Virus genome (UHGV): UHGV-0179803
DNA from: a virus
Reading direction: 5' to 3' (one strand)
Length of the DNA stretch: 64,000 bases
Both the position numbers and the translations under genes were made by a program. The notes under the pieces were generated by a model that saw only the letters and a list, made by a program, of their open reading frames with translations, did no database searches and had not been told where the DNA came from. Each line of letters opens with the position of its first letter. Within the stretch, counting starts at the first letter, position 1. This document shows, in pieces, positions 1 to 64,000 of the stretch.

Positions 1-2
1 AA

Positions 3-2306
3 CACTTAACAGATAGTTTTGCAGTAGAAGGAAAATGCAATCGTGTTTCCCACTACCCATTAACAGATGACGGTATTCCACAACACGGTGGTTTTAAAGG
101 GGTAAACATCTCTTTCAGTGAAGGGAGAGCTAAAATACCCTCTGGCTCACCTACCTGGGGTGAGTATCTTGATATTGCAGTTATGGCTTACGATGGTGCT
201 TTAGGCCGTAATTCTATGAATTCTGATGTGTATGCAGGTACAGATGATGCCCCAAACTGGTATGCGTCTGGTACGAAGTATCCGGTTGATTGGTACATAG
301 CTTGGGATGGTAACCGTTACTGGGACAATGGTACTATCGCCGATACAGGACATGCTGCTTCTGAGTACGGCACTGTTCAGTTAGCCAGCACTTCGGTTAA
401 CGGCACACATAAATTAAACTATGCAGTACGTTTACCTGTTGCGCAGGGAGGTAAAGAGATTGAACGTTATGATCCGGTGATCACTTCTCCATGTAACGTG
501 ACAGCACCTGACCAGCCAAAGCCTGTTGACTCATTGGCGATGTGGTGTGATGCTTGCTATGCACTTTATTCAATCACTTATGAAAGCAAGTATTTTGAGG
601 CCTATAAGAAGGCCCACAGCGAGCTATTAGCGTACTGCAACCCAAATGCCTATGATATGATTTATAGACGCACCACGGCGATGAGAGCGCCTTTTACCGA
701 CGGTAATGTGACAATCACTGGCAACAGACCTACACTTACCCGCGATGCTGAAGGTTATATCAATGTTGGCATGGGTGCACGTAGACCGTGTGAAGTTATC
801 CAGCAAGGTCTGACTTACAAGGTTGACAGAGATTCTTCAACTGTGATTGAGTTCGGTGGTGAGAATGTTTTGTTCCAGCCGTATTTCACTATTGACGACG
901 GTTATGGTAAAAACATAGAGTACCGTGTCGGTGTCCCGTTTGGTGGGGCAGGTATGCAGGCTAATACTTTCGAGATCCGCGACTTTGTAAGGGTATCCCC
1001 AGAGTTTGGCGACCCCTACCTGCTGCCAAAAGAAGAGAGATTGACAGCCAGCGGTGGTGCTGTTCTGGGTATGGGCTACTCCAGCACTTTATTGGGCCAT
1101 AGTGATAACTACGCTTCACTGAACCTGTCAAGCGGTCAGGTTGTTTTTGATTTTGATGGTGTGAAAGCGCTACGTTCCATTACTTATCAATGCACAGCAG
1201 ATATTGTCAGGATTAATTTCCTTGATAAAGATGGCTGGTTATGGTATACTGATCTACATGGCACAGGTGCAAACTGGGTCACTGAAAATTTATCAATTGG
1301 TGATTTTCTGCTTGAATCTACGCAACCTAATCACTCCGCTGACGAAGTGAAACCCTTCTTTGCCAACCTGAAAGAAGTAACTCAAATTACTCTCAAACTG
1401 GCAACGACTAAGATTGGTGATGGCATTTTCAATCTATACTGTGTAAACAATTTACCAGAGTTCTTTAACTTTGTTGGTGACGTTTACATCGTAAGATTCT
1501 CAATGCATCTTTCATCCCGTGTGGCAGCAACTGCTAAACTCGGCGATTGCTATGTCACAAATTACAAATTTGACAGCTTGAACTATGCACCAGGGGCATG
1601 GCCTACAGGTAAGGTTGCCAATCCAGACAGATACCTGCTGGAAGAAAGACCTGCCTATCCGGTAGCTGGTGAACAGTACCCTGCTGTATTCTGTATGGGT
1701 GAAGAACCTACAGACCTTACAGAGCTTACGAACTGTGTTAAATTCTTGTTTGATGCTCAGCAGCAATACGCAGTCGTATTTGACACAGAAGGCCCTATCT
1801 ACACAGCCTACAACTGGCAGAAAGGTAGCCTGATTGGTGGGTTCATGATGTTGGACAATTCTAAAATGCAAAGCAGAGCATTTGTTGCTGGTTGCAGAGC
1901 ACTTTATGAATTGAAGAAAAATAGAAAACCTGTGGATGAACGTTTAGAGAAATATTGCCAGAAATGGATTGCTTTCCTGAATAGATTCCAGTCAGCGAAT
2001 AGTGGCAGATTACCCACAGATTTCAATACAACAGGTGGCTATTCCAATCAGGACAGAGGTGACAAACAATGGATCACTGCTGAATGGTTAGCTGGTTGTT
2101 GTTATGCAGGTCTTGCAGGTTACACATGGGCACAGATTGACCCGGTGATTGAAGCCTGTATGAATAACTTGCAGAAACATTATTTTGTTAACAGTACCAA
2201 TATTCTCAACGGTTGTTGGGCTAACTCGGATCCTGTAGGTTTCCACTCCGGTGAAATACTGAGAGGTCTGGGCCTTTACGCTCAATATCGCAACTTGTAT
2301 ATTTAA
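3..2306 (+). CDS. Virion structural protein, 5'-truncated at window edge (probable tail or baseplate component)
   Basis: Reading frame of the 183..2306 ORF stays open with no stop back to position 3, so the gene starts upstream of the window. Sits at the head of the structural operon. No recognisable catalytic motifs. Confidence 0.6.
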
Positions 2307-2341
2307 TCTGGAGGGCTTCGGCCCTCCTAACAGGAGAAACA

Positions 2342-5300
2342 ATGGCAGATGTGAAACTTGTCAGGATTGAGTCCTTGCCTGTAACCACAGAAGTCAACAA
2401 AGAAGAAGACTTTCTGATCGTTCAGCAACCAGACCTCACCCGCAGAACTTCAGTGAAAGATCTGATGGCAGGTGATCCGACTCTCTCCCACGTTGTTAAC
2501 TTCCATGACGGTGGCACCTTGAATGGTCCGATGGACTTCTGCTACTACGAGGAAGAAGATTTATACTTACGCTGGACAGGGGGATTCCCGCATACTGTAC
2601 CTTCATTATCAAGCCCATACGAAGATGGTGACATAACCGATGGTGCATGGGCAGTTTACACTGACCCGTCTTTACGTGACGAGTTAGGTTCCACAATCGG
2701 TGCTTCCCTGGTGTTGACTGAAGATGGTAGAACCATCCAGGATACTATGGATGAAGCTATTGATGCTGCTTTTGAAGCTGTACGTGTGCTGAATGGCCTG
2801 AGCTTTGAAAGAGTGACTGTTGTATCGGATGCTAACTACCTCGAAGGCTATGCAGGCCACATCGTAATGGATGAAAAAGCAACGGTTCATTTCCCTGACG
2901 TTGCAAGAGGTGAAGGCACCTTGAACGGTTTTGTATCGAAAGTTGTGGAAACAGACACTTCTAACGTGTACGAAGCTATTATGCAGGGTGGCACAACTGG
3001 GGCGATCTACACCATCCGTGTTTCTGAAGAAGAACACAAAGCGGTATGCCACAGACATGCATTGAAATCTGAATTGAGTCGTTATGACCAAACCAATCCG
3101 ACTCGCACAGTAATCAAAGCTGGCGATGATGCTAACGCATCCTACTTACAACTTGATGCAACTGGTCGTTGGGGTGTATGGAATCCTTCCATAACCAACT
3201 GGCAACCGTTAGCTATGGAACAAGGTGGTACAGGGGTTCGTGATGCTGCTACGTTCCGTCGTAACTTCGCAGTATTTCACAGATCTCATACTGCACTGGA
3301 AGCTGATTTCAATATCAATAACCTGAAAGGTAATGATGCTGGTGTTTACTATCAGCCTATGTCAGCTCTTGCTACTACTGCTAACGGTTATCCTTGCCAA
3401 CAGGCAGGTGTATTGATTGTATTACAGAACAATGCTAACGGAGGAGATGGTTGCCGTCAGGAATATCATCCGTTCAATACTGAGGATACCTACTATTCTC
3501 GCTGGTACAATGCGGGTGAAAAAACATGGCAAGCGTGGGTAACCTGGGCAAGACCCGTGAACACTAACAGCTTCCGTGAGCGGATAGGGATTGGTGCAGG
3601 TAACTCCCCTAGCTTTAGTAATCTGTATTTGAGAGCTGTAACAGACGACAAAGGTGCTTCTGGTATCCTGAATGGTACTAAATATAAAGCAGATGGTACG
3701 ACAGAAGAGCACGGTTTCCGTATTTACTCTGAAGTCCGCAAGGATAATAAAACTTGGTTAACCTTCCACCTGAAAACAGGTCCAGAAGGTAATCAACTTC
3801 ACAAATACCTCGGCTTAAGCGAAGATGGTAATTTTGAAGTTCCGAACAATATTGCTTGTAATACTTTCGCAGTACGTGATCTGAATACAACCCGTAATAC
3901 TTTACAGGTTAACAGATTTGTACAGGCAGGTTCTGAAACTGCCGTCAACAACCCAACAAACACTGCTAAACTGATCATCACAGAGGGTAAACTTTGGGGT
4001 GCTTACGATATTGCCAACAGTTCTTACATCCCGCTGGCAATAGGCCAGGGTGGTACAGGCGCAAGAGATGCAAATACAGCCTGGGCCAATCTAGGTGGTA
4101 AGGCTCTGGGTAAACTTGACAGCATTGCATTGACCGATAATAAGATCACTGGTGTGCTGCCTGTGTCTAAAGGTGGTACAGGTGCTACAAACGTTAACGG
4201 CATTAAGAGCAGCTTAGGTGTTAACCGTTTAGTCAACTCAAGTGCAGAACGCACCATTGTACAGTCTACGGATGTACAAGGTGACGGCTGCTATCTGCAA
4301 GTCGATAAAGGTGGTCAATGGGGCTGCTTCAACCCAGTAGCTGGTAACTGGCAGGCTTTATCTATTGCTCAAGGCGGTACTGGGGCCAAAGACGCAGCCA
4401 CTGCATGGACCAATTTAGGTGGTCGTGCACTAGGTAAAATGGATTCTATCGGCTTAACCGATGGTAAAATTACAGGTGTACTCCCAGTAAGCAAAGGTGG
4501 TACTGGTTGCGTATCTGATACGGAAGTTAAAGCATGGTTAGAACGCATAGGTATCTCCGGCGGCGGTGAAGGTGGTGGCAGTACAGGTACAGGCGGTTCT
4601 GCTGTAAACACGACACCTTTCGTAATTCAGAAACCTGATGGTGCGGAAGATGGTAAATATTACCCTGTCATTATTAATACATCTGAGGTAAACGCTTCAA
4701 TTGGTACAGACCTCCTTGTTAGTACCAGATCCTCGGTAGGCACTGATCCTATGAACTGTTCTACCTTGAGATGCTGGTATCGTACTGGCGGTTGGACAGA
4801 TAGAGGTGATTCTGCCTATGGTATGATCTCCTTCTACCAGAGTGAAGTGTCCATTTTAGGTTTGCTTGTTCCTACTCGTGGTCAGACAAACTATGCCGCT
4901 ATTTATGTGCATGAAAAAGCGTTCCCTATCTACGTTTATGCAAGTGCTGCGGTGACAGATGTTTGTGCCTATGCTGAAGACTTTGTAGCCAGTACTCCTA
5001 CAGATGGTCGAGATGGGGTTGTGTATAAAGCGGGTATTACAGATATCCACGAAGCAATTTTGGGTGATAATATAACCAACACTCGTCCACTTTTTGACTT
5101 TACTGGTGGTGTAAGCGGGTTCTACTGCAACCAATGGATGTACCGTGGCACCAAAGACAAATGGTTCTTGCAGAACAAAACAGAGATGGGTGAAACCGAA
5201 CTCTGGTATAATGGTCTGAAATACATCTGCCCAGGTAGCCAGACAGCCCGTAAAGCTCTGGAATCTAACGCAGGTTTCATGACGAAATCTGAGGGTACGG

Positions 5301-7012
5301 AAGATTTAATCAACGCCACGTTTACCTCTAAATGCGGTAACTTAGGTCAGGCTGAATTCCGTGCAACAAACAGTGCTGGTCAGATCATTGTTCGTGATAT
5401 GGCAGGTACTGCTCATAAATTCTGGAACTTTAATCCTGACGGCACTTTTAACTCACCTAGCGGTTTTGTTTGTCAGACAGGTGGTGACTGGAACAACCAG
5501 TTCGGGAACAATAACCCATGTAAAGTAATGGCTGGTAGCGCCAACGGGCCTGAAGGTTCGATGGTTGTCGGTGGGCTGTCTGTATCATTCTCTGGAAACT
5601 ATGCTTTCCAGATGGCTGGTCGCCTTGATCAGTTGTATACCAGATCCATTGAAGCTGGTAACCATAGAGCATGGAATAGGGTCTTAACTCACAAAGGTGT
5701 AGGACTTGACACTACAGACCTGGACGCTTATGATGGTACTCGTGAGGGTATTTACCACCAACAAAAAGATGCCGAATGTACATCTGGAAGGCATTACCCA
5801 GCACCATACGCTGGTACTCTAATTGTTTACCAGAACAATGCAAACAATACGAAAGGCTGCGTACAGGAGTACATCACACGTTTTGGTGACAGATATACTC
5901 GTGTTGGTAACATGGATAGAACTGGGTCCACTTTTATGTGGGAAGTTTGGCGGCATGATTCTGGTAAAGCTATCCAGCTACGCCCGAATCGTAATGTTGA
6001 TGAAACAGACAAAGAGTTGCTCATTCATGTTGGTGGTTCTGACAATCCCAGCAACAACACTAGCTTACCTGCTAATAACGCTAGACTGTTCTATTGGGGT
6101 AACGGTAATGATCGTAAGAACGTTCTGGAATTACAAATCGCAGGTACTGATGATGCCGAGCAGGGTATTTCTAATTGGGTATTCCATTGTGGTACTTTAG
6201 ATGATAACTTGCATAAATACTTCTCAGTAAACGGTAACATTAATGGTCAAACCATTACAGCAAGTAAGTTCATGACTACGGACGGTACTGACCTCGCTGC
6301 TGGAGCAGGTGTTCCAGTCGGTGTTCCGCTACCGTGGCCTACTGACACAGCACCTGACGGTTATGTTATCATGGCTGGGCAGGAATTTGATAAAGCTGCT
6401 TACCCCCAATTGGCTGCTGCGTATCCGAGTGGGGTTCTCCCTGACATGCGTGGTCAGACCATTAAAGGTAAACCAGCCACTGGTCGTACTGTTCTGTCAA
6501 CCGAAGCTGACGGTGTGAAATCCCACACCCACGGTGCAAGTTCCAACAGTGTGGATCTTGGTACTAAAACTACCTCTGGGTTTGACTATGGTAGTAAAGA
6601 CACCAGTGAGAGCGGTTGGCACGGTCACGGCCTCAGTGGTAGTGTTGCTTCTGGTGGTGCTCACCAACACGTAAGATCTGGTCCCCGCACGATAGGTAGT
6701 TTTGCTGACGATGTTTTTGCAGACGGGTATACTCTTGAAAGTGCAAACGCCTATGGTAAACTCACCCAGTATGGGTCAGGTACAGCTGCAACAAAAGTAG
6801 CCAAAACATCTAACGATGGTGCCCACAGTCACACCATGAGTGGTGCTTCTATCAGCGGAGCTGGGAATCACACCCACACAGTGGGTATTGGTTCACACAG
6901 CCATACGGTAGGTATTGGTGCTCACAGCCACACAATCACAGTTAATAGCACGGGTAACACGGAAAACACTGTTAAAAACGTGGCATTTAACTACATTGTG
7001 CGTTTAGCGTAA
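2342..7012 (+). CDS. Long tail fibre protein (1556 aa) with phage-fibre GGTG repeats and C-terminal His-x-His array
   Basis: RBS AGGAG upstream of ATG 2342. Repeated QGGTGA(R/K)DAxTAxxNLGG and KGGTG segments resemble the phage tail fibre repeat family. C-terminus carries [33 protein letters not shown], resembling the iron-coordinating HxH needle of T4 gp37-type fibres. Followed directly by a Tfa chaperone gene. Confidence 0.8.
4036..4520 (+). repeat. Internal tandem duplication within the long tail fibre gene (two ~55-aa units about 80% identical)
   Basis: Translated units [52 protein letters not shown] and [52 protein letters not shown]. Coordinates approximate. Confidence 0.6.
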
Positions 7013-7095
7013 CAGAAAGGAGAGGATTGCATGAGAACGTTAATCCTCTCTGCTGTTGCAGAGATTAACAAATGCTTCAATCATGAGGGTTAATT

Positions 7096-7551
7096 ATGGC
7101 TTTTGAAATGTCAGATGAAATGCAAGTTGTTCACGTTTACAATGTGACAAATGACACATTTGCCTTCGTGGACGAAGCAGATGTACAAATTCCACCACAC
7201 ACTGGGTTGCCTGCACTGTGCACAACAATTGCTCCACCAGATGTAATCCCTGAAGGCCAGATGGCAATCTTTGATTTTGAGTTGGAAGAGTGGACTCTGG
7301 TGGATTATTTTGATGAAGCAATGGAAGCTGCAATTATGCCTCTGTCTTTGGAAATGGAAGAACCGGAGATTGCAGAGCCAAGCGCAGAACAATTAATGAT
7401 TGCAGAGCAGGAAGCTAAGCTGATTGAAGCACAGAACAGGATTGCTGAGCTGGAAGAACAAGTGGCGAGTTTGCAACGTGTGAACGACCTTGAGAAAAAT
7501 CTTGAGGAGCTTACTCGTATGGTTGAAAAACTGCGTAACAAGGAAGAATAA
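7096..7551 (+). CDS. tfa: Tail fibre assembly chaperone (lambda Tfa family)
   Basis: N-terminus MAFEMSDEMQVVHVYNV..VQIPPHTGLPALCTTIAPPDVIPEG closely matches the conserved N-terminal domain of lambda Tfa (..YIPPHTGLPANSTDIAPPD..). C-terminal half is coiled-coil. Immediately downstream of the fibre gene. Confidence 0.8.
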   Translation: MAFEMSDEMQVVHVYNVTNDTFAFVDEADVQIPPHTGLPALCTTIAPPDVIPEGQMAIFDFELEEWTLVDYFDEAMEAAIMPLSLEMEEPEIAEPSAEQLMIAEQEAKLIEAQNRIAELEEQVASLQRVNDLEKNLEELTRMVEKLRNKEE

Positions 7552-7576
7552 AATTTAAGTTTCTCCTGATACATTA

Positions 7577-7598
7577 CCCCGCTTCGGCGGGGTTTTTT
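7577..7598 (+). terminator. Rho-independent terminator (CCCCGC-TTCG-GCGGGG hairpin + T6)
   Basis: GC hairpin with UUCG tetraloop followed by TTTTTT, directly after the tfa stop. Confidence 0.7.
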
Positions 7599-7608
7599 GT
7601 ATCTGTAA

Positions 7609-7637
7609 TTGACTATTTCGCTGTTTTTTGGTAAAAT
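7609..7637 (+). promoter_or_regulatory. Sigma70-type promoter (TTGACT, 17 bp spacer, TG-n-TAAAAT)
   Basis: -35 TTGACT at 7609-7614, -10 TAAAAT at 7632-7637 with TG at 7629-7630. Downstream gene starts at 7672. Confidence 0.6.
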
Positions 7638-7671
7638 AGGTCACAGAGGTTTCTCCCAACTGAGAGGAAAT

Positions 7672-9162
7672 ATGGCTAAATATGGTTTAACAGATGCTGG
7701 GTTTATATTGCCCACGCTCAACGACTTGATCGTTGAAACTAAGCAGAGCTTGATCAGGGCGTTTGGGGATGATTTCAACGTCCAGAGTAACTCGGTTGCT
7801 GACAAGCTCACCACAATTTTTAACGAACGTGAATACCAGTTAATCCTCATGATGGCTGCTGTATACGCCTCCCAGACACTGTATGGGGCAGAAGGCATCT
7901 ACCTTGATGAATTACTGGGCAGACAAGGTGTTTATCGTAGAGGGCGTACCAAGGCTTCTGGTCAGTGCCAGTTGACGATTAACAATACTGTCCCCTACAA
8001 CATGATTTACGACACAGAAACTTACAGCATTGATAGTGGTAACTTCAAACTTGCAAGTAATGTACAGGTAGCAGGCAACATAATTGCTCATAAGATAACA
8101 GCACCGGATCTCAGAATTGGTAAATACACATTCCAGATGACCAACCAGGTTGATGGCACTATCTTTACCAAAACCATGATTCTTACTGATAAGGCACTGG
8201 ATTCAACAGACCTTGTTAGTTTCTACGGCGAAATCAAGCAATTTATTGTTGACAACTCCACTCTTTTGAACGAAGATCTGATTCAGGTTGACATGACCAC
8301 AGGTACATTGTGGATCGGCTACGATGCTACCCTTGAGCGTGTGGGTCTGAACAGTAAAGTTGACTTTCGTGTATCTCCGATTGTGGGCGAACGCGCTGTA
8401 GTGATGGAAGTGATTGCTGCTGAAGCAGGTGCTCTGTCGCGTGAAGCAAATACGGTGACTACAATCTCCCCAACACCGAGTGGTTTCATCTCCCTCACTA
8501 ACAGAGAGATGTTTAACGAAGGTACTAATGTGGAGACTGATGCAGAGTATCGTCTAAGAGCTACAGGAACAAACGCTGTAACCTCTAAAGCTACTCGTCC
8601 GGCGATCCTGAGTGCAGTTCAAAATGTGGCAGGTGTAAGTAGGGTAAGGGTATTTGCCAACAATACAGACAAGACCAACAGCCTTGGCATCCCGCCCTAT
8701 AAATTCCAGGTGGTTGTATTTGGTGGTGCCACTGCTGACATTTGCCAGGCTCTGTATGATACGATTGCCTGTACGAACAGAACCTACGGCAACCTGTTCT
8801 ACGATATCAACACCTCAGATGGTCAGGTGGAGAGGATTTACTACTCCAAAGCAAGCACCTATCGTCTGGACATCAGGGTAACATATTCAGGGGCTGCACT
8901 TTCTGCTACTGAAAAAGAATCAATTATAAATGCCATGATGTCAGTTGTTAACGGTCTTGATATTGCAGACACTCTCTACAACATCCAGCTTGTAGGTGCT
9001 GCTTCTGCCGCTGTCAGTATTGGTCGTTTTAACAAACTGAACATTCATGTGAAACCGATTGGTGCTTCAGATGAGGCTTATACAGCTAATGACATTACAG
9101 CCGCTATGTCAGAGGTGTTTGACCTTGATGAAAACAACATCACATTCCAGCAAATCATTTAA
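7672..9162 (+). CDS. Baseplate J-like protein (P2 gpJ / T4 gp6 family)
   Basis: ATG 7672 preceded by GAGAGG. The ORF-track start at 7609 lies inside the promoter, so it was rejected. N-terminus MAKYGLTDAGFILPTLNDLIVE and internal DAEYRLRATG resemble P2 gpJ (..DYRLRI..). Confidence 0.6.
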   Translation: MAKYGLTDAGFILPTLNDLIVETKQSLIRAFGDDFNVQSNSVADKLTTIFNEREYQLILMMAAVYASQTLYGAEGIYLDELLGRQGVYRRGRTKASGQCQLTINNTVPYNMIYDTETYSIDSGNFKLASNVQVAGNIIAHKITAPDLRIGKYTFQMTNQVDGTIFTKTMILTDKALDSTDLVSFYGEIKQFIVDNSTLLNEDLIQVDMTTGTLWIGYDATLERVGLNSKVDFRVSPIVGERAVVMEVIAAEAGALSREANTVTTISPTPSGFISLTNREMFNEGTNVETDAEYRLRATGTNAVTSKATRPAILSAVQNVAGVSRVRVFANNTDKTNSLGIPPYKFQVVVFGGATADICQALYDTIACTNRTYGNLFYDINTSDGQVERIYYSKASTYRLDIRVTYSGAALSATEKESIINAMMSVVNGLDIADTLYNIQLVGAASAAVSIGRFNKLNIHVKPIGASDEAYTANDITAAMSEVFDLDENNITFQQII

Positions 9163-9171
9163 GGTGGAGTT

Positions 9172-9861
9172 ATGGCAGAGAAGAAAATAGATGTTAACCA
9201 CATTCACACTCTGCCAGATTTCGTTGAGGGGGGTCTTGATTACCTCCCCGGCGATTTTCTGAGAGAGAAAGAAGACCTGACAACATTCCTGTCTATCTAC
9301 CTTAAAAGGTTGCAGACTGTTGATGAGATGTTAGTTGCTCTTGCAGAAGGCCGTCTTCTTAACAATGCCAGCGGTAAATATCTTGATGAGATCGGTAATC
9401 AGCTTGGCATAAAAAGAAATGGCTTGCAAGATGCAGATTATCGTGCTACACTTATTATTCAGCAGGCATCTTTGTCCCGTGGTGGTACGCGTGAGGATGT
9501 AATTTCCACACTACAACAACTGTTGGGCAGAAACAATTTTGATACATGGGCTGGAGATAATTTCAGATTTGACATTAACGTCAGAAAAACCTGTTTCGAC
9601 ATTAGTCAGGCAATTGACCAGATCCTTGATATGCTACCACTGCCAACACATCTGAGATTGACAGAATCGCAGGGCAGGGCATTTGGTTTTGCCGGAGATG
9701 ATACTGCTGCGGGTTTCGGATCAATCTGGGACGATGCGCAGTTCGGAGTAGATGGTATTGCTACTCTGACTTATGTACCGGATGAACGACCTGATTGGGG
9801 TTCCACCACTGTTTGGTGTGAAAGTATTGTTGTTGACGCAACTATTGTTACGGAGGCTTAA
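9172..9861 (+). CDS. Baseplate/tail protein (P2 gpI-like position)
   Basis: Follows the baseplate J-like gene with tight spacing; RBS AAGGTGGAG. Function inferred from gene order only. Confidence 0.45.
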   Translation: MAEKKIDVNHIHTLPDFVEGGLDYLPGDFLREKEDLTTFLSIYLKRLQTVDEMLVALAEGRLLNNASGKYLDEIGNQLGIKRNGLQDADYRATLIIQQASLSRGGTREDVISTLQQLLGRNNFDTWAGDNFRFDINVRKTCFDISQAIDQILDMLPLPTHLRLTESQGRAFGFAGDDTAAGFGSIWDDAQFGVDGIATLTYVPDERPDWGSTTVWCESIVVDATIVTEA

Positions 9862-11939
9862 TGGCAACCGCTGTATTCAAAGCCTACAGGGATTACACCA
9901 CACTACAAGCAGAATTTATGTACAACACACTGGCAGATACAGCTGTGCCAGGGCGTGACTACACTCACGTCGAAGGTAAGGCGATCATTCCGGTGGATTC
10001 TGCCTCTATAGACATTCCTGTTGATATTGTGGATAAAAAACCTAACAGACTGCCTCGTAGCTTCTATATGCAGTTCCATACCCCCTCACAAGGGACGATG
10101 ATTGGGACCAAACAAGCAAAATGCACGATTACCTCCCAAGAAGATTTGAGCAGACTTGAATGGGGAACACAAGAAGAACGGATGTTCCACCCACGTTATT
10201 GGGTAACAAATTGCCAGCCGACTGAAAGTACGTCAATCAAGTCAGACAACTCCACTGTGATTGTCACGATGACTGCACGTACGATGGGGGGTATGTCTGG
10301 AGCAATCTGGGAAACAGTTGACACATACGACCACTTTGGTGTAGGATACGATGATCATTATGAAATGCGTAACACCAAACTGTGGTTCAGGGTCAAATTC
10401 ACCAATGCTCTTGACTTTACAACCCCAGGTCAGGCCACAATTACTGTCACACTTGTTGACGGTTCAATAATTTACGTCCGTATGTCAGACTATGCTTCTA
10501 ACATCTCGGATGATAAAACTACGGCAGATATTCATCTAAACTTTGAGGATTGTCTGGGTGTTGACCAGAATAACTATTTGATGGCAGTTGACCCCCGTCA
10601 GGTTCGTAAGATCCTGATCCCGTTAATGCCTAAGGACTATGTGGCTAACAGTACAGACGTTCGCACGACCAATGTTGACTGTGAACTTCGCATTGACATG
10701 TTGGAGCCGGACACTGGTTGGAAATATATGCAGCTTAATGATTTGACTGTTGAAGGTCACGATTTAAGAGCTTGCACTGCATATGATGATATGTGGAATG
10801 TTTCTCCGGCGCGTGTTCTTTATAACCTTCAGAAACTTGGCTACCGTGGTAGAATCAACCACTATTGCGGAATGAGCCATTATTATAATTACACATGGAG
10901 CAACGCAACCCATAAATGGGAGATCGATAAATCAGGGACTCTGAACAAAGCTGCCAAAGCGTGGCATGAGGATTTTGCTTATAATCTGACTCGCTACGGA
11001 TTCACAGATGCAATGTTCTCTATCAGCATGGAGCTTTACAGCGATGCCTGTCCTCTGGAATGGACCCAACGTGAATGGGACGATAGCTACGCTAAGACAG
11101 GGTATACACCTTGCAGCTACCTGTTATCACCTTGTATCGAAGAAGGTATGACATTCTTATTGAACGTCTTTAAAAACTTCGCTCAGATTTTAAAAACTCA
11201 AAGCCTGCCTGTTATTATGCAGATTGGCGAACCGTGGTGGTGGTACAATACAGACTCCCGCAGACCTTGTATCTATGACTACACCACAAAAGAGATGTTC
11301 TATGATGAAACAGGGGAGTATGCACTTGACATAGGCACTATCGACAACCCATTAACTGGTGGTGTTTATGACAGATACATCGCATTCTGTCGCGACAAAT
11401 TTGGTCAGAGAATTGCAACACTCGCTACTGGCATCAAGGCAGCATTCCCTGGTGCTCAAGTTACAGTTCTTGTCTTCTACCCCACCATTGTTGGTACACT
11501 GATGGAAGAACTTAACCTGCCAGACCAGTACAAGAAAGAGTCAGGAGTACTTGACTTCTTCTGTTCAGAATGCTATGATTGGGTTATGAATGGGGAAATA
11601 GAACATTCATTTGAAGCTATTGAGCACCCTCGCAAAACCTTAGGTTGGAACAGGAACGAAATCCATTACCTCGCAGGGTTTGTACCTGGTAAAGATTTAG
11701 CTCCAGTGTATGGCTATGACCCAGAGAAGAACTATCAGGAATTTTTGTGGAGAGTGATCTGCGGTAACATCTGTACTACTGAGTATCATTACCCAGAGGT
11801 ACAGCAGTACGTATGGGCTTATCCGCAACTTATGAATGATAGTATCACATTCAGTGCGAAAGAGTCAACTGTTGTTCACATGGGGCAGACAGCCCTTAAA
11901 AGCTACACAGAAGATGTGACACCACCAGACCTTTCATAA
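9861..11939 (+). CDS. Structural protein (692 aa), probable baseplate or fibre-proximal component
   Basis: Start overlaps the upstream stop (TAATG), indicating translational coupling within the structural operon. No diagnostic motifs. Confidence 0.55.
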   Translation: MATAVFKAYRDYTTLQAEFMYNTLADTAVPGRDYTHVEGKAIIPVDSASIDIPVDIVDKKPNRLPRSFYMQFHTPSQGTMIGTKQAKCTITSQEDLSRLEWGTQEERMFHPRYWVTNCQPTESTSIKSDNSTVIVTMTARTMGGMSGAIWETVDTYDHFGVGYDDHYEMRNTKLWFRVKFTNALDFTTPGQATITVTLVDGSIIYVRMSDYASNISDDKTTADIHLNFEDCLGVDQNNYLMAVDPRQVRKILIPLMPKDYVANSTDVRTTNVDCELRIDMLEPDTGWKYMQLNDLTVEGHDLRACTAYDDMWNVSPARVLYNLQKLGYRGRINHYCGMSHYYNYTWSNATHKWEIDKSGTLNKAAKAWHEDFAYNLTRYGFTDAMFSISMELYSDACPLEWTQREWDDSYAKTGYTPCSYLLSPCIEEGMTFLLNVFKNFAQILKTQSLPVIMQIGEPWWWYNTDSRRPCIYDYTTKEMFYDETGEYALDIGTIDNPLTGGVYDRYIAFCRDKFGQRIATLATGIKAAFPGAQVTVLVFYPTIVGTLMEELNLPDQYKKESGVLDFFCSECYDWVMNGEIEHSFEAIEHPRKTLGWNRNEIHYLAGFVPGKDLAPVYGYDPEKNYQEFLWRVICGNICTTEYHYPEVQQYVWAYPQLMNDSITFSAKESTVVHMGQTALKSYTEDVTPPDLS

Positions 11940-11952
11940 TCAGGAGAAATAA

Positions 11953-12993
11953 ATGGCTAAACCTAGTTTTCCTCTGGAGATATGGGCAGCGGAGGATCAA
12001 ATCCTCCCCAACTCCCATAAACAGAACAAGATGCGCCCCATTGACGACCTCTGGAGAAAAGGTTGGGATAAAGGGCAGAAACCATCGTGTGAAGAACTGA
12101 ACTATCTCCTGAACATGATGGCTACCTGGGCTAAATACATTTCTGAAGATCAGATCCCGTCTATGGAAGGACGTTATCTTATTAAGGACAACAACCTGAG
12201 TGATCTTCTGAATGTAGAGATTGCCCGTAAAAACCTTGGCATTGTTACCCAGGCTGAGACTGACGCTCGTTACGTTAAGATCACTGGTGACACAATGACA
12301 GGCCCTCTGGGGTTGCAACGTATTAATTTTGCGGCAGCGGAAACAGATGCGGCATGGATAGAAACCACAATCAGCCCAGATAAAACCTTGTTGGACTTCT
12401 GTCTGATGGATAACGTTGGTTCATTTGACGATGGTGGTACTTCCACAGTTGATGCTTTCCGTTGGAGATTCCAGCCTACACAACCAGATATCAACCCAGA
12501 GTTTACACTGATGCACCTGAATGCTATCTCTGTTAACCGTGCACTTCTCAAAGTCATCGGTAACATTGAAGCACAAGATAACGTGCGTTCCAACACAGTC
12601 ACCATCACTGGTACAGCTTCCTTCGGTAACGTCAGCGTATCGAGCCAGTTGACCACAGGTAGCTTCTATGCTAACGGTGGTTCCAACGTTGATAACATGA
12701 CAGTCCGTAGCCAGTATTGTGTGGTTGGTGGTCGCCATGTAGTTCGTTCAGTCAACGGTGTGAACGCAGATGGTAATGGTAACCTGACTATCAGTATCCC
12801 AGCTTCAGGCGTTCAGGATATTCGCTGCGGCGGTATGTTGATCGATGGGGTTTCTGATAACAGGGTACGTCCGGGTTATGTTATGAGAGGATGGGCTAAT
12901 GGTAATAAAAAAGAACTCCGTGGTGCAGGTTACTGGGCAGCTCCGCTACAGAAACTTGTTAACGGACAGTGGATTACCGTTCAGACATTATAA
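11953..12993 (+). CDS. Short tail fibre / receptor-binding protein, paralog A
   Basis: RBS AGGAG. N-terminus (MAKPSFPLEIWAAEDQ..) and C-terminus (..GGMLIDG..RGAGYWAAPLQKLVNGQWITVQTL) are nearly identical to the 14032..15096 paralog; the centre is divergent. Confidence 0.7.
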   Translation: MAKPSFPLEIWAAEDQILPNSHKQNKMRPIDDLWRKGWDKGQKPSCEELNYLLNMMATWAKYISEDQIPSMEGRYLIKDNNLSDLLNVEIARKNLGIVTQAETDARYVKITGDTMTGPLGLQRINFAAAETDAAWIETTISPDKTLLDFCLMDNVGSFDDGGTSTVDAFRWRFQPTQPDINPEFTLMHLNAISVNRALLKVIGNIEAQDNVRSNTVTITGTASFGNVSVSSQLTTGSFYANGGSNVDNMTVRSQYCVVGGRHVVRSVNGVNADGNGNLTISIPASGVQDIRCGGMLIDGVSDNRVRPGYVMRGWANGNKKELRGAGYWAAPLQKLVNGQWITVQTL

Positions 12994-13009
12994 TTGAGGG
13001 TTATAGATT

Positions 13010-13627
13010 ATGATTAAAATAGCTACAGGTTTTGAGTTGTATGATCCGCAAGAGCCTCGCCCAGAGGTGTTGGCTCTTGATGAAGATCAGCCACAAACCT
13101 TGGAATTAACAGAGCAGGAGATTGAAGATTACGCTCGCTATTCTGCTTACTTCCTTCGCAACGAGCACGGTGACTGGTATGCCCAGACCCGAGAATTACA
13201 GCAGATTGCCCAGGAATCTGGAGTAGAATACCTGTTTGCAGTCATAGAAGCTGATGGTTTACTGAAAATTGTAACCACGGACCCAACAGGTATTTTCCCC
13301 AGCAACGGTCTTCAAGTCCTGCATGGTAAACGAGAGGAGTTCCCGGAAGACATTGAAAACATGATCAATGCCTACCGCTGGAATGGTGAGAAATTTGTTG
13401 TTGATAACAAACCTTACATCGATGCTGCACAACAGGTTGTCGAAGAAGAGTTGCAATGGGCTACAGCAAGGCTTGGAGCTTTCAGCGACATGCTGGACTT
13501 GGATTATATACTCTCTCCTGCACAGGAGCAGTTTGTTAAGGAATTAAAACTTTACAGGATTCATCTACTGGAGATTGATATAAACAAAGCCCCCAACATA
13601 CATATCCCTGATCGCCCAGCCCTCTAA
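13010..13627 (+). CDS. Tail fibre assembly protein-like (Tfa C-terminal-domain-like)
   Basis: C-terminus ..VKELKLYRIHLLEIDINKAPNIHIPDRPAL resembles the conserved C-terminal Tfa motif (..W.KYR..LNRVDTSTAPDIEWP..). Lies right after fibre paralog A. Confidence 0.5.
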   Translation: MIKIATGFELYDPQEPRPEVLALDEDQPQTLELTEQEIEDYARYSAYFLRNEHGDWYAQTRELQQIAQESGVEYLFAVIEADGLLKIVTTDPTGIFPSNGLQVLHGKREEFPEDIENMINAYRWNGEKFVVDNKPYIDAAQQVVEEELQWATARLGAFSDMLDLDYILSPAQEQFVKELKLYRIHLLEIDINKAPNIHIPDRPAL

Positions 13628-13636
13628 GGAGGTAAT

Positions 13637-13951
13637 GTGGAACTGGACTTTGGTACGCTTTTTGAGATAATCATGAGCGCTATTGTCCCTATAGGTGTCT
13701 GGATTTTTGGTCAGTGGCACGTAAAATGGAAAGCCGTCTCTAAAAGATTGGATGATTTAGAGAAGGACCTTATTTTGGTGAAAAGCAATATGGTTACGAA
13801 AGACAGACTTGACGCGGTGCTAAATCAGCGTCTTAAAGATATTCAAGATAACCTTGACGAACTAAGGAAAGAGGTCAAAGGTGACGTTAATGGATTGCGT
13901 AGTGATATTCAACAAATTATCCAGATTCTTCTCAGTAACAAGGAGAAATAA
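13637..13951 (+). CDS. Small protein with N-terminal transmembrane helix and coiled-coil tail
   Basis: GTG start 5 nt after AGGAGG. Hydrophobic segment IIMSAIVPIGVWIFGQW followed by heptad-like charged repeats. Confidence 0.45.
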   Translation: MELDFGTLFEIIMSAIVPIGVWIFGQWHVKWKAVSKRLDDLEKDLILVKSNMVTKDRLDAVLNQRLKDIQDNLDELRKEVKGDVNGLRSDIQQIIQILLSNKEK

Positions 13952-14031
13952 CCTGCGGCAAGGAAGCCTCTGGTTGCATTTTGAGGAGTTTAGTGCTAAA
14001 ATAATGTCAAGAATTTTAGTCAGGAGAAAAC

Positions 14032-15096
14032 ATGCCAAAACCAACTTATCCGCTTGAGGTGTGGGCATATCAGGATGTGATGCTTGACACCACGCGAGAA
14101 TTAAATAAGGCCCAGCCTAGTAAGGAACAAAGGTTAGCTGGTTGGGACTTCAGTCAGAGAATCGCTGTTGAACATATGAATTTCGAGTTCAATATGATTA
14201 GTAACTGGCTGAAATACTTGAACGAAGAGGTTGTTCCTGGTTGGGATGATCGATTTTTAAAAGTTGCAAATAACCTAGCAGAAATACCGGATAAAGCTGC
14301 TGCAAGACAAAACTTAGGTTGCCTGACAATAGAGGAGATGGATGACCGTTATGTTCACCTAACAGGGGATACCTTGAAAGGTACTATGACTTTAGGGGTT
14401 ACAAGGATTAATTTTAAATCTGCTGATACAGACTCGTGTGCGATTTATTGTTCCACGATTGCAGATACCCCAGGGTATAAAGGTGGGGATAAAACCTATT
14501 TCGATTTTCGTATGGCAGACAACTACGGTACAGATGACATTGAGGCATCTTACTATACAGGCACAGAAGGATTCCGCTACAGATTCCACCCCGCAGGCGG
14601 TAGCTTGTTCACATTGATGAAATTGTGTGCTATCTCTCCAAACCGTGGGAGATTGTCCGTAGTAGGTGACATTATTGCTGCTGATAACTTACGTGCTGGT
14701 TCTATGAATGGTAACACTGTTGATATCTGGAGTACAGCTTCTGTATCAAGTCAGACACTGTGTGGTAACCTCTATACCAACAGTTTTAACTGCGATAGCC
14801 ACACAACCCGTAGTAATTACCATGTTGTAGGTGGAAGACATGTTTGCAGGTCAGTAAACGGTGCCACAGCGGATGGTAACGGCAACTTAACATTAACACT
14901 ACCTCAACCCGCTATCTCTGATGTTCGTTGTGGAGGTATGCTGATAGATGGCACAGGTGATAACCGCGTAAGGGCTGGCTACGTAATGCGTGGTTGGCAG
15001 AATGGTAATAAGAAACAATTGCGTGGCGCTGGCTATTGGGCAGCTCCACTCCAGAAACTGGTAAATGGTCAATGGATCACAGTACAGACATTGTAA
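14032..15096 (+). CDS. Short tail fibre / receptor-binding protein, paralog B
   Basis: RBS AGGAG. Shares conserved termini with paralog A (..RGAGYWAAPLQKLVNGQWITVQTL), with a divergent central region. Confidence 0.7.
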   Translation: MPKPTYPLEVWAYQDVMLDTTRELNKAQPSKEQRLAGWDFSQRIAVEHMNFEFNMISNWLKYLNEEVVPGWDDRFLKVANNLAEIPDKAAARQNLGCLTIEEMDDRYVHLTGDTLKGTMTLGVTRINFKSADTDSCAIYCSTIADTPGYKGGDKTYFDFRMADNYGTDDIEASYYTGTEGFRYRFHPAGGSLFTLMKLCAISPNRGRLSVVGDIIAADNLRAGSMNGNTVDIWSTASVSSQTLCGNLYTNSFNCDSHTTRSNYHVVGGRHVCRSVNGATADGNGNLTLTLPQPAISDVRCGGMLIDGTGDNRVRAGYVMRGWQNGNKKQLRGAGYWAAPLQKLVNGQWITVQTL

Positions 15097-15106
15097 AGAA
15101 GGGGTG

Positions 15107-15475
15107 ATGTTTAAGAAAACCAAAGCCTTTTTGTGGATGTTGGTCGCAGCACCAGACGATCCCGACAAGGTATCTCAGACCAAGTTGTGGTCCAATATAG
15201 GTATGCTAGCTATGACTATCGTTTTCCTGCACATGGGGTACACTAATACTTTGCAGGAATGGTATGCATGGATCTATGCTCCTTCAGTTGCTTGCCCACA
15301 ACTGATCAGCAAGTTTATTTCACTTCGTTGGGGCTGGAGAAGTCCTTCTTTTGGTGAACGCTACCCAGATGAGGAGTATCCTGGTAGCAGATACTCAGGA
15401 GATTGTAACTACAGGCATTCTGAATGTTCTGACTCCCCCATTGAACCAGAAGATTATAGAGATTCAAGGAGATAA
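15107..15475 (+). CDS. Small membrane protein (122 aa)
   Basis: ATG 15107 after AAGAAGGGG. Hydrophobic segment SNIGMLAMTIVFLHMGY. Ends 2 nt before the next gene. Confidence 0.4.
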   Translation: MFKKTKAFLWMLVAAPDDPDKVSQTKLWSNIGMLAMTIVFLHMGYTNTLQEWYAWIYAPSVACPQLISKFISLRWGWRSPSFGERYPDEEYPGSRYSGDCNYRHSECSDSPIEPEDYRDSRR

Positions 15476-15476
15476 C

Positions 15477-17231
15477 GTGGCTCAAGATATGACAAACTTT
15501 GAGGAGGCCGTGGATCAGGTCATAATTGATTCTGAGCGCCTCCATCTGGTTGTCAATGGTACTGCCGTGGATGAAGTTGTGGTAGAGGATGGGACAACCA
15601 TCCCTACCGTCCGTAAGGCACTACTTGATAACCTGTATTTTAAAACTCCACCAATCCCGTGGGTATATGGTTCTTCCACCACAGTATTTAACCAGATTTA
15701 TGAATACAAAGCGGATGGAAAAATCACATGGTGGTATGCTCCTGGAGCATCTAAATCCACACCAGTGCGCTTGCCAGCAGACCCTTTCACCTCTACCGCG
15801 TGGAGGTTGTATACTGATGCCAACGTGCTTGCTGAATTCTATGCTAAACTGAGTAGCCCACTCTTCCAGGGGGATCCGCGTGTTCCGACACCGCCGATGG
15901 ATGATAAATCTCTGTCCATTGCCAACACCACATTCGTTGTTGACTATGTAGACAGCATTTTTGAAGCTATGGCTGGTATGCAGGTCACAGTTGGTTCCCT
16001 AGTTGTTCGTGGCTTATCAGAATTAGCTAACACTATTATTGACGGTACTTTAACTGTACGTGGTCCTTTAAATGCTTCCGACTTTGCTGGGCGTTTCAAA
16101 GAGTTGACTTTAACAGGTAAAGATTCCGCTATCAATTTTAACTGGACAGACAGGAACCATCCTAACTGGACCTCCACAGCGCTGGATCCTTACAACATCG
16201 AGACTCACCTGTTGACCTCTGATGTGATCCACAATGGTGCTCCGGTAAGTGATAACACCACTGTTCACTTCGATGGTCGCGGTAACAACTTCTTTGACTA
16301 CGTTTATATTCGGGGGAATTCTCAGAAAGATGTTCAGGAACCCACCCTGACGGTTGACGGTGTAACTCAAGTCAAAGATCTGAAAGTAACAGGTAAAGTT
16401 GAAGGTATTGTTCACTCTGTAGATGGTCTGGATATTTACCCGAACTATCTGGAAACAACTAACGATGCCCGTGTCAACGGTGACTTGCAGGTTGGTGGAT
16501 CAGTGGTTATTCAGGGTAATGCAATGGTTCAGGATTTGTCTACCAACACATTCAGATCTAACCAGCAGGCTACTTTTGAGGGTAACGGTATTGTTGCCAA
16601 TAAAGCTGCGATTACGACTTTAACTGGTACAACTGCCACCATTGATACTGGTAACTTCACTAATTGTAATGTGAATCACAACTTGCAGGTAAATGGGGAT
16701 GTAAGCCTGAACGCAGAGGGTAATGGTACGACTTATGTTCATAACATCCAGGTCTCTGGCACACTGACAGGTTGGATGCCGGATTACACAGGTAAAACTC
16801 TCAACTGTGGCGGTGTGAACGCATCAGGTAACATCAGCATCAATGGCGACCTCAGCGTTGGTGGTAGCACTACAATTGGGAAGATCCGTACAACCAAACT
16901 GGAATTCGAATCTGAGGATATCGCTGGCGCTACGGGGACATGGACCCCATCAGGAAATGCTAACATGTACGTTGTTGAAGTTACTGGCGACCTGAACGTA
17001 GCAACATGGCCTGGCGTTACAGCAGCTTCAGAAGAGGATAAACCTTATCCGTTCTCAGTGGTGATTTATTTCCGTCAGGATGCTACAGGGCATCAGGTCA
17101 CATTCAGTGATAAGTATGCAATCTTGTCTGCAACTCCTGTAGTTAACAACAAAGCCAATAGCGTGACCCTTTGTCAACTAACCTACCCTGGCTTCGGCGA
17201 CATTGTGGACGTTATTATTGCACAACGTTAA
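15477..17231 (+). CDS. Structural protein (about 585 aa), probable tail spike or fibre-like
   Basis: GTG 15477 five nt after AGGAG. The ORF-track start at 15351 would overlap the preceding gene, so it was rejected. Thr/Asn/Gly-rich repetitive sequence typical of fibrous proteins. Confidence 0.55.
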   Translation: MAQDMTNFEEAVDQVIIDSERLHLVVNGTAVDEVVVEDGTTIPTVRKALLDNLYFKTPPIPWVYGSSTTVFNQIYEYKADGKITWWYAPGASKSTPVRLPADPFTSTAWRLYTDANVLAEFYAKLSSPLFQGDPRVPTPPMDDKSLSIANTTFVVDYVDSIFEAMAGMQVTVGSLVVRGLSELANTIIDGTLTVRGPLNASDFAGRFKELTLTGKDSAINFNWTDRNHPNWTSTALDPYNIETHLLTSDVIHNGAPVSDNTTVHFDGRGNNFFDYVYIRGNSQKDVQEPTLTVDGVTQVKDLKVTGKVEGIVHSVDGLDIYPNYLETTNDARVNGDLQVGGSVVIQGNAMVQDLSTNTFRSNQQATFEGNGIVANKAAITTLTGTTATIDTGNFTNCNVNHNLQVNGDVSLNAEGNGTTYVHNIQVSGTLTGWMPDYTGKTLNCGGVNASGNISINGDLSVGGSTTIGKIRTTKLEFESEDIAGATGTWTPSGNANMYVVEVTGDLNVATWPGVTAASEEDKPYPFSVVIYFRQDATGHQVTFSDKYAILSATPVVNNKANSVTLCQLTYPGFGDIVDVIIAQR

Positions 17232-17278
17232 TTAATTAGCCTCTCCTGCGGGAGAGGCTTTACTGTTTGGAGAACACA

Positions 17279-20200
17279 ATGCTTCCAATTCCTCTGTTAA
17301 AACTTGCTAATTTCCATCTGGACTCGAAGGATGGGATCAAGGAACTTGCTGTTCTGTCCTACCCAATAGATAAAAGTGATGGTACTAGCAGCACAGTATC
17401 TTATGTAAACAGTCTTGCAATTCTTTATGCAGATGGTTTGCTCGTTCTGACAGGCGCTAACAAGTATGGCGAATGTGGAACAGGTAATCGCAACGAATGC
17501 ATTTACCCGAACGAGTCGATCCGCAACATCGATCATGTCTGGAGAGCAGATCGTTCTTTCGTGGTTGAAACTTTTGATCATGAATTCTTTTACATCGGCT
17601 GCACAGCGGGTCTTATTGGCTCCACAGCGGCTGGTGGTAACGATGTTTGTGTAACCCAGTGGACTGCACTACCTTCACAAATTACGACCACTCTGGGGCT
17701 TGATAAGCACCCAGAACGCTTGCTTGAAGTTTGCGGTGGGATGAACAACACTTGCTGGGTAATTGGTGCACCTGAAGGTGAAGGTATCTGGGATATCTAC
17801 GGTTCAGGCAACAACACCTACGGTTCTTTGCATGTGGATAAAAACCAACATGCCAACCCTGTTAAAATTGCTGAAACTTCTCAGGATCCTGTAACAGGGC
17901 AGTGGAAAAACCCAGCACTAAATCTGGAGGTCCACGATAACTCTGTGATCTATGGTGGCCCAGATGGCTACTGGATTGCTGGTTACGATTTCCTGCGCAA
18001 TAATAGTGAGCTTAATCTGGTTTATCCACCAGAACACGGGACATGGGCAGCTTTGACAGGCAGCAGTGAAACCTACAAATGGTTCATGTGTGGTCCGAAT
18101 GGGGCTGTAGTTGCTACAGAGCGTAATCACACAGATGGTATACCTGTGTATGTATTCCGTGGACAGAATTCCTGGGGTGATAAAACCTGGCGCCCATTGA
18201 ACCTCACCTATACCCATGAAGTGATTATTGCACAAGGTCATGCTACTAACGGCATCTTCTTTAATAACGGTACAAAACAGTACAGAGGTTTCTCTCGTAA
18301 CCTGTGTAACGATATTGGCTGGTCGTCTGCTGAAGCCAACCCTCGTGCACAGTTCCAGCACAAGCAGGCAATTGCTACAGCTGCATACGTCGAACAACGT
18401 ACACCTGTTAGTTGGGCTGAGAACGTATACTTCCAGGGCATCAACCGGGAAGGTTACTTGGGCACACTAACTGTGGTAAACGGTAAACTTTGGTGGTCCG
18501 GTATTCCTCGTGGCAGCTTCCCAGGAAGCAACAACCTGTTTGGAGGCCAACTCAATTCTCAAGGTTTTACACAGGTAGACCCGAACTGGATTAAGAACGT
18601 TCCAGTATCCAGTTTTGAGGTTGAAGAAGTTATTAGAGTCAACGGTTGGGGGACTGAGCGCCCTGTCAGTAACATTTATATTGGGGATACTGTTCAGCTC
18701 AGAATTAAAGCTCTACCAAGAGGTGCTACATGGTTTGTAGACAAAGTTGAGATCACAAATGCAGCACAAACTGTTGTAAGCGATCCTCTGTATACTGCAA
18801 CCATTAACCACAACGTGTTTGGTGTATGGGATAGTATTGTTACCCAACAGAATAAAAACGTTGATCGTCGTGGACTGTACCATGTTAAAATCACCTACCA
18901 TGATAAAAATGGTACTCACACACATCTAACCAGAAACATCAACTGGAACACGATTGTACCTGTGATCCCTTCGGATAGTACATGGTACACTCAAGGTCTG
19001 AGCCGCTCTTTGTCTTTGGGCAGCACAACCTATTTGGGTCTGGATACTGCACAACCTGCAACTGAAAATGCTGACGCTTTTAAAATCAGATTACACAGGA
19101 AAGATGCAGGCTCTGTGACCTATGATGTGACACAAGAACTTTACAACCAACGCCGTGAAATGTATAACTTCCTGGTCACTCATCAGGCACTGTGGGAATA
19201 CAACCCGAACGGTGCTGGTGGTAAAATGTATCAGGCCAACGAACAGAACGGGACTTCTCTGAACATCCACTCAGATAAAAACCCGTGGGCTACGCCTGAA
19301 AGACCTCCTAGCTGGGCACGTACTCTGAAAGTTGTCAGCTACGACGCAGGTTTCTTTGGTTTGCGTTGGGAATCAACAATTGAATACTATGATGGTACTC
19401 ACCAGAACATCGGGTTAACCCTTGGTGGGGATTCTGCCAGCACTTCACGTAAGATTGTCCGTACGCCACGCGGTGTGGATATCTCTGTTGATCTTGTTAA
19501 GAACAGTTATGGGGATATTCAGGCGCATGTAACACCTGCTGAGGCTGCGAATAATATATCTTATAATATTGCGGCATTCAAAGAGGATCCTCGCGTTGTT
19601 GGTGCGCACGATGCCGACTGGTATTACACCATTACACCCACTGCTGATACTACCAACTTCATGTTAGGTATGAAACGTGACATGCAGAAAAAACTAGGTG
19701 TTACTGACCTGTGCTACGTTTGCATTAAAGATACCCGTGTTAAAGATACGGATCCTGAAGCAAAATGGTTTACCGTTGACCCGAATACCATACGTAGTGA
19801 TAAGTTTGTTAACGAATATATCCTGTGCGCTGGCGGTACTAACCTGAACTTGTTCTGGAGTGAAAACGCTGATAAATATTGTAGTTATGATTACTTACGT
19901 GATTATTGCTGTAACCAGTGGTTTACCAACGGCAACGGCTATGTGCCTCGCCAATGCCAGACACTGCCAGCCATCTTCACAGATAACCAGACATTTTTGC
20001 TGAAACAGGCTAATGAAGTTCAGGTTGATAAAAACGGGTATGATGGAACCAAATGGTTCTTTAACTGCTATGCTCAGTATTATTGGGGTCCTGGGGAGCT
20101 TCTCAGTGATGCAGGTTGCAATCTGATGGATAAAGAAATAGGCTCATGGACTCATATGAACCAAACCTGCAACTTTATTCCACAGAACGCAACATCTGAG

Positions 20201-23086
20201 GGGTCTTCAGTTCTGGATGCTTACATCAGGATTGAAAAAGTTCACGATCCACGCGGCGATCAACCTGCCACTACTATGGCAGTACCAATGACGGCGGGAT
20301 TCCAGCAAGTAAAACTGGTTGTTAGTTGTGATCAGATAGGTAAAAATGTACCTACAGGTAATGTTGAAGGCATCGCACCTTACGTTATTGATTGCTACTA
20401 CAATATTAATAGCTTGGGGTATAAAGAGGCTCAGAAAATCACCAGCACTGATACATCAAAATGCAGACGCATTCTGTTAGGTGCGGGTTGGTGGCTATAT
20501 GAGTTTGACTTCAGCACAGTTGCGGATTGGGCAACTGACAGTGGGAACACATTGAGCGGTATTCGTTTCGACTTTGGTCAAAATATGCTACCAGAGGCTA
20601 TTAACGGTGACTATGGTGACCCTGTTGTTCATGTCAAACAGGTAATGCTGGAGAAAACTGATCAATCAGAGGTTTATGGTAAGCAACTCCAATTGATCAA
20701 AGATTGGTATGAAGCTGAAACTTCCCGTATCTCTAAAACCCGAGGGGTAGTTCTGGATGCTGGCACAGAGGATATGTTGGTTAATACTGTGTGGCCTAAT
20801 CTGGATGATACTCCTCTTGAAAACGCTGCACGTTCTATTAACTGGTTCAACTTCCACAGAGCTATGTGGTCAGTTAACATCTTTATCTGGAAGCTGTTTA
20901 ATGACAGAACCGAATCCTTTGGTTCTGGTCTACGTGTGGCTCCGATCTGTTGGACCTCTTTGATGCGTTGCTATGACAACCAATGGGAGATTGGTGGTCG
21001 CGAGTGGCAGAATATGAGGACAAGGGTTTATTCTCAGTTTGCAGTTAAACCTGTAAACTCCTATAACTCTGGTACTTCTCGTATTCTGTTCCAGGAAGGT
21101 TCAGAGTCCTATAAAGTGGAAGGTTACAGTGGGTCAATGATTGAATGGGGTACTAAACTTCTTGCCCGTGAAACTCTTGCAAAAGAGATTTGTCAGGCAA
21201 TAGGCGGGGACCTTATTCAAAAACAGATTCCTCGTTGGTTCACCTTACCGTGCTGGAATAAAACCTCAGCTAACACGTATGTAAATACGAACGCAGATGG
21301 AGATTTGTTCCTGTACTTTGAAGATATGTCACAGTACACAAACTGGACACCTGGTAACATTCATTTACAGGTATGGAACAGCGAAGGTTCTCTGGTTTAC
21401 ACCACAACCAACACTGCAAATACCAACTTCTGTGCGATCCCGAAAGCAAGATTGGAACAATATTTCGGTACAGCACGCCCTGATCCGGTCACACTATCTA
21501 TGATGGTTTATGACCAAACTTCTGGTGCTTTTGGTCCAAGGGTTGCACAGGTATATCAGAACATTGAGTATATAAAACGGATCCAGCATATGGATGTTAG
21601 AACAGGATGTGAACTGTCTCCAGACAGTAATAAGAAATGGTGGGGTATGCCTAACACTAGTTGGATTGCGGATGAGTATATATTGATTTACCCGAAAAAA
21701 GCCCTGGATGGTGCAATAATTACTGCAAACTCTGCTTACAGCAACCTTGCTGAGTTTGTAGTAAGAAAAGACCTTGCATACACCTATCCGACACCGGGTG
21801 ATGGTACAATACCTGGCGCAGACGCTACACTTGGTGCATGGTGTGTCCCTGTCGAAGTTCACTGGACTGACGAGACAGGCCAGCAATCTGCGGGTACTGT
21901 CTTGACAGCTATAGTAGAGGCTTCTGATGAAACTGGTACTCTAAGAGATAACATGGTAGGCCCTTACACTAAAGGTGCCCTGGCAATATCCCCGAGGGTA
22001 ACGGCGAAAACAGGTGGCGTATCCATATATGGATTCAGCAACTCTGATAGTTGGGCTTTAATGGATAATAGACACACATGGGCCGCTGGTTCAAGCGTGA
22101 CCTATGAGTTCTTGCTGAAAGGCTTCTATTCACCGACGAATGCTTATCAGGAACGTGGTACTTATCCTTATACCCAGTCTGGTACGCAGAAAGGCTTCTA
22201 TGTTACGGACAACTATATACCTGGTGGTGCAGCAAGCCTGGATTTCGAGGTCACCTCAAGCGACCCGACAGTCTTCGTTGCTACGAAACTAACTGACCGT
22301 AAATTCGCTATCAATGCTGTGAAAAATGGTTCAGCGGTTATCACAATTACAGCTACAGTTTCTTACGGCGAAGGTTCTTATACCTTCAGTAAACTCTATA
22401 ACTGGAAATGCGGTTCCGGCACCGTGATTACAGGATTGAGCGATCTGCCTAACCCGTTCAATGGGATTGGTATCAAAGGCGGCGGTGGTGTTATGCGTAA
22501 ACCAACTCTGCAACCTAGCGGCGCAGTCCCTGCTTCAGAGTCCTGGTCAACGAATAACCCAGATGCCGTTACGATCACACCCGATACAGGTCAGGTTAAA
22601 TTTGTTGAGGTAGGTACAGCTGTTATCACATACTCCTGTACTGACATTTATGGTGCAGTCTTCACGAAGACGACCACAATTGCGGTTAAAGAGCTTCACC
22701 CGCAATACAGGGCATGGGTAGGTAACCCAACTGACGGAGCTTATCCACAACCTTATGGTACAAGCCTTATGGAGTCGTTCTCGACTCAACCGTGTAACTA
22801 TCAGACATTGGTAAGTTACCCTATGAGAGTTTTTGGTGGTATGTATATCCCAGAGCTTAAAGGTGTACCAGCAGGCCAGCTAACGATTTACACAGGTGAC
22901 CCAGCAAGATTAGCCAACTTCGGTTATTCTTCTCCTACGGTTGCATTGAGTGAGTCAGGTTGGTGTGGTTATGAACTCAATTGGGACCACATGGAAAACG
23001 GTAAAACTTATATGGAATTTGCTGTGGCTGTGCAGGGAATCTCCCAGAACGCTTGCCGTGCGGGATTTAATATCAGGGAAGCGTAA
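17279..23086 (+). CDS. Very large structural protein (about 1935 aa) with two C-terminal Big_2-type Ig-like domains
   Basis: ATG 17279 after GGAG. C-terminal segments ..VTSSDPTVFVATKLTDRKFAINAVKNGSAVITITATV.. and ..NNPDAVTITPDTGQVKFVEVGTAVITYSCTD.. fit the bacterial Ig-like group 2 pattern. Confidence 0.7.
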   Translation: MLPIPLLKLANFHLDSKDGIKELAVLSYPIDKSDGTSSTVSYVNSLAILYADGLLVLTGANKYGECGTGNRNECIYPNESIRNIDHVWRADRSFVVETFDHEFFYIGCTAGLIGSTAAGGNDVCVTQWTALPSQITTTLGLDKHPERLLEVCGGMNNTCWVIGAPEGEGIWDIYGSGNNTYGSLHVDKNQHANPVKIAETSQDPVTGQWKNPALNLEVHDNSVIYGGPDGYWIAGYDFLRNNSELNLVYPPEHGTWAALTGSSETYKWFMCGPNGAVVATERNHTDGIPVYVFRGQNSWGDKTWRPLNLTYTHEVIIAQGHATNGIFFNNGTKQYRGFSRNLCNDIGWSSAEANPRAQFQHKQAIATAAYVEQRTPVSWAENVYFQGINREGYLGTLTVVNGKLWWSGIPRGSFPGSNNLFGGQLNSQGFTQVDPNWIKNVPVSSFEVEEVIRVNGWGTERPVSNIYIGDTVQLRIKALPRGATWFVDKVEITNAAQTVVSDPLYTATINHNVFGVWDSIVTQQNKNVDRRGLYHVKITYHDKNGTHTHLTRNINWNTIVPVIPSDSTWYTQGLSRSLSLGSTTYLGLDTAQPATENADAFKIRLHRKDAGSVTYDVTQELYNQRREMYNFLVTHQALWEYNPNGAGGKMYQANEQNGTSLNIHSDKNPWATPERPPSWARTLKVVSYDAGFFGLRWESTIEYYDGTHQNIGLTLGGDSASTSRKIVRTPRGVDISVDLVKNSYGDIQAHVTPAEAANNISYNIAAFKEDPRVVGAHDADWYYTITPTADTTNFMLGMKRDMQKKLGVTDLCYVCIKDTRVKDTDPEAKWFTVDPNTIRSDKFVNEYILCAGGTNLNLFWSENADKYCSYDYLRDYCCNQWFTNGNGYVPRQCQTLPAIFTDNQTFLLKQANEVQVDKNGYDGTKWFFNCYAQYYWGPGELLSDAGCNLMDKEIGSWTHMNQTCNFIPQNATSEGSSVLDAYIRIEKVHDPRGDQPATTMAVPMTAGFQQVKLVVSCDQIGKNVPTGNVEGIAPYVIDCYYNINSLGYKEAQKITSTDTSKCRRILLGAGWWLYEFDFSTVADWATDSGNTLSGIRFDFGQNMLPEAINGDYGDPVVHVKQVMLEKTDQSEVYGKQLQLIKDWYEAETSRISKTRGVVLDAGTEDMLVNTVWPNLDDTPLENAARSINWFNFHRAMWSVNIFIWKLFNDRTESFGSGLRVAPICWTSLMRCYDNQWEIGGREWQNMRTRVYSQFAVKPVNSYNSGTSRILFQEGSESYKVEGYSGSMIEWGTKLLARETLAKEICQAIGGDLIQKQIPRWFTLPCWNKTSANTYVNTNADGDLFLYFEDMSQYTNWTPGNIHLQVWNSEGSLVYTTTNTANTNFCAIPKARLEQYFGTARPDPVTLSMMVYDQTSGAFGPRVAQVYQNIEYIKRIQHMDVRTGCELSPDSNKKWWGMPNTSWIADEYILIYPKKALDGAIITANSAYSNLAEFVVRKDLAYTYPTPGDGTIPGADATLGAWCVPVEVHWTDETGQQSAGTVLTAIVEASDETGTLRDNMVGPYTKGALAISPRVTAKTGGVSIYGFSNSDSWALMDNRHTWAAGSSVTYEFLLKGFYSPTNAYQERGTYPYTQSGTQKGFYVTDNYIPGGAASLDFEVTSSDPTVFVATKLTDRKFAINAVKNGSAVITITATVSYGEGSYTFSKLYNWKCGSGTVITGLSDLPNPFNGIGIKGGGGVMRKPTLQPSGAVPASESWSTNNPDAVTITPDTGQVKFVEVGTAVITYSCTDIYGAVFTKTTTIAVKELHPQYRAWVGNPTDGAYPQPYGTSLMESFSTQPCNYQTLVSYPMRVFGGMYIPELKGVPAGQLTIYTGDPARLANFGYSSPTVALSESGWCGYELNWDHMENGKTYMEFAVAVQGISQNACRAGFNIREA

Positions 23087-23111
23087 TAGCATAATAACAG
23101 AGGAAACAATT

Positions 23112-23140
23112 TGGGGGCCTTGGTGGCCCCCTTTTTTGTT
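23112..23140 (+). terminator. Rho-independent terminator (GGGGGCC-TTGGT-GGCCCCC + T-tract)
   Basis: Perfect 7-bp GC stem followed by TTTTTTGTTT, directly after the structural operon. Confidence 0.75.
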
Positions 23141-23164
23141 TGGGGAGAGGATTAAGAGGAAGGA

Positions 23165-23305
23165 TTATTTTTTACATGCATCCAGAATACCGTCAATCAC
23201 AACCACAATCATCAGCCAGAAAGCAAACCAGAGTGGTGGAGCATCCAGGAAGACCCCTGGGAGAAAACCTTGTAAAGCTAAGTCAGCCATGAAGTATAGG
23301 TCCAT
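23165..23305 (-). CDS. Small hydrophobic protein (46 aa)
   Basis: Hand-translated: MDLYFMADLALQGFLPGVFLDAPPLWFAFWLMIVVVIDGILDACKK. GAGG upstream. Below the ORF-track size cutoff. Confidence 0.3.
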   Translation of the reverse strand: MDLYFMADLALQGFLPGVFLDAPPLWFAFWLMIVVVIDGILDACKK

Positions 23306-23313
23306 ATTCAGCC

Positions 23314-23499
23314 TCAGTGTGTGATGTTGAAAATATCTGCCCGGAGCGTTATAATTTTAGCTTTTAACAGCTCCAGACACCCGATCTGCTGTTGAATGTC
23401 CAGATAGTCTGCTACAATTGCTGCAATGAGCACGAACATAACACACAGTGCAACAAGCGCGATGACATAAGGATCATCTGAAAGATAACGTTTACTCAT
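23314..23499 (-). CDS. Small membrane protein (61 aa)
   Basis: ATG with AGGAGAG RBS. Transmembrane segment VIALVALCVMFVLIAAIVA. Confidence 0.4.
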   Translation of the reverse strand: MSKRYLSDDPYVIALVALCVMFVLIAAIVADYLDIQQQIGCLELLKAKIITLRADIFNITH

Positions 23500-23686
23500 T
23501 TCTGCTCTCCTGTCTCTTTCTGATGGGTGTATTATACACAAAACAGGATTGCTGTCAATAACTTTTAATAAAGATTTTCATTGGTGGTTAAAACGCTCTA
23601 GGAAGCTCTCTGGAAGGATTTAGTACGAAGATGGGTGGTTGGAAGGGCTAGTAAGGTTTATCTTACTGTAGGCCACGTTTGTGGCC

Positions 23687-23953
23687 TTATTTTTGATTAT
23701 CTCTATTCTGCTCCACTTTAACCACTGTTGCATGGAGCCATTCACCAGGTTCTGTCAGCTGCATACTGTTTGCTTTGAAGCTGTTCATCTTTTCTGGAAT
23801 GCATTGCATGTTGTCGCCGACGTTAAGGCCAGAGACAATTTCACCATTGCGTGGCAGCATGTGATCAAGGTTCCACCGGATACCTGTTTCTCTCCTGCGG
23901 ATCCTGCACAAGCGTTTGATCTCTTTCTCTACAAACTTGTCCCACTCTGTCAT
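23687..23953 (-). CDS. Small HNH-type endonuclease-like protein
   Basis: RBS GAGGAGG before ATG (MTEWDKF..). Motif ..WNLDHMLPRNGEIVSG..NVGDNMQCIPEKMN fits the His-Me finger pattern (DH..P..G..N..C..N). Confidence 0.45.
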   Translation of the reverse strand: MTEWDKFVEKEIKRLCRIRRRETGIRWNLDHMLPRNGEIVSGLNVGDNMQCIPEKMNSFKANSMQLTEPGEWLHATVVKVEQNRDNQK

Positions 23954-23969
23954 GATGAACCTCCTCAGA

Positions 23970-23997
23970 TACAAGAAAGGCCACCCGAAGGTGGCCT
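23970..23997 (-). terminator. Terminator hairpin (GGCCACC-CGAA-GGTGGCC) with U-rich tail on the minus strand
   Basis: Lies just downstream of the 24013 stop of the minus-strand YadA-like gene. Confidence 0.5.
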
Positions 23998-24012
23998 GTG
24001 AGTTAGTCTGTC

Positions 24013-25584
24013 TTACCAGCCGATTGCAGCACCTGCACCCCAGACAACTTCTTCATTATTAGCAGCAACACTTGCTTTAACAGTTAAGTTGTCGTTGACA
24101 CGAGCACTTGCACCTACTGCGATAGCTTGCTGACCATCAAAACCACCAACACCAACACCTACACTGAAAGTTTGATGGCTGTTGACTTCAGGAATGTTAG
24201 CCATTGCAGCCACACCAGCGATACCCGCAGCAGCACGTTTGCGGTTAGCATCTACAGTGTTTTTCAGGTCACTGAAGTTTTTATTCAGTTTCTGAATTTC
24301 ATGGCTGTTACGGTTAATGGCCTGACGGTTAGCTTCGATGTTTTTACGGTTGTCGTAAATGCCAGCATATGCACCATCAATGCGTTCTTCGTTGCGTTGG
24401 ATGCGGATGCTGTTGTTAGCTACATCACGAGACACTACTTTCACATCGTTCTTAACATTGTTGACACCAGCTACTGCTTTATCTGCCGTGTTCTGTGCTT
24501 TATCAGCTTTAGCACTTGCAGTGTTTGCAGTATCCTGAGCATTCACCACAGCATTGTTTAGTGCGCCGTTTTGATTTTTCAGATCAGCAATGTCGTTTTT
24601 GTTTGTAGTGACTTGCTTGTTAGTATCTGCCAAATCTTCTTTCACAGCATCAATCTGGTTGCGATTTTCAATAGCTCCAGCTAATGCGCCATCTGCTTTG
24701 ATAGCCACATCTTCCAGAGCAGCTTTGTCAGCCTTATTTTCGTTCAGGTTGGTTAATTGTTCATCCTGTACAGCATTTTCACGTAGAGCTGTTTCTGCTG
24801 CGTTTAAAGCATTATTGGCTTTACTGTCAGTAACAGCAAGGTCAGTTTTATCTGCTTTTACCTGTTCTAACCGTCCAAGTTCTGCATCTTGTGCTACATT
24901 CTGGCTAAGAGCTTGATCTGCTTTTGCACCTGCATCAATGGCTAAATTTTTTGCCTGATCTGCATCTCGGATACCAGTTTCTGCTTTGCTGATGGCATCG
25001 TTAGCTTTTGCGTCAACAACTACTAAATCAGTTTTATCAGCCTTAGTGTTAACCAGTTGATCAACTTTAGCATTAGTTTTCTCAAGTTCTTCTTGCGTGT
25101 AGCTTACAGCCCCATGAAGAATTTGTTGTTCTACCTCGACCCTATTCAGGTGGTTACTGTTGTTGTTAATCTGATCCTGCATACCATCCATACGATCATT
25201 TTGTTTCTGTTGGTCTTTCAGGAAATCATTTTTGTCAACTTTATTGCCAACCCGATCTTTCAGTTCATCAACATCACGACCAATGTTGCTAACTTGCTGA
25301 TCTAGTCCGTTAATGTCAGCACTCAAATCGCCAATTTGTTGGTCATGCTTATTAAGGTGGTCATAGATACCAGAGGCATCAAAACTACTACCAGTCTGGA
25401 TTTGATCAATACGGTTATGCACATCAGAGAACTTGTCGTTCATATCGTGGCGCAGTTCATCCAACTGCCAGTTCTTTGTAGAAGCGTCAGGGTTCTCAGG
25501 ATTACCACTTGCAGCCAGGGCGGCACCAGAGAACAGAGCAGCGGCAATTGCAGTAGTGATGATAGCTTTATTCATATGTTTCAT
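24013..25584 (-). CDS. Trimeric autotransporter adhesin-like outer-membrane protein (signal peptide, long coiled-coil stalk, YadA-type C-terminal anchor)
   Basis: N-terminus MKHMNKAIITTAIAAALFSGAALAASG is a signal peptide. About 400 aa of Asn/Asp/Lys/Gln-rich heptad stalk. C-terminus ..AAAGIAGVAAMANIPEVNSHQTFSVGVGVGGFDGQQAIAVGASARVNDNLTVKASVAANNEEVVWGAGAAIGW matches the YadA anchor consensus, ending in Trp. Confidence 0.8.
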   Translation of the reverse strand: MKHMNKAIITTAIAAALFSGAALAASGNPENPDASTKNWQLDELRHDMNDKFSDVHNRIDQIQTGSSFDASGIYDHLNKHDQQIGDLSADINGLDQQVSNIGRDVDELKDRVGNKVDKNDFLKDQQKQNDRMDGMQDQINNNSNHLNRVEVEQQILHGAVSYTQEELEKTNAKVDQLVNTKADKTDLVVVDAKANDAISKAETGIRDADQAKNLAIDAGAKADQALSQNVAQDAELGRLEQVKADKTDLAVTDSKANNALNAAETALRENAVQDEQLTNLNENKADKAALEDVAIKADGALAGAIENRNQIDAVKEDLADTNKQVTTNKNDIADLKNQNGALNNAVVNAQDTANTASAKADKAQNTADKAVAGVNNVKNDVKVVSRDVANNSIRIQRNEERIDGAYAGIYDNRKNIEANRQAINRNSHEIQKLNKNFSDLKNTVDANRKRAAAGIAGVAAMANIPEVNSHQTFSVGVGVGGFDGQQAIAVGASARVNDNLTVKASVAANNEEVVWGAGAAIGW

Positions 25585-26079
25585 AGTTAAGCGCACCTCA
25601 GTCAGTTAATCTGCATCTCGTTTCGATGAAGTAAATATACCAAAATTGGAGCATCATGTCAACAACTATTTTATGGCGACATGCAAAAGACACCACAAAA
25701 TAGGGTGACACACACCACTATAGCCAGTATGACCAACCATACATCCAAAGGTTTCATAATCAGTAATCAGACCTCACTGGAAAGTTGAGATAATGCTTAA
25801 GAGCAGGATTAAGACACCACCGATCACAGTGTACAGGAAAAGCCCACCTGCGGCATCGACCAGTTCTTGTACAAAGTGGTTTTCAAATTGCTTATCACGC
25901 AACCGAAAGAACAAATCTATTAACTTTTTCATAGGCTTACATCAGAAATAAGAAAGTGTATAATAACATTTCCAACCCAGTGGCAGCATATACCATGAGC
26001 AATATAGCAATAGCTGCCATGAGAACATCATCTTTTGTCATAACAGGCATCCTCATTCTATGCACCTCTCTTGATAAAT

Positions 26080-26155
26080 TGGCGGCCCCTACTGGACTTG
26101 AACCAGCAACCAAGCGATTATGAGTCACCCGCTCTACCTGTTGAGCTAAAGGGCC
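26080..26155 (-). tRNA. tRNA with anticodon CAU (Met elongator/initiator, or Ile2 if lysidine-modified)
   Basis: Hand-folded cloverleaf: acceptor GGCCCUU/AGGGGCC, D-stem GCUC/GAGC, anticodon loop CUCAUAA, T-arm GGUUCAAGUCC, encoded CCA end. Confidence 0.7.
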
Positions 26156-26156
26156 G

Positions 26157-26232
26157 TGGTGCTGATGGAGGGACTCGAACCCACAACCTTTTGATTACAA
26201 ATCAATTGCACTACCGTTTGTGCTACATCAGC
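26157..26232 (-). tRNA. tRNA-Thr (anticodon UGU), tentative
   Basis: Acceptor GCUGAUG/CAUCAGC, discriminator A, encoded CCA, anticodon loop UUUGUAA, T-loop UUCGAGU. One mismatch each in the anticodon and T stems, so identity needs confirmation. Confidence 0.55.
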
Positions 26233-26248
26233 AAACTGCTTATGATAG

Positions 26249-26323
26249 TGGTATTCGGAGCGGGAGTCGAACCCGCATCTACAGCTTAGGAGGCCGCTAT
26301 TCTATCCGTTGAACTATCCGAAC
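26249..26323 (-). tRNA. tRNA-Arg (anticodon CCU, reads AGG)
   Basis: Acceptor GUUCGGA/UCCGAAU, anticodon loop CUCCUAA, perfect T-arm GCGGG-UUCGACU-CCCGC, encoded CCA. Confidence 0.65.
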
Positions 26324-26409
26324 GTTGTTCTCTTGTCTATGTGGTGTATTTTATACTCAAATTGACGTCCCTGTCAACAAAATTCTTACCTGTCTGATCT
26401 TTGTTTTTA

Positions 26410-26595
26410 TCAATGTAAGAAGTCTCTGTCTCCCAGGACGATTGCTTCGATATATTCATCATGGTGCTGAACAGAAGCCAGATGCAGATGGATATAAGCA
26501 TCGCCGTAGCCGAAGAAGCGACGATGAGCTTTAGCCCATGCACGTAAACCTTTCCACATCACGAAGTGGTAAAGTTGTCTGATTTTATTTTTCAT
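26410..26595 (-). CDS. Hypothetical small protein (61 aa)
   Basis: ATG preceded by GAGGAG with 7-nt spacing. Confidence 0.4.
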   Translation of the reverse strand: MKNKIRQLYHFVMWKGLRAWAKAHRRFFGYGDAYIHLHLASVQHHDEYIEAIVLGDRDFLH

Positions 26596-27076
26596 GTAAG
26601 TACTCCTCTGGTTCAGCTTCAGGTTCTGGATAGTCCTCTATAACGAGAGGCCAGTTATTCTCTTTCGCTTTACGTTTGTACATCACTTCATCCCTGGCGA
26701 ACTCCAGTTGATTCTTAGCCGGGATACCTGCTGGATTATCATCAATCCAGATATCTGGGAAGATGCCCATCGTAGCCATATAAGCTGCTTTCTGTATACC
26801 AGAAGTATAGAAGATATCCATACCCAGTTTTTCAGCCCACATCTGAATGTCACAGCTGTCCTGTTCAGGGAAACGGAATGTGACAAAGCAGCAATACCAA
26901 CCAGCCTTCTGCAATGCGCCCACAAAAGAGGCGAAGATAAAAGGCTCTGCATTGAACGTATTATCGAAGTCAAATGCAGCAACTTTCGTGCCATTACGTG
27001 TTTCAAACGGCAGAGAAGTGGTTAAGCTACTGTAATCAAAAATATCCCCACTAACGTCATCATAGCCTGAATCCAT
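26585..27076 (-). CDS. HAD-superfamily phosphatase (nucleotidase or polynucleotide 3'-phosphatase-like)
   Basis: RBS AAGGAG. HAD motif I VAAFDFDNTF (DxDxT) and motif IV WIDDNP. Confidence 0.6.
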   Translation of the reverse strand: MDSGYDDVSGDIFDYSSLTTSLPFETRNGTKVAAFDFDNTFNAEPFIFASFVGALQKAGWYCCFVTFRFPEQDSCDIQMWAEKLGMDIFYTSGIQKAAYMATMGIFPDIWIDDNPAGIPAKNQLEFARDEVMYKRKAKENNWPLVIEDYPEPEAEPEEYLHEK

Positions 27077-27086
27077 AGCCTACTCC

Positions 27087-27356
27087 TTATTTTTTCAAGA
27101 ATTTGTATGCAAAAGCATGTGTGTTTTCCGCAGCTTCAATGATACAACGAATCTTGCGATCCAGTTCTTCATTTTCTTTTACCAGCTGCGGGATCTCTTT
27201 GGCATGAACTGTGAACTCGGCAAAGTCCATATCCAAGATCTGGTTGATACGGGCATCATTAGCTTTGGCTTGCATATTCATACGATATGCAGCAGACAGA
27301 CCTTCCTGTACCATCGACAGGCCGTATTCAAGGTAGCGTAACTGTTCTTTAGTCAT
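27087..27356 (-). CDS. Hypothetical protein
   Basis: Start assigned to internal ATG (MTKEQLRYLEY..); the upstream region has no RBS. Confidence 0.4.
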   Translation of the reverse strand: MTKEQLRYLEYGLSMVQEGLSAAYRMNMQAKANDARINQILDMDFAEFTVHAKEIPQLVKENEELDRKIRCIIEAAENTHAFAYKFLKK

Positions 27357-27464
27357 CGTAGTGGTCCTTCGTTCTGTTGATGAGGTATTTATACCACAAC
27401 GTACGGGGTATGTCAACAGTTTTCTTTCAATAAATCAGTTGTGTAGGAAAAGACAAAAATAAAC

Positions 27465-27480
27465 CCCGCCGAAGCGGGGT
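27465..27480 (-). terminator. Terminator hairpin (CCCCGC-CGAA-GCGGGG) with U-tract on the minus strand
   Basis: Minus strand reads hairpin then TTTATTTTT. Lies downstream of the 27489 stop. Confidence 0.45.
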
Positions 27481-27488
27481 CTATGCGA

Positions 27489-27632
27489 TTAGAAGTTCAT
27501 CTGCATATATCCCATCGGATGTGCTCCTGCCATGCTTTCAGCTACTGCACCCCAATCCACGTCCATAGCATGAACCCCTAAAACTACCAAACCCATTGCA
27601 ACCAGTGCTAAAACTTCAATTCTCATTTTCAT
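27489..27632 (-). CDS. Small secreted or membrane protein (47 aa) with signal-peptide-like N-terminus
   Basis: MKMRIEVLALVAMGLVVLGVHA.. RBS GAGGGG. Confidence 0.35.
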   Translation of the reverse strand: MKMRIEVLALVAMGLVVLGVHAMDVDWGAVAESMAGAHPMGYMQMNF

Positions 27633-27642
27633 AACCCGCCCC

Positions 27643-27795
27643 TCATTTATCGAATGCACTAAGATTATCAATGCAGAAATCTTTTACTTCATTTTTGTCT
27701 GCACCTTGTACAAGGATTTCACCCGGACAAGCCTGATCCATAGAATCTGCAAAATCTTCTTTAAAGCAAGCTAAGTTGTCAATATCGTATTTCAT
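27643..27795 (-). CDS. Hypothetical small protein (50 aa)
   Basis: ATG (MKYDIDNLACF..) preceded by AAGGAG. Confidence 0.3.
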   Translation of the reverse strand: MKYDIDNLACFKEDFADSMDQACPGEILVQGADKNEVKDFCIDNLSAFDK

Positions 27796-27896
27796 GGCTG
27801 ACTCCTTATTTATCTGTTGTACTGTGCTTCTCTTCATTTGATGGAAGCATCTTAACACAACTGATCTTCCATGTCAAGAAATATTTCTACTTTCTT

Positions 27897-28509
27897 TTAG
27901 TCAAATTGTAATATCAGATCGACCAGTTTACTTGGTTCGTTGATATACTCATCTTTACCGTATGGCACAGGTCTCATTTCGTGGATAGGCTGTTCTTCTA
28001 CGTACGGTCTGATAAATTCTGCCAGCACCAGTTCCACAACCCCTGGCCCACAAGGTGATTCCAGCATTCTCCGGTGGAGTTTGGGATCTCTCAGTGCCAG
28101 AAGTGGACCGTAACCATCCATTCTGCCATACAATAGATACTCCGCAGAGTGGTGGATGAAAGCCTTCTCGTAGCGTCTGCGTTGGTTTAAGGTCGCTATG
28201 ATTATCTCTGCATAGGCATCCTGTAGAGCCTTCTTAGCGTGTTGGATGTTGTTATCCCCAGACTCCAGTAAGCCTTCCAGGATTCTTACACGACTCATGT
28301 GGACCTGATTCTCACTGACGTGGGCGATAATATTCCCTGTCTGATCGAAGTTTTCCATCAGCCTCCACACGATGTTGACACTGCCTGTCTGGGATAATGA
28401 CTTGGCGTACCAGCCTTGCTTGTGGAAGTACCAGTCAGCGTCCTCCATCAGGATTTTACTGAAGTCTGCTTTCAGTTGTTCTTTGCTGTGCGGATCATTC
28501 ATTGCCATC
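27897..28509 (-). CDS. Hypothetical protein
   Basis: Long ORF; start trimmed to MAMNDPH.. to avoid a large overlap with the upstream gene. Confidence 0.45.
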
Positions 28510-29088
28510 TCCCAACAATTGAAGCAGAAGGTTGATACCTTCGTTTGGGTCATCATCCTCACCGTAGTGTTTGGCAGACATTGCATAGCCTTCACCATCC
28601 ACATACTGTTTGATGTATTTGAACAGGCTCGAACGCAGCATATCCATCCCCATCGGATCTCGCAGTAAGCGATCCAACAGTTTTGGTGCACGTTTTTCCA
28701 TCACACAAGGGCCACCGTTATTGCCACAACCATTACGGTTAGTCAGGAGGTCAACTCCGAACTGTAGCAGCTCTTTCTTGTGCTTCTCGCGTTTTCTCCA
28801 GATCTTGACGTGCATTTCGCCATCAACATCGTGGACCATGTTGCGAAGATCACTTATGCTGGGGTGCTCATTGTTCTTCAAAGCCCTTATCATTACTTTA
28901 CACTTAGTAGTGTAAGTTTCTTCCCTGTAGTACCGTGGTACTGGGAAGATATACTTCTCGAATATCATCTTGAAGGCGTTGAAGCGAGAACTGGCAAAAT
29001 AATTATCCCAGTAGTCCTTCCACTCAAATTCAAGAAAAGTATCCAGATCCCTCTGGAGATTGTTAGTAAAAAATTCTACATTGCTCAT
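28495..29088 (-). CDS. Hypothetical protein (197 aa)
   Basis: ORF in the minus-strand operon. No diagnostic motifs. Confidence 0.5.
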   Translation of the reverse strand: MSNVEFFTNNLQRDLDTFLEFEWKDYWDNYFASSRFNAFKMIFEKYIFPVPRYYREETYTTKCKVMIRALKNNEHPSISDLRNMVHDVDGEMHVKIWRKREKHKKELLQFGVDLLTNRNGCGNNGGPCVMEKRAPKLLDRLLRDPMGMDMLRSSLFKYIKQYVDGEGYAMSAKHYGEDDDPNEGINLLLQLLGDGNE

Positions 29089-29327
29089 AGCTCTACCACC
29101 GTACCTTCCAGGTCTTCTTCAATCAGGTCATCCAGCTTAACCACCTTGATAAGGCCACGACGGATGTACAGATCCATCATCTCACGATAGTTTTTGAATG
29201 GATCGTCACTGTTACTGACTACAACAACTTTATGGTCTTGACGAGCTTCTTGCCATACCAGACGGCAACGCATCAGGTGCCCCAGTACATCTTTATCCAT
29301 TTCTGGCTTACGTGCAAACATTATCAA
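29085..29327 (-). CDS. Hypothetical protein (80 aa)
   Basis: Overlapping stop/start with neighbours (translational coupling). Confidence 0.45.
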   Translation of the reverse strand: MIMFARKPEMDKDVLGHLMRCRLVWQEARQDHKVVVVSNSDDPFKNYREMMDLYIRRGLIKVVKLDDLIEEDLEGTVVEL

Positions 29328-29758
29328 TCCCCCGTAAAATATTCTTTAAGTTTTTCTGTTAAAAAGTTTTGTAATTCCTGCTCGTCGAGCTTCTCGTCAA
29401 AGTCAGCAGCAGCTGCCTCAACACACATATGATAGATCGCAATTTCAAGGTCGTCAAGCCCCAACATCAATTCGACCATCATATTTTCATCATCTGTTGG
29501 GTGAGCCGGATCAGAGATCATATCCATTGGTACGATGACTTTCCAGTCTTCTTTAGTCCCCACAGGACCTTGAATTTTACGGCTAATCTCTATCAGATGC
29601 TTGGTGTAAAAGGCTTCGTACTGAACAATCTCGTAGTTATTACGGTAGTAAACGTAGTCGAGGTAAGTACCCAGCCGAAGCTGGCATACTTCAACCCCAA
29701 ACCACTCCTTCTTCCACTGTTTTTCGCCTGAAGATTGGCATTGGCGTTTAGTCAGCAT
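29324..29758 (-). CDS. Hypothetical protein (144 aa)
   Basis: ORF in operon. Confidence 0.5.
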   Translation of the reverse strand: MLTKRQCQSSGEKQWKKEWFGVEVCQLRLGTYLDYVYYRNNYEIVQYEAFYTKHLIEISRKIQGPVGTKEDWKVIVPMDMISDPAHPTDDENMMVELMLGLDDLEIAIYHMCVEAAAADFDEKLDEQELQNFLTEKLKEYFTGD

Positions 29759-29773
29759 GGCTGGGTTCTCCTG

Positions 29774-30052
29774 TTATTGACGAGCGTATCCGCAGAGGAC
29801 GATGGTTGCATTAATTTCTGTTGCAGATAAGTCCCCATCCATAATTTGTAAAGAGAAATCTTCCAGGTCTACAGTGTAGATGCCTCCGTCATAAGAGTTA
29901 TCCTCCATGATTAGCACGTTGCGTACTTCAGCAGCCACTATGATTTCTACAATCGTACCTGGTTTAAAATTTTTGAGAGGTTTGACTACAGGTTCAAGCT
30001 CTCTTAAAGATACAGATGTTGCCATAATGTGTCTCCTATTTAACGTTTTCAA
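29774..30052 (-). CDS. Hypothetical protein (about 85-92 aa)
   Basis: ORF in operon; start uncertain (MATSVSL.. is an alternative). Confidence 0.4.
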   Translation of the reverse strand: MKTLNRRHIMATSVSLRELEPVVKPLKNFKPGTIVEIIVAAEVRNVLIMEDNSYDGGIYTVDLEDFSLQIMDGDLSATEINATIVLCGYARQ

Positions 30053-31487
30053 TCAAATCTATAGTTCTGCCAAAAGATGGCGTATAGTCTTTGTTACCAC
30101 CTTCTGTCCTAATCCAGAGCGTATTATACTTATCCCAACCGTTGCTGTCAACCTCTTTTTCAAAACCTGATTCAAGAAACAGGTCAGTAAAGATAATAAC
30201 ATCCTGAACATCAGACAGATGTTTATCCAGATATTCAAACACACAACCTGCACGAGTACCGAACGTAGACTTGATCTGGTAGTCTGGCATCTGTGCAATA
30301 TTCTGGTGAGTGTATACCTGAACATCACCAACTTCTGTTGACCAACAGAACATCGTAACTTTAAACTCTTTATACAGGCTGCACAACCCGCTGATTTCTG
30401 AAGTGATACGTTTCAGAGTCCGTGGAGAGATAGAGCCTGATACGTCGAATGCCACCACTATATCAATCGTTTTCTCCTGGTTGCGACCTGGGAGAATAAC
30501 AGACTGGCGATTGTTGATAGCCCCTCTGCTACGCAATGTGTGAGTTAAAGCACCAGAGCGACGGGCCGGACGACGATAAGTCATATCAGCTTTCCGGTGT
30601 GACAACATACGTTGACGAATCACATCCAGATAGTTGATGATAGGCTTATTGCGATTCTTGATCCACTCACGCACCTGTGCCGGACCTTCACCACCTGCCG
30701 CTTTCATAGCAGCTTCCATCATGTCACCAGAGTCCTGCATTGCTGCATCTTTCTCTGCCTGAGTCATTGCTGGTTGGTTGCCTTTTTCGTAGCCCATAGC
30801 TTCACTGAGGTTGTCAGACTGGCCTTGTCCGTCCCCCATGTGAGTATCTGTGGCTCGTAGACCACCGCCACTAGCTTTACCTGGTTGTTGCTGTTGCTGT
30901 TGTTGTCTTTCCAGGTCTGCATAAACTTTTTCAGTTATCCACCCGTGGTATTTCTTATCACAATAACAATATTCAAGAAATGCAAACGGCTGGCCTTTTT
31001 TCAGCTGTGTGCGAATCCCGTGTGGGAACATTGCACATGGCGGTTCGGCTAAATCTACCATCAGACCAGTATTAATAACGTGGTCAGCGGCCTGATTAAA
31101 CAGGTTGTGATCAGAGAAGGCTTTACCACGGCTGAGGTGATCAGCAATGATGTGACCTATCTCATGGCACAGGAGAAAAGCAACCTCTTTAAGCGTTTTA
31201 GGTGCATAGAAAGCGTCCAGCTGTTCTTTCATCTTATCATCGCACTTAGGCAGAATGATAGCACGGCGTTCCTGGCAAACACCTATGATGAACTCTGGAT
31301 TGTAGTAAATCCGCTTATGGTCTGTGGCGATAGTGTCACACCATGTGTGGTTCTCAACAAATTGTAAGCCTGACAGGAGCACACCGTAGAAGCTCAATCT
31401 TTCCATGAGCCACATGCGAGCACCCTGAAGCATACGTAGAGCTTCTGGTTTCTGTGCTAAAATCAGTTCTGAACTTCTTGCGTCCAC
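30036..31487 (-). CDS. Two-domain protein: N-terminal HExxH zinc-metallopeptidase-like domain plus C-terminal von Willebrand factor A (VWA) domain
   Basis: GTG start 5 nt after GGAGGA. HEIGH motif (..FLLCHEIGHIIADHL..). VWA MIDAS motif DxSGS (..VVAFDVSGSISP..). Gln-rich linker (QQQQQQQ). Confidence 0.7.
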   Translation of the reverse strand: MDARSSELILAQKPEALRMLQGARMWLMERLSFYGVLLSGLQFVENHTWCDTIATDHKRIYYNPEFIIGVCQERRAIILPKCDDKMKEQLDAFYAPKTLKEVAFLLCHEIGHIIADHLSRGKAFSDHNLFNQAADHVINTGLMVDLAEPPCAMFPHGIRTQLKKGQPFAFLEYCYCDKKYHGWITEKVYADLERQQQQQQQPGKASGGGLRATDTHMGDGQGQSDNLSEAMGYEKGNQPAMTQAEKDAAMQDSGDMMEAAMKAAGGEGPAQVREWIKNRNKPIINYLDVIRQRMLSHRKADMTYRRPARRSGALTHTLRSRGAINNRQSVILPGRNQEKTIDIVVAFDVSGSISPRTLKRITSEISGLCSLYKEFKVTMFCWSTEVGDVQVYTHQNIAQMPDYQIKSTFGTRAGCVFEYLDKHLSDVQDVIIFTDLFLESGFEKEVDSNGWDKYNTLWIRTEGGNKDYTPSFGRTIDLIENVK

Positions 31488-31538
31488 TACGATCCTCCAA
31501 AGGGGGCAAAAGCCCCCTCGTTGTTATTTTCTGCTATC

Positions 31539-32573
31539 TTACACCTTTTTAAAGATGTTTGCAAGCTCTGCCATCGTCATGTTAGTCGTTTTCATGAGGT
31601 CAGTCATCGCCTTTTCCATCACAGGTGTAACTACCATGAAGTTGCCTTTGACAAAACCTTTATCGCGATCAGCCACCAGGATAGATTTAAGGCCGTCACC
31701 CAGACGTTCACCAGTCAGTGCACAACATTTTTTCTGGTACACTTGTTTGAACTGTCCGAATGTCAGATCTACTTTCATGCCTATATCATAGAAGACCTGA
31801 CAGTAGAAAGCGTAAGCCTGAGCAATAGCCACATCTGGTGGTAATGCCTGAGGTAGCGGTTTAGGCTCTTCAGGAGCGTCTGTACGGTCCTCAACAACTT
31901 CGGCTTGTACTTCTTCAACTTCAGCCGTTTCTTCAACCACAGGCTCACTCATGATGTTCCTGACATGTTTTTCAGCACGTTTGTCCATGAACTCACGTAA
32001 TTCCTGTGCAGGTGTCATAGGTTCTTCCTCCTTAGCTTCAATTTGTTGCAAAAGTGCTTCACCACCCAACAGGCCAAGTTCAGCTTTGTCATCTTCAGAG
32101 CCATATTGGCGCATGAAGTTTTCGAAAGAGTATTCTTCTTTCAAGGCCTCCATACTTTCTTCTGACAGGTGTAGCATCATCTGCTGAACAATTTTACGGT
32201 CAGTACGGTCTTTAATAAGGACCGCATTCTTCTTATCAACCAGCGAATCCTTGAGTTCATTACACCGTGTTCCGACCACACAGCAGTTATGCAGAGCATA
32301 CGCCCCGTCATCGTCGATACGCTCTAACGATGGGTAGAACGGGTTGCCTAAACCGTTCTCGTCAGTGTGCATATCAAAAGGAAGAAGAGTGTAGTCACAT
32401 ACACCGTCCCCAAGTAATTTCTTACCGAAGAACAGCCACTCTTCCCACGTCAACGTAAACATGATGCCCCTTTTCTTAGCATTACCTTGTTTACGTTTAT
32501 ACTTTTTATTCAGCTTCTCCAACTCCCACGGTTGATAGCAGCCCTCCAGATATTGAATGTGTGTCTTAGCCAT
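31539..32573 (-). CDS. Hypothetical protein (344 aa) with acidic central linker and duplicated terminal motif
   Basis: Segments ..KKRGIMFTLTWEEW..GKKLLGDGVCDYTLLPF.. and ..KKCCALTGERLGDGLKSILVADRDKGF..GNFMVVTP.. look like an internal repeat. Confidence 0.5.
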   Translation of the reverse strand: MAKTHIQYLEGCYQPWELEKLNKKYKRKQGNAKKRGIMFTLTWEEWLFFGKKLLGDGVCDYTLLPFDMHTDENGLGNPFYPSLERIDDDGAYALHNCCVVGTRCNELKDSLVDKKNAVLIKDRTDRKIVQQMMLHLSEESMEALKEEYSFENFMRQYGSEDDKAELGLLGGEALLQQIEAKEEEPMTPAQELREFMDKRAEKHVRNIMSEPVVEETAEVEEVQAEVVEDRTDAPEEPKPLPQALPPDVAIAQAYAFYCQVFYDIGMKVDLTFGQFKQVYQKKCCALTGERLGDGLKSILVADRDKGFVKGNFMVVTPVMEKAMTDLMKTTNMTMAELANIFKKV

Positions 32574-32710
32574 AGCAAATGTCCTTGCTTGTGTTTATGT
32601 AAGGCGAACATTAGCATGAAAATTAATTCTTGTCAACTGAAAAATGTTGTTGACTTTTGGTTCATCTTGATCTATTCTTCGCCAATAACAGAACGAGAGA
32701 GGAACCTTTC

Positions 32711-33607
32711 ATGTTTGAGCATCATATTACACCATTTGACCCTATGAGTCAAGCCCCAACAGATGTAGGAACAATACTTTCTTCTTTGTATGAGAGTATC
32801 CTGTACCGTCGCAGACTATTTACAGCTTGCCATCCATTCTACAACTTCATAGCAAACGCGATCAATACCACACTCAACAGTGCAGGCTTTGACGATTTCC
32901 ACTGGGTCTTCACTAAAGAAGACAAACCGGACAAGGTTTTTGTAGGCAGCTTCAGCATGGAGATCAATAAGGCTGTGTCATGGCAGCGTGCAGGTTGTGT
33001 CATGTTCCGTTTCCAACAAGGTTTTGCCTCTATAGCGGAGCATCCTTCTTTTATGAACGGCATTGAAGGTGGAGAGAAAGGTTTCTTCAAAATGCTTGCA
33101 AAAGTATTTGACATGCAGCCTTTTATGATATATGTTTATTATAGCCTGAATGGCAGGAGCGTATGCTACTCTTCAGATATCTCTATTGATCTGCTTGACT
33201 TGCCATACGTTTTCTGCTACGATGGAAAAATAACTAGCAGGATGACTGGTAATCAGAATGTAGCAGACTTCGCCCCGTTGCAGATTAAGTCACGGGAATA
33301 CACAGCTTTGGGTGGAGAACCTGTTATGTTGATCAACAAGTATCACACAACAGGGGAATTTCTGATGTTCCAGTACCGGAAGCGGGATAGCCGGATGGAG
33401 TATGCCCGTGTCAGCTCAGACACTCTGGAGTCATTTCAGGGTGAGGATGGTAGCTATACAGCTGAATCTCTTGAAGTTATGGAAGCGATGGGAATAAAAG
33501 ATCAATTATGGGTTGACAACCTGTTGGGTAATGAGTTAGAATTACTACGTCCTATGTTGAAGTGGGACGAAGAAACTAAAGCTAAATACGAAGGAGACTT
33601 CCAATGA
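32711..33607 (+). CDS. Hypothetical protein (298 aa), first gene of the plus-strand replication-region operon
   Basis: ATG 32711 after AGAGAGG. Divergent from the minus-strand operon. Confidence 0.5.
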   Translation: MFEHHITPFDPMSQAPTDVGTILSSLYESILYRRRLFTACHPFYNFIANAINTTLNSAGFDDFHWVFTKEDKPDKVFVGSFSMEINKAVSWQRAGCVMFRFQQGFASIAEHPSFMNGIEGGEKGFFKMLAKVFDMQPFMIYVYYSLNGRSVCYSSDISIDLLDLPYVFCYDGKITSRMTGNQNVADFAPLQIKSREYTALGGEPVMLINKYHTTGEFLMFQYRKRDSRMEYARVSSDTLESFQGEDGSYTAESLEVMEAMGIKDQLWVDNLLGNELELLRPMLKWDEETKAKYEGDFQ

Positions 33608-33882
33608 AAAAACACCAGATTTTTCACGTAGGTGAAGACGCACAGGCAGATGCTGTATGGTTCGCAATGCACCACACAACGGATGACGAACTGGCTATGG
33701 GCCATGCATTCGTTAACCCTGGTGATAAACTGCCGTATCCTGGTGATTATGTTGTGGCAGCAATGGACGGTTACACTTTGTGTTTGCGGGTAACTAAAAT
33801 CTTCCTGGATCCGCGCCACAATCATCGTCTGGTTCTGGCATTTGAAGAAGCTCCTGCATATGCTCTGGGGGATGGAGAATGA
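33604..33882 (+). CDS. Hypothetical protein (92 aa)
   Basis: Overlapping stop/start (ATGA). Confidence 0.45.
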   Translation: MKKHQIFHVGEDAQADAVWFAMHHTTDDELAMGHAFVNPGDKLPYPGDYVVAAMDGYTLCLRVTKIFLDPRHNHRLVLAFEEAPAYALGDGE

Positions 33883-34157
33883 AAGTAGTTGTATTACGCA
33901 ATCTTGAACCTGTGATGCTGGATCAAATTACACTTCTGAATAAAGGTGAGTGTTTAGCTGTCTGTATCCCTGAACAAGACATAGCCTACCTGATGGGATG
34001 CTTACCGGAGAATGTGGATAAAAAAATAGCTCATTTAAAGGAAAAAGGTATAGAAGATTTATTGAAGCACGGGTATGGTGATTCTATCTTTGCAGCCGAA
34101 GAGTTCATCAATCCGTCTGAATGTGTAGCAGAATTTGAAGTGGAGATCGAAGAATGA
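33879..34157 (+). CDS. Hypothetical protein (92 aa)
   Basis: Overlapping stop/start. Confidence 0.45.
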   Translation: MKVVVLRNLEPVMLDQITLLNKGECLAVCIPEQDIAYLMGCLPENVDKKIAHLKEKGIEDLLKHGYGDSIFAAEEFINPSECVAEFEVEIEE

Positions 34158-34420
34158 AAAAAGTTGTAAACGTTTATCTGAATGCAGAAGAAGTTAAAGT
34201 TGATGGTAGCCTTTTTGAAGTTGGCGATCTGATGATTATCCACTTCGTAAAAGAGGATAAAGGATACATCTCATTGAACCTGCTGGAGTATGTTCCTGAA
34301 GAGATGATGCCTACAGTGTGTCAGGCTTTGTATGCAGGTGGTGATTCTAAACCTCTGGCAGAGCTGAATATTGGCCCTAAAAATCTGGTCATCTCTACAA
34401 CAGTAGACGTGGGAGAATGA
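34154..34420 (+). CDS. Hypothetical protein (88 aa)
   Basis: Overlapping stop/start. Confidence 0.45.
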   Translation: MKKVVNVYLNAEEVKVDGSLFEVGDLMIIHFVKEDKGYISLNLLEYVPEEMMPTVCQALYAGGDSKPLAELNIGPKNLVISTTVDVGE

Positions 34421-34791
34421 CTATGGCACAGTGGAACAAGACGCTGGATTTATCTGACTGGTGGGCAGGACTACCACTTGGGGATGGTACAATCCAGGTA
34501 TGGACTGGCAATAATGTCCACAAGTTCGCCAAACGGATAGCCCGAAAAATAGCTGAACTCTACCCACGGCAATTAAACAAAGATTGCCCAGAGTATGATT
34601 GGGTTCTTGATGATGTGGTTGATCACTTCCTGGCAATTCTCCCACCAGAGGAGTTCAACAAACAGGTTCACGCCTACATCAACGAAGAAACTGATTTTCT
34701 GGTCACACCTATAGAAGATTTCAATTATGCTATGTCTGAGCTTTACGACTGGGCAGACAGGCACAATCTATGGGTGAAAACAACTTTCTAA
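34417..34791 (+). CDS. Hypothetical protein (124 aa)
   Basis: Overlapping stop/start. Confidence 0.45.
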   Translation: MTMAQWNKTLDLSDWWAGLPLGDGTIQVWTGNNVHKFAKRIARKIAELYPRQLNKDCPEYDWVLDDVVDHFLAILPPEEFNKQVHAYINEETDFLVTPIEDFNYAMSELYDWADRHNLWVKTTF

Positions 34792-34806
34792 CACGGAGGT
34801 TGATCT

Positions 34807-35058
34807 ATGTCAAACAAATACAGAGAATTAGACTTTGACAGGGACTACGAAAAGTATTATCATAGCGGCATGAGGGGTGGATCACGCAGGTGCACCCCTG
34901 CATACTTCTACGCTAATCGGGCAATTGACCCACAAGAAGTTGTAGCTTGCAGAATGGCTTATAATTTCGACATAGCGTATGGCATCCCTGTCTTCGATGT
35001 AATGACAGAACTTGAAAACTTTGAACATACTTACGAAGTAAGAGAGGAGCTTTACTAA
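34807..35058 (+). CDS. Hypothetical protein (83 aa)
   Basis: RBS GGAGG. Confidence 0.45.
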   Translation: MSNKYRELDFDRDYEKYYHSGMRGGSRRCTPAYFYANRAIDPQEVVACRMAYNFDIAYGIPVFDVMTELENFEHTYEVREELY

Positions 35059-36251
35059 TGTCAAGAAATATTTTCGAGAGTGGGCAGATTACGGTTCGTG
35101 AATTGCCCACTATGATCAAGTTTGCCAAGCGTCACGGCAAATCTTTATTTATACTGGGTTCTCCGGGCGTTGGTAAGAGCCAGGTCATCAAGCAAACTGC
35201 CGATAAACTGTTTGGAGAACGGGAAGATAACCTGATTGATATCCGTCTGTCGGATAAAGACCCAACAGACCTGTCTGGCCTGCCTGTTCCGGTGACAGAG
35301 GAAGATGGCACTACTCGCACTGTGTTTGCCACACCTAGCTTCTGGCCTACTGACCCAGACTGGGAAGGTATTATCCTGCTGGATGAAATGAACCATGCAG
35401 ATAATTTTCTCCAGAAAGTAGCCATGCAGATCATGTTGGACCACAAATGTGGTTGCTACAAATTCCCGAAAGGTGCGGTGTTTGTAGGTGCAGGTAACCG
35501 TTCTGGTGATGGTGCAGTGCTGTCTGTGTTGGAAGCACCTCTGGCAAACCGTTTAACGATTGTAGAAGTTATCCCAGATGCCAACGTCTTCCTGGAAGAC
35601 TATGCATTCTCACGAGGTGTACATTCTTCTGTGATCGGTTATCTGAAACGCCAGCCGTCATCGATTGAGAACTATGAAGCAATGGCAGACTGCAACTGTC
35701 CTGCATTCGCCACACCTCGTTCATGGGTGACTGCTTCGGATATTATGTGGGACCTTGATCGCCATCTGGTTTCAGAAGCTGAAGCCCGTGTCTTGTTACA
35801 AGGGACGATTGGTCACACGATGATGTTGGAGATTATGACTTACCACATGAAGAAACGCAATCTGCCGGAGATTGGGGATATCTTTGCTGGGGCTGTCAAA
35901 GAGTTCAAAGGTCAGAAATCTCCAGACCTCATCTGGATTCTGGGTTCAGAAGGTTGTATTGGTTTACGCAACATGATGGCTAACATTGAAGTTGATGATG
36001 ACGAAGTGGTTAGCAGTGCTGCAAACTTCCTGGACTACTTATGGAGTAACTTCCAGAACGACAACAGAGACTTCGTATTCTCTGTGTTCAAAGCAATGAT
36101 TAGCCCGAATGCACTTGGCAATGCTATTCTGGTGAACAAAGAGCATGGTCGTGAGAAAATCATGGCTAAACTGATTAAAGCGTACCCTAACCTGATGGCT
36201 ATCGTCAAACAGTTTGGGGAAGAGTTCCGTGACTTGTTAGCTAAGGCTTAA
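35058..36251 (+). CDS. AAA+ ATPase of the MoxR/CbbQ type (AAA_5-like)
   Basis: Walker A LGSPGVGKSQ, Walker B GIILLDEMNHA, and a single AAA core followed by a helical C-terminal region, as in MoxR-family chaperone ATPases. Confidence 0.75.
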   Translation: MSRNIFESGQITVRELPTMIKFAKRHGKSLFILGSPGVGKSQVIKQTADKLFGEREDNLIDIRLSDKDPTDLSGLPVPVTEEDGTTRTVFATPSFWPTDPDWEGIILLDEMNHADNFLQKVAMQIMLDHKCGCYKFPKGAVFVGAGNRSGDGAVLSVLEAPLANRLTIVEVIPDANVFLEDYAFSRGVHSSVIGYLKRQPSSIENYEAMADCNCPAFATPRSWVTASDIMWDLDRHLVSEAEARVLLQGTIGHTMMLEIMTYHMKKRNLPEIGDIFAGAVKEFKGQKSPDLIWILGSEGCIGLRNMMANIEVDDDEVVSSAANFLDYLWSNFQNDNRDFVFSVFKAMISPNALGNAILVNKEHGREKIMAKLIKAYPNLMAIVKQFGEEFRDLLAKA

Positions 36252-36261
36252 GGAGTGCACA

Positions 36262-36630
36262 ATGGCTGCATTAGGTAAGAAACGCCGTGGTAATTTCCTG
36301 GTGGTCTTGACAGACCATCCAGAGGAAGAGTATCATTGCAGATCAACACGGGTTATCCCAGTCCAGGATCGTGAAGGTGATGAAATCTGGGATGAATTAA
36401 TGTTGACTTGTTCTGACAGTGAATATTTCTTCATCTACGTTAAAGACAAAGCAGGTTTCTTTGAAAATGATGATCTGCTGCGTTATGATATTGCAGATAT
36501 GGTAAGAGCTTGCCACAAAGACAGTGCTGAACTCTTCGGTCTGCAACTTAAGGATAAAACTTTCTTCTATCAGGACGAATGCGTGGAGATTTACAGGGAA
36601 GTGGAAGATGAATTACTCCACGATAACTGA
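36262..36630 (+). CDS. Hypothetical protein (122 aa)
   Basis: RBS AGGAG. Confidence 0.45.
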   Translation: MAALGKKRRGNFLVVLTDHPEEEYHCRSTRVIPVQDREGDEIWDELMLTCSDSEYFFIYVKDKAGFFENDDLLRYDIADMVRACHKDSAELFGLQLKDKTFFYQDECVEIYREVEDELLHDN

Positions 36631-36689
36631 TACTAATCCACAACACTTTGCCCCTCTTACTGAGGGGCTAACTGCTATGGAGCTGACCA

Positions 36690-38705
36690 ATGATTATTAA
36701 AAGTGACCATAAAGAAGCAACCATTCTCGGTAAGAGTGAAGTTACCACAGGGACAATTGCGCTGAATGCTGAGACGTTTGGCCTGATTATCAAAGGTATT
36801 TACAAAGATCCTTTACTTGCTTCCTGCCGTGAGCCTATCTTTAATGCTGTGGATGCTCATGTTGAAGCGGGTCGTAAAGATGTGCCTATCAAGATCCATA
36901 CACCAACCGACCTTGAGCCTTACTTCTCTGTACAGGACGAAGGCCTCGGCATGTCTGAAGAGACTGTACGCACAATCTTTATGACATTGGGCGACTCCAC
37001 TAAGCGTCAGAGCAACGAATTGGTGGGTGCCAAAGGTATTGGTTCGAAAGCACCTCTGAGCAAGGTGGAAGCCTTTAACGTTATAAGCGTCTATAACGGC
37101 ACAAGAAGCGAATATCTTGTCTTTATGGACAAAGGTATACCGAAAGTCACTAAAACGCGTAGCGAGCCTTCTACGCAGCATAACGGCATCACAATCAGGT
37201 TCCCTGTGAACAAAAAAGATGTGTCTGCGTATCGCCATGCAATAGCTTCATGCCTGAACTATGCTAAGTTTCCGTTTGAGGTGTCGGATCCGATCACCAC
37301 ACGGATGCTGGAGCAATTTAAAAGCAACATTGACTACACATACAAAAAAGATGGGTGGACTCTGTACATCTACCACGGCAATACTTGCTCTCTGGAAAGT
37401 CGTGTTGTGATGGGGCACCAGCCTTATCGTTCAGAGTATCTTGAATCTATGATAGATTATCCGCGTCTGGTGGTAGAGATTCCGATTGGTGATTGCGATA
37501 TCAACCCTGGCCGTGAATGGACGATTGAAGGTGATGATGATGGTGGGTTCCTTGAACAACTGAAAGCCTTTGTGGACGAAGGTATCAGTAAACGTGGTGA
37601 AGAGATTGAAGTGCTGCTGAATAAAGCCACTTCTGCTATTGAAGCTCGCCGTATCATTAAAGAGTCTGGTGGCTTCTTCTCGCGTCTGGTAGGCTGGAAG
37701 TTTATGACTGCTAAATGGAAAGCCATAATGCAGGGGCATACTGTCCCAGTTATCAGTGAGTTGCCTGTGTTTGTAGGTGGTACTCGGATTGGCGCTAACT
37801 CTCTGAAACGAGATATGTACGGACCTTCTGAGTTTTCAGCAGGTCGTAAGCTGGTACTGAATGACGCAAATGGTAAATTCAACCGGATTAAATGTAACTA
37901 TCTGGCTAATGAGACTAGTCGCAACGTCTACTATGTAGAAGACCCATACCTGTCAGAAGAGTTGGCTAAGTATGTGGACGATCCATTCTACAGTGACGTG
38001 CTGTTCCTGTTGTCTGAGCTGCCTAAGCCACCAAAAGACCAACGTCAGGCGAGCAGTACGTATCAGCCGGGTTATTTTGTCAAAAAGCTGGATGAACACG
38101 GTTGGTTCTGCCGCGAACGCATAAGCAAGCAGGATTTTAAAGATATCAAGTATTGCATCCCGTATGATGGGGATATCCAAAGAGGCCGTAGTTGGTTGGG
38201 TGAGAACAATAACATCTACCAACAGGATCCGGTAGTCTTCCGTGAGGCCTTTGGTATCCCACAGGATGAAGATGTTTACATGGTTGCTGAAAGTCGCTTG
38301 ACATGGGTGGCAGAAGATTGTAAGATTATCACAGAGGTTGATGCAAAACCTGTTCTGGAACAGGACGCCTGGAACTGGCTCTTGATGAGAGCTGCAAACA
38401 CGACAGGTTACACAAAATACAAAATGCAACTGGGTAAACTGGGTGTGAAAATGTGCATTGACCCAGAAGTAAAAGAAAACGAGTATAAGGTTCGTATGTG
38501 GATGGGATGCTACTCGTGGAAGTACAGAGATCTGGCTGACAGAGCAGATCATCTTGTGAACCTTCATGTGAAGTGTGCTCGCCGCTACATGGATGGTGTA
38601 TACCAACGCTACCCGTTGCTGAAACGCATCCATGGGGATCACTGGGATAAACCGGAAGTTATTGAATATATTGAATTAATGAAAGCTAAGAAGGAGACTG
38701 AATAA
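36690..38705 (+). CDS. GHKL-type ATPase domain protein, rIIA-like
   Basis: Bergerat-fold motifs: N-box EPIFNAVDAH, G1 box QDEGLGMS, G2 box GAKGIGSKA, in the N-terminal third of a 671-aa protein. This is the layout of phage rIIA proteins. Confidence 0.5.
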   Translation: MIIKSDHKEATILGKSEVTTGTIALNAETFGLIIKGIYKDPLLASCREPIFNAVDAHVEAGRKDVPIKIHTPTDLEPYFSVQDEGLGMSEETVRTIFMTLGDSTKRQSNELVGAKGIGSKAPLSKVEAFNVISVYNGTRSEYLVFMDKGIPKVTKTRSEPSTQHNGITIRFPVNKKDVSAYRHAIASCLNYAKFPFEVSDPITTRMLEQFKSNIDYTYKKDGWTLYIYHGNTCSLESRVVMGHQPYRSEYLESMIDYPRLVVEIPIGDCDINPGREWTIEGDDDGGFLEQLKAFVDEGISKRGEEIEVLLNKATSAIEARRIIKESGGFFSRLVGWKFMTAKWKAIMQGHTVPVISELPVFVGGTRIGANSLKRDMYGPSEFSAGRKLVLNDANGKFNRIKCNYLANETSRNVYYVEDPYLSEELAKYVDDPFYSDVLFLLSELPKPPKDQRQASSTYQPGYFVKKLDEHGWFCRERISKQDFKDIKYCIPYDGDIQRGRSWLGENNNIYQQDPVVFREAFGIPQDEDVYMVAESRLTWVAEDCKIITEVDAKPVLEQDAWNWLLMRAANTTGYTKYKMQLGKLGVKMCIDPEVKENEYKVRMWMGCYSWKYRDLADRADHLVNLHVKCARRYMDGVYQRYPLLKRIHGDHWDKPEVIEYIELMKAKKETE

Positions 38706-39922
38706 TGTCAAACTGCTCAACCGTATCTGTATACGTGCGTACTTACAAAACTCGTAACGATGCTCGTGTAGCAAAAGCAAAATACGAAAGTCGCGGCTTT
38801 CCAGTAGGTAAACCATACCTTCTTGATGGTGAATGGTGGATAGACGTACATTCCCCAGTAAGTTGCGACATTGATAATGAATTTATGGAAGTGGAATACC
38901 ACTATGCAGAGTTCCCTTCTCGTGGGGAGGCTCGTAAGTTCAAAGAGAACTGCATGGAAGGTTCCACAATTATCGACCGTGGCCCTTATGCGACTGTACC
39001 GCGTTGGGTGGTCAAATACCCTGGCGATGTAGTAGGGGTATTACACTGGGAAAATGTAAGTCCTAAAACCCTTGTTTACACCCCAGCAGAAAACGCAGTG
39101 ACTTACGATGTTGGCACTTTGGTGCCAAATAATGACCCTGTGGTGGTTATCTTCGGTAGCATGATCCAGATTATCACTCGTGAAGATACCTACACTGTAG
39201 AGTCTGAGGACAACGAAGCACTCTACAAAGAGGTATTTGCAAGAGTTAGTGCTAACGACTTCGATAGTGCTATTCAACTCATTAAGGACGCTGAAAAAGA
39301 GAGTAGTGAAGGTTATGAAGTGCTGGATGAAGAGAATCATCTTATAATGCTTGATGGTGAACTCTTCTACTACGGTGTACATCTGACTTCTACTATCGCC
39401 AAACGTATTGAAAAGGATGCAGCAGAAGGTACTTTGGATGACCGCTATATTAAGTTCTTGGTCCGTCTGCTTCGTAACCCGTCTGCTAAGTCTGTAGAAA
39501 TGCTCTACGACTTTATGCAGGCAAATGATATTGACATTCTACCAGATGGTCGTATAGAATGTTTCCGTGGTGTCACCCAGCTACCTGACGGAAGTTGCGT
39601 AGACTACCATTCTGGTAAAGTCCCACAATACGAAGGTTGCTTTATCTCAATGCCTCGTAACTTTGTAGAGGATAACCCAGAGGTGGCTTGCTCTCACGGT
39701 CTGCACTGTGCAAGCGCTGAGTATGCCAAAGGTTATGGCGTGTTAACTAAAGTAGCTGTTGACCCAGCAGATGTGGTTAGCGTACCATATGACTACGATT
39801 TTGCTAAATGCCGTTGCTGCCGATTCGAAATACTCACGGCCCCTGCTAAACGTACAGAGGGTATCCCAGATGAGTATGTAGTTGACCGAGATGGCAACGT
39901 AATAGAAGAGATCTTCTTCTAA
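38705..39922 (+). CDS. Hypothetical protein (405 aa); rIIB-like by position only
   Basis: Translationally coupled (TAATG) to the rIIA-like gene. No motif evidence. Confidence 0.45.
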   Translation: MSNCSTVSVYVRTYKTRNDARVAKAKYESRGFPVGKPYLLDGEWWIDVHSPVSCDIDNEFMEVEYHYAEFPSRGEARKFKENCMEGSTIIDRGPYATVPRWVVKYPGDVVGVLHWENVSPKTLVYTPAENAVTYDVGTLVPNNDPVVVIFGSMIQIITREDTYTVESEDNEALYKEVFARVSANDFDSAIQLIKDAEKESSEGYEVLDEENHLIMLDGELFYYGVHLTSTIAKRIEKDAAEGTLDDRYIKFLVRLLRNPSAKSVEMLYDFMQANDIDILPDGRIECFRGVTQLPDGSCVDYHSGKVPQYEGCFISMPRNFVEDNPEVACSHGLHCASAEYAKGYGVLTKVAVDPADVVSVPYDYDFAKCRCCRFEILTAPAKRTEGIPDEYVVDRDGNVIEEIFF

Positions 39923-39931
39923 GGAGGAAGA

Positions 39932-41320
39932 GTGGGAGAACATACTTATGAGATTGGCACGGATGCCGCTCTCGCCGCTGTGTTATGTGGTGAAAACGTC
40001 TATATCAGCGGACCTGGCGGGACCGGGAAGACTCATCTTTTACAAGATATACAGTCTTTACTTGGCGAATCCTGTATGGTTGTTGCCCCAACAGGGGTAG
40101 CCGCGCTTAACGCGGGAGGTGTTACCGCACACAGAGCTTTTGACCTGTCAGCAGGTGTGACTGTCCCAGAAGACTTCACAGAGATTCGTTCTAAAACAGC
40201 AAAACCTCTCAAAAGTAAAGCGCTACGGACTTTAGTCATTGATGAAGTGTCTATGGTCCGTGCGGATAAGTTTGTGGAGATGGATAAGAAACTCCAGCAC
40301 CTCCGTAAAACCAGTGAACCTTTCGGAGGTTTACAGGTGATCATGTTTGGGGATTTCTACCAGGCACAACCTGTTATCTCTACGCAAGAAAGGGAGGACT
40401 ACTACAAATATTGGGATACTGACCTTTGTTTCTATACCCAATCGTGGAAAGATCTTAATCTGAAATGTGTTGCCCTTGTGGAGCAATTCAGGCAAGAGTC
40501 AATCCGGTTTGCCACAATGCTGAACTGCGTTCGTGAAGGTAGGAGAACAGGCGATGTGGTTAAAGAATTAAACTCTCGTTGTTACCACGGGGGGCAGGCC
40601 TCTGATGCTATCATCCTTTGCTCAACCAACAAAAGAGTGGAGGAGATAAACAGAGAGTTCTATGACCGTATTGATGGTGAGGAGAGGATGTATAAAGGGA
40701 CGCTGAAAGGTAAATTCCCTCCCAATCAGCTACCTGTGGAAGATTTGATGTGCCTTAAAGTGGGAATGAAAGTCATGATTGTTGCCAACGACCTTAATCC
40801 TAATCACAAAGTTCCTTGTTATGTTAACGGTTCTCGTGGCACAATATTAAAATTCTATGATGATAAGGTTGACATTGAACTAGATAATGGTACACTTGTG
40901 ACTGTACCTAAAAAGCTATGGGAAAGCTACGAATACAAACCGTCCCTGAAAATGGATTGGAAGGCTCGTAAACAGAAAAGAGTGATTGAGAGAATAACCA
41001 CAGGGTCATTTGAACAGTTGCCTTTGAAGTCTGGATACGCGTACACAATTCACAAAAGCCAGGGTCTTACGTTAGATGCCTATAACTTGGATCTTGGTAA
41101 GAGAGGCGCATTCGCAGCGGGAATGACTTATGTTGCTCTTAGTCGTGCTAAGAAAATTCAGAGCATTACCCTCTTGCGTCCTGTCAGAGAAAGTGATATT
41201 ATTGTAGACCCAAGAGTGGTACAGTTTTACGCTGATACGTTCCCGGGGTTGGATGAAAAAGTAAGAAAAGATCTTGAAGTCAAAGTTAAAAAGGAGGCCG
41301 AGAATGAGTCTACTGGCTAA
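39932..41320 (+). CDS. SF1B DNA helicase (Dda/RecD/Pif1-like)
   Basis: GTG start after AAGGAGG. Walker A ISGPGGTGKTH, Walker B LVIDEVSMV, C-terminal ..YAYTIHKSQGLTLD.. and ..VALSRAKK.. motifs. Confidence 0.8.
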   Translation: MGEHTYEIGTDAALAAVLCGENVYISGPGGTGKTHLLQDIQSLLGESCMVVAPTGVAALNAGGVTAHRAFDLSAGVTVPEDFTEIRSKTAKPLKSKALRTLVIDEVSMVRADKFVEMDKKLQHLRKTSEPFGGLQVIMFGDFYQAQPVISTQEREDYYKYWDTDLCFYTQSWKDLNLKCVALVEQFRQESIRFATMLNCVREGRRTGDVVKELNSRCYHGGQASDAIILCSTNKRVEEINREFYDRIDGEERMYKGTLKGKFPPNQLPVEDLMCLKVGMKVMIVANDLNPNHKVPCYVNGSRGTILKFYDDKVDIELDNGTLVTVPKKLWESYEYKPSLKMDWKARKQKRVIERITTGSFEQLPLKSGYAYTIHKSQGLTLDAYNLDLGKRGAFAAGMTYVALSRAKKIQSITLLRPVRESDIIVDPRVVQFYADTFPGLDEKVRKDLEVKVKKEAENESTG

Positions 41321-41627
41321 TGTGGTTAATTATGTCGCCGATATTGATACATCTGAACCACAAGATGTAACAGTGCACGACTTTACACAACGTCATAAAA
41401 ATCATGATCTTTTGTTGGTGGCAGACAGTGAGGATTATGATGTTTACCATGCTTTTGTGTTCTCTGATACTGTTTTTGAAGTAGGTCAATTCCTGACTGT
41501 TAACTTCGGAGAAGATACAGGTGTGGAAGATATTGTAACTTTCATTATCGAAGGTCTGGATTGTGTTGACGAAGACGGTACTGCGTTTGAATTGATTCTT
41601 CGTGTTGTAGAAGAGCTTGACATATAA
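41304..41627 (+). CDS. Small acidic protein
   Basis: ATG after AAAGGAGG. Highly Asp/Glu-rich. Confidence 0.45.
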   Translation: MSLLANVVNYVADIDTSEPQDVTVHDFTQRHKNHDLLLVADSEDYDVYHAFVFSDTVFEVGQFLTVNFGEDTGVEDIVTFIIEGLDCVDEDGTAFELILRVVEELDI

Positions 41628-41693
41628 TCCCAACTTTGGTAACATCAGAAGCATGAAGGGGAGTAGGTGCTCCCCACTACTAAGGAGACAGTC

Positions 41694-41984
41694 ATGGCTA
41701 ACAAATTACACAGTTTCTATCTAGATTTCACACACGAAGAGTATGTATGTGAATGCCTATGCCGAGTCCAATTGCCAGATTACAATGAACGGGCATCGGA
41801 CATTGATTACTACGGCTTCCGCGAAATCGCAGAGATTGAAGTCTACAAAGATGGTAACAAATTACCGTTCTTACCTAAAGGTTTACGTAATAAAATCAAC
41901 TTTGCAGCACACAAAGCTCTGGAAGAACACTTGCACTCTGCTGATGTGCTCTCTTCGTTTGCTGAAGAAACAGGTGGCTTTTGA
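41694..41984 (+). CDS. Hypothetical protein
   Basis: ATG after AAGGAG (MANKLHSFYLDF..). Confidence 0.45.
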   Translation: MANKLHSFYLDFTHEEYVCECLCRVQLPDYNERASDIDYYGFREIAEIEVYKDGNKLPFLPKGLRNKINFAAHKALEEHLHSADVLSSFAEETGGF

Positions 41985-42178
41985 TGGATGTTAAAATTCT
42001 GAGCTTCAACTTAAGTGTCAGTTATGAGTGTGCTGAACAACAGTTGGCTAGTTACCTAAGACTTGGCTACAAGATCAAAGGTCAATCTCATAACGACAAA
42101 TACCTTATTTATACTTTAGTTGAAGATTCTCCAACACTCGAAGATAAAGAACGAAAACAATGTATGGGAGGCTTCTGA
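41981..42178 (+). CDS. Hypothetical small protein (65 aa)
   Basis: Overlapping stop/start. Confidence 0.4.
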   Translation: MMDVKILSFNLSVSYECAEQQLASYLRLGYKIKGQSHNDKYLIYTLVEDSPTLEDKERKQCMGGF

Positions 42179-42459
42179 TGGCTGCTGATGTAAAAATTAT
42201 CGGGGTCCCGTGTATCGATAGTTGCCTTAATTCTCTGGAAGAGGATTTAAGCAAATATGTTGACGAAGGTTATGCTATCACAGGCCAATGCATAACACCT
42301 CAGGGCAATATCATCTATACACTGGTTAAAAACGTAGACGAAGCTAAGGTTGTTCCTACGCCAACACCAGTGCTTGAAGAGATCGATATTGATTTTGTTC
42401 TGGAAACACTGGAAGCAGACTGGATCAAAAACAAAAGTAGGAGGGTAGCTAAAAAATGA
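42178..42459 (+). CDS. Hypothetical small protein, paralogous to the preceding gene
   Basis: ATG after GGGAGG. Both proteins share the pattern ..KI(L/I)..(V/N)(S/D)..L...L..Y(L/V)..GY.I.GQ....(K/N)..IYTLV... Confidence 0.4.
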   Translation: MAADVKIIGVPCIDSCLNSLEEDLSKYVDEGYAITGQCITPQGNIIYTLVKNVDEAKVVPTPTPVLEEIDIDFVLETLEADWIKNKSRRVAKK

Positions 42460-42929
42460 TTTACGAAAGTGACTATATCTGGAAGATTGGCCCTGCTGCA
42501 CAAGATCTGATTGAAGTGCCACGGGAAACGCTACAAAAAGCTGCTTTTAAGTTCCGTGATCTTGCAGTGATTGGTAACAGGATCCTGAAATATCTTAAAA
42601 ACAAACGTTATGTTGAAGAGAAGTTCTTCGGATTGATCAAAAAAGAAACTACAGTATGGGAACACTACTTGAAAGAGTCTCAGAGCTTCTATGCTGGGCT
42701 GGGCGTAGCTCAGATGGTGATGCATGACGGTTACATCAACCCAACTGAAATGCGTTGCCTACGCTACGCTATAAGCGATTACCCTGGGTTCCTGAAGTAT
42801 CATTTAACTGGCACAGCCTCTGAAAAGATTTATCTGACAGAGGAACATTTCGAACAACTGAATAAAATTTTAAACATAGACTTGACATTAGTCTCAACAG
42901 AGTATACAATTGGGATTCGTGTCGAGTAA
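42456..42929 (+). CDS. Hypothetical protein (157 aa)
   Basis: ORF in operon. Confidence 0.5.
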   Translation: MIYESDYIWKIGPAAQDLIEVPRETLQKAAFKFRDLAVIGNRILKYLKNKRYVEEKFFGLIKKETTVWEHYLKESQSFYAGLGVAQMVMHDGYINPTEMRCLRYAISDYPGFLKYHLTGTASEKIYLTEEHFEQLNKILNIDLTLVSTEYTIGIRVE

Positions 42930-42934
42930 TAACA

Positions 42935-42965
42935 GCCCTGCCCGAAAGGGCGGGGTTTTTGTGTT
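42935..42965 (+). terminator. Rho-independent terminator (CCCTGCCC-GAAA-GGGCGGGG + T-tract)
   Basis: GNRA-loop hairpin followed by TTTTTGTGTTT. Confidence 0.65.
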
Positions 42966-42981
42966 TGGAGGGCTAAATAGT

Positions 42982-43716
42982 ATGAAGCAAGGTGTAGTGT
43001 GGGCTTTATTCAATGGCTCCGATATTGCTGTCAAACCCTGGGCTGATGCAGGGTATTTGTGCTTCTGCTTCAATGCAGAAGGGGCAGATCACGGGAGCTA
43101 TGCAGAGGTAGTAGAAGAACATCCCAACATTAAGTACATAGATTACTGGATTGACCCGTGGTTCCCACAAGAAACCTTGGGGATGTATCCTGCACCAGAT
43201 TTCATCCTGTCGTTTCCACCATGTACCCACTTAGCGGTATCTGGAGCAGCACATTTCAAGAAAAAATTACAAAAAGATCCGTTGATTCAGGTCAATGCTG
43301 TAAAAGATGCACGTATTGCAGAAACATTGGGTAACATGTATAATTGTCCGTGGCATGTGGAGAACCCTGTTGGGGTTATGTCTAATATGTGGCGTAAACC
43401 AGACTACAAGTTCCATCCGTCTGAGTATGGTGGCTATCTGCCGGAAGATGACCAGAACCCGTGGTTCCCTGACCTGATTAAGCCCAGAGATGCTTATCCG
43501 AAGCTAACCTGTGGATGGTTTGGGAATGGTTTTGTTGTCCCTGAGAAACGACCTGTGCCGCAGATTTGTGATGTAAATGGGTATTCTTTCCAACATACCA
43601 AACTGGGAGGAAAATCTCCTCGTACCAAAATGATCAGAAGCCTGACACCTCGTGGTTGGGCATTAGCCGTGTTTGAAGCCAACGAACCCGTTGTAAGGAG
43701 CAAACTCAATGGTTGA
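42982..43716 (+). CDS. Possible DNA (cytosine-5) methyltransferase-like protein; assignment tentative
   Basis: Ordered motif-like segments: LFNGSD (cf. motif I FxGxG), SFPPCTHLAVSG (cf. motif IV PC), WHVENPVG (cf. motif VI ENV). Short for a C5-MTase (244 aa). Confidence 0.3.
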   Translation: MKQGVVWALFNGSDIAVKPWADAGYLCFCFNAEGADHGSYAEVVEEHPNIKYIDYWIDPWFPQETLGMYPAPDFILSFPPCTHLAVSGAAHFKKKLQKDPLIQVNAVKDARIAETLGNMYNCPWHVENPVGVMSNMWRKPDYKFHPSEYGGYLPEDDQNPWFPDLIKPRDAYPKLTCGWFGNGFVVPEKRPVPQICDVNGYSFQHTKLGGKSPRTKMIRSLTPRGWALAVFEANEPVVRSKLNG

Positions 43717-44380
43717 CTGGAGCAAATATTTCACCTACAGTGACGGTAAACTGTTCTGGGCGTATACCGCAAAAGCCGGAAGAGGCAGGGTTATACATCA
43801 CGCAGGCGAGGAGGCCACAGGTACAGACACAGATGGCTATAGGGTGATAAGTGTGTCAGGTGTTGGACGTGTTAGTAGGCATAGAATAATTTGGGAGATG
43901 CATTACGGGGAGATACCTGAAGGCCTTGTTGTGCGGCACAAGAACGACATAGCAGGCGATGATAGGATAGAGAACTTAGTCCTAGGAACACAGGGAGATA
44001 ATGTACGAGACATGATCTACAGTGACAAATTGAACATTAACAATACCTCAGGGTGTCGAGGTGTATGCTACCATAGGGGTGTAAAAAGATGGATTGCATC
44101 TGCTGGAGACATATATTTAGGATGTTTTAAGACAAAAGAGGATGCAATTACATGCAGAAAGTTATGGGAGGAGGGAAAATTCGTCCCGCAAGAATTAGAT
44201 GTTAGAAATACCAGCGGTGTAACAGGGGTGTTCTATGTGCCAAGCTCTGGAAGGTGGAGAGTTAGAGTACAAAGTGGCAAAAAGAGAAAGAGCTATGGTA
44301 GTTACAACACTTTAGAAGAAGCAAGAGCTGTAAGGGACAGAGTGATGAAAGAGATTGAGGAGTCTAAAGATGGGGAATAA
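43709..44380 (+). CDS. Freestanding HNH homing endonuclease with AP2 DNA-binding repeats
   Basis: HNH_3-like core ..RHRIIWEMHYGEIPEGLVVRHKNDIAGDDRIENLVLGTQGDN.. plus AP2-like repeats ..SGCRGVCYHRGVKRWIASAGDIYLGCFKTKEDA.. and ..SGVTGVFYVPSSGRWRVRV..YGSYNTLEEA.. Confidence 0.7.
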   Translation: MVDWSKYFTYSDGKLFWAYTAKAGRGRVIHHAGEEATGTDTDGYRVISVSGVGRVSRHRIIWEMHYGEIPEGLVVRHKNDIAGDDRIENLVLGTQGDNVRDMIYSDKLNINNTSGCRGVCYHRGVKRWIASAGDIYLGCFKTKEDAITCRKLWEEGKFVPQELDVRNTSGVTGVFYVPSSGRWRVRVQSGKKRKSYGSYNTLEEARAVRDRVMKEIEESKDGE

Positions 44381-47300
44381 GTTTATACCCTCTGCGTATA
44401 GTCGTTATGGGGAACCGAACCCAGTTGCAACAAGATACAAAAGCGGAGGCAGTATGGCACGAGACTATCGTGATGAAAAAGAGGTTGAAACTGTAGAGAC
44501 TGTTTTAGAAAATACTAAAATTGTCCCTGTTCCACAACAAAATATCGGACTGACGGCTGCACAATATTTCGGTGTGCGATCAGCATTGTCCCAAGAAGAT
44601 GGTGTGACAGTCGTTGCAACATATTTCCCATATTACAACCGCTACGGCAATCTATCTGGCTTTAAAAAGCGTGATTGGTCTAAGCCAAAAGAGCAGAAAG
44701 GGCACTGGTCTGTAGTAGGCATTGTTAAGGCCAACAGCCAGTTCTTCGGTCAGAAAATGGTTGGTGAAGGCTCAGACCATCGTAAAATCATTGTCTGCGA
44801 AGGTGAAGGCGATGTTATTGCTGCGTGGCAGACTGAATGGATGATGGTCAGGAAAATAGCTACAGACCCGTCATCAAATAAGAAAGCTAAAGCGTGGGCA
44901 CAAAGCGTTCTTGACGGTATTAAAGCCGTGCAGGATGGTGGTTCTGCTAAAGGTTTTCCCACAATTAACGTGGTAGGGCTTAATTGTGGTTGTGCGAATG
45001 CCGTAGACGCTTTTGCCAACAACGAGAAGTTTATTCGTGGCTTTGATGAGATTGTCCTGGCCTTCGATAATGACGCTGCAAATGATGTTGAGAAGCTAAA
45101 ACATGTCACCAAAGGTGTTGAAGCCACTCACAATGTTGCAGCTTTCCTGATGGCTGACAACGTTTTCCATGTGCAGTATCCGAGCGAGGTAAATGATCCA
45201 GAGGGTTACAAAGATATCCGTGATTTGTTCCAGGCTAAAAAGTATGATCAAATTCACGATATGTTCAAAAACCCGATCAAATACGTGCCAGACGCTGTAG
45301 CAGGCCTGAATGATTTCTCAATTGAAGATTTACGTAAAAAATCCACCAATGGTGTTGACATTGGGGCAGAGTTCCCTAAACTCCAGAAAATGTTGAAAGG
45401 TTTGCATAAAGGCACACTGGTCATGTTGACTGGCCCTTCCGGCGGTGGTAAGACTACGGTAGCTAAGAAGATTGAGCACCAGATAGCTAAATACCTGATG
45501 GATCCTACGGTGGCTAAAGCTGATGACTACGACCCCGAAGACAGGTTGTGTATGATTCACCTGGAAGAGGACCCAGAAGAAGCCATCAACTCGCTGTATG
45601 CTAACCAGCTGGGGTATGATATCAAGAATTTCATGGAGGACCCAAGCAAGTATCTGACCGAGCAGGAACACTTTGAAATCCACAAAGCCTGGGTTGATGC
45701 TGATAAAATCAGAGTATTCCGGCACTTCGGTTCAATACCTGTAAACGACCTGATCACCAAGCTGAAACAGATGGTGTGCTTGTATCATTGTCGTTACATC
45801 GTACTGGATCATCTGTCAATGGTTATTTCTGGTTTGAATGTAAAAGATGAGCGTAAAGAGCTGGACCTTGCAATGACGCAGCTTGCAGCATTCTGTAAGC
45901 AATTCAATGTGTTCATTTTGGTGATTGCACACTTACGTCGTACAGAGATTATCCCACCGAAGGATAAAGAAGGTAGGGCTTTACCGTTCTGGTATCCTGT
46001 CCGTAAAGAAAACCTTCGTGGTTGTGTTTCTGCGGACACAGAGTTTTTAACCCCGCAGGGGTGGAAACGCATAGATAACTATGCAGAAGGGGATTTGGTT
46101 GCGCAGCACGATGAAAATGGCGTAATGACTTTCGTAACCCCGAAAGCCTACATCAATCTTCCTTGCGAAGAAATGTGGCATGTTTCCAACACTCACGTTG
46201 TAGACATGTTGTTGAGCGATGAACATCGTGTTGTATATGTGAATGACAGAACGCCAGATGTTTTCCGTACGAAAACCATGTTGGAAGTTGTCTATGACCA
46301 CAACAACAAGCCTTCAGGTATGCGTGGGAAAATACCTGCTACGTTCCTCACAGGGTGCAATGGGACGCTGGGGTTGACTGATGACCAATTACGCCTACAG
46401 GTTGCTGTAAATGCTGATGGGACAGTTCTTACTGAGTCAACAGGAAGAGTGGCTGTGAGAATCAAAAAAGATCGGAAAAAACAACGTCTCGAGATGCTGC
46501 TGGAGAAAACAAACACCACTTATAGGCGTCTTGATTTGCACGGGGTGCACGAAGGACGCACAGAGTACCAATTTAAAGCACCGTGTGGGTATAAAGGTGT
46601 GACTGGGGAATGGTTTAATCTCAAACAACACGAGTTGGAGATTATCTGTGATGAGGTTATGTATTGGGACGGAGATTCTGTGAACAAAAACAGGGTGTCC
46701 ACCATTAACAAACTTGAAGCGGACTTCTTACAGTTTGCCTACAGCGCCTGTGGACATAGAACATCTTTATCCATGAAGGAGAACAACAGTGGCTTTGGCG
46801 GTAGTTACAACTGTAAACCTTTGTACGAGGTAAATGTTTGCAATACTAAGTACATGCATATACGCAAAGGTAGTAATAACAAACCCTCTATTGAACGTGT
46901 ACCTTCCCCAGATGGACGTAAGTATTGCTTTACGTTACCGTCGGGTATGTGGGTGGCGCGCCGCAATGGGCATATTTTTATCACAGGAAATTCGGGGAGT
47001 ATGGAACAACTCAGTTGGGTTGTCATAGGGGTAGAAGCAGAAGAGATGCCTGACAGGTCCCGTGGGCGTGTCCGTTTAGTTAGCCTAAAAAACAGGCCAG
47101 CTAAAACCTTGGGTATCGCTGATGTGCTGATTATGAACCCTGAGACTGGTAAATTCTCCGATGCCAGTGACTGGGTGTGGGATAAAGAGACAGGTTTCTT
47201 CCTGAACAAAGATGGGGATATTGTCTGGAGGCCACAAGATATGTTCGACAATGAAGAACATGTTGTTGTGGAAACTCCTGAAGGTAAGGTTACCGCCGAT

Positions 47301-47411
47301 GTGAAACCTCAACCAAAATCTGTTGACGCAGAAGGGGAAGAAGATGATGGAGTGGATGATCAGAGTGTAATCCAACAGGAGTTCCCTGAGGATGAAGATT
47401 GTCCGTTCTGA
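44370..47411 (+). CDS. Bifunctional DNA primase (TOPRIM) / DnaB-family replicative helicase, intein-containing precursor
   Basis: ATG 44370 eight nt after GAGGAG. TOPRIM motifs IIVCEGEGD and LAFDNDAAND. Helicase Walker A LTGPSGGGKTT and Walker B YIVLDHLSM. Motif H4 is interrupted: ..ENLRG[intein]SGSMEQLSWVV.., cf. DnaB ..LRESGSIEQDADL.. Confidence 0.8.
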   Translation: MGNKFIPSAYSRYGEPNPVATRYKSGGSMARDYRDEKEVETVETVLENTKIVPVPQQNIGLTAAQYFGVRSALSQEDGVTVVATYFPYYNRYGNLSGFKKRDWSKPKEQKGHWSVVGIVKANSQFFGQKMVGEGSDHRKIIVCEGEGDVIAAWQTEWMMVRKIATDPSSNKKAKAWAQSVLDGIKAVQDGGSAKGFPTINVVGLNCGCANAVDAFANNEKFIRGFDEIVLAFDNDAANDVEKLKHVTKGVEATHNVAAFLMADNVFHVQYPSEVNDPEGYKDIRDLFQAKKYDQIHDMFKNPIKYVPDAVAGLNDFSIEDLRKKSTNGVDIGAEFPKLQKMLKGLHKGTLVMLTGPSGGGKTTVAKKIEHQIAKYLMDPTVAKADDYDPEDRLCMIHLEEDPEEAINSLYANQLGYDIKNFMEDPSKYLTEQEHFEIHKAWVDADKIRVFRHFGSIPVNDLITKLKQMVCLYHCRYIVLDHLSMVISGLNVKDERKELDLAMTQLAAFCKQFNVFILVIAHLRRTEIIPPKDKEGRALPFWYPVRKENLRGCVSADTEFLTPQGWKRIDNYAEGDLVAQHDENGVMTFVTPKAYINLPCEEMWHVSNTHVVDMLLSDEHRVVYVNDRTPDVFRTKTMLEVVYDHNNKPSGMRGKIPATFLTGCNGTLGLTDDQLRLQVAVNADGTVLTESTGRVAVRIKKDRKKQRLEMLLEKTNTTYRRLDLHGVHEGRTEYQFKAPCGYKGVTGEWFNLKQHELEIICDEVMYWDGDSVNKNRVSTINKLEADFLQFAYSACGHRTSLSMKENNSGFGGSYNCKPLYEVNVCNTKYMHIRKGSNNKPSIERVPSPDGRKYCFTLPSGMWVARRNGHIFITGNSGSMEQLSWVVIGVEAEEMPDRSRGRVRLVSLKNRPAKTLGIADVLIMNPETGKFSDASDWVWDKETGFFLNKDGDIVWRPQDMFDNEEHVVVETPEGKVTADVKPQPKSVDAEGEEDDGVDDQSVIQQEFPEDEDCPF
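46023..46991 (+). mobile_element. Intein (323 aa) inserted in helicase motif H4 of the primase-helicase
   Basis: In frame. Starts with Cys (CVSADTEF..), ends ..VARRNGHIFITGN followed by Ser. Removing it restores LRG-SGSMEQ, which matches the DnaB consensus. Size suggests an embedded endonuclease domain. Confidence 0.6.
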
Positions 47412-47475
47412 TGCTTAACTGAGAGTGGGGAGAGCAGTACAGCCAACTCCCCCTTACATGTAAGGTATTAATAAT

Positions 47476-50262
47476 ATGGCGCTTTTTTGTTATGACTTTG
47501 AGGCCTCAGGCTTGCTCGATGAGCCTGAACTGTACTACCATTGTGGACTGTTTAAACAGCACCACAAAAACAATTTCATGCTATTCCTGCCGCTAAACGA
47601 CAGGACCCATTACACAGAGGAAGATGTAGAAACAGCAAAACAATTTGCTCTCAATAAGCAGACAATTTACAAAAACTGTCAGGTGCGGGTTGCCGACTTC
47701 GGGTATCTGGAAGAGTGGTTGACAGGACATTCTGATTGGTCACCAACAGCTCTTGCCTGCCACAACTGCTTTGATTATGACCAGATTTTGATGGAAAAAC
47801 TGTCAGGCATTCATTTCGACCTGTTCGAAGATAAAGATTGCATGGGAACCATCAACGGTCACAGGGTTAACCTGTTCGATACTCTGCCGATGAGTCGTAT
47901 ACTGTGGCCTGATCGCCCGTTACCGAAGGGTTGCCCAGAATCAGTATTCAACCCGGTAACGAAGAAAAGTCAAGCTGTAGGTCCACACGGGTTGATGGCC
48001 TGGGGCTATGCACTTGGCAACCAGAAAGTTAAGATTGATGACTGGCGCAATCTTCCACTCTGGAAATACGTAGACCGTGTGTGGGAAGACGTTATCATCC
48101 AGGAATTGCTCTGGGACGAACTGATCGCCGAGTCCAAAGGGACATTCTACGGTAAATCTGACATGCAAAACTTTATGTATGATCCAGACAAAGAGAAACC
48201 TGGTGGATTCAAACAGATCACTTGGAAGTATGCTCTGCGTCGTGGGATGCTTCAGCACTTCCTGATGGGCTTACAGGCAAGACAAGGTGTTTATTTTGAT
48301 ATTGATGGGGCGATAGCTTTACGTCAGAAGTGTGACGACATGATGAAAGAGATCGCTGATCGTGTGGAACCGCAGCTGCCACTGAAAGAAATTTCAGAGG
48401 CCCAGAAGCCTAAGTTCCCACAGAAACCGTTTAATACGGATGGTAGTATCTCTTCTCACGGCTACAGCTGGTTGAAGAACAAACTGGGGTATCCAGTTAA
48501 TGAAGCAGCTTTCGACTTCAAACCTGCACCTAAACGGGCTTTCAACAAAGATGGTAGTGTTAGTGCCACAGGTGCTAAATGGTGTGTAGAAAGAGGTTGC
48601 ACCGATCCTGAAAAACAGGCAGACTTCCTGAGGGCAGCACGGTCAGAGGAAGCACCTAAACCTCTGCCGGATGACCTGATGCAACAGGCAATTAAGGATT
48701 TGCAGGATAAGAAAATGCCTGATTGCATGGTGCCTATGAGAATGAATAACCAGATGGATATCAAGCGTTATCTAATCTCTGTAGGCTGGCAACCAACAAT
48801 GTGGAGAACGAAAGATTTAACCCGTGATTACCACAAAAAACAGTTGCCGGATGCTGAAGTTGATGCTAAAGTAAGGGAGTATATGGATGAACTGGAAACA
48901 TCTGAGTATCGTGCCCTGATCATCCGTGAACTGAACAAGGATGCACGATTCAAAATTTCAGAAGCGAAGTTTCTGAGTCGTAAGAACTCCCCGAGGGTTG
49001 AGCAGGAGGTGTTCGCTAAGTTCCGGCGTAAAGCCAGAGGACTACCAACATCCCCGCAGCTGAAAGATAGCTTCGGGCATTTGTGTCCTAACCTGGCAAG
49101 ACTGCAAGGAGAGATGGCAAAAGATATTGTGTTCTGGCTGTCATTGCGTAACCGTAGGTCAGTACTTGACCCAATCAAGGAAGATAAAGTTGATACCGGA
49201 TTGTTGAATCATCCGAGATTGCAGATCGATCACCGCTTACCCGCAGAAAGCTCTGGTTTGACTGCTACCGGACGACAGAAGCATAAAATATGTGCCAACC
49301 AGCCTAAACCTTCACCAAAAGTTGTATTGGGTAAGGAGATGCGTAGCCTCTGGAAACCTGCTCCTGGTAAGTATCAGTTGGGGGTGGATGGTTCCAACCT
49401 TGAACAGCTGATAGGTGCATGGGGTGCTTACGATTTCGACAACGGGGCGTATTACAGGATTATAAGCGAAGGGGACGCACATGCTTTGAACGCCAAAGCC
49501 TACTCTAAAGTTGTGGGCAGGGAAGTTTCCCGTGGTGATGGTAAACCAATCACCTATGGTGTGATGTATGGCGCTCAAAAGGATAAAGTAGCGGATATGC
49601 TCGACGTTGTGCCGGAGGTTGGTCAGCAGGTAATTGATGCATTCTGGGATACCAACTTCGGCCTGAAAGGTCGTAAAGAGGCACTTGAGAAATTCTGGGA
49701 GGCAACAGGTAAGAAATTTATCTATGCTTTCGATGGTCATGCCATCTGGACACGCTCTAAACACTCCTTGCTGAATGCATATCAGCAGAATGGTGGCGCT
49801 TCATTGTGTGACTTGGTAGGCTTACTGGTTCATCGCAACCTAGTGACCTTGAAAATAGATAATAAAACTTGGTATGACCTAGGTGTCAGAAGAATAATTT
49901 ATTACCATGACGAATTTCAGTATGAAATTCCAGATAATGGCTTATTTAAAACAGTTTATGAGTTTGATACTCTGGAAGAACTGGAAAAATTCAAAGCAGA
50001 GGAGGAAGCAAAAGGTCGTATCTTTACTGGCAACAAATACAAAAAAGCCCGTAAAGATGAAAATGGTGAAGAAGTAGTTGACAGCAACGGTAAAACCGTG
50101 TATGATCCAATCATAAACGAAAACGGCAAATGCCAGTTGATTCATTGCAAGGTTGGTGAAATGGTTGTTAAATGCTTCCACCAGGCATCTCGCATCATGA
50201 AAGTACCTTTCCAGATCACAGGTGAAGGTCTTGTGGGATACTCGTGGGGCGAATGCCACTGA
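47476..50262 (+). CDS. Family A DNA polymerase with N-terminal 3'-5' exonuclease domain
   Basis: Exo I motif CYDFEASGL. Pol A motif A LGVDGSNLEQ, motif B ..RGDGKPITYGVMYGAQ.., motif C ..IYYHDEFQYE.. Confidence 0.85.
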   Translation: MALFCYDFEASGLLDEPELYYHCGLFKQHHKNNFMLFLPLNDRTHYTEEDVETAKQFALNKQTIYKNCQVRVADFGYLEEWLTGHSDWSPTALACHNCFDYDQILMEKLSGIHFDLFEDKDCMGTINGHRVNLFDTLPMSRILWPDRPLPKGCPESVFNPVTKKSQAVGPHGLMAWGYALGNQKVKIDDWRNLPLWKYVDRVWEDVIIQELLWDELIAESKGTFYGKSDMQNFMYDPDKEKPGGFKQITWKYALRRGMLQHFLMGLQARQGVYFDIDGAIALRQKCDDMMKEIADRVEPQLPLKEISEAQKPKFPQKPFNTDGSISSHGYSWLKNKLGYPVNEAAFDFKPAPKRAFNKDGSVSATGAKWCVERGCTDPEKQADFLRAARSEEAPKPLPDDLMQQAIKDLQDKKMPDCMVPMRMNNQMDIKRYLISVGWQPTMWRTKDLTRDYHKKQLPDAEVDAKVREYMDELETSEYRALIIRELNKDARFKISEAKFLSRKNSPRVEQEVFAKFRRKARGLPTSPQLKDSFGHLCPNLARLQGEMAKDIVFWLSLRNRRSVLDPIKEDKVDTGLLNHPRLQIDHRLPAESSGLTATGRQKHKICANQPKPSPKVVLGKEMRSLWKPAPGKYQLGVDGSNLEQLIGAWGAYDFDNGAYYRIISEGDAHALNAKAYSKVVGREVSRGDGKPITYGVMYGAQKDKVADMLDVVPEVGQQVIDAFWDTNFGLKGRKEALEKFWEATGKKFIYAFDGHAIWTRSKHSLLNAYQQNGGASLCDLVGLLVHRNLVTLKIDNKTWYDLGVRRIIYYHDEFQYEIPDNGLFKTVYEFDTLEELEKFKAEEEAKGRIFTGNKYKKARKDENGEEVVDSNGKTVYDPIINENGKCQLIHCKVGEMVVKCFHQASRIMKVPFQITGEGLVGYSWGECH

Positions 50263-50328
50263 TAAATCAATAACTTACGTAACATACTGGAGGGGAATAC
50301 TTCCCCTCCCCAATCAGGAGAGTTAGCC

Positions 50329-50580
50329 ATGACAGAACGTGAAGTAATCCCAGTAGTATGTGTTTACGCAGCAGGTGAAGATGACGGTTATCCACACCTG
50401 GAAGGTTTATTTGTTGAAGGCCATGAGTACGTACTCGTCCGGTCAGAGGAAGAAGACGAAGAAGGGATCTACCTGGTTAAAGACGAAAGAGTACCGTTTG
50501 AATGGTCAGCAATAGAACAGGAAGATGGTGTGTGGACTGTCGAAGGTCTGGAGCTGATTGCAGAATTCGAAGAACTTTAA
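50329..50580 (+). CDS. Small highly acidic protein (83 aa)
   Basis: RBS AGGAG. About 30% Asp+Glu. Confidence 0.5.
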   Translation: MTEREVIPVVCVYAAGEDDGYPHLEGLFVEGHEYVLVRSEEEDEEGIYLVKDERVPFEWSAIEQEDGVWTVEGLELIAEFEEL

Positions 50581-50591
50581 GGGGCACCACA

Positions 50592-50813
50592 ATGGAAGAC
50601 TGTATCTTAGTAAAAGCTAAATTCGTCAATCCTAGAGCATTTTGGTTTACAGAAGGTGGTACTTACGTACTCCAGAAGTCTCCTCAAATAGCTGGCAATT
50701 TAATAGTCATTGACGACGATGGTGAATCATGGTTCACAACTCCACAGTTTGACGGTACGTGGGAAGTAGTGGGCACTTACACTCACGCTGTATTCGAGGA
50801 GATAGAGGAATGA
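50592..50813 (+). CDS. Hypothetical small protein (73 aa)
   Basis: ATG 50592 after AAGGGG. Confidence 0.45.
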   Translation: MEDCILVKAKFVNPRAFWFTEGGTYVLQKSPQIAGNLIVIDDDGESWFTTPQFDGTWEVVGTYTHAVFEEIEE

Positions 50814-51187
50814 AAGTTAAAGGCACAGAACACATAGAACGCGCTGTGGAGGTTGAACTGGATGCCCGTGAAGTGGGCGAACTCATCGACAACACAGCAG
50901 AAGAAGTGCTCCTGCATTCGATTCAGTGCCGTGCAATGCAACGTTTCTATGAACGGGTTGCAGGTTTTGAAGGCTCTTTTTGTGTGCGGCAGCGGCAGGG
51001 AGATAATGGTATACTTGTGTACCAACTGTGGAAAATTGATGCTGACTGGGACTACCACAATGATGTTGGCATCGATGAAAAAATAAAAGACTTGACAACA
51101 GAGGAGGTTGTGGAGTATATTTACCTCCGTGGTTGGGTAGAGAACGCAATATTCCAGTTAAGAATTCCAGTTGGAGAAGCCAAATGA
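50810..51187 (+). CDS. Hypothetical protein (125 aa)
   Basis: ATG overlaps the upstream stop (ATGA); RBS GAGGAGATAGAGG. Confidence 0.45.
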   Translation: MKVKGTEHIERAVEVELDAREVGELIDNTAEEVLLHSIQCRAMQRFYERVAGFEGSFCVRQRQGDNGILVYQLWKIDADWDYHNDVGIDEKIKDLTTEEVVEYIYLRGWVENAIFQLRIPVGEAK

Positions 51188-51441
51188 AAATTATTATCAA
51201 AGAAGACAAACTGATTTCTGATGAAACTTTCCGTGATTGCACTGCTGGTGCAGTCTATGAAGCGAAAATGTGTGAAAATCCGCTAATTGCACTCTGCGAA
51301 CAACTCGGTATCCACCTTGACGAAGAAGATATTCGTTACGCCGAAGAAGGTCTGCAATGTCTCCTCTTCCACGACGATAAAGGAGAGGCTGTGTATTGCA
51401 CTTTCAAAGACGTGGTTATTGTAAAACCTGAACATTATTGA
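51184..51441 (+). CDS. Hypothetical small protein (85 aa)
   Basis: ATG overlaps the upstream stop; RBS GGAG. Confidence 0.45.
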   Translation: MKIIIKEDKLISDETFRDCTAGAVYEAKMCENPLIALCEQLGIHLDEEDIRYAEEGLQCLLFHDDKGEAVYCTFKDVVIVKPEHY

Positions 51442-51450
51442 TATTAACTA

Positions 51451-51479
51451 TTGACAAGCGTGGCGGGGTTATGTATAAT
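51451..51479 (+). promoter_or_regulatory. Consensus sigma70 promoter (TTGACA, 17 bp spacer, TATAAT)
   Basis: Exact -35 TTGACA (51451-51456) and -10 TATAAT (51474-51479); RBS AAGAGGAG and ATG at 51508 downstream. Confidence 0.7.
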
Positions 51480-51507
51480 AGCCCCGTTAACAAAGAGGAG
51501 AGCCAGA

Positions 51508-51765
51508 ATGAAAGCACAACGTGTCAAAGCTAAAGTAAAACGTTTCTGCCTTGAAGAAGACTGCGCATTTTGTGATTGTGAACTAGGTGTCATCTATGAT
51601 GCTATCATCAATCTGGATGACGAAGATGATCCTCAACTGGGCAAAGAATGTGTCCTGATCGACGGGCATGGTGATGATGTTTACTGCACAACAGCAGAGC
51701 TGGAAATCGTAGAAGAAGGTGAAGTCTACGAAACTACTTACACAGAACTTTTCCGTAGCTTTTAA
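51508..51765 (+). CDS. Small acidic Cys-containing protein (85 aa)
   Basis: RBS AAGAGGAG. Motif CLEEDCAFCDC and an acidic C-terminal half. Confidence 0.5.
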   Translation: MKAQRVKAKVKRFCLEEDCAFCDCELGVIYDAIINLDDEDDPQLGKECVLIDGHGDDVYCTTAELEIVEEGEVYETTYTELFRSF

Positions 51766-51777
51766 AGGTGCCACAAG

Positions 51778-52176
51778 ATGAAAAAACTTTGGGATTTAGA
51801 CCTCTTCGATCTTACTGGGTTTGACGATTCATTCGGTGTTATCACAGTCCGTGATGGTGTGGCTGTGCTTAACTTGAATGGTCAGCAATTCCTGCTTGAA
51901 GATATGGCTTTGGTACGTGCAGATGACAATCCAAAAGCTGATCTGTTTGACCGTTTACAGCCGTTCAATTTCCGTAAAGGTACAAAAGCAGACCTTGATT
52001 GTAAGGTCAACGTGATGGTCACACAACAAGGTCCGTACCTGGTAATCTGCGCAGTAAAGAAAATGTGCAGCCTGAATGATCACGACCCACGGGCTAAAAA
52101 CGATGTTATCATCCTCAAAGTGGGTGATGCGATGGAAGATTTGATGAATGCAACTGGAGGTACTGGTGAGGACTGA
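51778..52176 (+). CDS. Hypothetical protein (132 aa)
   Basis: RBS AAAGGTG. Confidence 0.45.
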   Translation: MKKLWDLDLFDLTGFDDSFGVITVRDGVAVLNLNGQQFLLEDMALVRADDNPKADLFDRLQPFNFRKGTKADLDCKVNVMVTQQGPYLVICAVKKMCSLNDHDPRAKNDVIILKVGDAMEDLMNATGGTGED

Positions 52177-52468
52177 TTACGAAAATATGGATCCTGAAGA
52201 CTTCCTGAAGATCTTACGCCGCGTAATGAACTCACAAAACGAGATCACTTTGGAAGATGAGTTACTTGCCTCTTACCTCGAAGAGGCTGGCGATGAGCTT
52301 CCAATCTATGCGGGTCCGGGGGGCATGTATGCTTTGTGGCGCAAGATAGACATTCTTGAAACAGGGAAAGATATGATTATCTGGCACCTGATCAACAATG
52401 TTGGGGTCCCTGCATTTGACAAAGCGGTTGCAGAATTTTATCAACTTGACGAAGGCTACCCAGTATGA
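52166..52468 (+). CDS. Hypothetical protein (start uncertain: GTG 52166 or ATG 52187)
   Basis: ORF in operon; GTG is 5 nt after GGAGG. Confidence 0.35.
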   Translation: MRTDYENMDPEDFLKILRRVMNSQNEITLEDELLASYLEEAGDELPIYAGPGGMYALWRKIDILETGKDMIIWHLINNVGVPAFDKAVAEFYQLDEGYPV

Positions 52469-52725
52469 AACGCTTAACAGACCATGTATTCAAAGAAGGT
52501 GACAAAATCGTATTCGATGAGTTAGGTCCTGGCGCTGAAGCATGTGAAAACCTGACAGTAGGTAAAGAGTATGAAGTTGTAACTCCTACTTACAAACACA
52601 CACAGCTGTTCGGTATTGATGCTGAAATCTTACTACCAGGTATGTTTGAAATCCGTGATGATGCAGGTGATCTGATCGTAGGCGTACTTGGTGACGGCCT
52701 GTGGGGTGTTGCACGCCCAGTGTGA
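52465..52725 (+). CDS. Hypothetical small protein (86 aa)
   Basis: Overlapping stop/start. Confidence 0.45.
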   Translation: MKRLTDHVFKEGDKIVFDELGPGAEACENLTVGKEYEVVTPTYKHTQLFGIDAEILLPGMFEIRDDAGDLIVGVLGDGLWGVARPV

Positions 52726-52745
52726 TACTGTATAAACAATCAGTA

Positions 52746-52774
52746 TTGTTATTCCTGTAGGGAAGTGCTATAAT
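52746..52774 (+). promoter_or_regulatory. Sigma70-like promoter (TTGTTA, 17 bp spacer, TATAAT), with -10 inside an inverted repeat
   Basis: The TATAAT sits in the loop of GGGAAGTGC-TATAATGG-TACTTCCC. Confidence 0.45.
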
Positions 52775-52821
52775 GGTACTTCCCTTTAATACGTTGTTCA
52801 ACTAATCGGAGATTTCCTATA

Positions 52822-53217
52822 ATGGAACAAATGAACGATCAAGAAACGGTGGCAATGAACGTGCCAAACGAAGAACAACCTCAAGAAGCTGTATTCTTAG
52901 GGTTATCACGAGATCAGGTAGCTTTGCTGGCTGTTCTCTCTTCCTTCTTCTCCAACCTTACCGAAGTCATGAAGCAACAAGATGCTGATCGACTCTTCCA
53001 GGCACTGGTTGAAGAACCAAATTACAGACGCTTAGATTATGCTTTAGGTTGGGTAGCTCGCAACCGGGATGATATCCTTGCTTTGGTGGGAACCTGCAAC
53101 TTTGCACTGGGCCTACTGGCTAAAGTACAGGATACCTTAATCAAAGTCGGCTTCCAGGCTGGTGATCAGCAACAAGAAGCAGAGCAACCACAACAAACTG
53201 AAGGAGACAAACAATGA
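52822..53217 (+). CDS. Hypothetical protein (131 aa), Gln/Glu-rich termini
   Basis: ORF downstream of the promoter. Confidence 0.45.
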   Translation: MEQMNDQETVAMNVPNEEQPQEAVFLGLSRDQVALLAVLSSFFSNLTEVMKQQDADRLFQALVEEPNYRRLDYALGWVARNRDDILALVGTCNFALGLLAKVQDTLIKVGFQAGDQQQEAEQPQQTEGDKQ

Positions 53218-54467
53218 GTGTTGTACAAGAATTCAAAAACCCAATGAATCCCCGTGAAACTATTCTCATGGCTCACGGTATCATCAAACGGGTAAGTATT
53301 AAACCTATCAAAGGGGCTGATCCTGAAACAGGCATCAAAACTACTGTGTGGCAAGGTAAGAAAATAGAATCCTCACACACTATTGCTCTTCTAATCGCTG
53401 AAGTGGATGAGAACGACAAACTGCTCCAGGGCGGTGAAGAGATGTGGGTTAGCATGGGCGATAAACTCCTGAAACCTGGTCATCAGGATTCTGTTAGCGT
53501 TAAGATTAATGACAAATGGGAAACTGTAGTACCTGGCTGGATTGTTAACATCCCGCTTAAATCCAACGAGTACAACGGTAAAACCTATTACAAAGGATCT
53601 CTGGCTAAAATTGTTGTGTTAGGGGCTGGTGAAGTACCTGCAAGTGCTCCTAAAGCGCAGCAGAAAGGCCAACAACAGCCTAAACATGGTCAGGGTAAGC
53701 AACCACAAGGCAACCAACAAAAACCTGCTCAGAAAGGGGCTAATGACGTTTTACGCATTTATGGTACTATCACCGCCATTGATGGTAAATCCGTAACCGT
53801 TGATGATCAGAAGATTGGTGTTGGTGTGATGGTTGTCAACAACCCAAATCAGTTGAAAGAGCTGGTTGTAGGTGGTCGTGTTGCAGCTGTATGCGATACA
53901 GCGGGTAATGTCCTGAGTGGTTTTAAAGCATATCCACCACTGGAAAACAAAACACCTCGTAAGTCAACCTACGACCCTATTGGTGTGAGCACTGGTCATG
54001 CTCTTAATGCAATGCAAATTCTTCTGGATCGTGGATTGAATCCGGGGAGTACGACAGATTTAGGTATCGCAATGCAACTCCACACCTTGACAATTGACCT
54101 TAAAATGGAGTATGCTAAGGCAACAGGGAATGAAGAGGATGCTGTTGGGGCAACTGTAGGTAATGCTGTACTTAATGCATGTCGCCGTGTTAACATCGAC
54201 AACCTACAGAATCTTGATTGTCTGTTCAAAGATATCAAAGCTGAAGCCAATAACGTTCTGGTAAATCTGGCTGAACCTTTGTATCAGTGGATCAAAACTG
54301 GCAGCACAACCGCTGTTTCTAAACAGGGAACCAAACAGGAACCTGTGCCGGAACAGAAGCCAGAACCGCAACCGGAGCCTCAGCAGAATACTGTAGATGC
54401 TCCACCAGTAGAAGAGGAGGAACCTGATCCTACAGAGTGGGCCTTTGATGAAGACATACCCTTCTGA
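53214..54467 (+). CDS. ssb: Single-stranded DNA-binding protein (SSB-like) with long Gln/Pro-rich linker and acidic tip
   Basis: C-terminus ..EWAFDEDIPF matches the conserved SSB tail (..DDDIPF). Low-complexity linker QQKGQQQPKHGQGKQPQGNQQKP. The N-terminal region is compatible with an OB fold but was not verified. Confidence 0.6.
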   Translation: MSVVQEFKNPMNPRETILMAHGIIKRVSIKPIKGADPETGIKTTVWQGKKIESSHTIALLIAEVDENDKLLQGGEEMWVSMGDKLLKPGHQDSVSVKINDKWETVVPGWIVNIPLKSNEYNGKTYYKGSLAKIVVLGAGEVPASAPKAQQKGQQQPKHGQGKQPQGNQQKPAQKGANDVLRIYGTITAIDGKSVTVDDQKIGVGVMVVNNPNQLKELVVGGRVAAVCDTAGNVLSGFKAYPPLENKTPRKSTYDPIGVSTGHALNAMQILLDRGLNPGSTTDLGIAMQLHTLTIDLKMEYAKATGNEEDAVGATVGNAVLNACRRVNIDNLQNLDCLFKDIKAEANNVLVNLAEPLYQWIKTGSTTAVSKQGTKQEPVPEQKPEPQPEPQQNTVDAPPVEEEEPDPTEWAFDEDIPF

Positions 54468-54531
54468 TAAGTCATTGATTTATAGAGGATTTTAGCCATG
54501 TTCAACGAAGAAAACTGGGATGTGTAACGAT

Positions 54532-54558
54532 AAGGCCACCTTCGGGTGGCCTTTTTTA
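54532..54558 (+). terminator. Rho-independent terminator (AAGGCCACC-TTCG-GGTGGCCTT + T6)
   Basis: Perfect stem with UUCG loop and TTTTTT, right after ssb. Confidence 0.75.
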
Positions 54559-54587
54559 TTGACAAGAGAAAAATTTTAGGCTATAAT
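54559..54587 (+). promoter_or_regulatory. Consensus sigma70 promoter (TTGACA, 17 bp spacer, TATAAT)
   Basis: Exact consensus hexamers, directly abutting the upstream terminator. Confidence 0.7.
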
Positions 54588-54889
54588 GCGACCACTAAGA
54601 GAAAGATAAGGACTACCACTAGGATTAAGCAAGACATTATCAAAGCACGCAAACAGTTGACAGCGGAAGAAGCTCTTGATCGGGGTTATCGTTTTGCACA
54701 GACTTATAAAGCTATTCGTGAAGCACTGACTGATATGGTCAATGGGCAGCGGGAAGTGATGAAAAACAATATCAGCATTAAAATTTCTGAGTACACAATT
54801 TGCAGGTTAGAAAGTTTAGGCATCACTGTTCGTGATTTTGCTTTCAAAGTCTTGTTCCGTTTGGAACGTTTGTGAGAGGGAGGTATTCC

Positions 54890-55528
54890 ATGAAAAAGTT
54901 TATTGGCAAGGTAGTGGCTGTAGATGTGGACCTTACTTTTGTTGATTCTGGTCGTGCATGGTTAGACTGGTGTCAGAAAAGGACTGGTCTACCTATTAAC
55001 GTTTTTCTGCCGCCACAGAATCCACAGATGCGTTTCTATTATGACCTGACAAAATACTTCCCTGAATGCTACAAGAAAGATTTGAGGCTTTTCTGGAAGT
55101 TGGGTGGCATCTATGACAACCTTGAGCCGTTGCCTGGTGCTGTTGACACTATCAAGTGGTTGCATGATGAAGGAGCCATCATCTGGTTTTTAACTGGGTC
55201 TTTAAGCCACAAACAACATGTTAATAAATTCGATTTCATTAACAAGTGGTGTCCTTTCCTGGAGATAAAATGGGGAGGCCACGGAAACAGGAACGAAAAC
55301 GAACTGATCCGTGTGAAAGATATGTACGAGAAGGTAAATTTCGAGTGGGACGTGCTCATAGATGATCGCATAGAGGCATTTCCTCCTCGGAAAGATTCTC
55401 ACGCCGGAAGCACGATTCTGATGGATACTCCTTACGATCAGAGTTGTACGGATTGGACACGTGTTGACGCTGTTGTTAACGGTTGGGGTGATAAAATGAA
55501 AGAGCACCTTGAATGGGCTTTAGCTTGA
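54890..55528 (+). CDS. HAD-superfamily hydrolase, probable 5'(3')-deoxyribonucleotidase
   Basis: RBS GAGGGAGG. HAD motif I VAVDVDLTF (DxDxT) and motif IV VLIDDRIE. Confidence 0.55.
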   Translation: MKKFIGKVVAVDVDLTFVDSGRAWLDWCQKRTGLPINVFLPPQNPQMRFYYDLTKYFPECYKKDLRLFWKLGGIYDNLEPLPGAVDTIKWLHDEGAIIWFLTGSLSHKQHVNKFDFINKWCPFLEIKWGGHGNRNENELIRVKDMYEKVNFEWDVLIDDRIEAFPPRKDSHAGSTILMDTPYDQSCTDWTRVDAVVNGWGDKMKEHLEWALA

Positions 55529-55557
55529 TGCCTTCCCACAAAGCAGAGGTACACCAC

Positions 55558-55986
55558 ATGTGCAAATGTAAATCTTACAATAAGAAAGTGAAGGGCGCTA
55601 AACACCCAAATGTTATTCTGGAAGTTCCTAAACGTCTTCGTACAAAACGGTTAGATGGGACGGAACAACGCACTATTGCAGTTGATAAATGCATGGCTAA
55701 ACGGCTGGTTAGTTTGTGGGCAGCAGGTTTGCAGACTATGAACTGTTGCTGTGGTCACAACAAGTTTATGCCTACAATAATCATTCCAGAAGATGCTTGT
55801 CTGGAAGATTATTTCAAGATTCTTGATCGCTATGAGCAAACTTGTGTTGCACAGTGGCGTAAGTTCAAAGGTGAGTTTAGTCTGTTCTACTACATTAAGG
55901 TGGGTTCAGCTATACTTTGTATCAGTGAGCCTCCAAAAGTTCATGGCCCAGATTTTTATATAGCCACCAAAGTGTTCAATCAATAA
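55558..55986 (+). CDS. Cys-rich hypothetical protein (142 aa)
   Basis: ATG after AGAGGT. MCKCKSYNKK.. and NCCCGHNKF.. Cys clusters suggest metal binding. Confidence 0.45.
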   Translation: MCKCKSYNKKVKGAKHPNVILEVPKRLRTKRLDGTEQRTIAVDKCMAKRLVSLWAAGLQTMNCCCGHNKFMPTIIIPEDACLEDYFKILDRYEQTCVAQWRKFKGEFSLFYYIKVGSAILCISEPPKVHGPDFYIATKVFNQ

Positions 55987-56003
55987 GTTAAGATATTAAG
56001 TTC

Positions 56004-56261
56004 ATGAAAAGAAAACTAATTAAGCGCAATAAGGCATTTTTAAGTAAGTGTATTAAGGACGCTAAGGGCTGGCCTCTATACCTCTTCCTTTATGACAGGT
56101 ATTCTAAAATGTCGGTTATGGAAATGCGGTACTACAAGAAGCTCAGAAAGGAATCATATACGAAACAGGGCCGCATTAACGGACTTTACCTGATGTGGTA
56201 CGGTAAAGAACCGTCCAGAATCTGTGTTGGGTTAAAGGGGCGTATACGGAACAAAAATTAA
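56004..56261 (+). CDS. Hypothetical basic protein (85 aa)
   Basis: Lys/Arg-rich ORF. Confidence 0.45.
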   Translation: MKRKLIKRNKAFLSKCIKDAKGWPLYLFLYDRYSKMSVMEMRYYKKLRKESYTKQGRINGLYLMWYGKEPSRICVGLKGRIRNKN

Positions 56262-56280
56262 TATTTTGCAACTTTACCTC

Positions 56281-56309
56281 TTGACAACACCAACAAAAAA
56301 GAGTACATT
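56281..56309 (+). promoter_or_regulatory. Sigma70-like promoter (TTGACA, 17 bp spacer, TACATT) overlapping a terminator hairpin
   Basis: -35 exact. The hairpin GGCCAACA-AAGAT-TGTTGGCC + T-tract at 56313-56343 begins right after the -10. Confidence 0.5.
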
Positions 56310-56357
56310 AAAGGCCAACAAAGATTGTTGGCCTTTTTATTTTCGGAGAGACATATC

Positions 56358-56861
56358 ATGGCACTTAGTCTGAAACACGAATTTGGCGGTCTTGTTAACA
56401 GAGAACTTTTCGGTATTGACTGGTGTGTAGAGAAGTTTACTGGTTATCAAGACAAGGAAGAGGCTTACGTTACGCTGTCTGTACAAATTTACACTACAAG
56501 AATCACTATCCACCAGGGTGATGGAAATGTAACTCTTGACGAAATGTATGCCAAATACGATCTTATCCGTGATATGATCGAGCGCTGGATGTTTGCTCTG
56601 GATAACAACATCAAATGTAGTGATCGTATCTGGTTAGACAACTCTCACGCCAAAGGGCACATGCACGGGAATTGCACTTTCGAGGTCTGTGTTGACGGCG
56701 ACAGTAGTGATGACACTTTCACTTTAGCTGATTGTCAAAAACGGCTGTATTTTTCTCCTTACCAAATAGACCAAGTAAAATTACTGCATAAAGAACTTTG
56801 CAACCTTCTTAAAGCAATCAAGTATTGCAAAACTCATGACGTTTATGGGGGTGCATTATGA
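56358..56861 (+). CDS. Hypothetical protein (167 aa)
   Basis: ATG after GGAGAG. Confidence 0.5.
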   Translation: MALSLKHEFGGLVNRELFGIDWCVEKFTGYQDKEEAYVTLSVQIYTTRITIHQGDGNVTLDEMYAKYDLIRDMIERWMFALDNNIKCSDRIWLDNSHAKGHMHGNCTFEVCVDGDSSDDTFTLADCQKRLYFSPYQIDQVKLLHKELCNLLKAIKYCKTHDVYGGAL

Positions 56862-57313
56862 TTTTTGGTAGTGACGGTGGCAAATGGTACGGTGATGACT
56901 ACTACGGAATCAGCTACCACATAGAACTGAACAAAAAGCTGCCTTGTGTGTTTGAACTGTGCATTAAAAAGGCAGAACGTGTTGTTCGCCTGCACAATGA
57001 TCATTTTGCAGACTTCCTGATAAAAATCGAAAGACTGCAAGACTGTTTGTGTGATTTTTTACAAGCAGTAGATAACGGTGAGAAAAGTTACGGCAGGGTT
57101 GATCTCGACAGCAGTGATGAATTTTTCAAAATGCTGGCGCGTTGTTGCTGGCATGTCGGGATGGAAGGGGCTTGCTATCCAGAGTTTTGTATCTCTGATT
57201 GCTACCGCATCAATCATTTTACTTCTATCGAGTTTTTAAAAGACCTCGAAAACGAGTTAAAGGTTGTGTTAGACTACCTGCACAAACACGCAGCAGAGTA
57301 CGGAGATCGTTAA
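56858..57313 (+). CDS. Hypothetical protein (151 aa)
   Basis: Overlapping stop/start. Confidence 0.45.
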   Translation: MIFGSDGGKWYGDDYYGISYHIELNKKLPCVFELCIKKAERVVRLHNDHFADFLIKIERLQDCLCDFLQAVDNGEKSYGRVDLDSSDEFFKMLARCCWHVGMEGACYPEFCISDCYRINHFTSIEFLKDLENELKVVLDYLHKHAAEYGDR

Positions 57314-57334
57314 GCTAAGTAGAAGAGGGGCACT

Positions 57335-57796
57335 ATGATTATCGGTACTGTAAATGGGGATTTAATCTCTATCTTTAAAAGCGGGGCTGGTCACCTGATC
57401 CACGGTTGCAACTGCTTCCACACAATGGGTGCAGGCATAGCAAGGCAGATTGCCAAAGAGTTTCCTCAAGCGTTGGAGACTGATAGGATGACTGCTTACG
57501 GTGATCCAGACAAGTTGGGCACGCTCTCTTGTTGGGAGCATTTTGCCAAGAACAGGATTGTATACGGGATTAACATGTATACTCAATTCCGACCAGGGCC
57601 TAATGCTGATTACTCTTCAATCATGAATGGTTTTGAGCAAGTCAATGAGGTATTCGAAGGTATGTCGTTACCGTTCTACATCCCTAAGATTGGGTGCGGT
57701 ATAGGAGGTCTTATGTGGGAGCATGTAGAGAATATCATCAACCTCACGACTCCTGATATAAAAGTGATCGTAGTGGAATACTGCAAAAAAGGTTGA
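57335..57796 (+). CDS. Macro-domain protein (ADP-ribose binding or hydrolase-like)
   Basis: RBS GAAGAGGGG. Segments ..GAGHLIHGCNCFHTMGAGIARQIAKEF.. and ..IPKIGCGIGGLMWE.. follow the macro-domain layout (N-x-N/A-N followed by a Gly-rich loop, later a second Gly-rich loop). Confidence 0.55.
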   Translation: MIIGTVNGDLISIFKSGAGHLIHGCNCFHTMGAGIARQIAKEFPQALETDRMTAYGDPDKLGTLSCWEHFAKNRIVYGINMYTQFRPGPNADYSSIMNGFEQVNEVFEGMSLPFYIPKIGCGIGGLMWEHVENIINLTTPDIKVIVVEYCKKG

Positions 57797-57820
57797 CACC
57801 GGAAAATTATGGTGTATAAT
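57793..57820 (+). promoter_or_regulatory. Sigma70 promoter (TTGACA, 16 bp spacer, TATAAT)
   Basis: Exact hexamers; -35 overlaps the stop codon of the macro-domain gene. Confidence 0.6.
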
Positions 57821-57853
57821 GCAAACACATAAACCAACAGAGAGCGACATGTT

Positions 57854-58045
57854 ATGGTAATTTTTAATCGAGATGGTATTATTGTCCAACAGCACCCGTT
57901 CCTCGAATACTATCAGGTTGAGCAATGGAGCTACGGTGATTGCAGCCACACTTACGGTCAAGGCTGGGGGTATCATGTAGTTTTTGAATCAACTGACCTT
58001 AATGAAGTAAAACAGAAAGTTTTAGAACTCCTTAACAGCAAGTAA
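57854..58045 (+). CDS. Hypothetical small protein (63 aa)
   Basis: ORF after the promoter. Confidence 0.4.
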   Translation: MVIFNRDGIIVQQHPFLEYYQVEQWSYGDCSHTYGQGWGYHVVFESTDLNEVKQKVLELLNSK

Positions 58046-58071
58046 GTATTACCGCACCAGTTAAAAATTGG

Positions 58072-58100
58072 TTGACAACAGGTGTGGAATCTGGTACAGT
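58072..58100 (+). promoter_or_regulatory. Sigma70 promoter (TTGACA, 17 bp spacer, TACAGT)
   Basis: Exact -35 and a reasonable -10; AAGGAG RBS and ATG at 58133 downstream. Confidence 0.55.
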
Positions 58101-58132
58101 ACATCCTATACAAAAGAGAAGGAGCACACACT

Positions 58133-58360
58133 ATGTTGTATCGAGTTAAAGTTGCAGCGGATGTTCAGGGTCCGTGGGCTGAGTGGGCAGGCTGGTATTT
58201 ACTTGCTCCAATGGAGGGTTGTACTGATATTAAGTACAATGCTTGCCTCTACAACGAAGAGGAACTTGAAGAGGAACTCTTCATTGCAGATGGTATAGAG
58301 CACGGCCTGTTTGAAGTAGAGCCAGCTTTCGACTCTATACCGGGTTATTATTCTTATTGA
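58133..58360 (+). CDS. Hypothetical small acidic protein (75 aa)
   Basis: ATG after AAGGAG. Confidence 0.45.
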   Translation: MLYRVKVAADVQGPWAEWAGWYLLAPMEGCTDIKYNACLYNEEELEEELFIADGIEHGLFEVEPAFDSIPGYYSY

Positions 58361-58371
58361 GGGGACGAAAA

Positions 58372-58590
58372 ATGAGCATTCAAGAACATGCAGCACATAT
58401 GTGCCATATGATCACAACTCAGTACCCTCAGCAAATGGCATCAGACTTACGTCTGATCGAGATCCATAGCCGCTTTGCCAATATTGTAGAGGATCCTGTT
58501 TATTACTCTGGTGTACACGGTGAACGTGCATTTGATGCCGCTTGCAACGATTTTGTAGACTGGGAAGATGCACTTTGCTACCAGAGTTAA
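58372..58590 (+). CDS. Hypothetical small protein (72 aa)
   Basis: ATG after GAGGGG. Confidence 0.45.
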   Translation: MSIQEHAAHMCHMITTQYPQQMASDLRLIEIHSRFANIVEDPVYYSGVHGERAFDAACNDFVDWEDALCYQS

Positions 58591-58611
58591 GATGGTTGAG
58601 GAGGTTCTCCG

Positions 58612-58770
58612 ATGGAAGTTTTAGGTTTATCAGTAATGCTCTGTGTTTTTGTGGTATTTTGTATTAGCTTTATGCCACTATCAACAGCTAACAAGGCGTT
58701 CTTCATCACGCTGATTCTGCTATTTATTATCGGCGGCACTATGTATGAAGCTGGAATTATCTTTCACTAG
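58612..58770 (+). CDS. Small two-helix membrane protein (52 aa)
   Basis: Hand-translated: MEVLGLSVMLCVFVVFCISFMPLSTANKAFFITLILLFIIGGTMYEAGIIFH. RBS GAGGAGG. Confidence 0.4.
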   Translation: MEVLGLSVMLCVFVVFCISFMPLSTANKAFFITLILLFIIGGTMYEAGIIFH

Positions 58771-58781
58771 GAGGACGTACA

Positions 58782-58976
58782 ATGGGTGATTTACAGAAAA
58801 TCTTATTTACTGTCCTGCTCCTTGTCGGTATGTTTGCGGCAGTAGGCTTTGTGGCTATTAGTGCTGCACACTACGCAGACTTTCCTGCATGGGTACGTGC
58901 TTCGTATTCAGCTATTATGTTGGGGGGTTTGTGCGGTTTCTTAAAATATATAGGACGTGAGGTGCCTGAAAAATGA
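58782..58976 (+). CDS. Small membrane protein (64 aa)
   Basis: RBS AGGAGG. Two hydrophobic segments (ILFTVLLLVGMFAAVGFVAI and AIMLGGLCGFL). Confidence 0.45.
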   Translation: MGDLQKILFTVLLLVGMFAAVGFVAISAAHYADFPAWVRASYSAIMLGGLCGFLKYIGREVPEK

Positions 58977-59401
58977 TCTACCCTGTACCTAAACTAATTC
59001 CGGTATATGACAACGATTCTCGCTTTCAGGTAATGATTGCAGGTATCCTTGTCACTGGTAAAATCGATAGCTATGTGTTCAATGGTGAACGTTTTAAAGA
59101 ATACTCTATTGAATGGGATGGCTATGACTATAACGTCTACTTCGATGAAAACGGGGAGATGTACTTCGAAGAAGTAGAAATGTTGTTAGGTGTTGCAGGT
59201 ATCATCAAACCTAAGGATGTAGAATTTGCTGAAGGGGAATGCGATGACTGCGGTGACTATTGCGTCTGCGATATCCACTTACCTTCAGGGGAAACTATCT
59301 ATTTTGAAACGCATTTCGGTGAAACGAACTTCCCTAATGATTGGGAAGAGTTTTTCGAGATTGTGGAAAAAGAAAGGGAAGTGTTAAGAAGCCGTCGATA
59401 A
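58973..59401 (+). CDS. Hypothetical acidic protein (142 aa)
   Basis: Overlapping stop/start. Confidence 0.45.
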   Translation: MIYPVPKLIPVYDNDSRFQVMIAGILVTGKIDSYVFNGERFKEYSIEWDGYDYNVYFDENGEMYFEEVEMLLGVAGIIKPKDVEFAEGECDDCGDYCVCDIHLPSGETIYFETHFGETNFPNDWEEFFEIVEKEREVLRSRR

Positions 59402-59432
59402 ACCCAGTGTAATAATTTTCACTTATTTGCTA

Positions 59433-59461
59433 TTGACAACTGTGTGGGAGAGTGTTATACT
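59433..59461 (+). promoter_or_regulatory. Sigma70 promoter (TTGACA, 17 bp spacer, TATACT)
   Basis: Exact -35, near-consensus -10; RBS AAGGAGAG and ATG at 59491 downstream. Confidence 0.6.
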
Positions 59462-59490
59462 CTCCCCATCTTAAAAAGAAGGAGAGAGTT

Positions 59491-59685
59491 ATGGCAACAG
59501 TACATCTTATGGCTATCAAACGTCACAATACTTTGTATGGCCCGATTTATGAAACTGTTCTCGGCAATCTGTATATCATCAATGGGACTAGCTTCAGCAA
59601 AATTGACATTCACCACATCGAAGCGTTTCGTGTAGCAGAGCCAGAGTTAGGTTGCTGGTTCCTTCCTGTAGAATGCAATTTATGA
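59491..59685 (+). CDS. Hypothetical small protein (64 aa)
   Basis: ATG after AAGGAGAG. Confidence 0.45.
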   Translation: MATVHLMAIKRHNTLYGPIYETVLGNLYIINGTSFSKIDIHHIEAFRVAEPELGCWFLPVECNL

Positions 59686-59693
59686 GGTGCAGC

Positions 59694-59906
59694 ATGGCTA
59701 CTGCAACATGTGTATCTACGCAGCATGACAAATGGGAACTCTTCGAAGAGTATGAGGTCATCGGTGAGCCAAATGAATTTACTATACTGGTAAAAGCCTG
59801 TGATGGTGAAACATGGTGGTTCCATAAGAGCTGTGATTACCCTGGTTACCATTTTGCACGTACTTCAACTGGCAAATACATTTACTTACTGGTGAACGAG
59901 GACTGA
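59694..59906 (+). CDS. Hypothetical small protein (70 aa)
   Basis: ATG after GAGGTG. Confidence 0.4.
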   Translation: MATATCVSTQHDKWELFEEYEVIGEPNEFTILVKACDGETWWFHKSCDYPGYHFARTSTGKYIYLLVNED

Positions 59907-59907
59907 T

Positions 59908-60252
59908 ATGAAAAACCGTACACATCCGCTCTATCTTCGAGAACGTAATAGTATTGCTATGGTACTGTGCGATATCTTCAATGTTTCAGATCCGTACGAT
60001 ACTCACAATATGTGGGAGACAGCACGCATCCTGTTCCCAACACCAGTGATTGTAGCCATCTCAAAGAATGGCTTGGTGAAAAGAGCATGGGATAAGTTTG
60101 GGCAGTCTTACGTCTGGGCTGATCAACTGGGGTGCTGGTTTGAAGAAAGAAACCCTGTTAGCCTGAACAATGAACGTATGCGGGGAATTGATATCATCAC
60201 GGGCAAAAACATTCGCCTGAAAGGCGAGATTGTTTTCTGGCTTCCACAATAA
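59908..60252 (+). CDS. Hypothetical protein (114 aa)
   Basis: ORF in operon. Confidence 0.45.
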   Translation: MKNRTHPLYLRERNSIAMVLCDIFNVSDPYDTHNMWETARILFPTPVIVAISKNGLVKRAWDKFGQSYVWADQLGCWFEERNPVSLNNERMRGIDIITGKNIRLKGEIVFWLPQ

Positions 60253-60264
60253 CAGGAGAGATCA

Positions 60265-60606
60265 ATGAAGAATCAAACAGTAACAATGCAATGGGTAGAT
60301 GTTGATGGCGTGGAGAACATGCCAATCGGTGTATATTTCGTATGTATGCGGGACTGTAATGGTCTGCAACAATATGGTGTATGCGAAGTTGTTATGGCTG
60401 GGCAGGGCAAATATGCACATAAAGTTGGCGTGATCAGTGGTCAATTTTATTTTGAATTCCCACCAATCGTAGCATACATGGTTATCCCAGACTATGTGCC
60501 GATTCAGGACGGAAAACGCCGTTGCCCACACTGTGGTAGCACTGATATCGGTATGGCGCGGGACGATTTATTCTGCTTCTGCTGCCGCCGTTTCCTGGTG
60601 GAATAA
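60265..60606 (+). CDS. Hypothetical protein with C-terminal zinc-ribbon-like Cys cluster
   Basis: ..RRCPHCGSTDIGMARDDLFCFCCRRF.. (CxxC ... CxxC). Confidence 0.45.
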   Translation: MKNQTVTMQWVDVDGVENMPIGVYFVCMRDCNGLQQYGVCEVVMAGQGKYAHKVGVISGQFYFEFPPIVAYMVIPDYVPIQDGKRRCPHCGSTDIGMARDDLFCFCCRRFLVE

Positions 60607-60616
60607 GGAGTGTACT

Positions 60617-60811
60617 ATGTTCGAGCTTAAATCTTGCACAATCGTAGCACCAGGGGATCGTATCCGTATCCCAGGCCGTCACGAAATCCTACAGGTTAAA
60701 AGCATCGAGTCTGTAGGTAACCGTGTTCTCCTGTTCAAATTTGAAAATGGACACCAGGTGTACATGAGAATGAGAAGCAAAGTGTACATTGACAGGGGTG
60801 CTAAAGAATGA
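60617..60811 (+). CDS. Hypothetical small protein (64 aa)
   Basis: ATG after AAGGAG. Confidence 0.45.
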   Translation: MFELKSCTIVAPGDRIRIPGRHEILQVKSIESVGNRVLLFKFENGHQVYMRMRSKVYIDRGAKE

Positions 60812-61134
60812 ATGAAGTATGGGAAATCTGTGTAGACGTAGCAGGAATCACGCTTATAGGTGCTCTGGTTATTGCTCTGGCGCTGGTAGGATACAAGATG
60901 GCACTTCTGCCTTTCCTGGAAGCATTCAGCCTGTGTCATTGCTGGCGTAGAGCATATGGACCACAACCTGTAAAAGACTGGTTCACTTTGTACCGTATTG
61001 CACTATCTTACACGTTTGATCATTCACGCTTAAACTGCATTGAAAGCTATCATGCTGATGGTTGGTGGTGGGTAGGATTATTCAGATGGGAGGTGACAGA
61101 GGTAACTCCGAAACGAATGCTTAAGAAAAATTGA
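60808..61134 (+). CDS. Small membrane protein (108 aa)
   Basis: Hydrophobic N-terminus VAGITLIGALVIALALVGY. Confidence 0.45.
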   Translation: MNEVWEICVDVAGITLIGALVIALALVGYKMALLPFLEAFSLCHCWRRAYGPQPVKDWFTLYRIALSYTFDHSRLNCIESYHADGWWWVGLFRWEVTEVTPKRMLKKN

Positions 61135-61715
61135 TTTTAGAATTATAAAAGTTTTAGATGACAAGGGGAAATCTGTAATAGATTTTCCCTTATTTATCAG
61201 ATATTTGCAGATATTTGAAAATCATTAGAAACTTAGGTAATTAGGAGCGTACGAAAATGGATTTTTTAAAAGCATAAGCAATCATTTAGCAAATTAGCCA
61301 AATAGATTTTAGCCTATTGCTATTGTGTATGCATGTATTTGCATATGCCTTGCACATATCCCCACACACCTCTTCCCACATTCCCACACAGTTCTCGGTT
61401 GACCCGCCAATCTCCCCTCCACAACTCTCCCAGTAATTTCCTTAAGTACTCGATCTGTTTTTCAAAATCGAAATCGGATTCTGAAAATCTCGACAGCTTT
61501 TCTCCTCGGTTCTCGATAGGTTTTTTATTTTCGATTTTGGATTCTGGATCTCGGTCTGGTTCTGGCTAGGCCTGCGCCTGAGGAACGAAAGCACTTTTTT
61601 ATTTTTGAAAGTGGATTTTGAATTTCTATATAGAAAAAATTTACCCCCTACCATTTTTGGTAGATAGTCACGGTACGTAATTAGCCTGCTAACTAAATTT
61701 TAGATAGTTTCATGA

Positions 61716-61908
61716 GTGATTATCACCGTTACTATAAATTGCCGTAACTATAAATCACCGTGCGTTACTATTTTAATTTCACCATGCAACTATAAATCAC
61801 GGGCCGTTATTATTTATATAGAAAACTATTACTAACCGTGCGTTATTACCTCAATTTGCTTAGGTTACTATTAATCACCGTAAGTAACTATTTTTTAAAT
61901 GATAATCA
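61716..61908. repeat. AT-rich iteron block: ACTATAAAT and TCACCGT(G/A)(C/A)GTTACTATT repeats, flanked by TGATTATCA ... TGATAATCA
   Basis: ACTATAAAT at 61731, 61747, 61789. TCACCGT at 61723, 61755, 61875. AACCGTGCGTTA at 61835. Mutually reverse-complementary 9-mers at 61716-61724 and 61900-61908. Confidence 0.6.
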
Positions 61909-61926
61909 TTCTCAAAATATATTGCG

Positions 61927-62215
61927 TGCATCCCCGGTGATTGTCTCCCGGCCCCTGGTGCCCCGGCTTGATTATATAATAACAGATCCGGCCCCCATGT
62001 CAACAGCTTTTTTAGAAAAATATTAGTTACAACATCCTGGCGCCACCTGGCAGGGCCATCATGACCATGATCCGGTCCGGCGCTTGCGCCCTGGTCCATC
62101 CTCCGCACATTAGTTACAGCATTCCAACGACCGATCCCCGATAGTCTGCAACCTGGCGGGGCCGCCTGGTCCACTGGACCGCCTCCCCTGGTCCGGTGGG
62201 GAGTCCGGCTTGCAA
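61927..62215. repeat. GC-rich island with clustered CCTGG-containing hairpin-like repeats
   Basis: CCTGG occurs about 7 times in one orientation within about 290 bp. Repeated ATTAGTTACA(A/G)CAT at about 62022 and 62110. Near-palindromes such as GGTCCACTGGACC. GC content far above the window average. Confidence 0.55.
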
Positions 62216-62351
62216 TTCAAAATGTGATCTGTGTCAACCTTTCACCATGTAGCTATTGATCAGGTTACGGCCTAGTGTATTCTATAGGTGAAGGGAAACA
62301 AAGGGGAAACGGAAAGCAAAACACCAGGCCGCAAGGCAGGAGGAAAATAAA

Positions 62352-62528
62352 ATGAAAGGCATGGTTAACAACAACAACGTAAAAGAGAGGGAAATTATTG
62401 TTAATGGTCGTGAGATTGACAATAAACGCCGGAAAGCTATGCGTGATGCCCTGGTCAACTGGTTGGATTATGAAAAAATGATGGTAATGGCAGCGGGTGC
62501 CGCAGCTGGTGAATTTAACCACAGATAA
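62352..62528 (+). CDS. Hypothetical small protein (58 aa)
   Basis: Hand-translated: MKGMVNNNNVKEREIIVNGREIDNKRRKAMRDALVNWLDYEKMMVMAAGAAAGEFNHR. RBS AGGAGG 7 nt upstream. Confidence 0.4.
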   Translation: MKGMVNNNNVKEREIIVNGREIDNKRRKAMRDALVNWLDYEKMMVMAAGAAAGEFNHR

Positions 62529-62747
62529 CCACAGGGGGGCAAAGGTGTTAGCTTATAATCTTCCAGGCCGTCGCCGTACGGTTGCCGACCAGGTAACGGC
62601 AAAGGCAGACGTAACAATCAACAACGGGCAGGGCCTTTACAAGTTTAAACGGGGGAACAGCTATACGATCCAGTTTCTTAACCGTTGTGCTTTAACACCT
62701 GGTCAGATCAACCATTGGTTTAAAGCTAAAAAATTTTAAAAAATTAG

Positions 62748-62776
62748 TTGACACCAGAAAGAAATAAAGTATTATA
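62748..62776 (+). promoter_or_regulatory. Sigma70-like promoter (TTGACA, 16-17 bp spacer, TATTAT/ATTATA)
   Basis: Exact -35, AT-rich -10; RBS AAGGAG and ATG at 62825 downstream. Confidence 0.45.
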
Positions 62777-62824
62777 GATAGTGAAAGCAGTACACAAGGT
62801 TAACAAAATATAAGGAGTAACATC

Positions 62825-63226
62825 ATGAGCGCTTTTAACACTGATTTCGATTTCTCTGGTCTGGAAGAAGTTCGCGATCTTCGTAACTGCCGCCGCGAAA
62901 ACGGTTTTTATAAATCTCTGGACCTGGTGGCACTGGACCACAAAATGGACCTGGAAGAAGTAGCAACGATTCGTTTCTACCAGTCACCGCGCGGTAACAC
63001 TGTTTACTGTGTAGTATGGGTACATGAAGCAGGGCACGAATTTTATGCCACTGCTGGCGGGAAAGCTGGTGGCTATGGTTACGATAAAGAGGAGGCCGCA
63101 TTACGGGAAGCTATCGAGGCGATGGGTGTAAAAGCTGGCGATTATGCTCACCCTGAAAAATTTTTAATCCAGCTTGCTCGCTACTTCGGATATGAAAAAG
63201 CTAAAGTGATTGAAGCACACGCATAA
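62825..63226 (+). CDS. Hypothetical protein (133 aa)
   Basis: RBS AAGGAG; ORF after the promoter. Confidence 0.5.
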   Translation: MSAFNTDFDFSGLEEVRDLRNCRRENGFYKSLDLVALDHKMDLEEVATIRFYQSPRGNTVYCVVWVHEAGHEFYATAGGKAGGYGYDKEEAALREAIEAMGVKAGDYAHPEKFLIQLARYFGYEKAKVIEAHA

Positions 63227-63303
63227 GCTGCCTTTTAGATGGCCCCCTGGTGGGGCCATTGATAAAGGTAACTTGGGGCAACAATAACCGAGAGAAAGAA
63301 AAT

Positions 63304-63738
63304 ATGAAACGTTTACCACGCTGGATCCGCTTTATTAATAAACTTGCCGCAGATGAAAAAATCCAGGCTATGCATAAAGATAACCGCGAACGCCGTGCTG
63401 CCTTACGAGATTATCGCCGCATGTTGGCAAAGTTAGCCAATAAAAATGGCGTTCTTAAACCGTTCCGCAAAGTGATCCACCTGGTCGCTATGGGAGCGCC
63501 TAAGGTGGCAAACGTTCCAAACGTCCATAAGATTGATGACCGCGACGTTGTAAGAGATATTGATAAAGATTTTTCTCCGAAGGCCATCAATCAGCGGATC
63601 AACAGCTGCAAAAATAAGAAAGATCTTGATAATTTGTTAGATAGCCTCGACGCTTTAGGGTGTGATTATGATTTCTTAGATGACAAGATTAATAAAAAAT
63701 ACCGCGAATTGGCTGGTTATCGCGTCAACCGGATTTAA
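63304..63738 (+). CDS. Hypothetical basic protein (144 aa)
   Basis: ATG 63304 after GAGAGAAAG. Lys/Arg-rich. Confidence 0.45.
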   Translation: MKRLPRWIRFINKLAADEKIQAMHKDNRERRAALRDYRRMLAKLANKNGVLKPFRKVIHLVAMGAPKVANVPNVHKIDDRDVVRDIDKDFSPKAINQRINSCKNKKDLDNLLDSLDALGCDYDFLDDKINKKYRELAGYRVNRI

Positions 63739-64000
63739 CATATCAGAATAGTTGGCCCTGGTGGATCCGATCCGTGCACGGTCCAGGGTATGCCCGAAAA
63801 CCTCCCCCATTACGCCGCTACGCCTGTTTTGAAGGTGTGGCGGTGTAGTTGCACCTCTTTGCAAAACACCTCGCCATAATACTTATTTGATGCCTTATTT
63901 TCGATACGCTCAAATAATGACCAATCAATCGCCCCCACCATGATTTTTTTCTTGCAATCCCCCAATGTATGAATACAATAACAATTGAAGGCAGTATTAA

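Follow-up and report, generated by a model that had tools for sequence, protein, structure and literature searches.

The window, 64,000 nucleotides of the virus genome UHGV-0179803, carries two consecutive genes on the plus strand. They probably encode a trimeric lateral tail fibre and its chaperone from an uncultivated Vequintavirinae-like myovirus, the fibre joining an rV5-type body to a T4/lambda-type tip. Both open reading frames are those given by the preliminary description, and their features are collected in Table 1. The fibre is matched exactly by an entry in nr (GenBank DAM57100.1, "MAG TPA: tail fiber protein [Caudoviricetes sp.]"), and also by a 139.5-kb contig in ENA, the source contig being a metagenome assembly. 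Its PHROG matches are to families of tail fibres (phrog_6578, E 1.5e-275; phrog_295, E 3e-107), and the baseplate protein encoded next door is up to 80% identical to Vequintavirinae.

Table 1 Features of the fibre and chaperone locus, in window coordinates (nt)
Feature	Position	Strand	Evidence or remark
Lateral tail fibre gene, 1556 aa	2342..7012	+	ORF; nr match; PHROG families
N-terminal anchor domain Tail_spike_N (PF18668), aa 52-104	2495..2653	+	Pfam E 1e-09
First QGGTG junction (aa 295) and knob-like domain k1 (aa ~306-545)	3143..3976	+	Relatives compared
Shaft repeat unit B, aa 543-625 (core aa 564-616 = nt 4031-4189), QGGTG and KGGTG	3968..4216	+	
Shaft repeat unit C, aa 651-733 (core aa 672-724 = nt 4355-4513)	4292..4540	+	Old paralogue of unit B
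Gly-rich spacer [14 protein letters not shown], aa 740-753, module junction	4559..4600	+	
Conserved middle body, aa 761-1120, common to rV5 and JEP1	4622..5701	+	
Distal knob k2, aa 1121-1308, last domain in common with rV5-type fibres	5702..6265	+	
Collar domain, N-terminal part, aa 1322-1393 (T4 gp37 D10, 811-881)	6305..6520	+	Pfam Collar; 2XGF alignment
Needle stem, outward half, aa 1394-1443, HxH motifs 1-3	6521..6670	+	
Hypervariable tip subdomain, aa ~1444-1490, presumed receptor-binding site	6671..6811	+	Entropy; T4 and TuIb alignment
Needle stem, return half, aa 1491-1539, HxH motifs 4-7	6812..6958	+	
Collar C-terminal strand, aa 1540-1556 (...[15 protein letters not shown]), nearly invariant	6959..7009	+	
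Intergenic spacer, two predicted RNA hairpins	7009..7095	+	MFE -31 kcal/mol, z -4.4
Short Tfa-like chaperone gene, 151 aa	7096..7551	+	Homology, AF2 models
Chaperone lambda-Tfa-type N-domain, aa 1-70	7096-7305	+	
Chaperone acidic linker, aa 71-96	within 7096..7551	+	
Chaperone long C-terminal helix, aa 97-150	7384-7545	+	
Hairpin resembling a terminator, with T-run, at the end of the fibre and chaperone unit	7576..7599	+	

Results

The fibre body

Residues 1-1308 of the fibre are 48-55% identical to the lateral fibres of rV5, JEP1 and BASEL phages. The Tail_spike_N domain presumably attaches the fibre to a branched fibre or baseplate adaptor, and the PDB sequence matches of the N-terminus are tail-fibre N-termini (9occ_G, 9lna_A and 9d84_A). 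The knob-like domain k1 is missing or replaced in relatives of 1160-1370 aa; in P0103 and P0079, the GGTG at residue 295 runs straight into a repeat unit. The GGTG repeats of the preliminary description were confirmed, five in number (residues 295, 570, 611, 678 and 719) against a mean of 0.26 in composition-preserving shuffles.

That description had also proposed a recent internal duplication of about 80% identity. The duplication itself is real: the cores of units B and C share 77% of their amino acids, 65% of their nucleotides and 38% of their third codon positions. It is smaller and older than implied: the wider 83-aa units are 57% identical, and blastn aligns 138 nt at 69.6% identity. Unit C is 94% identical to the matching unit of the relative P0002, well above the 77% that it shares with unit B; the two paralogues have almost reached saturation at third codon positions, and both types of unit recur through the clade; thus the duplication cannot be called recent.

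The Gly-rich spacer that follows was likewise found as described; it is absent in rV5-type fibres and varies in length among relatives. The middle body is 60-67% identical to Vequintavirus fibres and 76-88% identical inside the clade, and k2 exists as two divergent alleles among relatives, with a bimodal identity (76-91% vs 50-63%). Behind its anchor, the body would comprise a shaft of GGTG-bounded repeat modules, and two knob-like domains.

A T4 gp37-type needle tip

The C-terminus, previously likened to the T4 gp37 needle, is a true homologue of its collar and needle tip. A domain-level search of this region (phmmer against the PDB) matched residues 1322-1556 to the T4 gp37 tip structure 2XGF (gp37 785-1026) with an E-value of 1.2e-70. 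The alignment is end to end (query 17-251, chain 27-242) with all seven HxH motifs in register, and the homology spans the collar, both stem halves and the C-terminal strand. Moreover, Pfam Collar (PF07484) is recognised at residues 1327-1374 (E 6e-11, 42.6 bits vs a cut-off of 24); the T4 gp37 domain limits used for mapping the collar are from PMC6957217. The tip is 68% identical to gp37 of the T-even phage TuIb and 60% identical to the lambda Stf C-terminus, and at least 80% of it is covered by 419 phage records, mostly from T-even phages.

The four HxH motifs listed earlier become seven within the last 170 residues (SHTHG 1395, WHGHG 1427, AHQHV 1441, AHSHT 1495, NHTHT 1510, SHSHT 1519 and AHSHT 1528), whereas 2000 shuffles of the His-rich tail contain 1.06 on average and never more than 5. 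Across 103 relatives, conservation is 98% or higher at every one of the 14 histidines. In this same set, column entropy rises to 1.5-2.1 bits in the tip subdomain (0-0.9 elsewhere), with a peak at residues 1449-1488 and conserved stems on either side. The subdomain maps to T4 gp37 932-959 and its length of ~47 aa is TuIb-like, vs 28 aa in T4. The C-terminal strand of the collar has an entropy of about 0 and is near-identical in TuIb gp37 and lambda Stf.

A short Tfa-like protein and its surroundings

The chaperone gene starts 83 nt past the fibre stop codon, on the same strand. Its assignment to the lambda Tfa family holds for the N-terminal 70 residues and fails for the remainder, which has neither the Caudo_TAP domain nor the C-terminal WP motif. 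Aligned with lambda Tfa over 148 aa, the protein is 38% identical (E 9e-22 in the pairwise comparison, 3e-14 in tblastn over residues 1-148), the homology being that of residues 1-70. It matches PHROG tail-fibre-assembly families (E 4e-15), and the precomputed Caudo_TAP_N assignment (PF28596) is marked "weak" for this protein and unmarked for its relatives. The homologues of the N-domain are mostly proteins of 190-200 aa bearing Caudo_TAP. A Pfam search for this domain (PF02413) returned no match in the 151-aa protein even at E <= 10, while lambda Tfa (E 1.5e-43, residues 72-191) and the L012 chaperone (E 2.9e-31), run as controls, were readily recognised. The conserved C-terminal W..YR..LNRVD..WP motif is absent from the alignment of the protein, and residues 71-151 have zero homologues outside the clade among 1.84 billion representative proteins. 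A fold like the Mu Tfa N-domain (PDB 5YVQ) was looked for in the protein and not found. The AF2 model consists of a beta domain of four strands, an acidic linker predicted to be disordered and a helix of 54 residues, with a pLDDT of 82 for the full length and 91 for the N-domain alone.

In the spacer between the two genes, the second predicted hairpin covers the Shine-Dalgarno sequence of the chaperone gene and may have a function; the spacer is near-identical in five relatives, too little diverged for covariation.

Exchange of tip and chaperone

The claim that the receptor-binding tip is exchanged as a module was upheld by comparison with relatives. Vequintavirus fibres with the same body end in Peptidase_S74, which lies at the C-terminus of the rV5 (E 6e-11) and JEP1 fibres, and the gene downstream of the rV5 fibre codes for a distal tail protein, not a Tfa. 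Pfam detects no Peptidase_S74 (PF13884) in the window fibre. The usual self-cleaving S74 folding domain at the fibre end is replaced here by a His-rich needle tip and a small separate helper gene.

Three alternative combinations of tip and chaperone occur at this locus among close relatives. The gp37-type tip is accompanied by the 151-aa gene in all six loci that have it (the window, L008-L011 and L013), L012 has a different collar-type tip together with a canonical 200-aa Caudo_TAP Tfa, and L005 has a Peptidase_S74 tip (E 3.8e-16) and lacks the chaperone gene. Therefore, tip and chaperone are exchanged together. DNA breakpoints lie at nt 5760 and 7577 relative to L005, and at nt 4552 and 7519 relative to L012. 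The left edge relative to L005 falls in k2, and the right edge coincides with the terminator-like hairpin, homology to L005 resuming at nt 7577.

Discussion

Needle tips of the T4 gp37/lambda Stf type, Tfa or gp38 helpers and fibre mosaicism belong to the textbook knowledge of phages. The fibre studied here is of this already known kind, its chaperone being the variant, and the locus is a clear yet ordinary example of host-recognition module swapping.

Starting from the homology, conservation pattern, cassette boundaries and co-variation observed above, and extrapolating the functional steps from T4 and lambda, we infer metal binding, dependence on a chaperone, a receptor class and a role for the helix as follows. 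The collar domain would carry a needle that runs outward and then back, the seven HxH motifs of each chain stacking in the trimer to form seven octahedral metal sites (Fe2+ in T4). At the far pole, the ~47-aa hypervariable subdomain would bind the host receptor, which by analogy with T4, TuIb and lambda Stf may be an outer-membrane porin and/or the LPS core. The 151-aa product would help the tip to fold and trimerise from the C-terminal end of the tip, its lambda-Tfa-type N-domain touching a conserved part of the tip and its long C-terminal helix providing oligomerisation in place of the Caudo_TAP domain. Tip and chaperone make up one cassette that starts at shaft or knob junctions and stops at the terminator; it has been traded both for the S74 intramolecular chaperone, which cleaves itself, and for a further collar tip that comes with a canonical Tfa.

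It is possible, and we propose it only tentatively, that the 151-aa protein represents a distinct minimal class of chaperone, in which a tip-binding N-domain of the lambda/T4-gp38 type is joined to a lineage-specific trimerising coiled coil and Caudo_TAP is dispensed with, making it one of three interchangeable folding solutions on one body. If true, a fibre chaperone would need only a tip-specific binder and any trimerising helix, and this rule could be tested on the clade, a set that nature has already provided.

The helper could instead stay on the mature fibre tip and contribute to or modulate receptor binding, as the Mu and Ur-lambda Tfa chaperones reported in mature phages might lead one to expect (literature summarised in PMC9608196). 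Its long helix could, in the model, make a stable trimeric cap, and it is always co-inherited with the gp37-type tip. However, its 86-97% identity among relatives exceeds by far the conservation of the hypervariable tip subdomain, a pattern unlike that of an adhesin under diversifying selection; T4 gp38, the chaperone for this type of tip, is absent from virions; and the hairpin burying the ribosome-binding site of the chaperone gene hints, weakly, at lower expression. We thus hold a permanent place on the fibre to be unlikely. Even less probable, in our judgement, is that host specificity resides mainly in k2 or other body domains, the gp37-type needle being chiefly an uncleaved folding and trimerisation nucleus that replaces S74. 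The peak variability of the C-terminal 240 residues sits exactly where T4 binds OmpC and LPS, and a purely structural cap is not expected to be hypervariable at its pole. Yet the mature tip of S74 fibres is the domain preceding the cleavage site, k2 is retained here, it occurs as two divergent alleles among relatives, and it was exchanged along with the tip relative to L005; this allelic exchange means that the needle tip may not be the sole determinant of specificity.

Since the sequence comes from a metagenome-assembled contig, the chimeric fibre might also be thought an assembly artefact fusing an rV5-like phage with a T-even or lambda-like one. This is extremely improbable: over 100 separate clusters at 90% identity, on independent contigs of 120-145 kb from several sources, have the same junction and architecture, gene order is identical on four IMG/VR contigs, the reading frame is intact, and on either side the adjoining DNA matches that of relatives at 87-92% identity.

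A genuine fibre with an exchangeable tip and helper leaves the understanding of phage fibres unchanged, and the benefit is a practical one. Over 100 natural variants, with a conserved HxH scaffold and differing tip subdomains, make up a library for engineering the host range of rV5-like broad-host-range phages. Three cassettes on one body give precise natural breakpoints (GGTG motifs, Gly spacer, k2 start and terminator), which could help in designing chimeric fibres. Furthermore, the existence of the short chaperone suggests that a gp37-type tip can do without Caudo_TAP.

Comparison with known systems

As in T4 and TuIb gp37, the tip consists of a collar, a needle, a variable tip subdomain and an identical C-terminal strand, seven in-register HxH motifs being shared with T4 (seven in the window and T4, eight in lambda and TuIb). 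The remainder of the fibre is unrelated to gp37, and the tip subdomain is only ~38% identical to that of TuIb, as read by eye from the alignment. Both T4 and TuIb have a small chaperone gene directly downstream, as found here, and the N-terminus of the window protein has a homologue in TuIb gp38 (33% identical, E 2e-5 in the pairwise comparison), although the window protein is shorter and its C-terminal half differs. The gene order is also that of lambda Stf/Tfa, and the named sequence that comes closest to the 151-aa protein is the N-terminal ~70 residues of lambda Tfa; unlike the 151-aa protein, lambda Tfa (194 aa) has Caudo_TAP at residues 72-191.

With the ~1270-aa lateral fibre of Vequintavirus (rV5, JEP1 and BASEL Bas59), the window fibre shares anchor, knobs and middle body, and its upstream neighbours, tail proteins of 222 and ~862 aa, are the same. 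The rV5-type fibre differs by its S74 end, by having no Tfa gene and by lacking an insertion of ~170 aa (duplicated GGTG units and Gly spacer). Two C-terminal solutions are also known for T-even fibres, the T4-type gp37 needle and the S16/T2-type gp37 with an S74 domain (PMC12143355). In both cases, alternative C-termini are found on otherwise homologous fibres; here, unlike in T-even phages, the S74 version is followed by no separate adhesin or chaperone gene, and the alternatives are carried by a body of the Vequintavirinae type, all in a single uncultivated clade.

Results

Fibre body and kinship to rV5

The fibre sequence agrees in full with GenBank DAM57100.1 ('MAG TPA: tail fiber protein [Caudoviricetes sp.]') and is located on a 139.5-kb ENA metagenome contig (ERZ1034815). 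Its residues 1-1308 share 48-55% identity with the 'lateral tail fiber' of Vequintavirus (rV5, JEP1, Murica and BASEL isolates), the neighbouring baseplate protein is as much as 80% identical to those of Vequintavirinae, and rV5 shows the same gene order upstream of the fibre, where a 222-aa Tail_spike_N protein and a tail protein of 862 aa are encoded. These similarities argue that the phage is an uncultivated relative of rV5; its host is likely enterobacterial. When the locus and 22 kb of flanks were compared by megablast with 50,697 phage records, the sole match was JEP1 (870 nt, 82%), and these records offered no candidate for a recent donor of the tip DNA. The ORF at 183-2306 represents just the 3' portion of the 862-aa tail protein gene, whose start lies outside the window, about 280 nt ahead of it; the product (phrog_2871) is homologous to the 'lateral tail fiber protein with glycosidase domains' of rV5.

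As the preliminary description had listed, the fibre contains GGTG repeats and a Gly-rich spacer; the five GGTG motifs (residues 295, 570, 611, 678 and 719) compare with a mean of 0.26 in protein shuffles. The internal duplication described there is real, with cores at residues 564-616 and 672-724 that agree at 77% of residues, 65% of nucleotides and 38% of third codon positions, and wider 83-aa units that are 57% identical. Yet it cannot be called recent: each of the two units has a counterpart in relatives, the second being 94% identical to its counterpart in the related protein P0002, and the duplication is therefore older than the diversification of the clade. The segment of about 170 residues that holds both units and the Gly-rich spacer is missing in rV5-type fibres, as judged by alignment. 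Within the clade, GGTG-bounded modules vary in number and kind, and fibre length ranges from 1015 to 1713 aa, down to 912 aa in one protein with a different collar tip (P0108). Three units are present in most members (six GGTG motifs in 1620 aa) and a single one in some (about 1449 aa); in others the knob-like domain k1 (residues ~306-545) was lost by joining the GGTG at 295 to a later one.

Coordinates of the fibre gene, its C-terminal domains and the fibre-associated genes (nucleotides, or fibre residues where marked aa)
Feature	Position	Strand	Description
Fibre gene	2342-7012	+	ORF, 1556 aa
Downstream gene (putative short chaperone)	7096-7551	+	ORF, 151 aa, 83 nt after fibre ORF
Gly-rich spacer	aa 740-753	+	14 residues
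Collar	aa 1322-1393 and 1540-1556	+	Mapped from T4 limits
Needle stem	aa 1394-1443 and 1491-1539	+	Mapped from T4 limits
Tip subdomain	aa ~1444-1490	+	Mapped from T4 limits
Short-tail-fibre gene 1	11953-12993		346 aa, phrog_4465
Tail-fibre assembly protein	13010-13627		205 aa, phrog_136/105; between paralogous short-fibre genes
Short-tail-fibre gene 2	14032-15096		354 aa, phrog_4465, paralogue of gene 1

The fibre ends in a T4 gp37-type collar and needle

Alignment with the fibres of rV5, JEP1 and Bas59 shows that homology ends at about residue 1308. Past that point the Vequintavirus fibres continue with ...SSDRDLKDNI... and match Peptidase_S74 of Pfam, a self-cleaving intramolecular chaperone (S74; E 6e-11 for rV5, precomputed PF13884 for JEP1); in the window fibre, a match to Phage Tail Collar (PF07484, E 6e-11) comes next, then an array of His-x-His (HxH) motifs. 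A search of the last 251 residues against all PDB sequences retrieved the T4 gp37 receptor-binding tip (2XGF, E 1.2e-70), the alignment spanning the tip end to end with all HxH motifs in register, which upholds the likeness to the T4 needle proposed from first inspection. The array had been described as four motifs, but there are seven in the last 170 residues (shuffles of this His-rich tail: mean 1.06, maximum 5 in 2000). Identity of the tip reaches 68% with gp37 of the T-even phage TuIb, whose longer tip subdomain it shares, and 60% with the C-terminus of lambda Stf. In T4 gp37, the collar comprises residues 811-881 and 1010-1026, the stem residues 882-931 and 960-1009, and the receptor-binding tip subdomain residues 932-959 (PMC6957217).

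Searching 5.8 billion proteins gave more than 100 clusters with the Tail_spike_N and Collar architecture (72-87% identity), their contigs being 120-145 kb long. Among 103 relatives, the 14 HxH histidines are each at least 98% conserved, and column entropy is 0-0.9 bits in the collar and stems versus 1.5-2.1 bits at residues 1449-1488, the pattern that would be expected for a conserved scaffold with a diversifying receptor-binding pole. In T4, iron is known to be coordinated by the HxH histidines, as reportedly shown by Bartual et al. in 2010, and the motifs of the present fibre presumably bind metal.

A second knob-like domain, k2 (5702-6265, residues 1121-1308), occurs in relatives as two divergent alleles, 76-91% and 50-63% identical to that of the window. 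This split is independent of needle-tip variation and suggests that k2 is a second exchangeable module, possibly touching the receptor.

Tip and putative chaperone form an exchangeable cassette

The modular exchange of the tip that the preliminary description had deduced is borne out by three tip and chaperone combinations among the window and its relatives. In the window and the related loci L008-L011 and L013, the gp37-type tip is followed by the 151-aa gene (94-97% identical to that of the window in L008-L011), then by a 496-aa baseplate gene. In L012, the last GGTG unit of a 912-aa fibre joins directly a different collar tip devoid of HxH motifs, followed by a 200-aa protein with Caudo_TAP_N and Caudo_TAP domains. 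In L005, whose fibre body is 74-93% identical to that of the window, the fibre has an S74 terminus and the baseplate gene lies directly next, with no chaperone gene. At the DNA level, the cassette edges fall at nt 5760 (k2 start) and nt 7577 (first base of a terminator-like hairpin, 7576-7593) against L005, and at nt 4552 (Gly spacer) and nt 7519 against L012. On these comparisons, tip and chaperone travel together. The rV5 gene after the S74 fibre (196 aa, annotated 'tail assembly protein') was considered as a Tfa and rejected, since it belongs to the distal-tail-protein family.

The short chaperone ORF ends in a stretch of about 30 nt (7519-7551) with roughly 95% identity to L012 7367-7400, non-coding DNA 3' of the canonical Tfa gene there, a hint that the L012 cassette took the place of a window-like one. 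In L013 (4001-7384, protein P0104), the entire needle (FDYG to HSHTITV) is missing through an in-frame deletion, so that collar joins collar strand, and the 151-aa chaperone gene is kept; candidate explanations are a defective fibre, a minimal tip and an error of assembly. Downstream of the chaperone gene, a strong terminator-like hairpin (ACCCCGC-TTCG-GCGGGGT and a T-run) and then a promoter-like site (TTGACT-17-TAAAAT, extended TG) lie within 7576-7637, 5' of the 496-aa baseplate gene, which starts at 7672 according to the gene calls of the source contig and not at the TTG at 7609.

The 151-aa protein is a partial member of the Tfa family

The downstream product had been assigned to the lambda Tfa family, and its N-terminal homology agrees: tblastn aligned residues 1-148 with lambda Tfa (37.6% identity, E 3e-14; pairwise E 9e-22), many P2-like and lambdoid tail-fibre assembly proteins are about 50% identical over residues 1-70, PHROG tail-fibre-assembly families match residues 1-69, and TuIb gp38 gives a weaker match (33% identity). 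However, Pfam Caudo_TAP, found at residues 72-191 of lambda Tfa (E 1.5e-43), had no match in the 151-aa protein at any threshold, and the C-terminal motif W..YR..LNRVD..WP is absent. In a full HMMER scan of 1.84 billion representative proteins, homologues of residues 1-70 are proteins of 190-200 aa, with Caudo_TAP in those sampled, and residues 71-151 had no homologue beyond the clade's own cluster; an unrelated 110-aa protein (P0199) shows a comparable layout of N-domain plus helix. In sequence terms, the 151-aa protein belongs to the Tfa family only in part.

The AlphaFold2 model comprises a four-strand beta domain (pLDDT >90) with no significant PDB match, a linker that is acidic and disordered, and a helix of 54 residues. 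Tfa proteins combine a variable fibre-binding N-domain with a conserved helical trimerisation domain (PMC9608196); since the predicted layout is of this kind, the 151-aa protein fits the functional plan of Tfa, and we infer its mode of action as a chaperone and the role of its helix.

The likeness of RIAELEEQVASLQ to KITALEEQVKKLT gave rise to the idea that this helix derives from the helix at the C-terminus of the S74 chaperone it displaced. Identity was 24% over 78 aa in BLASTP run without composition correction, and 0.3% of composition-preserving shuffles equalled the Smith-Waterman score, but such shuffles favour coiled coils and the hhalign probability was 2.7%; homology being not demonstrable, the idea was abandoned. 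Residues 88-151 had no significant PHROG family pointing to a gp57A-like helix, the best being an unannotated family (E 0.003).

The intergenic region between fibre and chaperone (7009-7095) is predicted to form two hairpins (-31 kcal/mol, z -4.4); the Shine-Dalgarno GAGG of the chaperone gene is buried in the second one, possibly limiting its translation. In five relatives this stretch is nearly unchanged, leaving no covariation.

Other features

A second fibre and chaperone set at 11953-15096 matches the Mu GpS/GpU-like short-fibre locus that Vequintavirinae have (PMC8594841). Further on, a 1939-aa ORF (17267-23086, phrog_15684, Ig-like domain match at residues ~1737-1822) is probably another large lateral fibre protein as typical of rV5-like phages. 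Three tRNA genes (Met-CAT, Thr-TGT and Arg-CCT; 26080-26323, minus strand) lie within a minus-strand gene block, which is marked by a GC-skew reversal at about 24-32 kb.

Discussion

Lambda Tfa reportedly substitutes for T4 gp38, a classical result ascribed to Montag and Henning in 1987; a literature search for this replacement gave irrelevant matches only, with TFA standing for trifluoroacetic acid. Needle tips of gp37/Stf type on unrelated phages, gp38/Tfa helpers and, more generally, the horizontal exchange of fibre tips are already described, as is the alternative between needle and S74 in T-even fibres (PMC12143355). Among the 50,697 phage records, not one covers the fibre query past residue 1308 in a single place. 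What is new is the gp37-type tip on a Vequintavirinae-type fibre, the shortened chaperone variant, and the clean three-way cassette variation within one clade.

What the first reader, a model, noticed from the sequence alone, without database searches (positions are those of the whole stretch)
11953..15475. Two paralogous fibre genes with conserved termini and swapped central domains
The 346-aa and 354-aa proteins share almost identical N-termini (baseplate attachment) and C-termini (..RGAGYWAAPLQKLVNGQWITVQTL), with divergent middles. Each is followed by accessory genes: a Tfa-like protein and a small TM/coiled-coil protein after A, and a small membrane protein after B. This looks like a duplicated receptor-binding cassette that could give dual host specificity.
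Basis: seen in the sequence. Interest (0 to 1): 0.5.

Follow-up and report, generated by a model that had tools for sequence, protein, structure and literature searches.

The report
Two paralogous rV5-type short tail fibres
This is the two-gene short-tail-fibre locus already described for rV5-like E. coli phages, here in an undescribed sister lineage, and the one new detail is that the two fibres keep nearly the same distal tip, partly through repeated gene conversion.

Summary
The two genes exist at the stated coordinates: 11953-12993 (346 aa, "A") and 14032-15096 (354 aa, "B"). They are clear paralogues (51% identity, E 6e-120).

The description is only half right:
- The last ~60 residues are 84-88% identical.
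- The N-termini are only 37-43% identical, no better than the middle.
- The middle is a diverged homologous domain, not a swapped one.

The locus is syntenic with rV5 gp36-gp27. A corresponds to gp33 and B to gp30, with one Mu GpU-type chaperone (Tfa) between them. Kropinski 2013 and Maffei 2021 already described these two paralogues. Kropinski detected both, and the Tfa, in rV5 virions and proposed two LPS chemotypes.

The duplication predates the split from rV5. Only the fibre gene was duplicated. B sits where related genera carry a 4-TM membrane-protein gene.

The conserved C-terminus is the Mu GpS-type distal tip. A and B share derived tip residues that rV5 and the outgroups lack. Close relatives carry identical A/B DNA runs of up to 110 nt, found only in the tip. 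This points to gene conversion plus purifying selection.

Near-identical tips argue against tip-mediated dual specificity in this phage. The fibres differ in anchor and shaft. It is a new member of a known kind, of modest interest.

The parts
9172..9861 (+). Baseplate Wedge 1 protein (rV5 gp35 orthologue), the probable docking partner of the short-fibre N-terminus
   Evidence: phmmer against PDB: phiTE Wedge 1, 9mjn_dh, E 2.7e-64; a phi92 wedge chain, E 1.8e-26. phrog_4056, E 2.6e-95. 79% identical to rV5 gp35. In phiTE the short fibre N-terminus attaches to Wedge 1 (PMC11972413).
11953..12993 (+). Short tail fibre A (346 aa), orthologue of rV5 gp33. It keeps the ancestral N-terminal anchor.
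   Evidence: 74% identical to rV5 gp33. phrog_4465, E 1.4e-150. Residues 1-104 match the phiTE short fibre 9CUY chain c, E 2.4e-21. Residues 1-70 are 59-67% identical to the single-copy fibres of Seunavirus, Avunavirus and Mydovirus. The AF2 model's top Foldseek hit is 5yvq_A, the Mu fibre-Tfa complex, E 1e-7.
12784..12990 (+). Tip domain of A, roughly the last 60-70 residues, Mu GpS C-terminal type
   Evidence: hhalign of the family profile against Mu GpS 436-503: probability 95.4%, E 2e-8. 80% identical over 70 aa to the tip of B. Forms a 197-nt direct repeat with 14920-15116 at 72% nucleotide identity.
13010..13627 (+). Tail fibre assembly protein (Tfa, 205 aa), Mu GpU type. It is the only one in the locus.
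   Evidence: PF02413, E 5.4e-6, above the cut-off. phrog_136, E 3.3e-19. hhalign against Mu GpU over the full length: probability 98.1%, E 7.5e-14. Only 44% identical to rV5 gp32.
13637..13951 (+). 104-aa protein with one N-terminal hydrophobic segment and a long helical region (rV5 gp31 orthologue). Function unknown. It also follows the Tfa in single-fibre relatives.
   Evidence: phrog_5345, E 4e-34. Hydrophobic 19-mers at residues 3-26. Same position in PVP-SE1, Hena1, Seu621, ESCO9 and 18-1-2.
13949..14031 (+). Conserved intergenic region upstream of B: a weak hairpin, then a promoter-like TTGCAT-17 nt-TAAAAT element (TGCTAAAATA at 13994-14003)
   Evidence: Conserved between the window clade and rV5. 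TGSTAAAATA occurs only twice in the window; the other copy is at 7629, upstream of the baseplate J gene, against 0.32 expected. It resembles the rV5 late motif TggTAaAAtA (PMC3606486). Function inferred only.
14032..15096 (+). Short tail fibre B (354 aa), orthologue of rV5 gp30 in its N-terminal two-thirds. It has a derived anchor and a faster-evolving shaft.
   Evidence: 47% identical to rV5 gp30 overall and 60-62% over residues 1-120. phrog_4465, E 4.9e-114. Residues 1-102 match the phiTE short fibre, E 7.6e-9. Residues 1-70 are only 36-46% identical to single-copy fibres. Residues 101-210 are variable at 38% of columns within the clade.
14887..15093 (+). Tip domain of B, nearly the same protein sequence as the tip of A
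   Evidence: 84% identical to the A tip, against 35% to the tip of its own orthologue gp30. Shares derived residues with the A tip. Nucleotide identity to the A tip is 70%, with no identical run longer than 11 nt in this genome.
15107..15475 (+). Small membrane-family protein (rV5 gp29 orthologue, 122 aa) with a charged C-terminal extension. It is not specific to B.
   Evidence: phrog_1322, E 1.1e-26. 78% identical to rV5 gp29 over 77 aa. Homologues follow the 4-TM gene in single-fibre relatives.

Best explanation
The region encodes the two paralogous short tail fibres of an rV5-like myophage, together with the single chaperone they share.

Each fibre has three parts:
- An N-terminal anchor of about 100 residues that plugs into the baseplate wedge. 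Wedge 1 is encoded at 9172-9861.
- A beta-rich shaft.
- A C-terminal tip of about 60 residues, of the Mu GpS type.

By analogy with Mu, the Mu GpU-type Tfa (13010-13627) binds the tip and starts trimerisation there. It probably stays on the virion.

The fibre gene was duplicated before this lineage split from Vequintavirus. A is the rV5 gp33 orthologue and keeps the ancestral anchor. B is the gp30 orthologue. It has a diverged anchor and shaft, and it lies in a separate late transcription unit, in the position where related genera carry a 4-TM gene.

In this lineage the two tips are kept almost identical in protein sequence. Two processes contribute: purifying selection, and recurrent gene conversion confined to the last ~180 nt.

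The most likely consequence is that both fibres use the one Tfa and bind the same terminal receptor. For Vequintavirus that receptor is an LPS-core sugar. The fibres would differ in where and how they sit on the baseplate.

Shown here: paralogy, orthology, synteny, the mosaic phylogenetic signal, the conversion tracts in relatives, homology to Mu GpS and GpU, and purifying selection on both genes.
Inferred: trimer assembly by Tfa, the attachment sites, and receptor identity.
For: Paralogy: 51% identity, E 6e-120.

Synteny with rV5 gp36-gp27, gene for gene.

Mosaic phylogenetic signal in the quartet wA, wB, gp33, gp30:
- At A positions <=260, 30 sites support orthology and 1 supports within-genome grouping.
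- Beyond 260 the counts are 1 and 8. Fisher p = 1e-6.
- Tip identity is wA-wB 0.84, wA-gp33 0.65, wB-gp30 0.35 and gp33-gp30 0.44.
- wA and wB share derived residues that gp33, gp30 and six outgroups lack: C292, M295, D302, N303, R312, N316 and the terminal TL.

Conversion tracts. In-register identical A/B nucleotide runs of 20 nt or more occur only in the tip: 110 nt in L023, 59 and 39 nt in L007, 30 in L025, 29 in L009 and 30 in rV5. At a background identity of ~0.72, a 110-nt run has a chance of about 0.72^110, roughly 2e-16.

Tip and chaperone identity:
- Family profile against Mu GpS 436-503: probability 95.4%, E 2e-8.
- Foldseek top hit 5yvq_A, E 1e-7.
- Tfa family against Mu GpU: probability 98.1%, E 7.5e-14. 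PF02413 passes its cut-off.

Anchor: both N-termini match the modelled wedge-binding N-terminus of the phiTE short fibre. Wedge 1 is identified.

Both genes are under purifying selection.

Literature:
- rV5 gp30, gp32 and gp33 were detected in virions (PMC3606486).
- Two short-fibre paralogues plus a chaperone homologous to Mu GpS/GpU are described for Vequintavirinae sensu stricto, with the terminal receptor in the LPS outer core (PMC8594841).
- The Tfa N-terminal domain binds the distal fibre and the C-terminal domain trimerises (PMC9608196).
- The single phi92 homologue forms six downward-pointing trimers on the wedge (PMC13450770).
Against: - The window itself shows no recent conversion. 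The longest identical A/B run is 11 nt and synonymous sites are saturated (pS 0.82 in the tip). For this genome the homogenisation is inferred from shared derived residues and from relatives.
- The receptor-binding surface of these fibres is not mapped, so 'same tip means same receptor' is an analogy.
- Simple Tfa-tip co-evolution is not clean. Tfa residues 1-50 are the most variable part of the Tfa within the clade (44% of columns) while the tips barely change.
- The AF2 models are monomers of a trimeric fibre and only moderately confident (pLDDT 70.6 and 63.6).
- How two fibre types share one Wedge 1 per wedge unit is unknown.
Confidence: 0.72

Rival explanations
1. Dual receptor specificity. 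A and B would bind different LPS chemotypes or hosts, with specificity carried by the diverged central or shaft domain rather than by the tip.
For: - Within the clade the central part of B (residues 101-210) is the most variable stretch of either fibre: 38% of columns vary, against 12% in A.
- B evolves 2-3 times faster than A.
- B carries an 8-residue insertion in a loop of the central beta domain.
- In rV5 itself the two tips differ (44% identity).
- Kropinski et al. proposed two LPS chemotypes (PMC3606486).
Against: - In this phage the distal tips are 84-88% identical. In Mu-type fibres the chaperone-bound distal end is the part presented to the cell (PMC9608196, PMC11915804).
- dN/dS in the centre of B is 0.15, which gives no signal of positive selection.
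- All tested Vequintavirinae depend on the same LPS-core sugar, and their two paralogues show no allelic variation (PMC8594841).
Confidence: 0.2
2. The conserved C-termini reflect purifying selection alone on an ancient shared tip, kept for folding with the one Tfa. No gene conversion was involved, and the gp30 tip of rV5 simply diverged.
For: - In the window, tip nucleotide identity is only 70% and the longest identical run is 11 nt.
- Tip dN is 0.11 with saturated pS.
- The A-type tip also occurs in PVP-SE1 and in the phi92-like phage ESCO9, at 48-60% identity, so this tip type is old.
Against: - wA and wB share several derived, partly radical residues that gp33, gp30 and all six outgroups lack.
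- L023 A and B share lineage-specific residues (CGS, NKEE) on a 110-nt identical tract.
- L007 A carries B-type sequence over 59 and 39 nt.
- All identical runs fall in the tip.
Confidence: 0.1
3. A and B co-assemble into heterotrimeric fibres, which the identical tips would make possible because trimerisation starts there.
For: - The tips, where Tfa-assisted trimerisation is thought to begin, are nearly identical (PMC9608196).
- Both orthologues are present in rV5 virions (PMC3606486).
Against: - The shafts differ by several indels and are 33-42% identical.
- The N-terminal anchors are 37-42% identical.
- The homologous single-copy fibres of phiTE, phi92 and Mu are homotrimers (PMC11972413, PMC13450770, PMC11915804).
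- The rV5 tips differ although the same two-gene layout is kept.
- B appears to have its own promoter.
Confidence: 0.04

Closest known systems
Short-tail-fibre locus of Vequintavirus (rV5 gp33, gp32, gp31, gp30, gp29; Bas57 bas57_0034-0038)
   Same: Gene order and orientation are identical from the baseplate J gene to the giant Ig-like fibre. There are two paralogous ~350-aa fibres of phrog_4465 and one Tfa. The promoter-like element upstream of the second fibre is conserved.
   Different: - This genome belongs to an undescribed sister lineage. Nucleotide matches to known phages are only patchy, at 80-84%.
- A is 74% and B only 47% identical to the rV5 proteins; the Tfa is 44% identical.
- In rV5 the two tips differ (44% identity). 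Here they are 84-88% identical.
Phage Mu tail fibre GpS with chaperone GpU (PDB 5YVQ)
   Same: The C-terminal tip domain is homologous to GpS 436-503. The fold search puts 5yvq_A first. The Tfa aligns to GpU over its full length. The chaperone gene lies directly downstream of fibre A.
   Different: - Mu carries two alternative fibre-chaperone pairs, S-U and S'-U'. They have a shared N-terminus and different C-termini and are switched by G-segment inversion.
- Here the two genes lie in direct orientation, with no invertase and no flanking inverted repeats. The N-termini differ, the tips are shared and there is one chaperone.
- The N-terminal anchor is of the phiTE/phi92 type, not the Mu type.
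Single short tail fibre of related genera: phiTE STF (PDB 9CUY), phi92 gp147 (fibre III), PVP-SE1 gp46
   Same: The N-terminal ~100 residues are homologous to the wedge-binding part modelled in phiTE. The neighbours are the same: Wedge 1 upstream, and Tfa plus the 104-aa gene downstream.
   Different: Those phages have one fibre gene, followed by a 4-TM gene (PF26221) where this genome has fibre B. The phiTE fibre is longer (554 aa), with a coiled coil and Ig-like domains (PMC11972413).
T4 gp12 short tail fibre
   Same: The role is analogous: a baseplate-bound trimer that binds the LPS core as terminal receptor. This is inferred for Vequintavirinae (PMC8594841). Kropinski et al. reported an HHpred match of rV5 gp30 and gp33 to gp12 (PMC3606486).
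   Different: The searches run here found no gp12 match, either by phmmer against PDB at E<=1 or among the listed Foldseek hits. The chaperone is a Tfa of the Mu/lambda type, not gp57A.

Membership tests
Vequintavirus-type double short-tail-fibre locus (rV5 gp33/gp30) | Synteny: Wedge 2, Wedge 1, 690-aa TIM-barrel fibre, fibre 1, Tfa, 104-aa gene, fibre 2, small membrane gene, ~580-aa fibre, giant Ig-like fibre | tested here: met
   The gene-by-gene match to rV5 L001 and Bas57 L002 gives 44-80% amino-acid identity.
Vequintavirus-type double short-tail-fibre locus (rV5 gp33/gp30) | Each paralogue is orthologous to a different rV5 paralogue, so the duplication is shared | tested here: met
   Over the N-terminal 260 residues, 30 quartet sites support A=gp33 and B=gp30, against 1 for within-genome grouping. 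The signal reverses in the tip.
Vequintavirus-type double short-tail-fibre locus (rV5 gp33/gp30) | Both fibres and the Tfa are virion components | not testable with these tools
   Reported for rV5 by mass spectrometry (PMC3606486). Here there is only indirect support from purifying selection on both genes.
Vequintavirus genus membership of the genome | Nucleotide similarity at genus level to known Vequintavirus genomes | tested here: not met
   Megablast of the locus found no match. A 25-kb replication region matched over at most 9% of its length, at 73-89% identity. Close relatives were found only in metagenome collections.
Mu GpS/GpU-type fibre with Tfa chaperone | C-terminal tip domain homologous to that of GpS | tested here: met
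   hhalign probability 95.4%, E 2e-8, family columns 279-342 against GpS 436-503. Foldseek 5yvq_A, E 1e-7.
Mu GpS/GpU-type fibre with Tfa chaperone | Tfa with the conserved C-terminal Caudo_TAP domain, encoded directly downstream of the fibre | tested here: met
   PF02413 scores 27 bits against a cut-off of 22.1, over residues 115-204. hhalign to GpU gives 98.1%. The gene starts 17 nt after A. There is no second Tfa after B.
Mu GpS/GpU-type fibre with Tfa chaperone | Alternative fibres switched by an invertible segment (G segment, Gin) | tested here: not met
   Both genes lie on the + strand. No significant inverted repeats flank them. No invertase appears among the neighbouring ORFs.
Mu GpS/GpU-type fibre with Tfa chaperone | The fibre forms a trimer in stable complex with Tfa bound at the distal tip | not testable with these tools
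   Only monomer AF2 predictions were possible.
phiTE/phi92-type wedge-anchored short fibre | N-terminal ~100 residues homologous to the modelled Wedge 1-binding region | tested here: met
   A residues 1-104 match 9cuy_c 1-106 at E 2.4e-21. B residues 1-102 match at E 7.6e-9. The Wedge 1 orthologue is present.
T4 gp12-type short tail fibre | Sequence or fold similarity to gp12 | tested here: not met
   phmmer against PDB at E<=1 found no gp12 chain. None of the 50 Foldseek hits listed is gp12. No profile-profile search of the HHpred kind reported for rV5 was run against gp12.

The most novel reading that the evidence does not exclude
The tips of two anciently diverged fibre paralogues are held together by recurrent, short gene-conversion tracts confined to the ~180 nt that encode the chaperone-bound tip. 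Sharing one Tfa, and perhaps one receptor, would then force the two tips to evolve in concert, while anchor and shaft diverge freely. In rV5 proper this coupling has largely been lost, except at the last ten codons. If so, this clade and Vequintavirus form a natural pair for asking what a Tfa actually recognises, and whether chaperone sharing limits receptor diversification in multi-fibre phages.
Probability: 0.45. Interest if true: 0.45.

Novelty: new member of a known kind. Interest (0 to 1): 0.3.

Why it matters
rV5-like phages are common, broad-host-range E. coli phages and are used in therapy and biocontrol cocktails. It is still not known what their two short fibres do.

This lineage shows that the second fibre can carry the same tip as the first. 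That points to anchor or geometry, rather than receptor choice, as the reason for keeping two. It also marks the last ~60 residues as a unit that recombines between paralogues. Both points are useful for fibre engineering and for predicting receptors from sequence.

The finding does not change the general picture of these phages.

Tried and rejected
- Recent duplication or recent gene conversion in the window itself: rejected. Overall A/B nucleotide identity is 57%, tip identity is 70%, the longest identical run is 11 nt, and synonymous sites are saturated.
- Swapped central domain: rejected. The middles align throughout and the predicted secondary-structure elements match in order.
- Invertible or switchable cassette as in Mu: rejected. 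The genes are in direct orientation and there are no meaningful inverted repeats.
- Pseudogene: rejected. Both ORFs are intact in eight genomes with dN/dS of 0.15 or less.
- Membership of the new genus Septuagintavirus: rejected. Those phages have 41% GC and a phiTE-type 59-kDa fibre of phrog_12846 (PMC11370258). This window has 43-47% GC in this region and phrog_4465 fibres.
- Positive selection on the centre of B: no support at the coarse pairwise level, ratio 0.15. No site-wise test was run.
- A third copy of the tip or the anchor elsewhere in the window: none found.
- Pfam gave no family for either fibre. The phmmer search of the Tfa against PDB gave only chance-level hits.

Full report
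**What is there.** The window carries the tail and baseplate module of an rV5-like myophage on the + strand. The finding's coordinates hold two intact ORFs: A at 11953-12993 (346 aa) and B at 14032-15096 (354 aa). Between them lie a 205-aa Tfa (13010-13627) and a 104-aa gene (13637-13951). A small membrane-family gene follows B at 15107-15475. A and B are 51% identical over their full length (E 6e-120), and both belong to phrog_4465 'tail fiber protein'. Pfam has no family for either fibre. The 205-aa protein passes the Caudo_TAP (PF02413) cut-off.

**Check of the observation.**
- It is 27-53% in 30-residue windows over the first ~250 residues, N-terminus included. It rises to 63-67% around residues 245-300 and to 83-90% over the last ~58 residues.
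- dN is 0.55-0.60 everywhere except the tip, where it is 0.11. Synonymous sites are saturated throughout (pS 0.67-0.82).
- The middles share motifs along their whole length. AlphaFold2 monomer models give the same succession of helices and strands for both (A pLDDT 70.6, B 63.6). B has an extra loop of about 8 residues.

The C-terminal claim therefore holds. 'Almost identical N-termini' and 'swapped central domains' do not.

**Identity of the locus.** tblastn places A at 74% identity on rV5 gp33 and its many Vequintavirus homologues. B reaches only 47-48% on gp30. Gene order from baseplate J to the giant Ig-like fibre matches rV5 and BASEL phage Bas57 gene for gene. Identities to the rV5 proteins are:

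| rV5 protein | Identity |
|---|---|
| gp36 | 80% |
| gp35 | 79% |
| gp34 | 68% |
| gp33 (A) | 74% |
| gp32 (Tfa) | 44% |
| gp31 | 51% |
| gp30 (B) | 47% |
| gp29 | 78% |
| gp28 | 64% |

At the nucleotide level the locus has no megablast match in 50,697 phage records. A 25-kb replication region matches Vequintavirus only in patches. Close relatives exist only in metagenome collections:
- four IMG/VR contigs from one sample (A 97-98%, B 90-92%);
- one ENA contig (L023, B 83%);
- two Logan contigs (L024, L025).

The window therefore represents an undescribed sister lineage of Vequintavirus.

**What is already known.**
- Kropinski et al. 2013 (PMC3606486) noted that rV5 gp30 and gp33 are 42% identical. 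They detected gp30, gp32 and gp33 in virions and suggested recognition of two LPS chemotypes.
- Maffei et al. [quoted passage not shown] They reported a terminal receptor in the LPS outer core and a single fibre in phi92-like phages.
- Cryo-EM of phi92 (PMC13450770) and phiTE (PMC11972413) shows the single homologue as six trimers attached by their N-termini to the wedge and pointing downward.

**Domain assignment, tested here.**
- Residues 1-104 of A and 1-102 of B match the modelled wedge-binding N-terminus of the phiTE short fibre (9CUY; E 2.4e-21 and 7.6e-9).
- The 229-aa protein at 9172-9861 is the Wedge 1 orthologue (E 2.7e-64).
- A profile of the fibre family aligns its last 64 columns to Mu GpS 436-503 (probability 95.4%, E 2e-8).
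- The AF2 model of A has the Mu fibre-Tfa complex 5yvq_A as top Foldseek hit (E 1e-7).
- The Tfa family aligns to Mu GpU end to end (probability 98.1%).

In TfaMu the variable N-terminal domain binds the distal fibre, and the conserved C-terminal helices are proposed to drive trimerisation. The chaperone stays in the virion (PMC9608196). The block conserved between A and B is therefore the chaperone-bound distal tip.

**History of the duplication.**
- Single-fibre genera were checked through PVP-SE1, Hena1, Seu621, the phi92-like ESCO9, Avunavirus 18-1-2 and three metagenomic lineages. Most of them carry fibre, Tfa, the 104-aa gene, a 157-aa 4-TM gene (PF26221), the small membrane gene and the ~580-aa fibre in that order. 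ESCO9 and the L026 lineage lack the 4-TM gene.
- The window and rV5 lack the 4-TM gene and have fibre B in its place. Only the fibre was duplicated, not a cassette.
- Over the first 260 residues, 30 quartet-informative sites group A with gp33 and B with gp30, against 1 grouping A with B. The duplication therefore predates the split from rV5.
- A-type N-termini are 59-67% identical to the single-copy fibres of Seunavirus, Avunavirus and Mydovirus. B-type N-termini reach 36-46%. A keeps the ancestral anchor and B has a derived one.

**The tip tells a different story.**
- Beyond residue 260 the quartet signal reverses to 1 against 8 (Fisher p = 1e-6).
- Tip identity is 0.84 between A and B of the window, 0.65 between A and gp33, 0.35 between B and gp30, and 0.44 between gp33 and gp30.
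- The two window tips share derived residues absent from gp33, gp30 and six outgroups: C292, M295, D302, N303, R312, N316 and the terminal TL. The two rV5 tips share their own terminal YA.
- DNA from relatives shows the process directly. In-register identical A/B runs of 20 nt or more occur only in the tip: 110 nt in L023, 59 and 39 nt in L007, 30 in L025, 29 in L009, and 30 in rV5 over the QKLVNGQWIT codons.
- The L023 tract carries lineage-specific residues in both genes (CGS, NKEE). It is itself a patchwork of A-like and B-like stretches.
- With a background identity of about 0.72, a 110-nt identical run is not a chance event (about 2e-16).
- In the window itself no run exceeds 11 nt. Its tips were homogenised long ago and have since been held by selection.

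**Selection.** Across the eight genomes of the clade, dN/dS is 0.01-0.06 for A and 0.08-0.15 for B. Neither gene is decaying. B changes about twice as often as A, most of all in residues 101-210, where 38% of columns vary against 12% in A. Tfa residues 1-50 are also variable, at 44% of columns.

**Expression.** The 80-nt gap before B contains a weak hairpin and a promoter-like TTGCAT-17-TAAAAT element conserved from this clade to rV5. Its core, TGSTAAAATA, occurs only once more in the window, upstream of the baseplate J gene, and resembles the rV5 late motif (PMC3606486). A and B are therefore probably in different late transcription units. This is inferred only. No inverted repeats or invertase suggest switching.

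**Interpretation.** The best-supported model is two homotrimeric short fibres with different anchors and shafts and one kind of tip, folded by one Tfa. Since the tips are nearly the same, tip-mediated dual specificity is unlikely in this phage.
- Dual specificity through the shaft is not excluded and is the main rival.
- Heterotrimers are unlikely, given the indels and the anchor divergence.
- Selection alone cannot explain the identical tracts in relatives.

**Limits.**
- Receptor and attachment sites are inferred by analogy.
- The structure models are monomers of moderate confidence.
- The conversion tracts come from metagenome assemblies that were not re-checked against reads.

Noticed in passing
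window 14032-15096; compare L016 5497-5970, L021 5520-5993, L027 7020-7493: Fibre B occupies the position where most single-fibre genera checked carry a 157-aa four-TM membrane-protein gene (PF26221, Phage_phiTE_239). That gene has no homologue in the window or in the rV5 locus.
   Followed up: partly
window 13949-14031: The intergenic region before B has a weak hairpin followed by TTGCAT-17 nt-TAAAAT. It is conserved between this clade and rV5. The core TGSTAAAATA occurs only twice in 64 kb; the other copy is at 7629-7638, before the baseplate J gene. It looks like a late promoter starting a second fibre operon.
   Followed up: partly
L001 (rV5) last 30 nt before the final four codons of gp33 and gp30: The rV5 tips are only 49% identical in DNA, yet the 30 nt encoding QKLVNGQWIT are identical in both paralogues (24 nt in L010). 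This suggests micro-conversion or a nucleotide-level constraint at the extreme C-terminus.
   Followed up: partly
window 13010-13160 (Tfa residues 1-50): The N-terminal ~50 residues of the Tfa contain an acidic insertion relative to rV5 gp32. They are the most variable part of the protein within the clade (44% of columns, with indels), although the fibre tips they are expected to bind hardly vary.
   Followed up: partly
window 15107-15475: The gp29-like membrane-family protein is 122 aa against 88 aa in rV5. The extra C-terminal tail is charged and rich in Tyr, Asp and Glu, and it varies between clade members (67-82% identity). The 136-aa ORF starting at 15065 overlaps the end of B, so 15107 is the likelier start.
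   Followed up: no
window 15351-17231: The mechanical 626-aa ORF overstates the gp28-like fibre. Homology to rV5 gp28 begins at residue 43, and a GTG at 15477 preceded by AAGGAG is the probable start. That gives ~584 aa, as called in relatives (PF26208/PF26209).
   Followed up: partly
window 9861-11939: The 692-aa protein upstream of A has Calx-beta, NCTSP_N and NCTSP TIM-barrel domains and matches PDB 9lc0_M 'Gp64' (E 5.4e-23). Its rV5-family homologues are annotated as the glycan-deacetylase fibre, proposed to bind the ECA/NGR glycan also used by N4.
   Followed up: partly
L016, L017, L020 fibre C-termini: The A-type tip (GW.FG.KKELRG..YW.APLQ) is shared by PVP-SE1 (Seunavirus) and the phi92-like ESCO9. 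Another Seunavirus, LNA4, has a different tip. Tips therefore seem to move between genera as modules.
   Followed up: no
window 26080-26323, minus strand: A cluster of three tRNA genes (Met-CAT, Thr-TGT, Arg-CCT) lies in the minus-strand block. GC skew reverses over roughly 24-33 kb.
   Followed up: no
window 12817-13013 and 14920-15116: In the window the synonymous difference between the two tips is slightly above saturation (pS 0.82), although the proteins are 88% identical. This may be chance, or selection against long identical direct repeats, which would allow deletion of the genes in between. No test was run.
   Followed up: no

Follow-up and report, generated by a model that had tools for sequence, protein, structure and literature searches.

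The window analyzed here, a 64,000-nucleotide stretch of the viral genome UHGV-0179803, contains a minus-strand gene (24013–25584, stop codon included) whose 523-residue product is very probably a head-less trimeric autotransporter (TAA, type Vc). This assignment of identity and topology is based on the open reading frame list, the match to the anchor family PF03895, the family alignment and structural models. The phage itself looks to be of a strictly virulent, enterobacterial type, since its DNA polymerase is 74% identical to that of Vequintavirus, rIIA and rIIB are present, and no integrase is encoded in the window. Taken as a whole, we tentatively favor an explanation in which the protein is displayed early as a surface rod that excludes other virions and protects the progeny, with our confidence set by the weaker, functional part of this explanation.

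Predicted architecture of the protein

The preliminary description of this DNA had proposed a YadA-type membrane anchor ending in Trp, and a search with hidden Markov models bears this out. The Pfam family PF03895 (YadA_anchor) matches residues 465–523 (24016–24192, minus strand) along its full length (model 1–60 of 60) with a score of 65.5 bits against a cut-off of 22.7 (E = 4.7e-18), and the anchor also matches in sequence that of YadA (2LME, E = 3.8e-7) and that of AtaA. In an AF2 model of the C-terminal region (pLDDT 84), a helix (residues 2–59 in model numbering) is followed by four β-strands (70–79, 82–92, 97–105 and 110–118), and both the helix and the four strands are also present in the full-length AF2 model. 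When the C-terminal model was compared with the PDB using Foldseek, the Hia, AtaA and YadA translocators were the only matches at E ≤ 0.001 and filled the top five places, with target-normalized TM scores of 0.69–0.85. Superposition of the modeled anchor on 2GR7, 3EMO, 9VNJ and 2LME gives rmsd values of 1.6–2.4 Å. The polypeptide ends in GAGAAIGW, and Trp is the last residue in 93 of 94 homologues.

At the opposite end, residues 1–24 (25513–25584, minus strand; MKHMNKAIITTAIAAALFSGAALA then AS) form the signal peptide that had been claimed from the sequence. Sequence reading and a hydropathy scan identify a basic n-region (MKHMNK), an 18-residue hydrophobic core and an A-x-A site (ALA followed by AS), and these features are conserved in the family. 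A crude heuristic finds a signal-peptide-like N-terminus in 88 of the 94 homologues.

The predicted mature protein begins with a conserved distal tip, residues 25–63 (SGNPENPDASTKNWQLDELR...NRIDQIQ; 25395–25512, minus strand), which was delimited using the alignment and AF2 and whose first ∼13 residues are non-helical. The stalk, residues 38–462 (24199–25473, minus strand), comprises ∼425 residues and would be ∼63 nm long if fully extended. The full-length AF2 monomer has a pLDDT of 58 (below 50 over residues 1–37), a low confidence for which it was taken as a guide to secondary structure only and not used in a fold search; in this model, residues 38–462 are helical with four short breaks. Heptad assignment gives a continuous register from residue 282 to 462, running into the anchor. 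Upstream of this stretch the register is broken six times, so that the heptads do not continue uniformly through the whole stalk. The a and d positions are filled by hydrophobic residues or Asn, with 10 Asn residues at d, and RxD motifs are conserved in the family alignment. Asn at d positions and RxD motifs are both typical of TAA trimers. The middle of the stalk (about residues 120–290) differs by cassettes among relatives, and a membrane-proximal segment at residues 377–426 (VKNDVKVVSRDVANNSIRIQRNEERIDGAYAGIYDNRKNIEANRQAIN; 24307–24456, minus strand), which contains Asn at d and an RxD motif, is near-invariant as judged by alignment and ω. The long coiled-coil stalk of the preliminary description therefore stands, with interruptions included.

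The earlier statement that the protein has no obvious head holds as well. Pfam and NCBIfam searches return only the anchor and generic coiled-coil noise, with no YadA_head, YadA_stalk, HIM, neck or other passenger family in the protein. PADLOC and NCBIfam likewise give only coiled-coil noise (SMC, Rad50, JetC, LmuB) and sub-threshold matches to the BimA anchor. Within the window, there is neither a paralogue of the gene nor any similarity indicating that the stalk was derived from a fibre. From these features, we infer that the protein trimerizes and that its passenger is displayed at the cell surface.

The bacterial TAAs YadA, Hia and AtaA share with the window protein a signal peptide, a coiled-coil passenger, a four-strand PF03895 anchor and a terminal aromatic residue. 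Unlike them, the window protein lacks a head, neck or other named passenger domain and is encoded by a phage of virulent type. A closer architectural parallel is provided by NadA, UspA2 and DsrA, minimal-head TAAs whose passenger is almost wholly a trimeric coiled coil, as is predicted for the window protein. With such a passenger, it would be the stalk and tip, and not a β-roll head, that carry the function. NadA, UspA2 and DsrA bind ligands of host animals, for which a phage has no obvious use, and no sequence relationship between them and the window protein was detected.

Expression signals and genomic setting

Translation could start either at the ATG of the 24013–25584 reading frame or at an upstream GTG (24013–25596, minus strand). 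The ATG is preferred because a Shine–Dalgarno sequence, GAGGTG (25594–25599, minus strand), lies 9 nt 5′ of it and itself contains the GTG. Farther upstream, TTGACA-17-TGnTATATT (25634–25662, minus strand) has the form of a σ70-type promoter with an extended −10 TG and agrees with the consensus at 11 of 12 positions. Sites scoring at least 11/12 occur 20 times in the window versus 1.07 ± 0.85 times in dinucleotide shuffles, an enrichment of ∼19-fold; these promoters serve non-structural blocks, and the genes of the tail operon have none. Directly 3′ of the stop codon, a hairpin (AGGCCACC-TTCG-GGTGGCCT; 23978–23997, minus strand) followed by a run of T residues forms an intrinsic terminator. 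The hairpin is kept in two related loci (L001 and L002), in the second with a compensatory change from G-C to A-T. The gene thus has the moron-like layout that had been suggested for it, with its own σ70-type promoter and terminator, and it is missing from the equivalent block of the Vequintavirus AlexBoehm. The near-consensus host-σ70 promoter points to early, non-structural expression; we infer the early timing, of which a σ70-type promoter alone is no proof.

Contrary to what had been stated, the gene has neighbors on the minus strand, being third from last in a leftward block of early-type genes, running from about 32.6 to 23.3 kb, that also contains three tRNAs and small ORFs. The tRNA cluster, tRNA-Arg(CCT), tRNA-Thr(TGT) and tRNA-Met(CAT), lies upstream of the TAA gene (26080–26323, minus strand) and has its own promoter (26377–26348). 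On the 3′ side is an 88-residue HNH-like gene (23687–23953, minus strand), identified by PHROG matches to endonuclease VII/HNH with E values of 6e-7 to 6e-8 (for a longer 95-residue ORF, 23687–23974); a Pfam search of the 88-residue gene gave no match. The TAA locus adjoins the 3′ end of a giant lateral tail-fibre gene, and the tail operon (183–23086) is on the opposite strand.

This setting bears on the labels "tail protein", "tail fiber protein" and "receptor binding protein" attached to related genes, according to which the protein would be a structural fibre of the virion. The relevant PHROG category is indeed "tail", RefSeq names several homologues "tail protein", and a "YadA domain-containing structural protein" has been detected in cyanophage virions (PMC9146016). 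However, a Sec signal peptide would take the protein out of the cytoplasm, where virions are assembled, and the β-anchor is hydrophobic on its outside. The gene is also outside the tail operon, on the other strand and behind a σ70 promoter. The YadA-named virion proteins of cyanophages and pelagiphages are encoded near tail-fibre genes (PMC9146016, PMC3909814) and have only the name in common with the window TAA: no PF03895 anchor is present in the "YadA domain" protein of P-HM2, and the pelagiphage protein was matched to the head-type structure 3S6L (PMC3909814). In the literature, we found no case of an anchor-bearing homologue detected in a virion. Because the protein carries an export signal, is encoded in a non-structural location and is read from a host-RNA-polymerase promoter foreign to the tail operon, a place in the virion is highly unlikely, and the "tail" labels look like name transfer from "adhesin".

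The TAA gene lies within a variable island encoding predicted exported proteins, lipoproteins and small membrane proteins. At the same spot, close relatives encode further predicted exported proteins or lipoproteins and a secreted DUF5384 protein. The putative neighboring lipoproteins of these relatives gave no informative family match, and no DUF5384 homologue is present within the window. Such an island, together with a promoter for host RNA polymerase, would also suit a different envelope function, such as defense against colicins, contact-dependent inhibition, type VI secretion or conjugation, or destabilization of the outer membrane at lysis. We regard functions of this kind as improbable: nothing supports any one of them specifically, and the protein does not have a spanin-like architecture, having neither a lipobox nor an overlapping inner-membrane partner.

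A possible role at the surface of the infected cell

In the explanation that we favor, host σ70 RNA polymerase would transcribe the TAA gene early from its own near-consensus promoter, and Sec would export the precursor, which would lose its signal peptide by cleavage after Ala24. BAM would then insert the C-terminal anchor of 60 residues, three copies of which would form a 12-strand barrel. Through this barrel, the three passenger chains would thread outward and zip into a ∼60 nm rod that projects from the infected cell and ends in a short conserved tip. A dense lawn of such rods could keep other virions off outer-membrane receptors, resulting in superinfection exclusion at the level of adsorption, and the same lawn on the cell debris that remains after lysis could protect the progeny. 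On our analysis, exclusion is the most likely role of the rod, although the assignment is a tentative one.

Superinfection exclusion and progeny protection are the roles of Llp and Cor in the T5-like and T1/φ80-like phages. Llp (T5) and Cor (T1/φ80/N15) are small outer-membrane lipoproteins that bind a single receptor (FhuA) and whose genes lie beside those for receptor binding. Through them, adsorption or DNA entry is blocked and progeny are shielded from debris. The window TAA resembles them in being a predicted exported outer-membrane protein whose gene adjoins a tail-fibre gene. It has no homology to them and uses another anchoring mechanism, and whereas exclusion by Llp and Cor is proven, it is a proposed role for the TAA.

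The main rival to exclusion is cell aggregation. TAAs are classically adhesins and autoagglutinins, and the rod might stick an infected cell to uninfected neighbors, to other infected cells or to surfaces, so that progeny would be freed beside new hosts or the infected cell would be kept in a favorable niche. YadA, Saa, UpaG and EibG all act as adhesins and autoagglutinins (PMC7247748; PMC3728262). The distal tip is conserved in most of the family and the mid-stalk varies in length (357–565 residues), as would be expected if the tip binds and the stalk merely projects it. One relative (L012) has a different N-terminal tip, which suggests that specificity may be exchangeable. A conserved tip is indeed a better fit to a binding function than to a purely steric role, a point that counts against exclusion, and no sequence feature specific to exclusion over adhesion was found. 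Against aggregation, the protein has no recognizable adhesive head domain, its tip offers only ∼13 non-helical residues, and the gain within a single lytic cycle is speculative. We therefore consider aggregation unlikely, if clearly the strongest of the alternatives to exclusion.

Display as predicted would mean that a strictly lytic phage uses the Sec and BAM machineries of its host to put a long rod on a dying cell. This would add a new structural class to the phage outer-membrane proteins Llp, Cor, Lom, Bor and Eib. More broadly, one can imagine that virulent phages of many lineages remodel the surface of the infected cell with early TAAs, serving either as a ∼60 nm picket fence or as glue, and that co-infecting phages exchange stalk lengths, tips and anchors, perhaps aided by the linked HNH gene. 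Lytic phages would then have a general means of excluding superinfecting virions at adsorption, of protecting progeny or of aggregating hosts that is unlike the small lipoprotein blockers. We consider this generalization doubtful.

YadA-anchor genes in other phages

Genes with a YadA anchor are present in ∼70 deposited phage genomes, 63 IMG/VR loci and 20 BFVD clusters. The carriers include φEco32 and other Kuravirus members, the Schitoviridae FSL SP-058/076 and TR2, and the jumbo phages GAP32, fHe-Yen9-04, Munch and 7t3, as well as SKML-39, Hena1, φR1-RT and TG1, where labels such as "adhesin" or "agglutinating adhesin" are used. Moreno Switt et al. discussed phage yadA homologues in 2013 and listed them among putative virulence genes (PMC3728262). 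The class of virulent-phage YadA-anchor proteins is therefore already known, both from annotation and in print, and the novelty of the observation had been overrated. The literature contains genome-annotation remarks on these proteins, and we found no experimental study of any of them from a virulent phage.

The annotated phage "adhesins" share with the window TAA a signal peptide, a variable passenger, a PF03895 anchor and a location in non-structural regions, sometimes near tRNAs and σ70 promoters as is the case here. In Kuravirus, Schitoviridae and the jumbo phage GAP32, the anchor proteins are encoded outside the structural modules, and signal peptides are found in both full-length proteins examined, those of TR2 and GAP32. 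In contrast to these similarities, alignment with the window TAA extends over only the last 105–175 residues, with 38–57% identity, and the passengers are different: TR2 has collagen repeats, GAP32 has another N-terminal domain, and φR1-RT and TG1 have nearly no passenger.

Phage-encoded TAAs have a counterpart in the Eib immunoglobulin-binding TAAs of E. coli, which are carried on lambdoid prophages; that eib genes are prophage-borne was reportedly described by Sandt and Hill in 2000. The eib genes and the window TAA gene are alike in being accessory genes of phage genomes, each equipped with its own expression signals. YadA-like heads and necks are present in the Eib proteins, which confer serum resistance and immunoglobulin binding via their stalks (PMC7247748). 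By analogy, the window TAA could be a conversion factor of the Eib or Bor type that was carried over from temperate elements and benefits the bacterium by making it serum-resistant, able to bind immunoglobulin or adherent to tissue. The listing by Moreno Switt et al. of phage yadA homologues as putative virulence genes is in keeping with this idea, as is a 101.5-kb Salmonella element in which a YadA-anchor gene lies next to a porin gene and an Acb2-like gene. However, Eib proteins are made by lysogens of temperate phages, whereas the window TAA must act within one lytic cycle, and because the host dies within that cycle, a trait that raises host fitness would scarcely have time to be of benefit. 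The Eib passengers also show no sequence similarity to the window protein, which they match at the level of the anchor only. A conversion role is therefore quite improbable for a phage that, from its polymerase, rII genes and lack of an integrase, looks strictly virulent.

The value of the present analysis is thus mainly corrective, in that the class was known and its labels are probably wrong. If the predicted display is right, it would supply a testable function for genes in dozens of phage genomes that are now mislabeled "tail protein", "receptor binding protein" or "virulence factor". Some of the carriers are candidates for phage therapy, for which an "adhesin" label raises safety flags.

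Variation, selection and mobility of the locus

Full-length relatives of the window protein form a family of ∼33 homologues on 135–148 kb contigs of Vequintavirus-like phages. The family is strongly mosaic, and none of its full-length relatives is found among deposited phages. When the locus and 25 kb of the window were compared with deposited phages at the DNA level, the only match was one of 870 bp to phage JEP1, in a tail fibre, and there is no annotated near relative. At the protein level, identities beyond the lineage of this phage are 35–56% and lie chiefly in the C-terminal part. The gene is present in the related loci L007–L009, L011 and L012, and L001 and L002 carry the cassette in a different context, so that the tRNA–TAA–HNH unit is found in two different genome contexts.

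Conservation across the 94 homologues and the family alignment extends to the signal peptide, the Asn residues at d and the final Trp. Crude Nei–Gojobori estimates give ω values of 0.0–0.6 in most segment comparisons, indicating purifying selection, and the membrane-proximal segment at residues 377–426 has an ω of 0.00–0.30 with dS up to 0.8. Both this segment and the anchor have many synonymous and almost no non-synonymous changes. The same estimates detect no positive selection; two comparisons of the tip give ω near 1, from too few sites.

These data also address the idea that the TAA is a functionless passenger of a selfish cassette, kept by being copied along with the adjacent HNH-like gene acting as a homing endonuclease. 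In each of the eight loci examined, the TAA gene is followed by the HNH-like gene, which is ∼95% identical across the six that were aligned, while the TAA gene is mosaic, and the unit as a whole stands in two genome contexts. In L011 the TAA copy is apparently disrupted, unless this reflects an assembly error; taken at face value, it means that the gene is dispensable at least sometimes. On the other hand, most TAA segments are under purifying selection, the three features named above are all conserved, and that many unrelated phage lineages have acquired such genes independently speaks for their usefulness. A passenger without function is very unlikely on this evidence, and a surface role remains the preferred reading.

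The closest chromosomal homologue is in Lelliottia. No obvious prophage surrounds it, and a recent capture of the TAA gene from a prophage is therefore unsupported. A general linkage of phage TAA genes to tRNA clusters was also considered and rejected, because it is true of only 9 of 60 IMG/VR loci and because the closest relatives L011 and L012 have no tRNAs at the locus. The nine tRNA-linked loci are those of jumbo, SKML-39-like, Hena1 and φEco32 phages.

The TAA gene encodes a protein with the architecture and fold of a type Vc autotransporter and no recognizable head

A single long ORF occupies 24013–25596 on the minus strand of the window. Its ATG at 25584 has a Shine–Dalgarno-type GAGGTG ribosome-binding site 9 nt upstream, and the alternative GTG start at 25596 lies inside that site, so the trimeric autotransporter (TAA) protein is most likely 523 aa long, beginning at the start codon chosen in the preliminary description. 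All three regions expected of a Sec signal peptide can be recognized at the N-terminus, namely MKHMNK, a hydrophobic core of 18 residues and ALA|AS. The sole significant Pfam domain is YadA_anchor (PF03895; E = 4.7e-18, 65.5 bits with a gathering threshold of 22.7), with residues 465–523 covering the whole model and ending in Trp; the remaining Pfam matches are coiled-coil noise below threshold. In the PDB, a sequence search matched the transmembrane domain of AtaA and, at E = 3.8e-7, the YadA anchor structure 2LME. The signal peptide and the Trp-terminated YadA-type anchor originally proposed from the sequence are therefore borne out. No head, neck or stalk-repeat family was found in the protein with Pfam or NCBIfam, in agreement with the earlier remark that it has no obvious head domain.

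The AF2 model of the full-length monomer is of low confidence (pLDDT 58), as expected for an obligate trimer. Its secondary structure is nonetheless clear, with a helix at residues 38–462 that has short breaks at 64–70, 116–117, 179–184 and 282–286 and is followed by four β-strands. A second model, covering the last 120 residues and built on 63 diverse homologues, consists of a long helix and four strands (pLDDT 84). When compared with the PDB, this model matches only five entries at E ≤ 0.001, all of them TAA translocators (Hia 2GR7, 3EMO and 2GR8; AtaA 9VNJ; YadA 2LME), with target-normalized TM-scores of 0.69–0.85 and rmsd values of 1.6–2.4 Å.

From residue 282 onwards, the heptad register continues without interruption into the anchor; the part upstream contains six register breaks. 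Taken with the predicted helix, this is consistent with the ∼400-aa coiled-coil stalk of the preliminary description. A, V, I and L occupy the core, as do 10 Asn residues at d positions. Six of the latter (N391, N398, N412, N419, N426 and N447) and two RxD motifs (R58-I-D and R401-I-D) vary little or not at all across the family. Layers of Asn at d and RxD clamps characterize the trimeric stalks of TAAs. At full extension, the stalk of 425 residues would reach ∼63 nm. Except for a head, which is optional, the protein has every TAA feature that can be read from its sequence or a monomer model.

The TAA gene is an independent unit outside the structural operon

The window is part of a large myovirus, whose DNA polymerase shares 74% identity with its Vequintavirus counterparts and whose module order agrees with that of the Vequintavirus phage AlexBoehm. 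A plus-strand operon for tail, baseplate and multiple fibres (183–23086) ends with the gene for a 1939-aa lateral fibre, and the ATPase, rIIA/rIIB, helicase, primase and DNA polymerase genes lie at 33–63 kb, also on the plus strand. Between these two modules lies a ∼9-kb leftward block in which the TAA gene is accompanied by three tRNAs and small ORFs; the earlier claim that the gene is alone on the minus strand is thus incorrect.

Several features of the surrounding genes were also recorded. The lateral-fibre gene (17267–23086, plus strand) has RCC1-like and Ig-like matches and corresponds to the 'lateral tail fiber protein with intimin domain' of AlexBoehm. Within the neighbouring 1556-aa fibre gene, 870 bp (5204–6070) match phage JEP1 DNA at 82%; this is the only DNA-level match to deposited phages in the window's first 25 kb. 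The DNA polymerase gene (47476–50262, plus strand) is uninterrupted; in several Vequintavirus relatives, the tblastn match to the polymerase is split in two by an HNH/homing-endonuclease insertion.

The TAA gene is preceded by a promoter, TTGACA-17-TATATT with an extended −10 TG (25662–25634, minus strand), and is followed immediately 3′ of its stop codon by a GC-rich hairpin terminator. This hairpin, already noticed as the gene's own terminator, is retained in two relatives, with a compensatory G–C to A–T change in one of them. Near-consensus σ70 promoters (≥11/12) number 20 in the window versus 1.07 ± 0.85 in dinucleotide shuffles, and four of the 20 are perfect (12/12). They are located on the minus strand at 23531–30151 and on the plus strand at 33513–62775, pointing in the same direction as the non-structural genes, and none serves the tail operon (0.2–23.1 kb). 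For its non-structural genes, the phage appears to depend largely on host RNA polymerase in unmodified form. The class and distribution of these promoters indicate that the TAA gene, unlike the structural genes, is a self-contained unit read by the host enzyme; a promoter of host type would suggest early expression. We argue against a role for the protein in the virion; its gene is non-structural in location.

Close homologues are mosaic and under purifying selection

At E below 1e-100, a large protein database holds 33 close homologues (49–91% identity, 357–565 aa), nearly all from assemblies with contigs of 135–148 kb. Three relatives (L007–L009) share the layout of the window: a DUF2201 protein, small genes, a tRNA gap, the TAA gene, an 88-aa gene, small genes and a convergent giant fibre gene. 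In L001 and L002, the tRNA–TAA–HNH unit lies in a different neighbourhood, with DNA ligase, RNase T and PAPS reductase, and the IMG/VR relatives L011 and L012 have flanks that are 89–93% identical but lack the tRNAs. In L011 (3158–4363; flanks ∼90% identical to the window), the TAA frame appears to be split into ORFs of 111 and 257 aa. The split is either real, making the gene a natural pseudogene, or an artefact of sequencing or assembly.

Across the family, the signal peptide and the tip that follows it are conserved, the mid-stalk varies by cassettes, the membrane-proximal segment 377–426 is near-invariant and the anchor occurs as two distinct alleles (...AAIGW and ...VGIAW). Pairwise Nei–Gojobori estimates indicate purifying selection in most segment comparisons (ω 0.0–0.6), with the strongest constraint on segment 377–426 (ω 0.00–0.30, with dS reaching 0.8) and among anchors of the same allele; ω approaches 1 only in two tip comparisons with few sites. 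A functionless hitch-hiker is another reading that we argue against; the gene is conserved under selection while its modules are exchanged. Because dS is very unequal between segments of the same pair, recombination is indicated. The tip is exchangeable as well, since L012 (3017–4363) and the database proteins P0027 and P0028 carry a different one, with a signal peptide ending in ...SPAMA followed by GQFDNVVYPEGSFEQKV..., while the stalk base and anchor are the same. In another database protein, P0032, the stalk continues, from near residue 421, into the C-terminal portion of a DUF5384 protein, a fusion that may represent a recombinant or an assembly chimera.

The 88-aa gene (23687–23953, minus strand in the window) has a DH...N...N motif and weak PHROG matches to HNH/endonuclease VII families. 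It always follows the TAA gene, in the window and in L001, L002, L007–L009, L011 and L012. Its product is ∼95% identical across six loci, whereas the adjacent TAA genes are mosaic and only 49–91% identical. It could plausibly act as a homing-type element and thereby promote exchange of the TAA gene.

A variable island of small envelope-directed genes extends from the tRNAs to the 3′ end of the giant-fibre gene. In the window, it includes a 61-aa ORF and two very short hydrophobic ones (23314–23499, 25669–25755 and 25774–25932, minus strand), and in relatives it includes genes at L011 4879–5487, L012 5486–6004 and L009 8049–9603, with putative lipoproteins bearing LTGC or LCGC lipoboxes. No informative family match was found for the small island genes. 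The DUF5384 protein, which has a signal peptide, is helical and charged and ends in Trp or Arg, is encoded near the TAA gene in relatives (L001 4256–4813, L009 9686–10246 and L012 6060–6647) and is absent from the window.

Proposed role of the stalk at the cell surface

The precursor would be exported by Sec and cleaved, inserted as a trimer in a BAM-dependent manner and displayed during infection as a ∼60 nm rod on the cell surface. We favour a role for this rod in adsorption-level exclusion and progeny protection because the protein has no adhesive head, the membrane-proximal stalk and the anchor are the most strongly constrained parts, the length of the stalk can vary freely and, in relatives, the gene belongs to a variable island of predicted exported proteins or lipoproteins and the secreted DUF5384 protein that abuts the lateral-fibre gene. 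The genes for the outer-membrane lipoproteins Llp and Cor (llp and cor) occupy comparable positions in other phages. The main alternative is that the rod mediates aggregation or adhesion, which the conserved, exchangeable tip would favour.

YadA-type anchors in other phages

A tblastn search detected anchor-level matches (38–57% over the last 105–175 residues) in 70 deposited phage genomes, including φEco32 and other Kuravirus phages, FSL SP-058/076 and TR2 (Schitoviridae), the jumbo phages GAP32, fHe-Yen9-04 and Munch, SKML-39, Hena1 and Aeromonas phages. IMG/VR contains 63 loci with an anchor match, and the fold recurs in 20 viral cluster representatives of BFVD, several of which already bear the name 'Trimeric autotransporter adhesin YadA-like C-terminal membrane anchor domain-containing protein'. 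Only the anchor of the TAA protein aligns to any deposited phage protein; TR2 has collagen repeats and GAP32 a different N-terminal domain. Within the recognized set of YadA-anchor proteins encoded by phages, the TAA protein is a new, divergent, head-less family.

The deposited genes are variously annotated as adhesin, agglutinating adhesin, YadA-like protein, tail protein or receptor binding protein. Those of MN03, TR2 and GAP32 sit among small non-structural genes, both full-length proteins examined (TR2 and GAP32) have a signal peptide, and the GAP32 gene is preceded by a tRNA and an annotated σ70 promoter. Of these annotations, 'tail protein' and 'receptor binding protein' are probably incorrect. 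Homologues of yadA in virulent phages have been listed as putative virulence genes (Moreno Switt et al. 2013, PMC3728262), a host-virulence role that we argue against for the TAA gene, and in Serratia T4-like phages a YadA-anchor ORF lies in a dispensable region (Chen et al. 2017, PMC5449768). We found no functional study of phage YadA-anchor genes in the literature, and what these proteins do as a class in virulent phages is of moderate interest.

Cyanophage virions contain a 'YadA domain-containing structural protein' (PMC9146016), but this is not the same kind of protein. The example from the Prochlorococcus phage P-HM2 (L010, 20298–21899), annotated as a 'YadA domain-containing protein', has no Pfam match at E ≤ 0.01, and hence no PF03895. 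Current models do not support this widely copied annotation. A pelagiphage fibre domain has been matched to the head-type structure 3S6L (PMC3909814). At 8001–11767 of a 101.5-kb Salmonella contig (L075), a YadA-anchor gene lies ∼0.8 kb upstream of Porin_1 and Acb2/Tad1-hairpin (anti-defence sponge) genes, amid DNA methylases and a resolvase; this contig looks like a phage or phage-plasmid with several outer-membrane remodelling genes.
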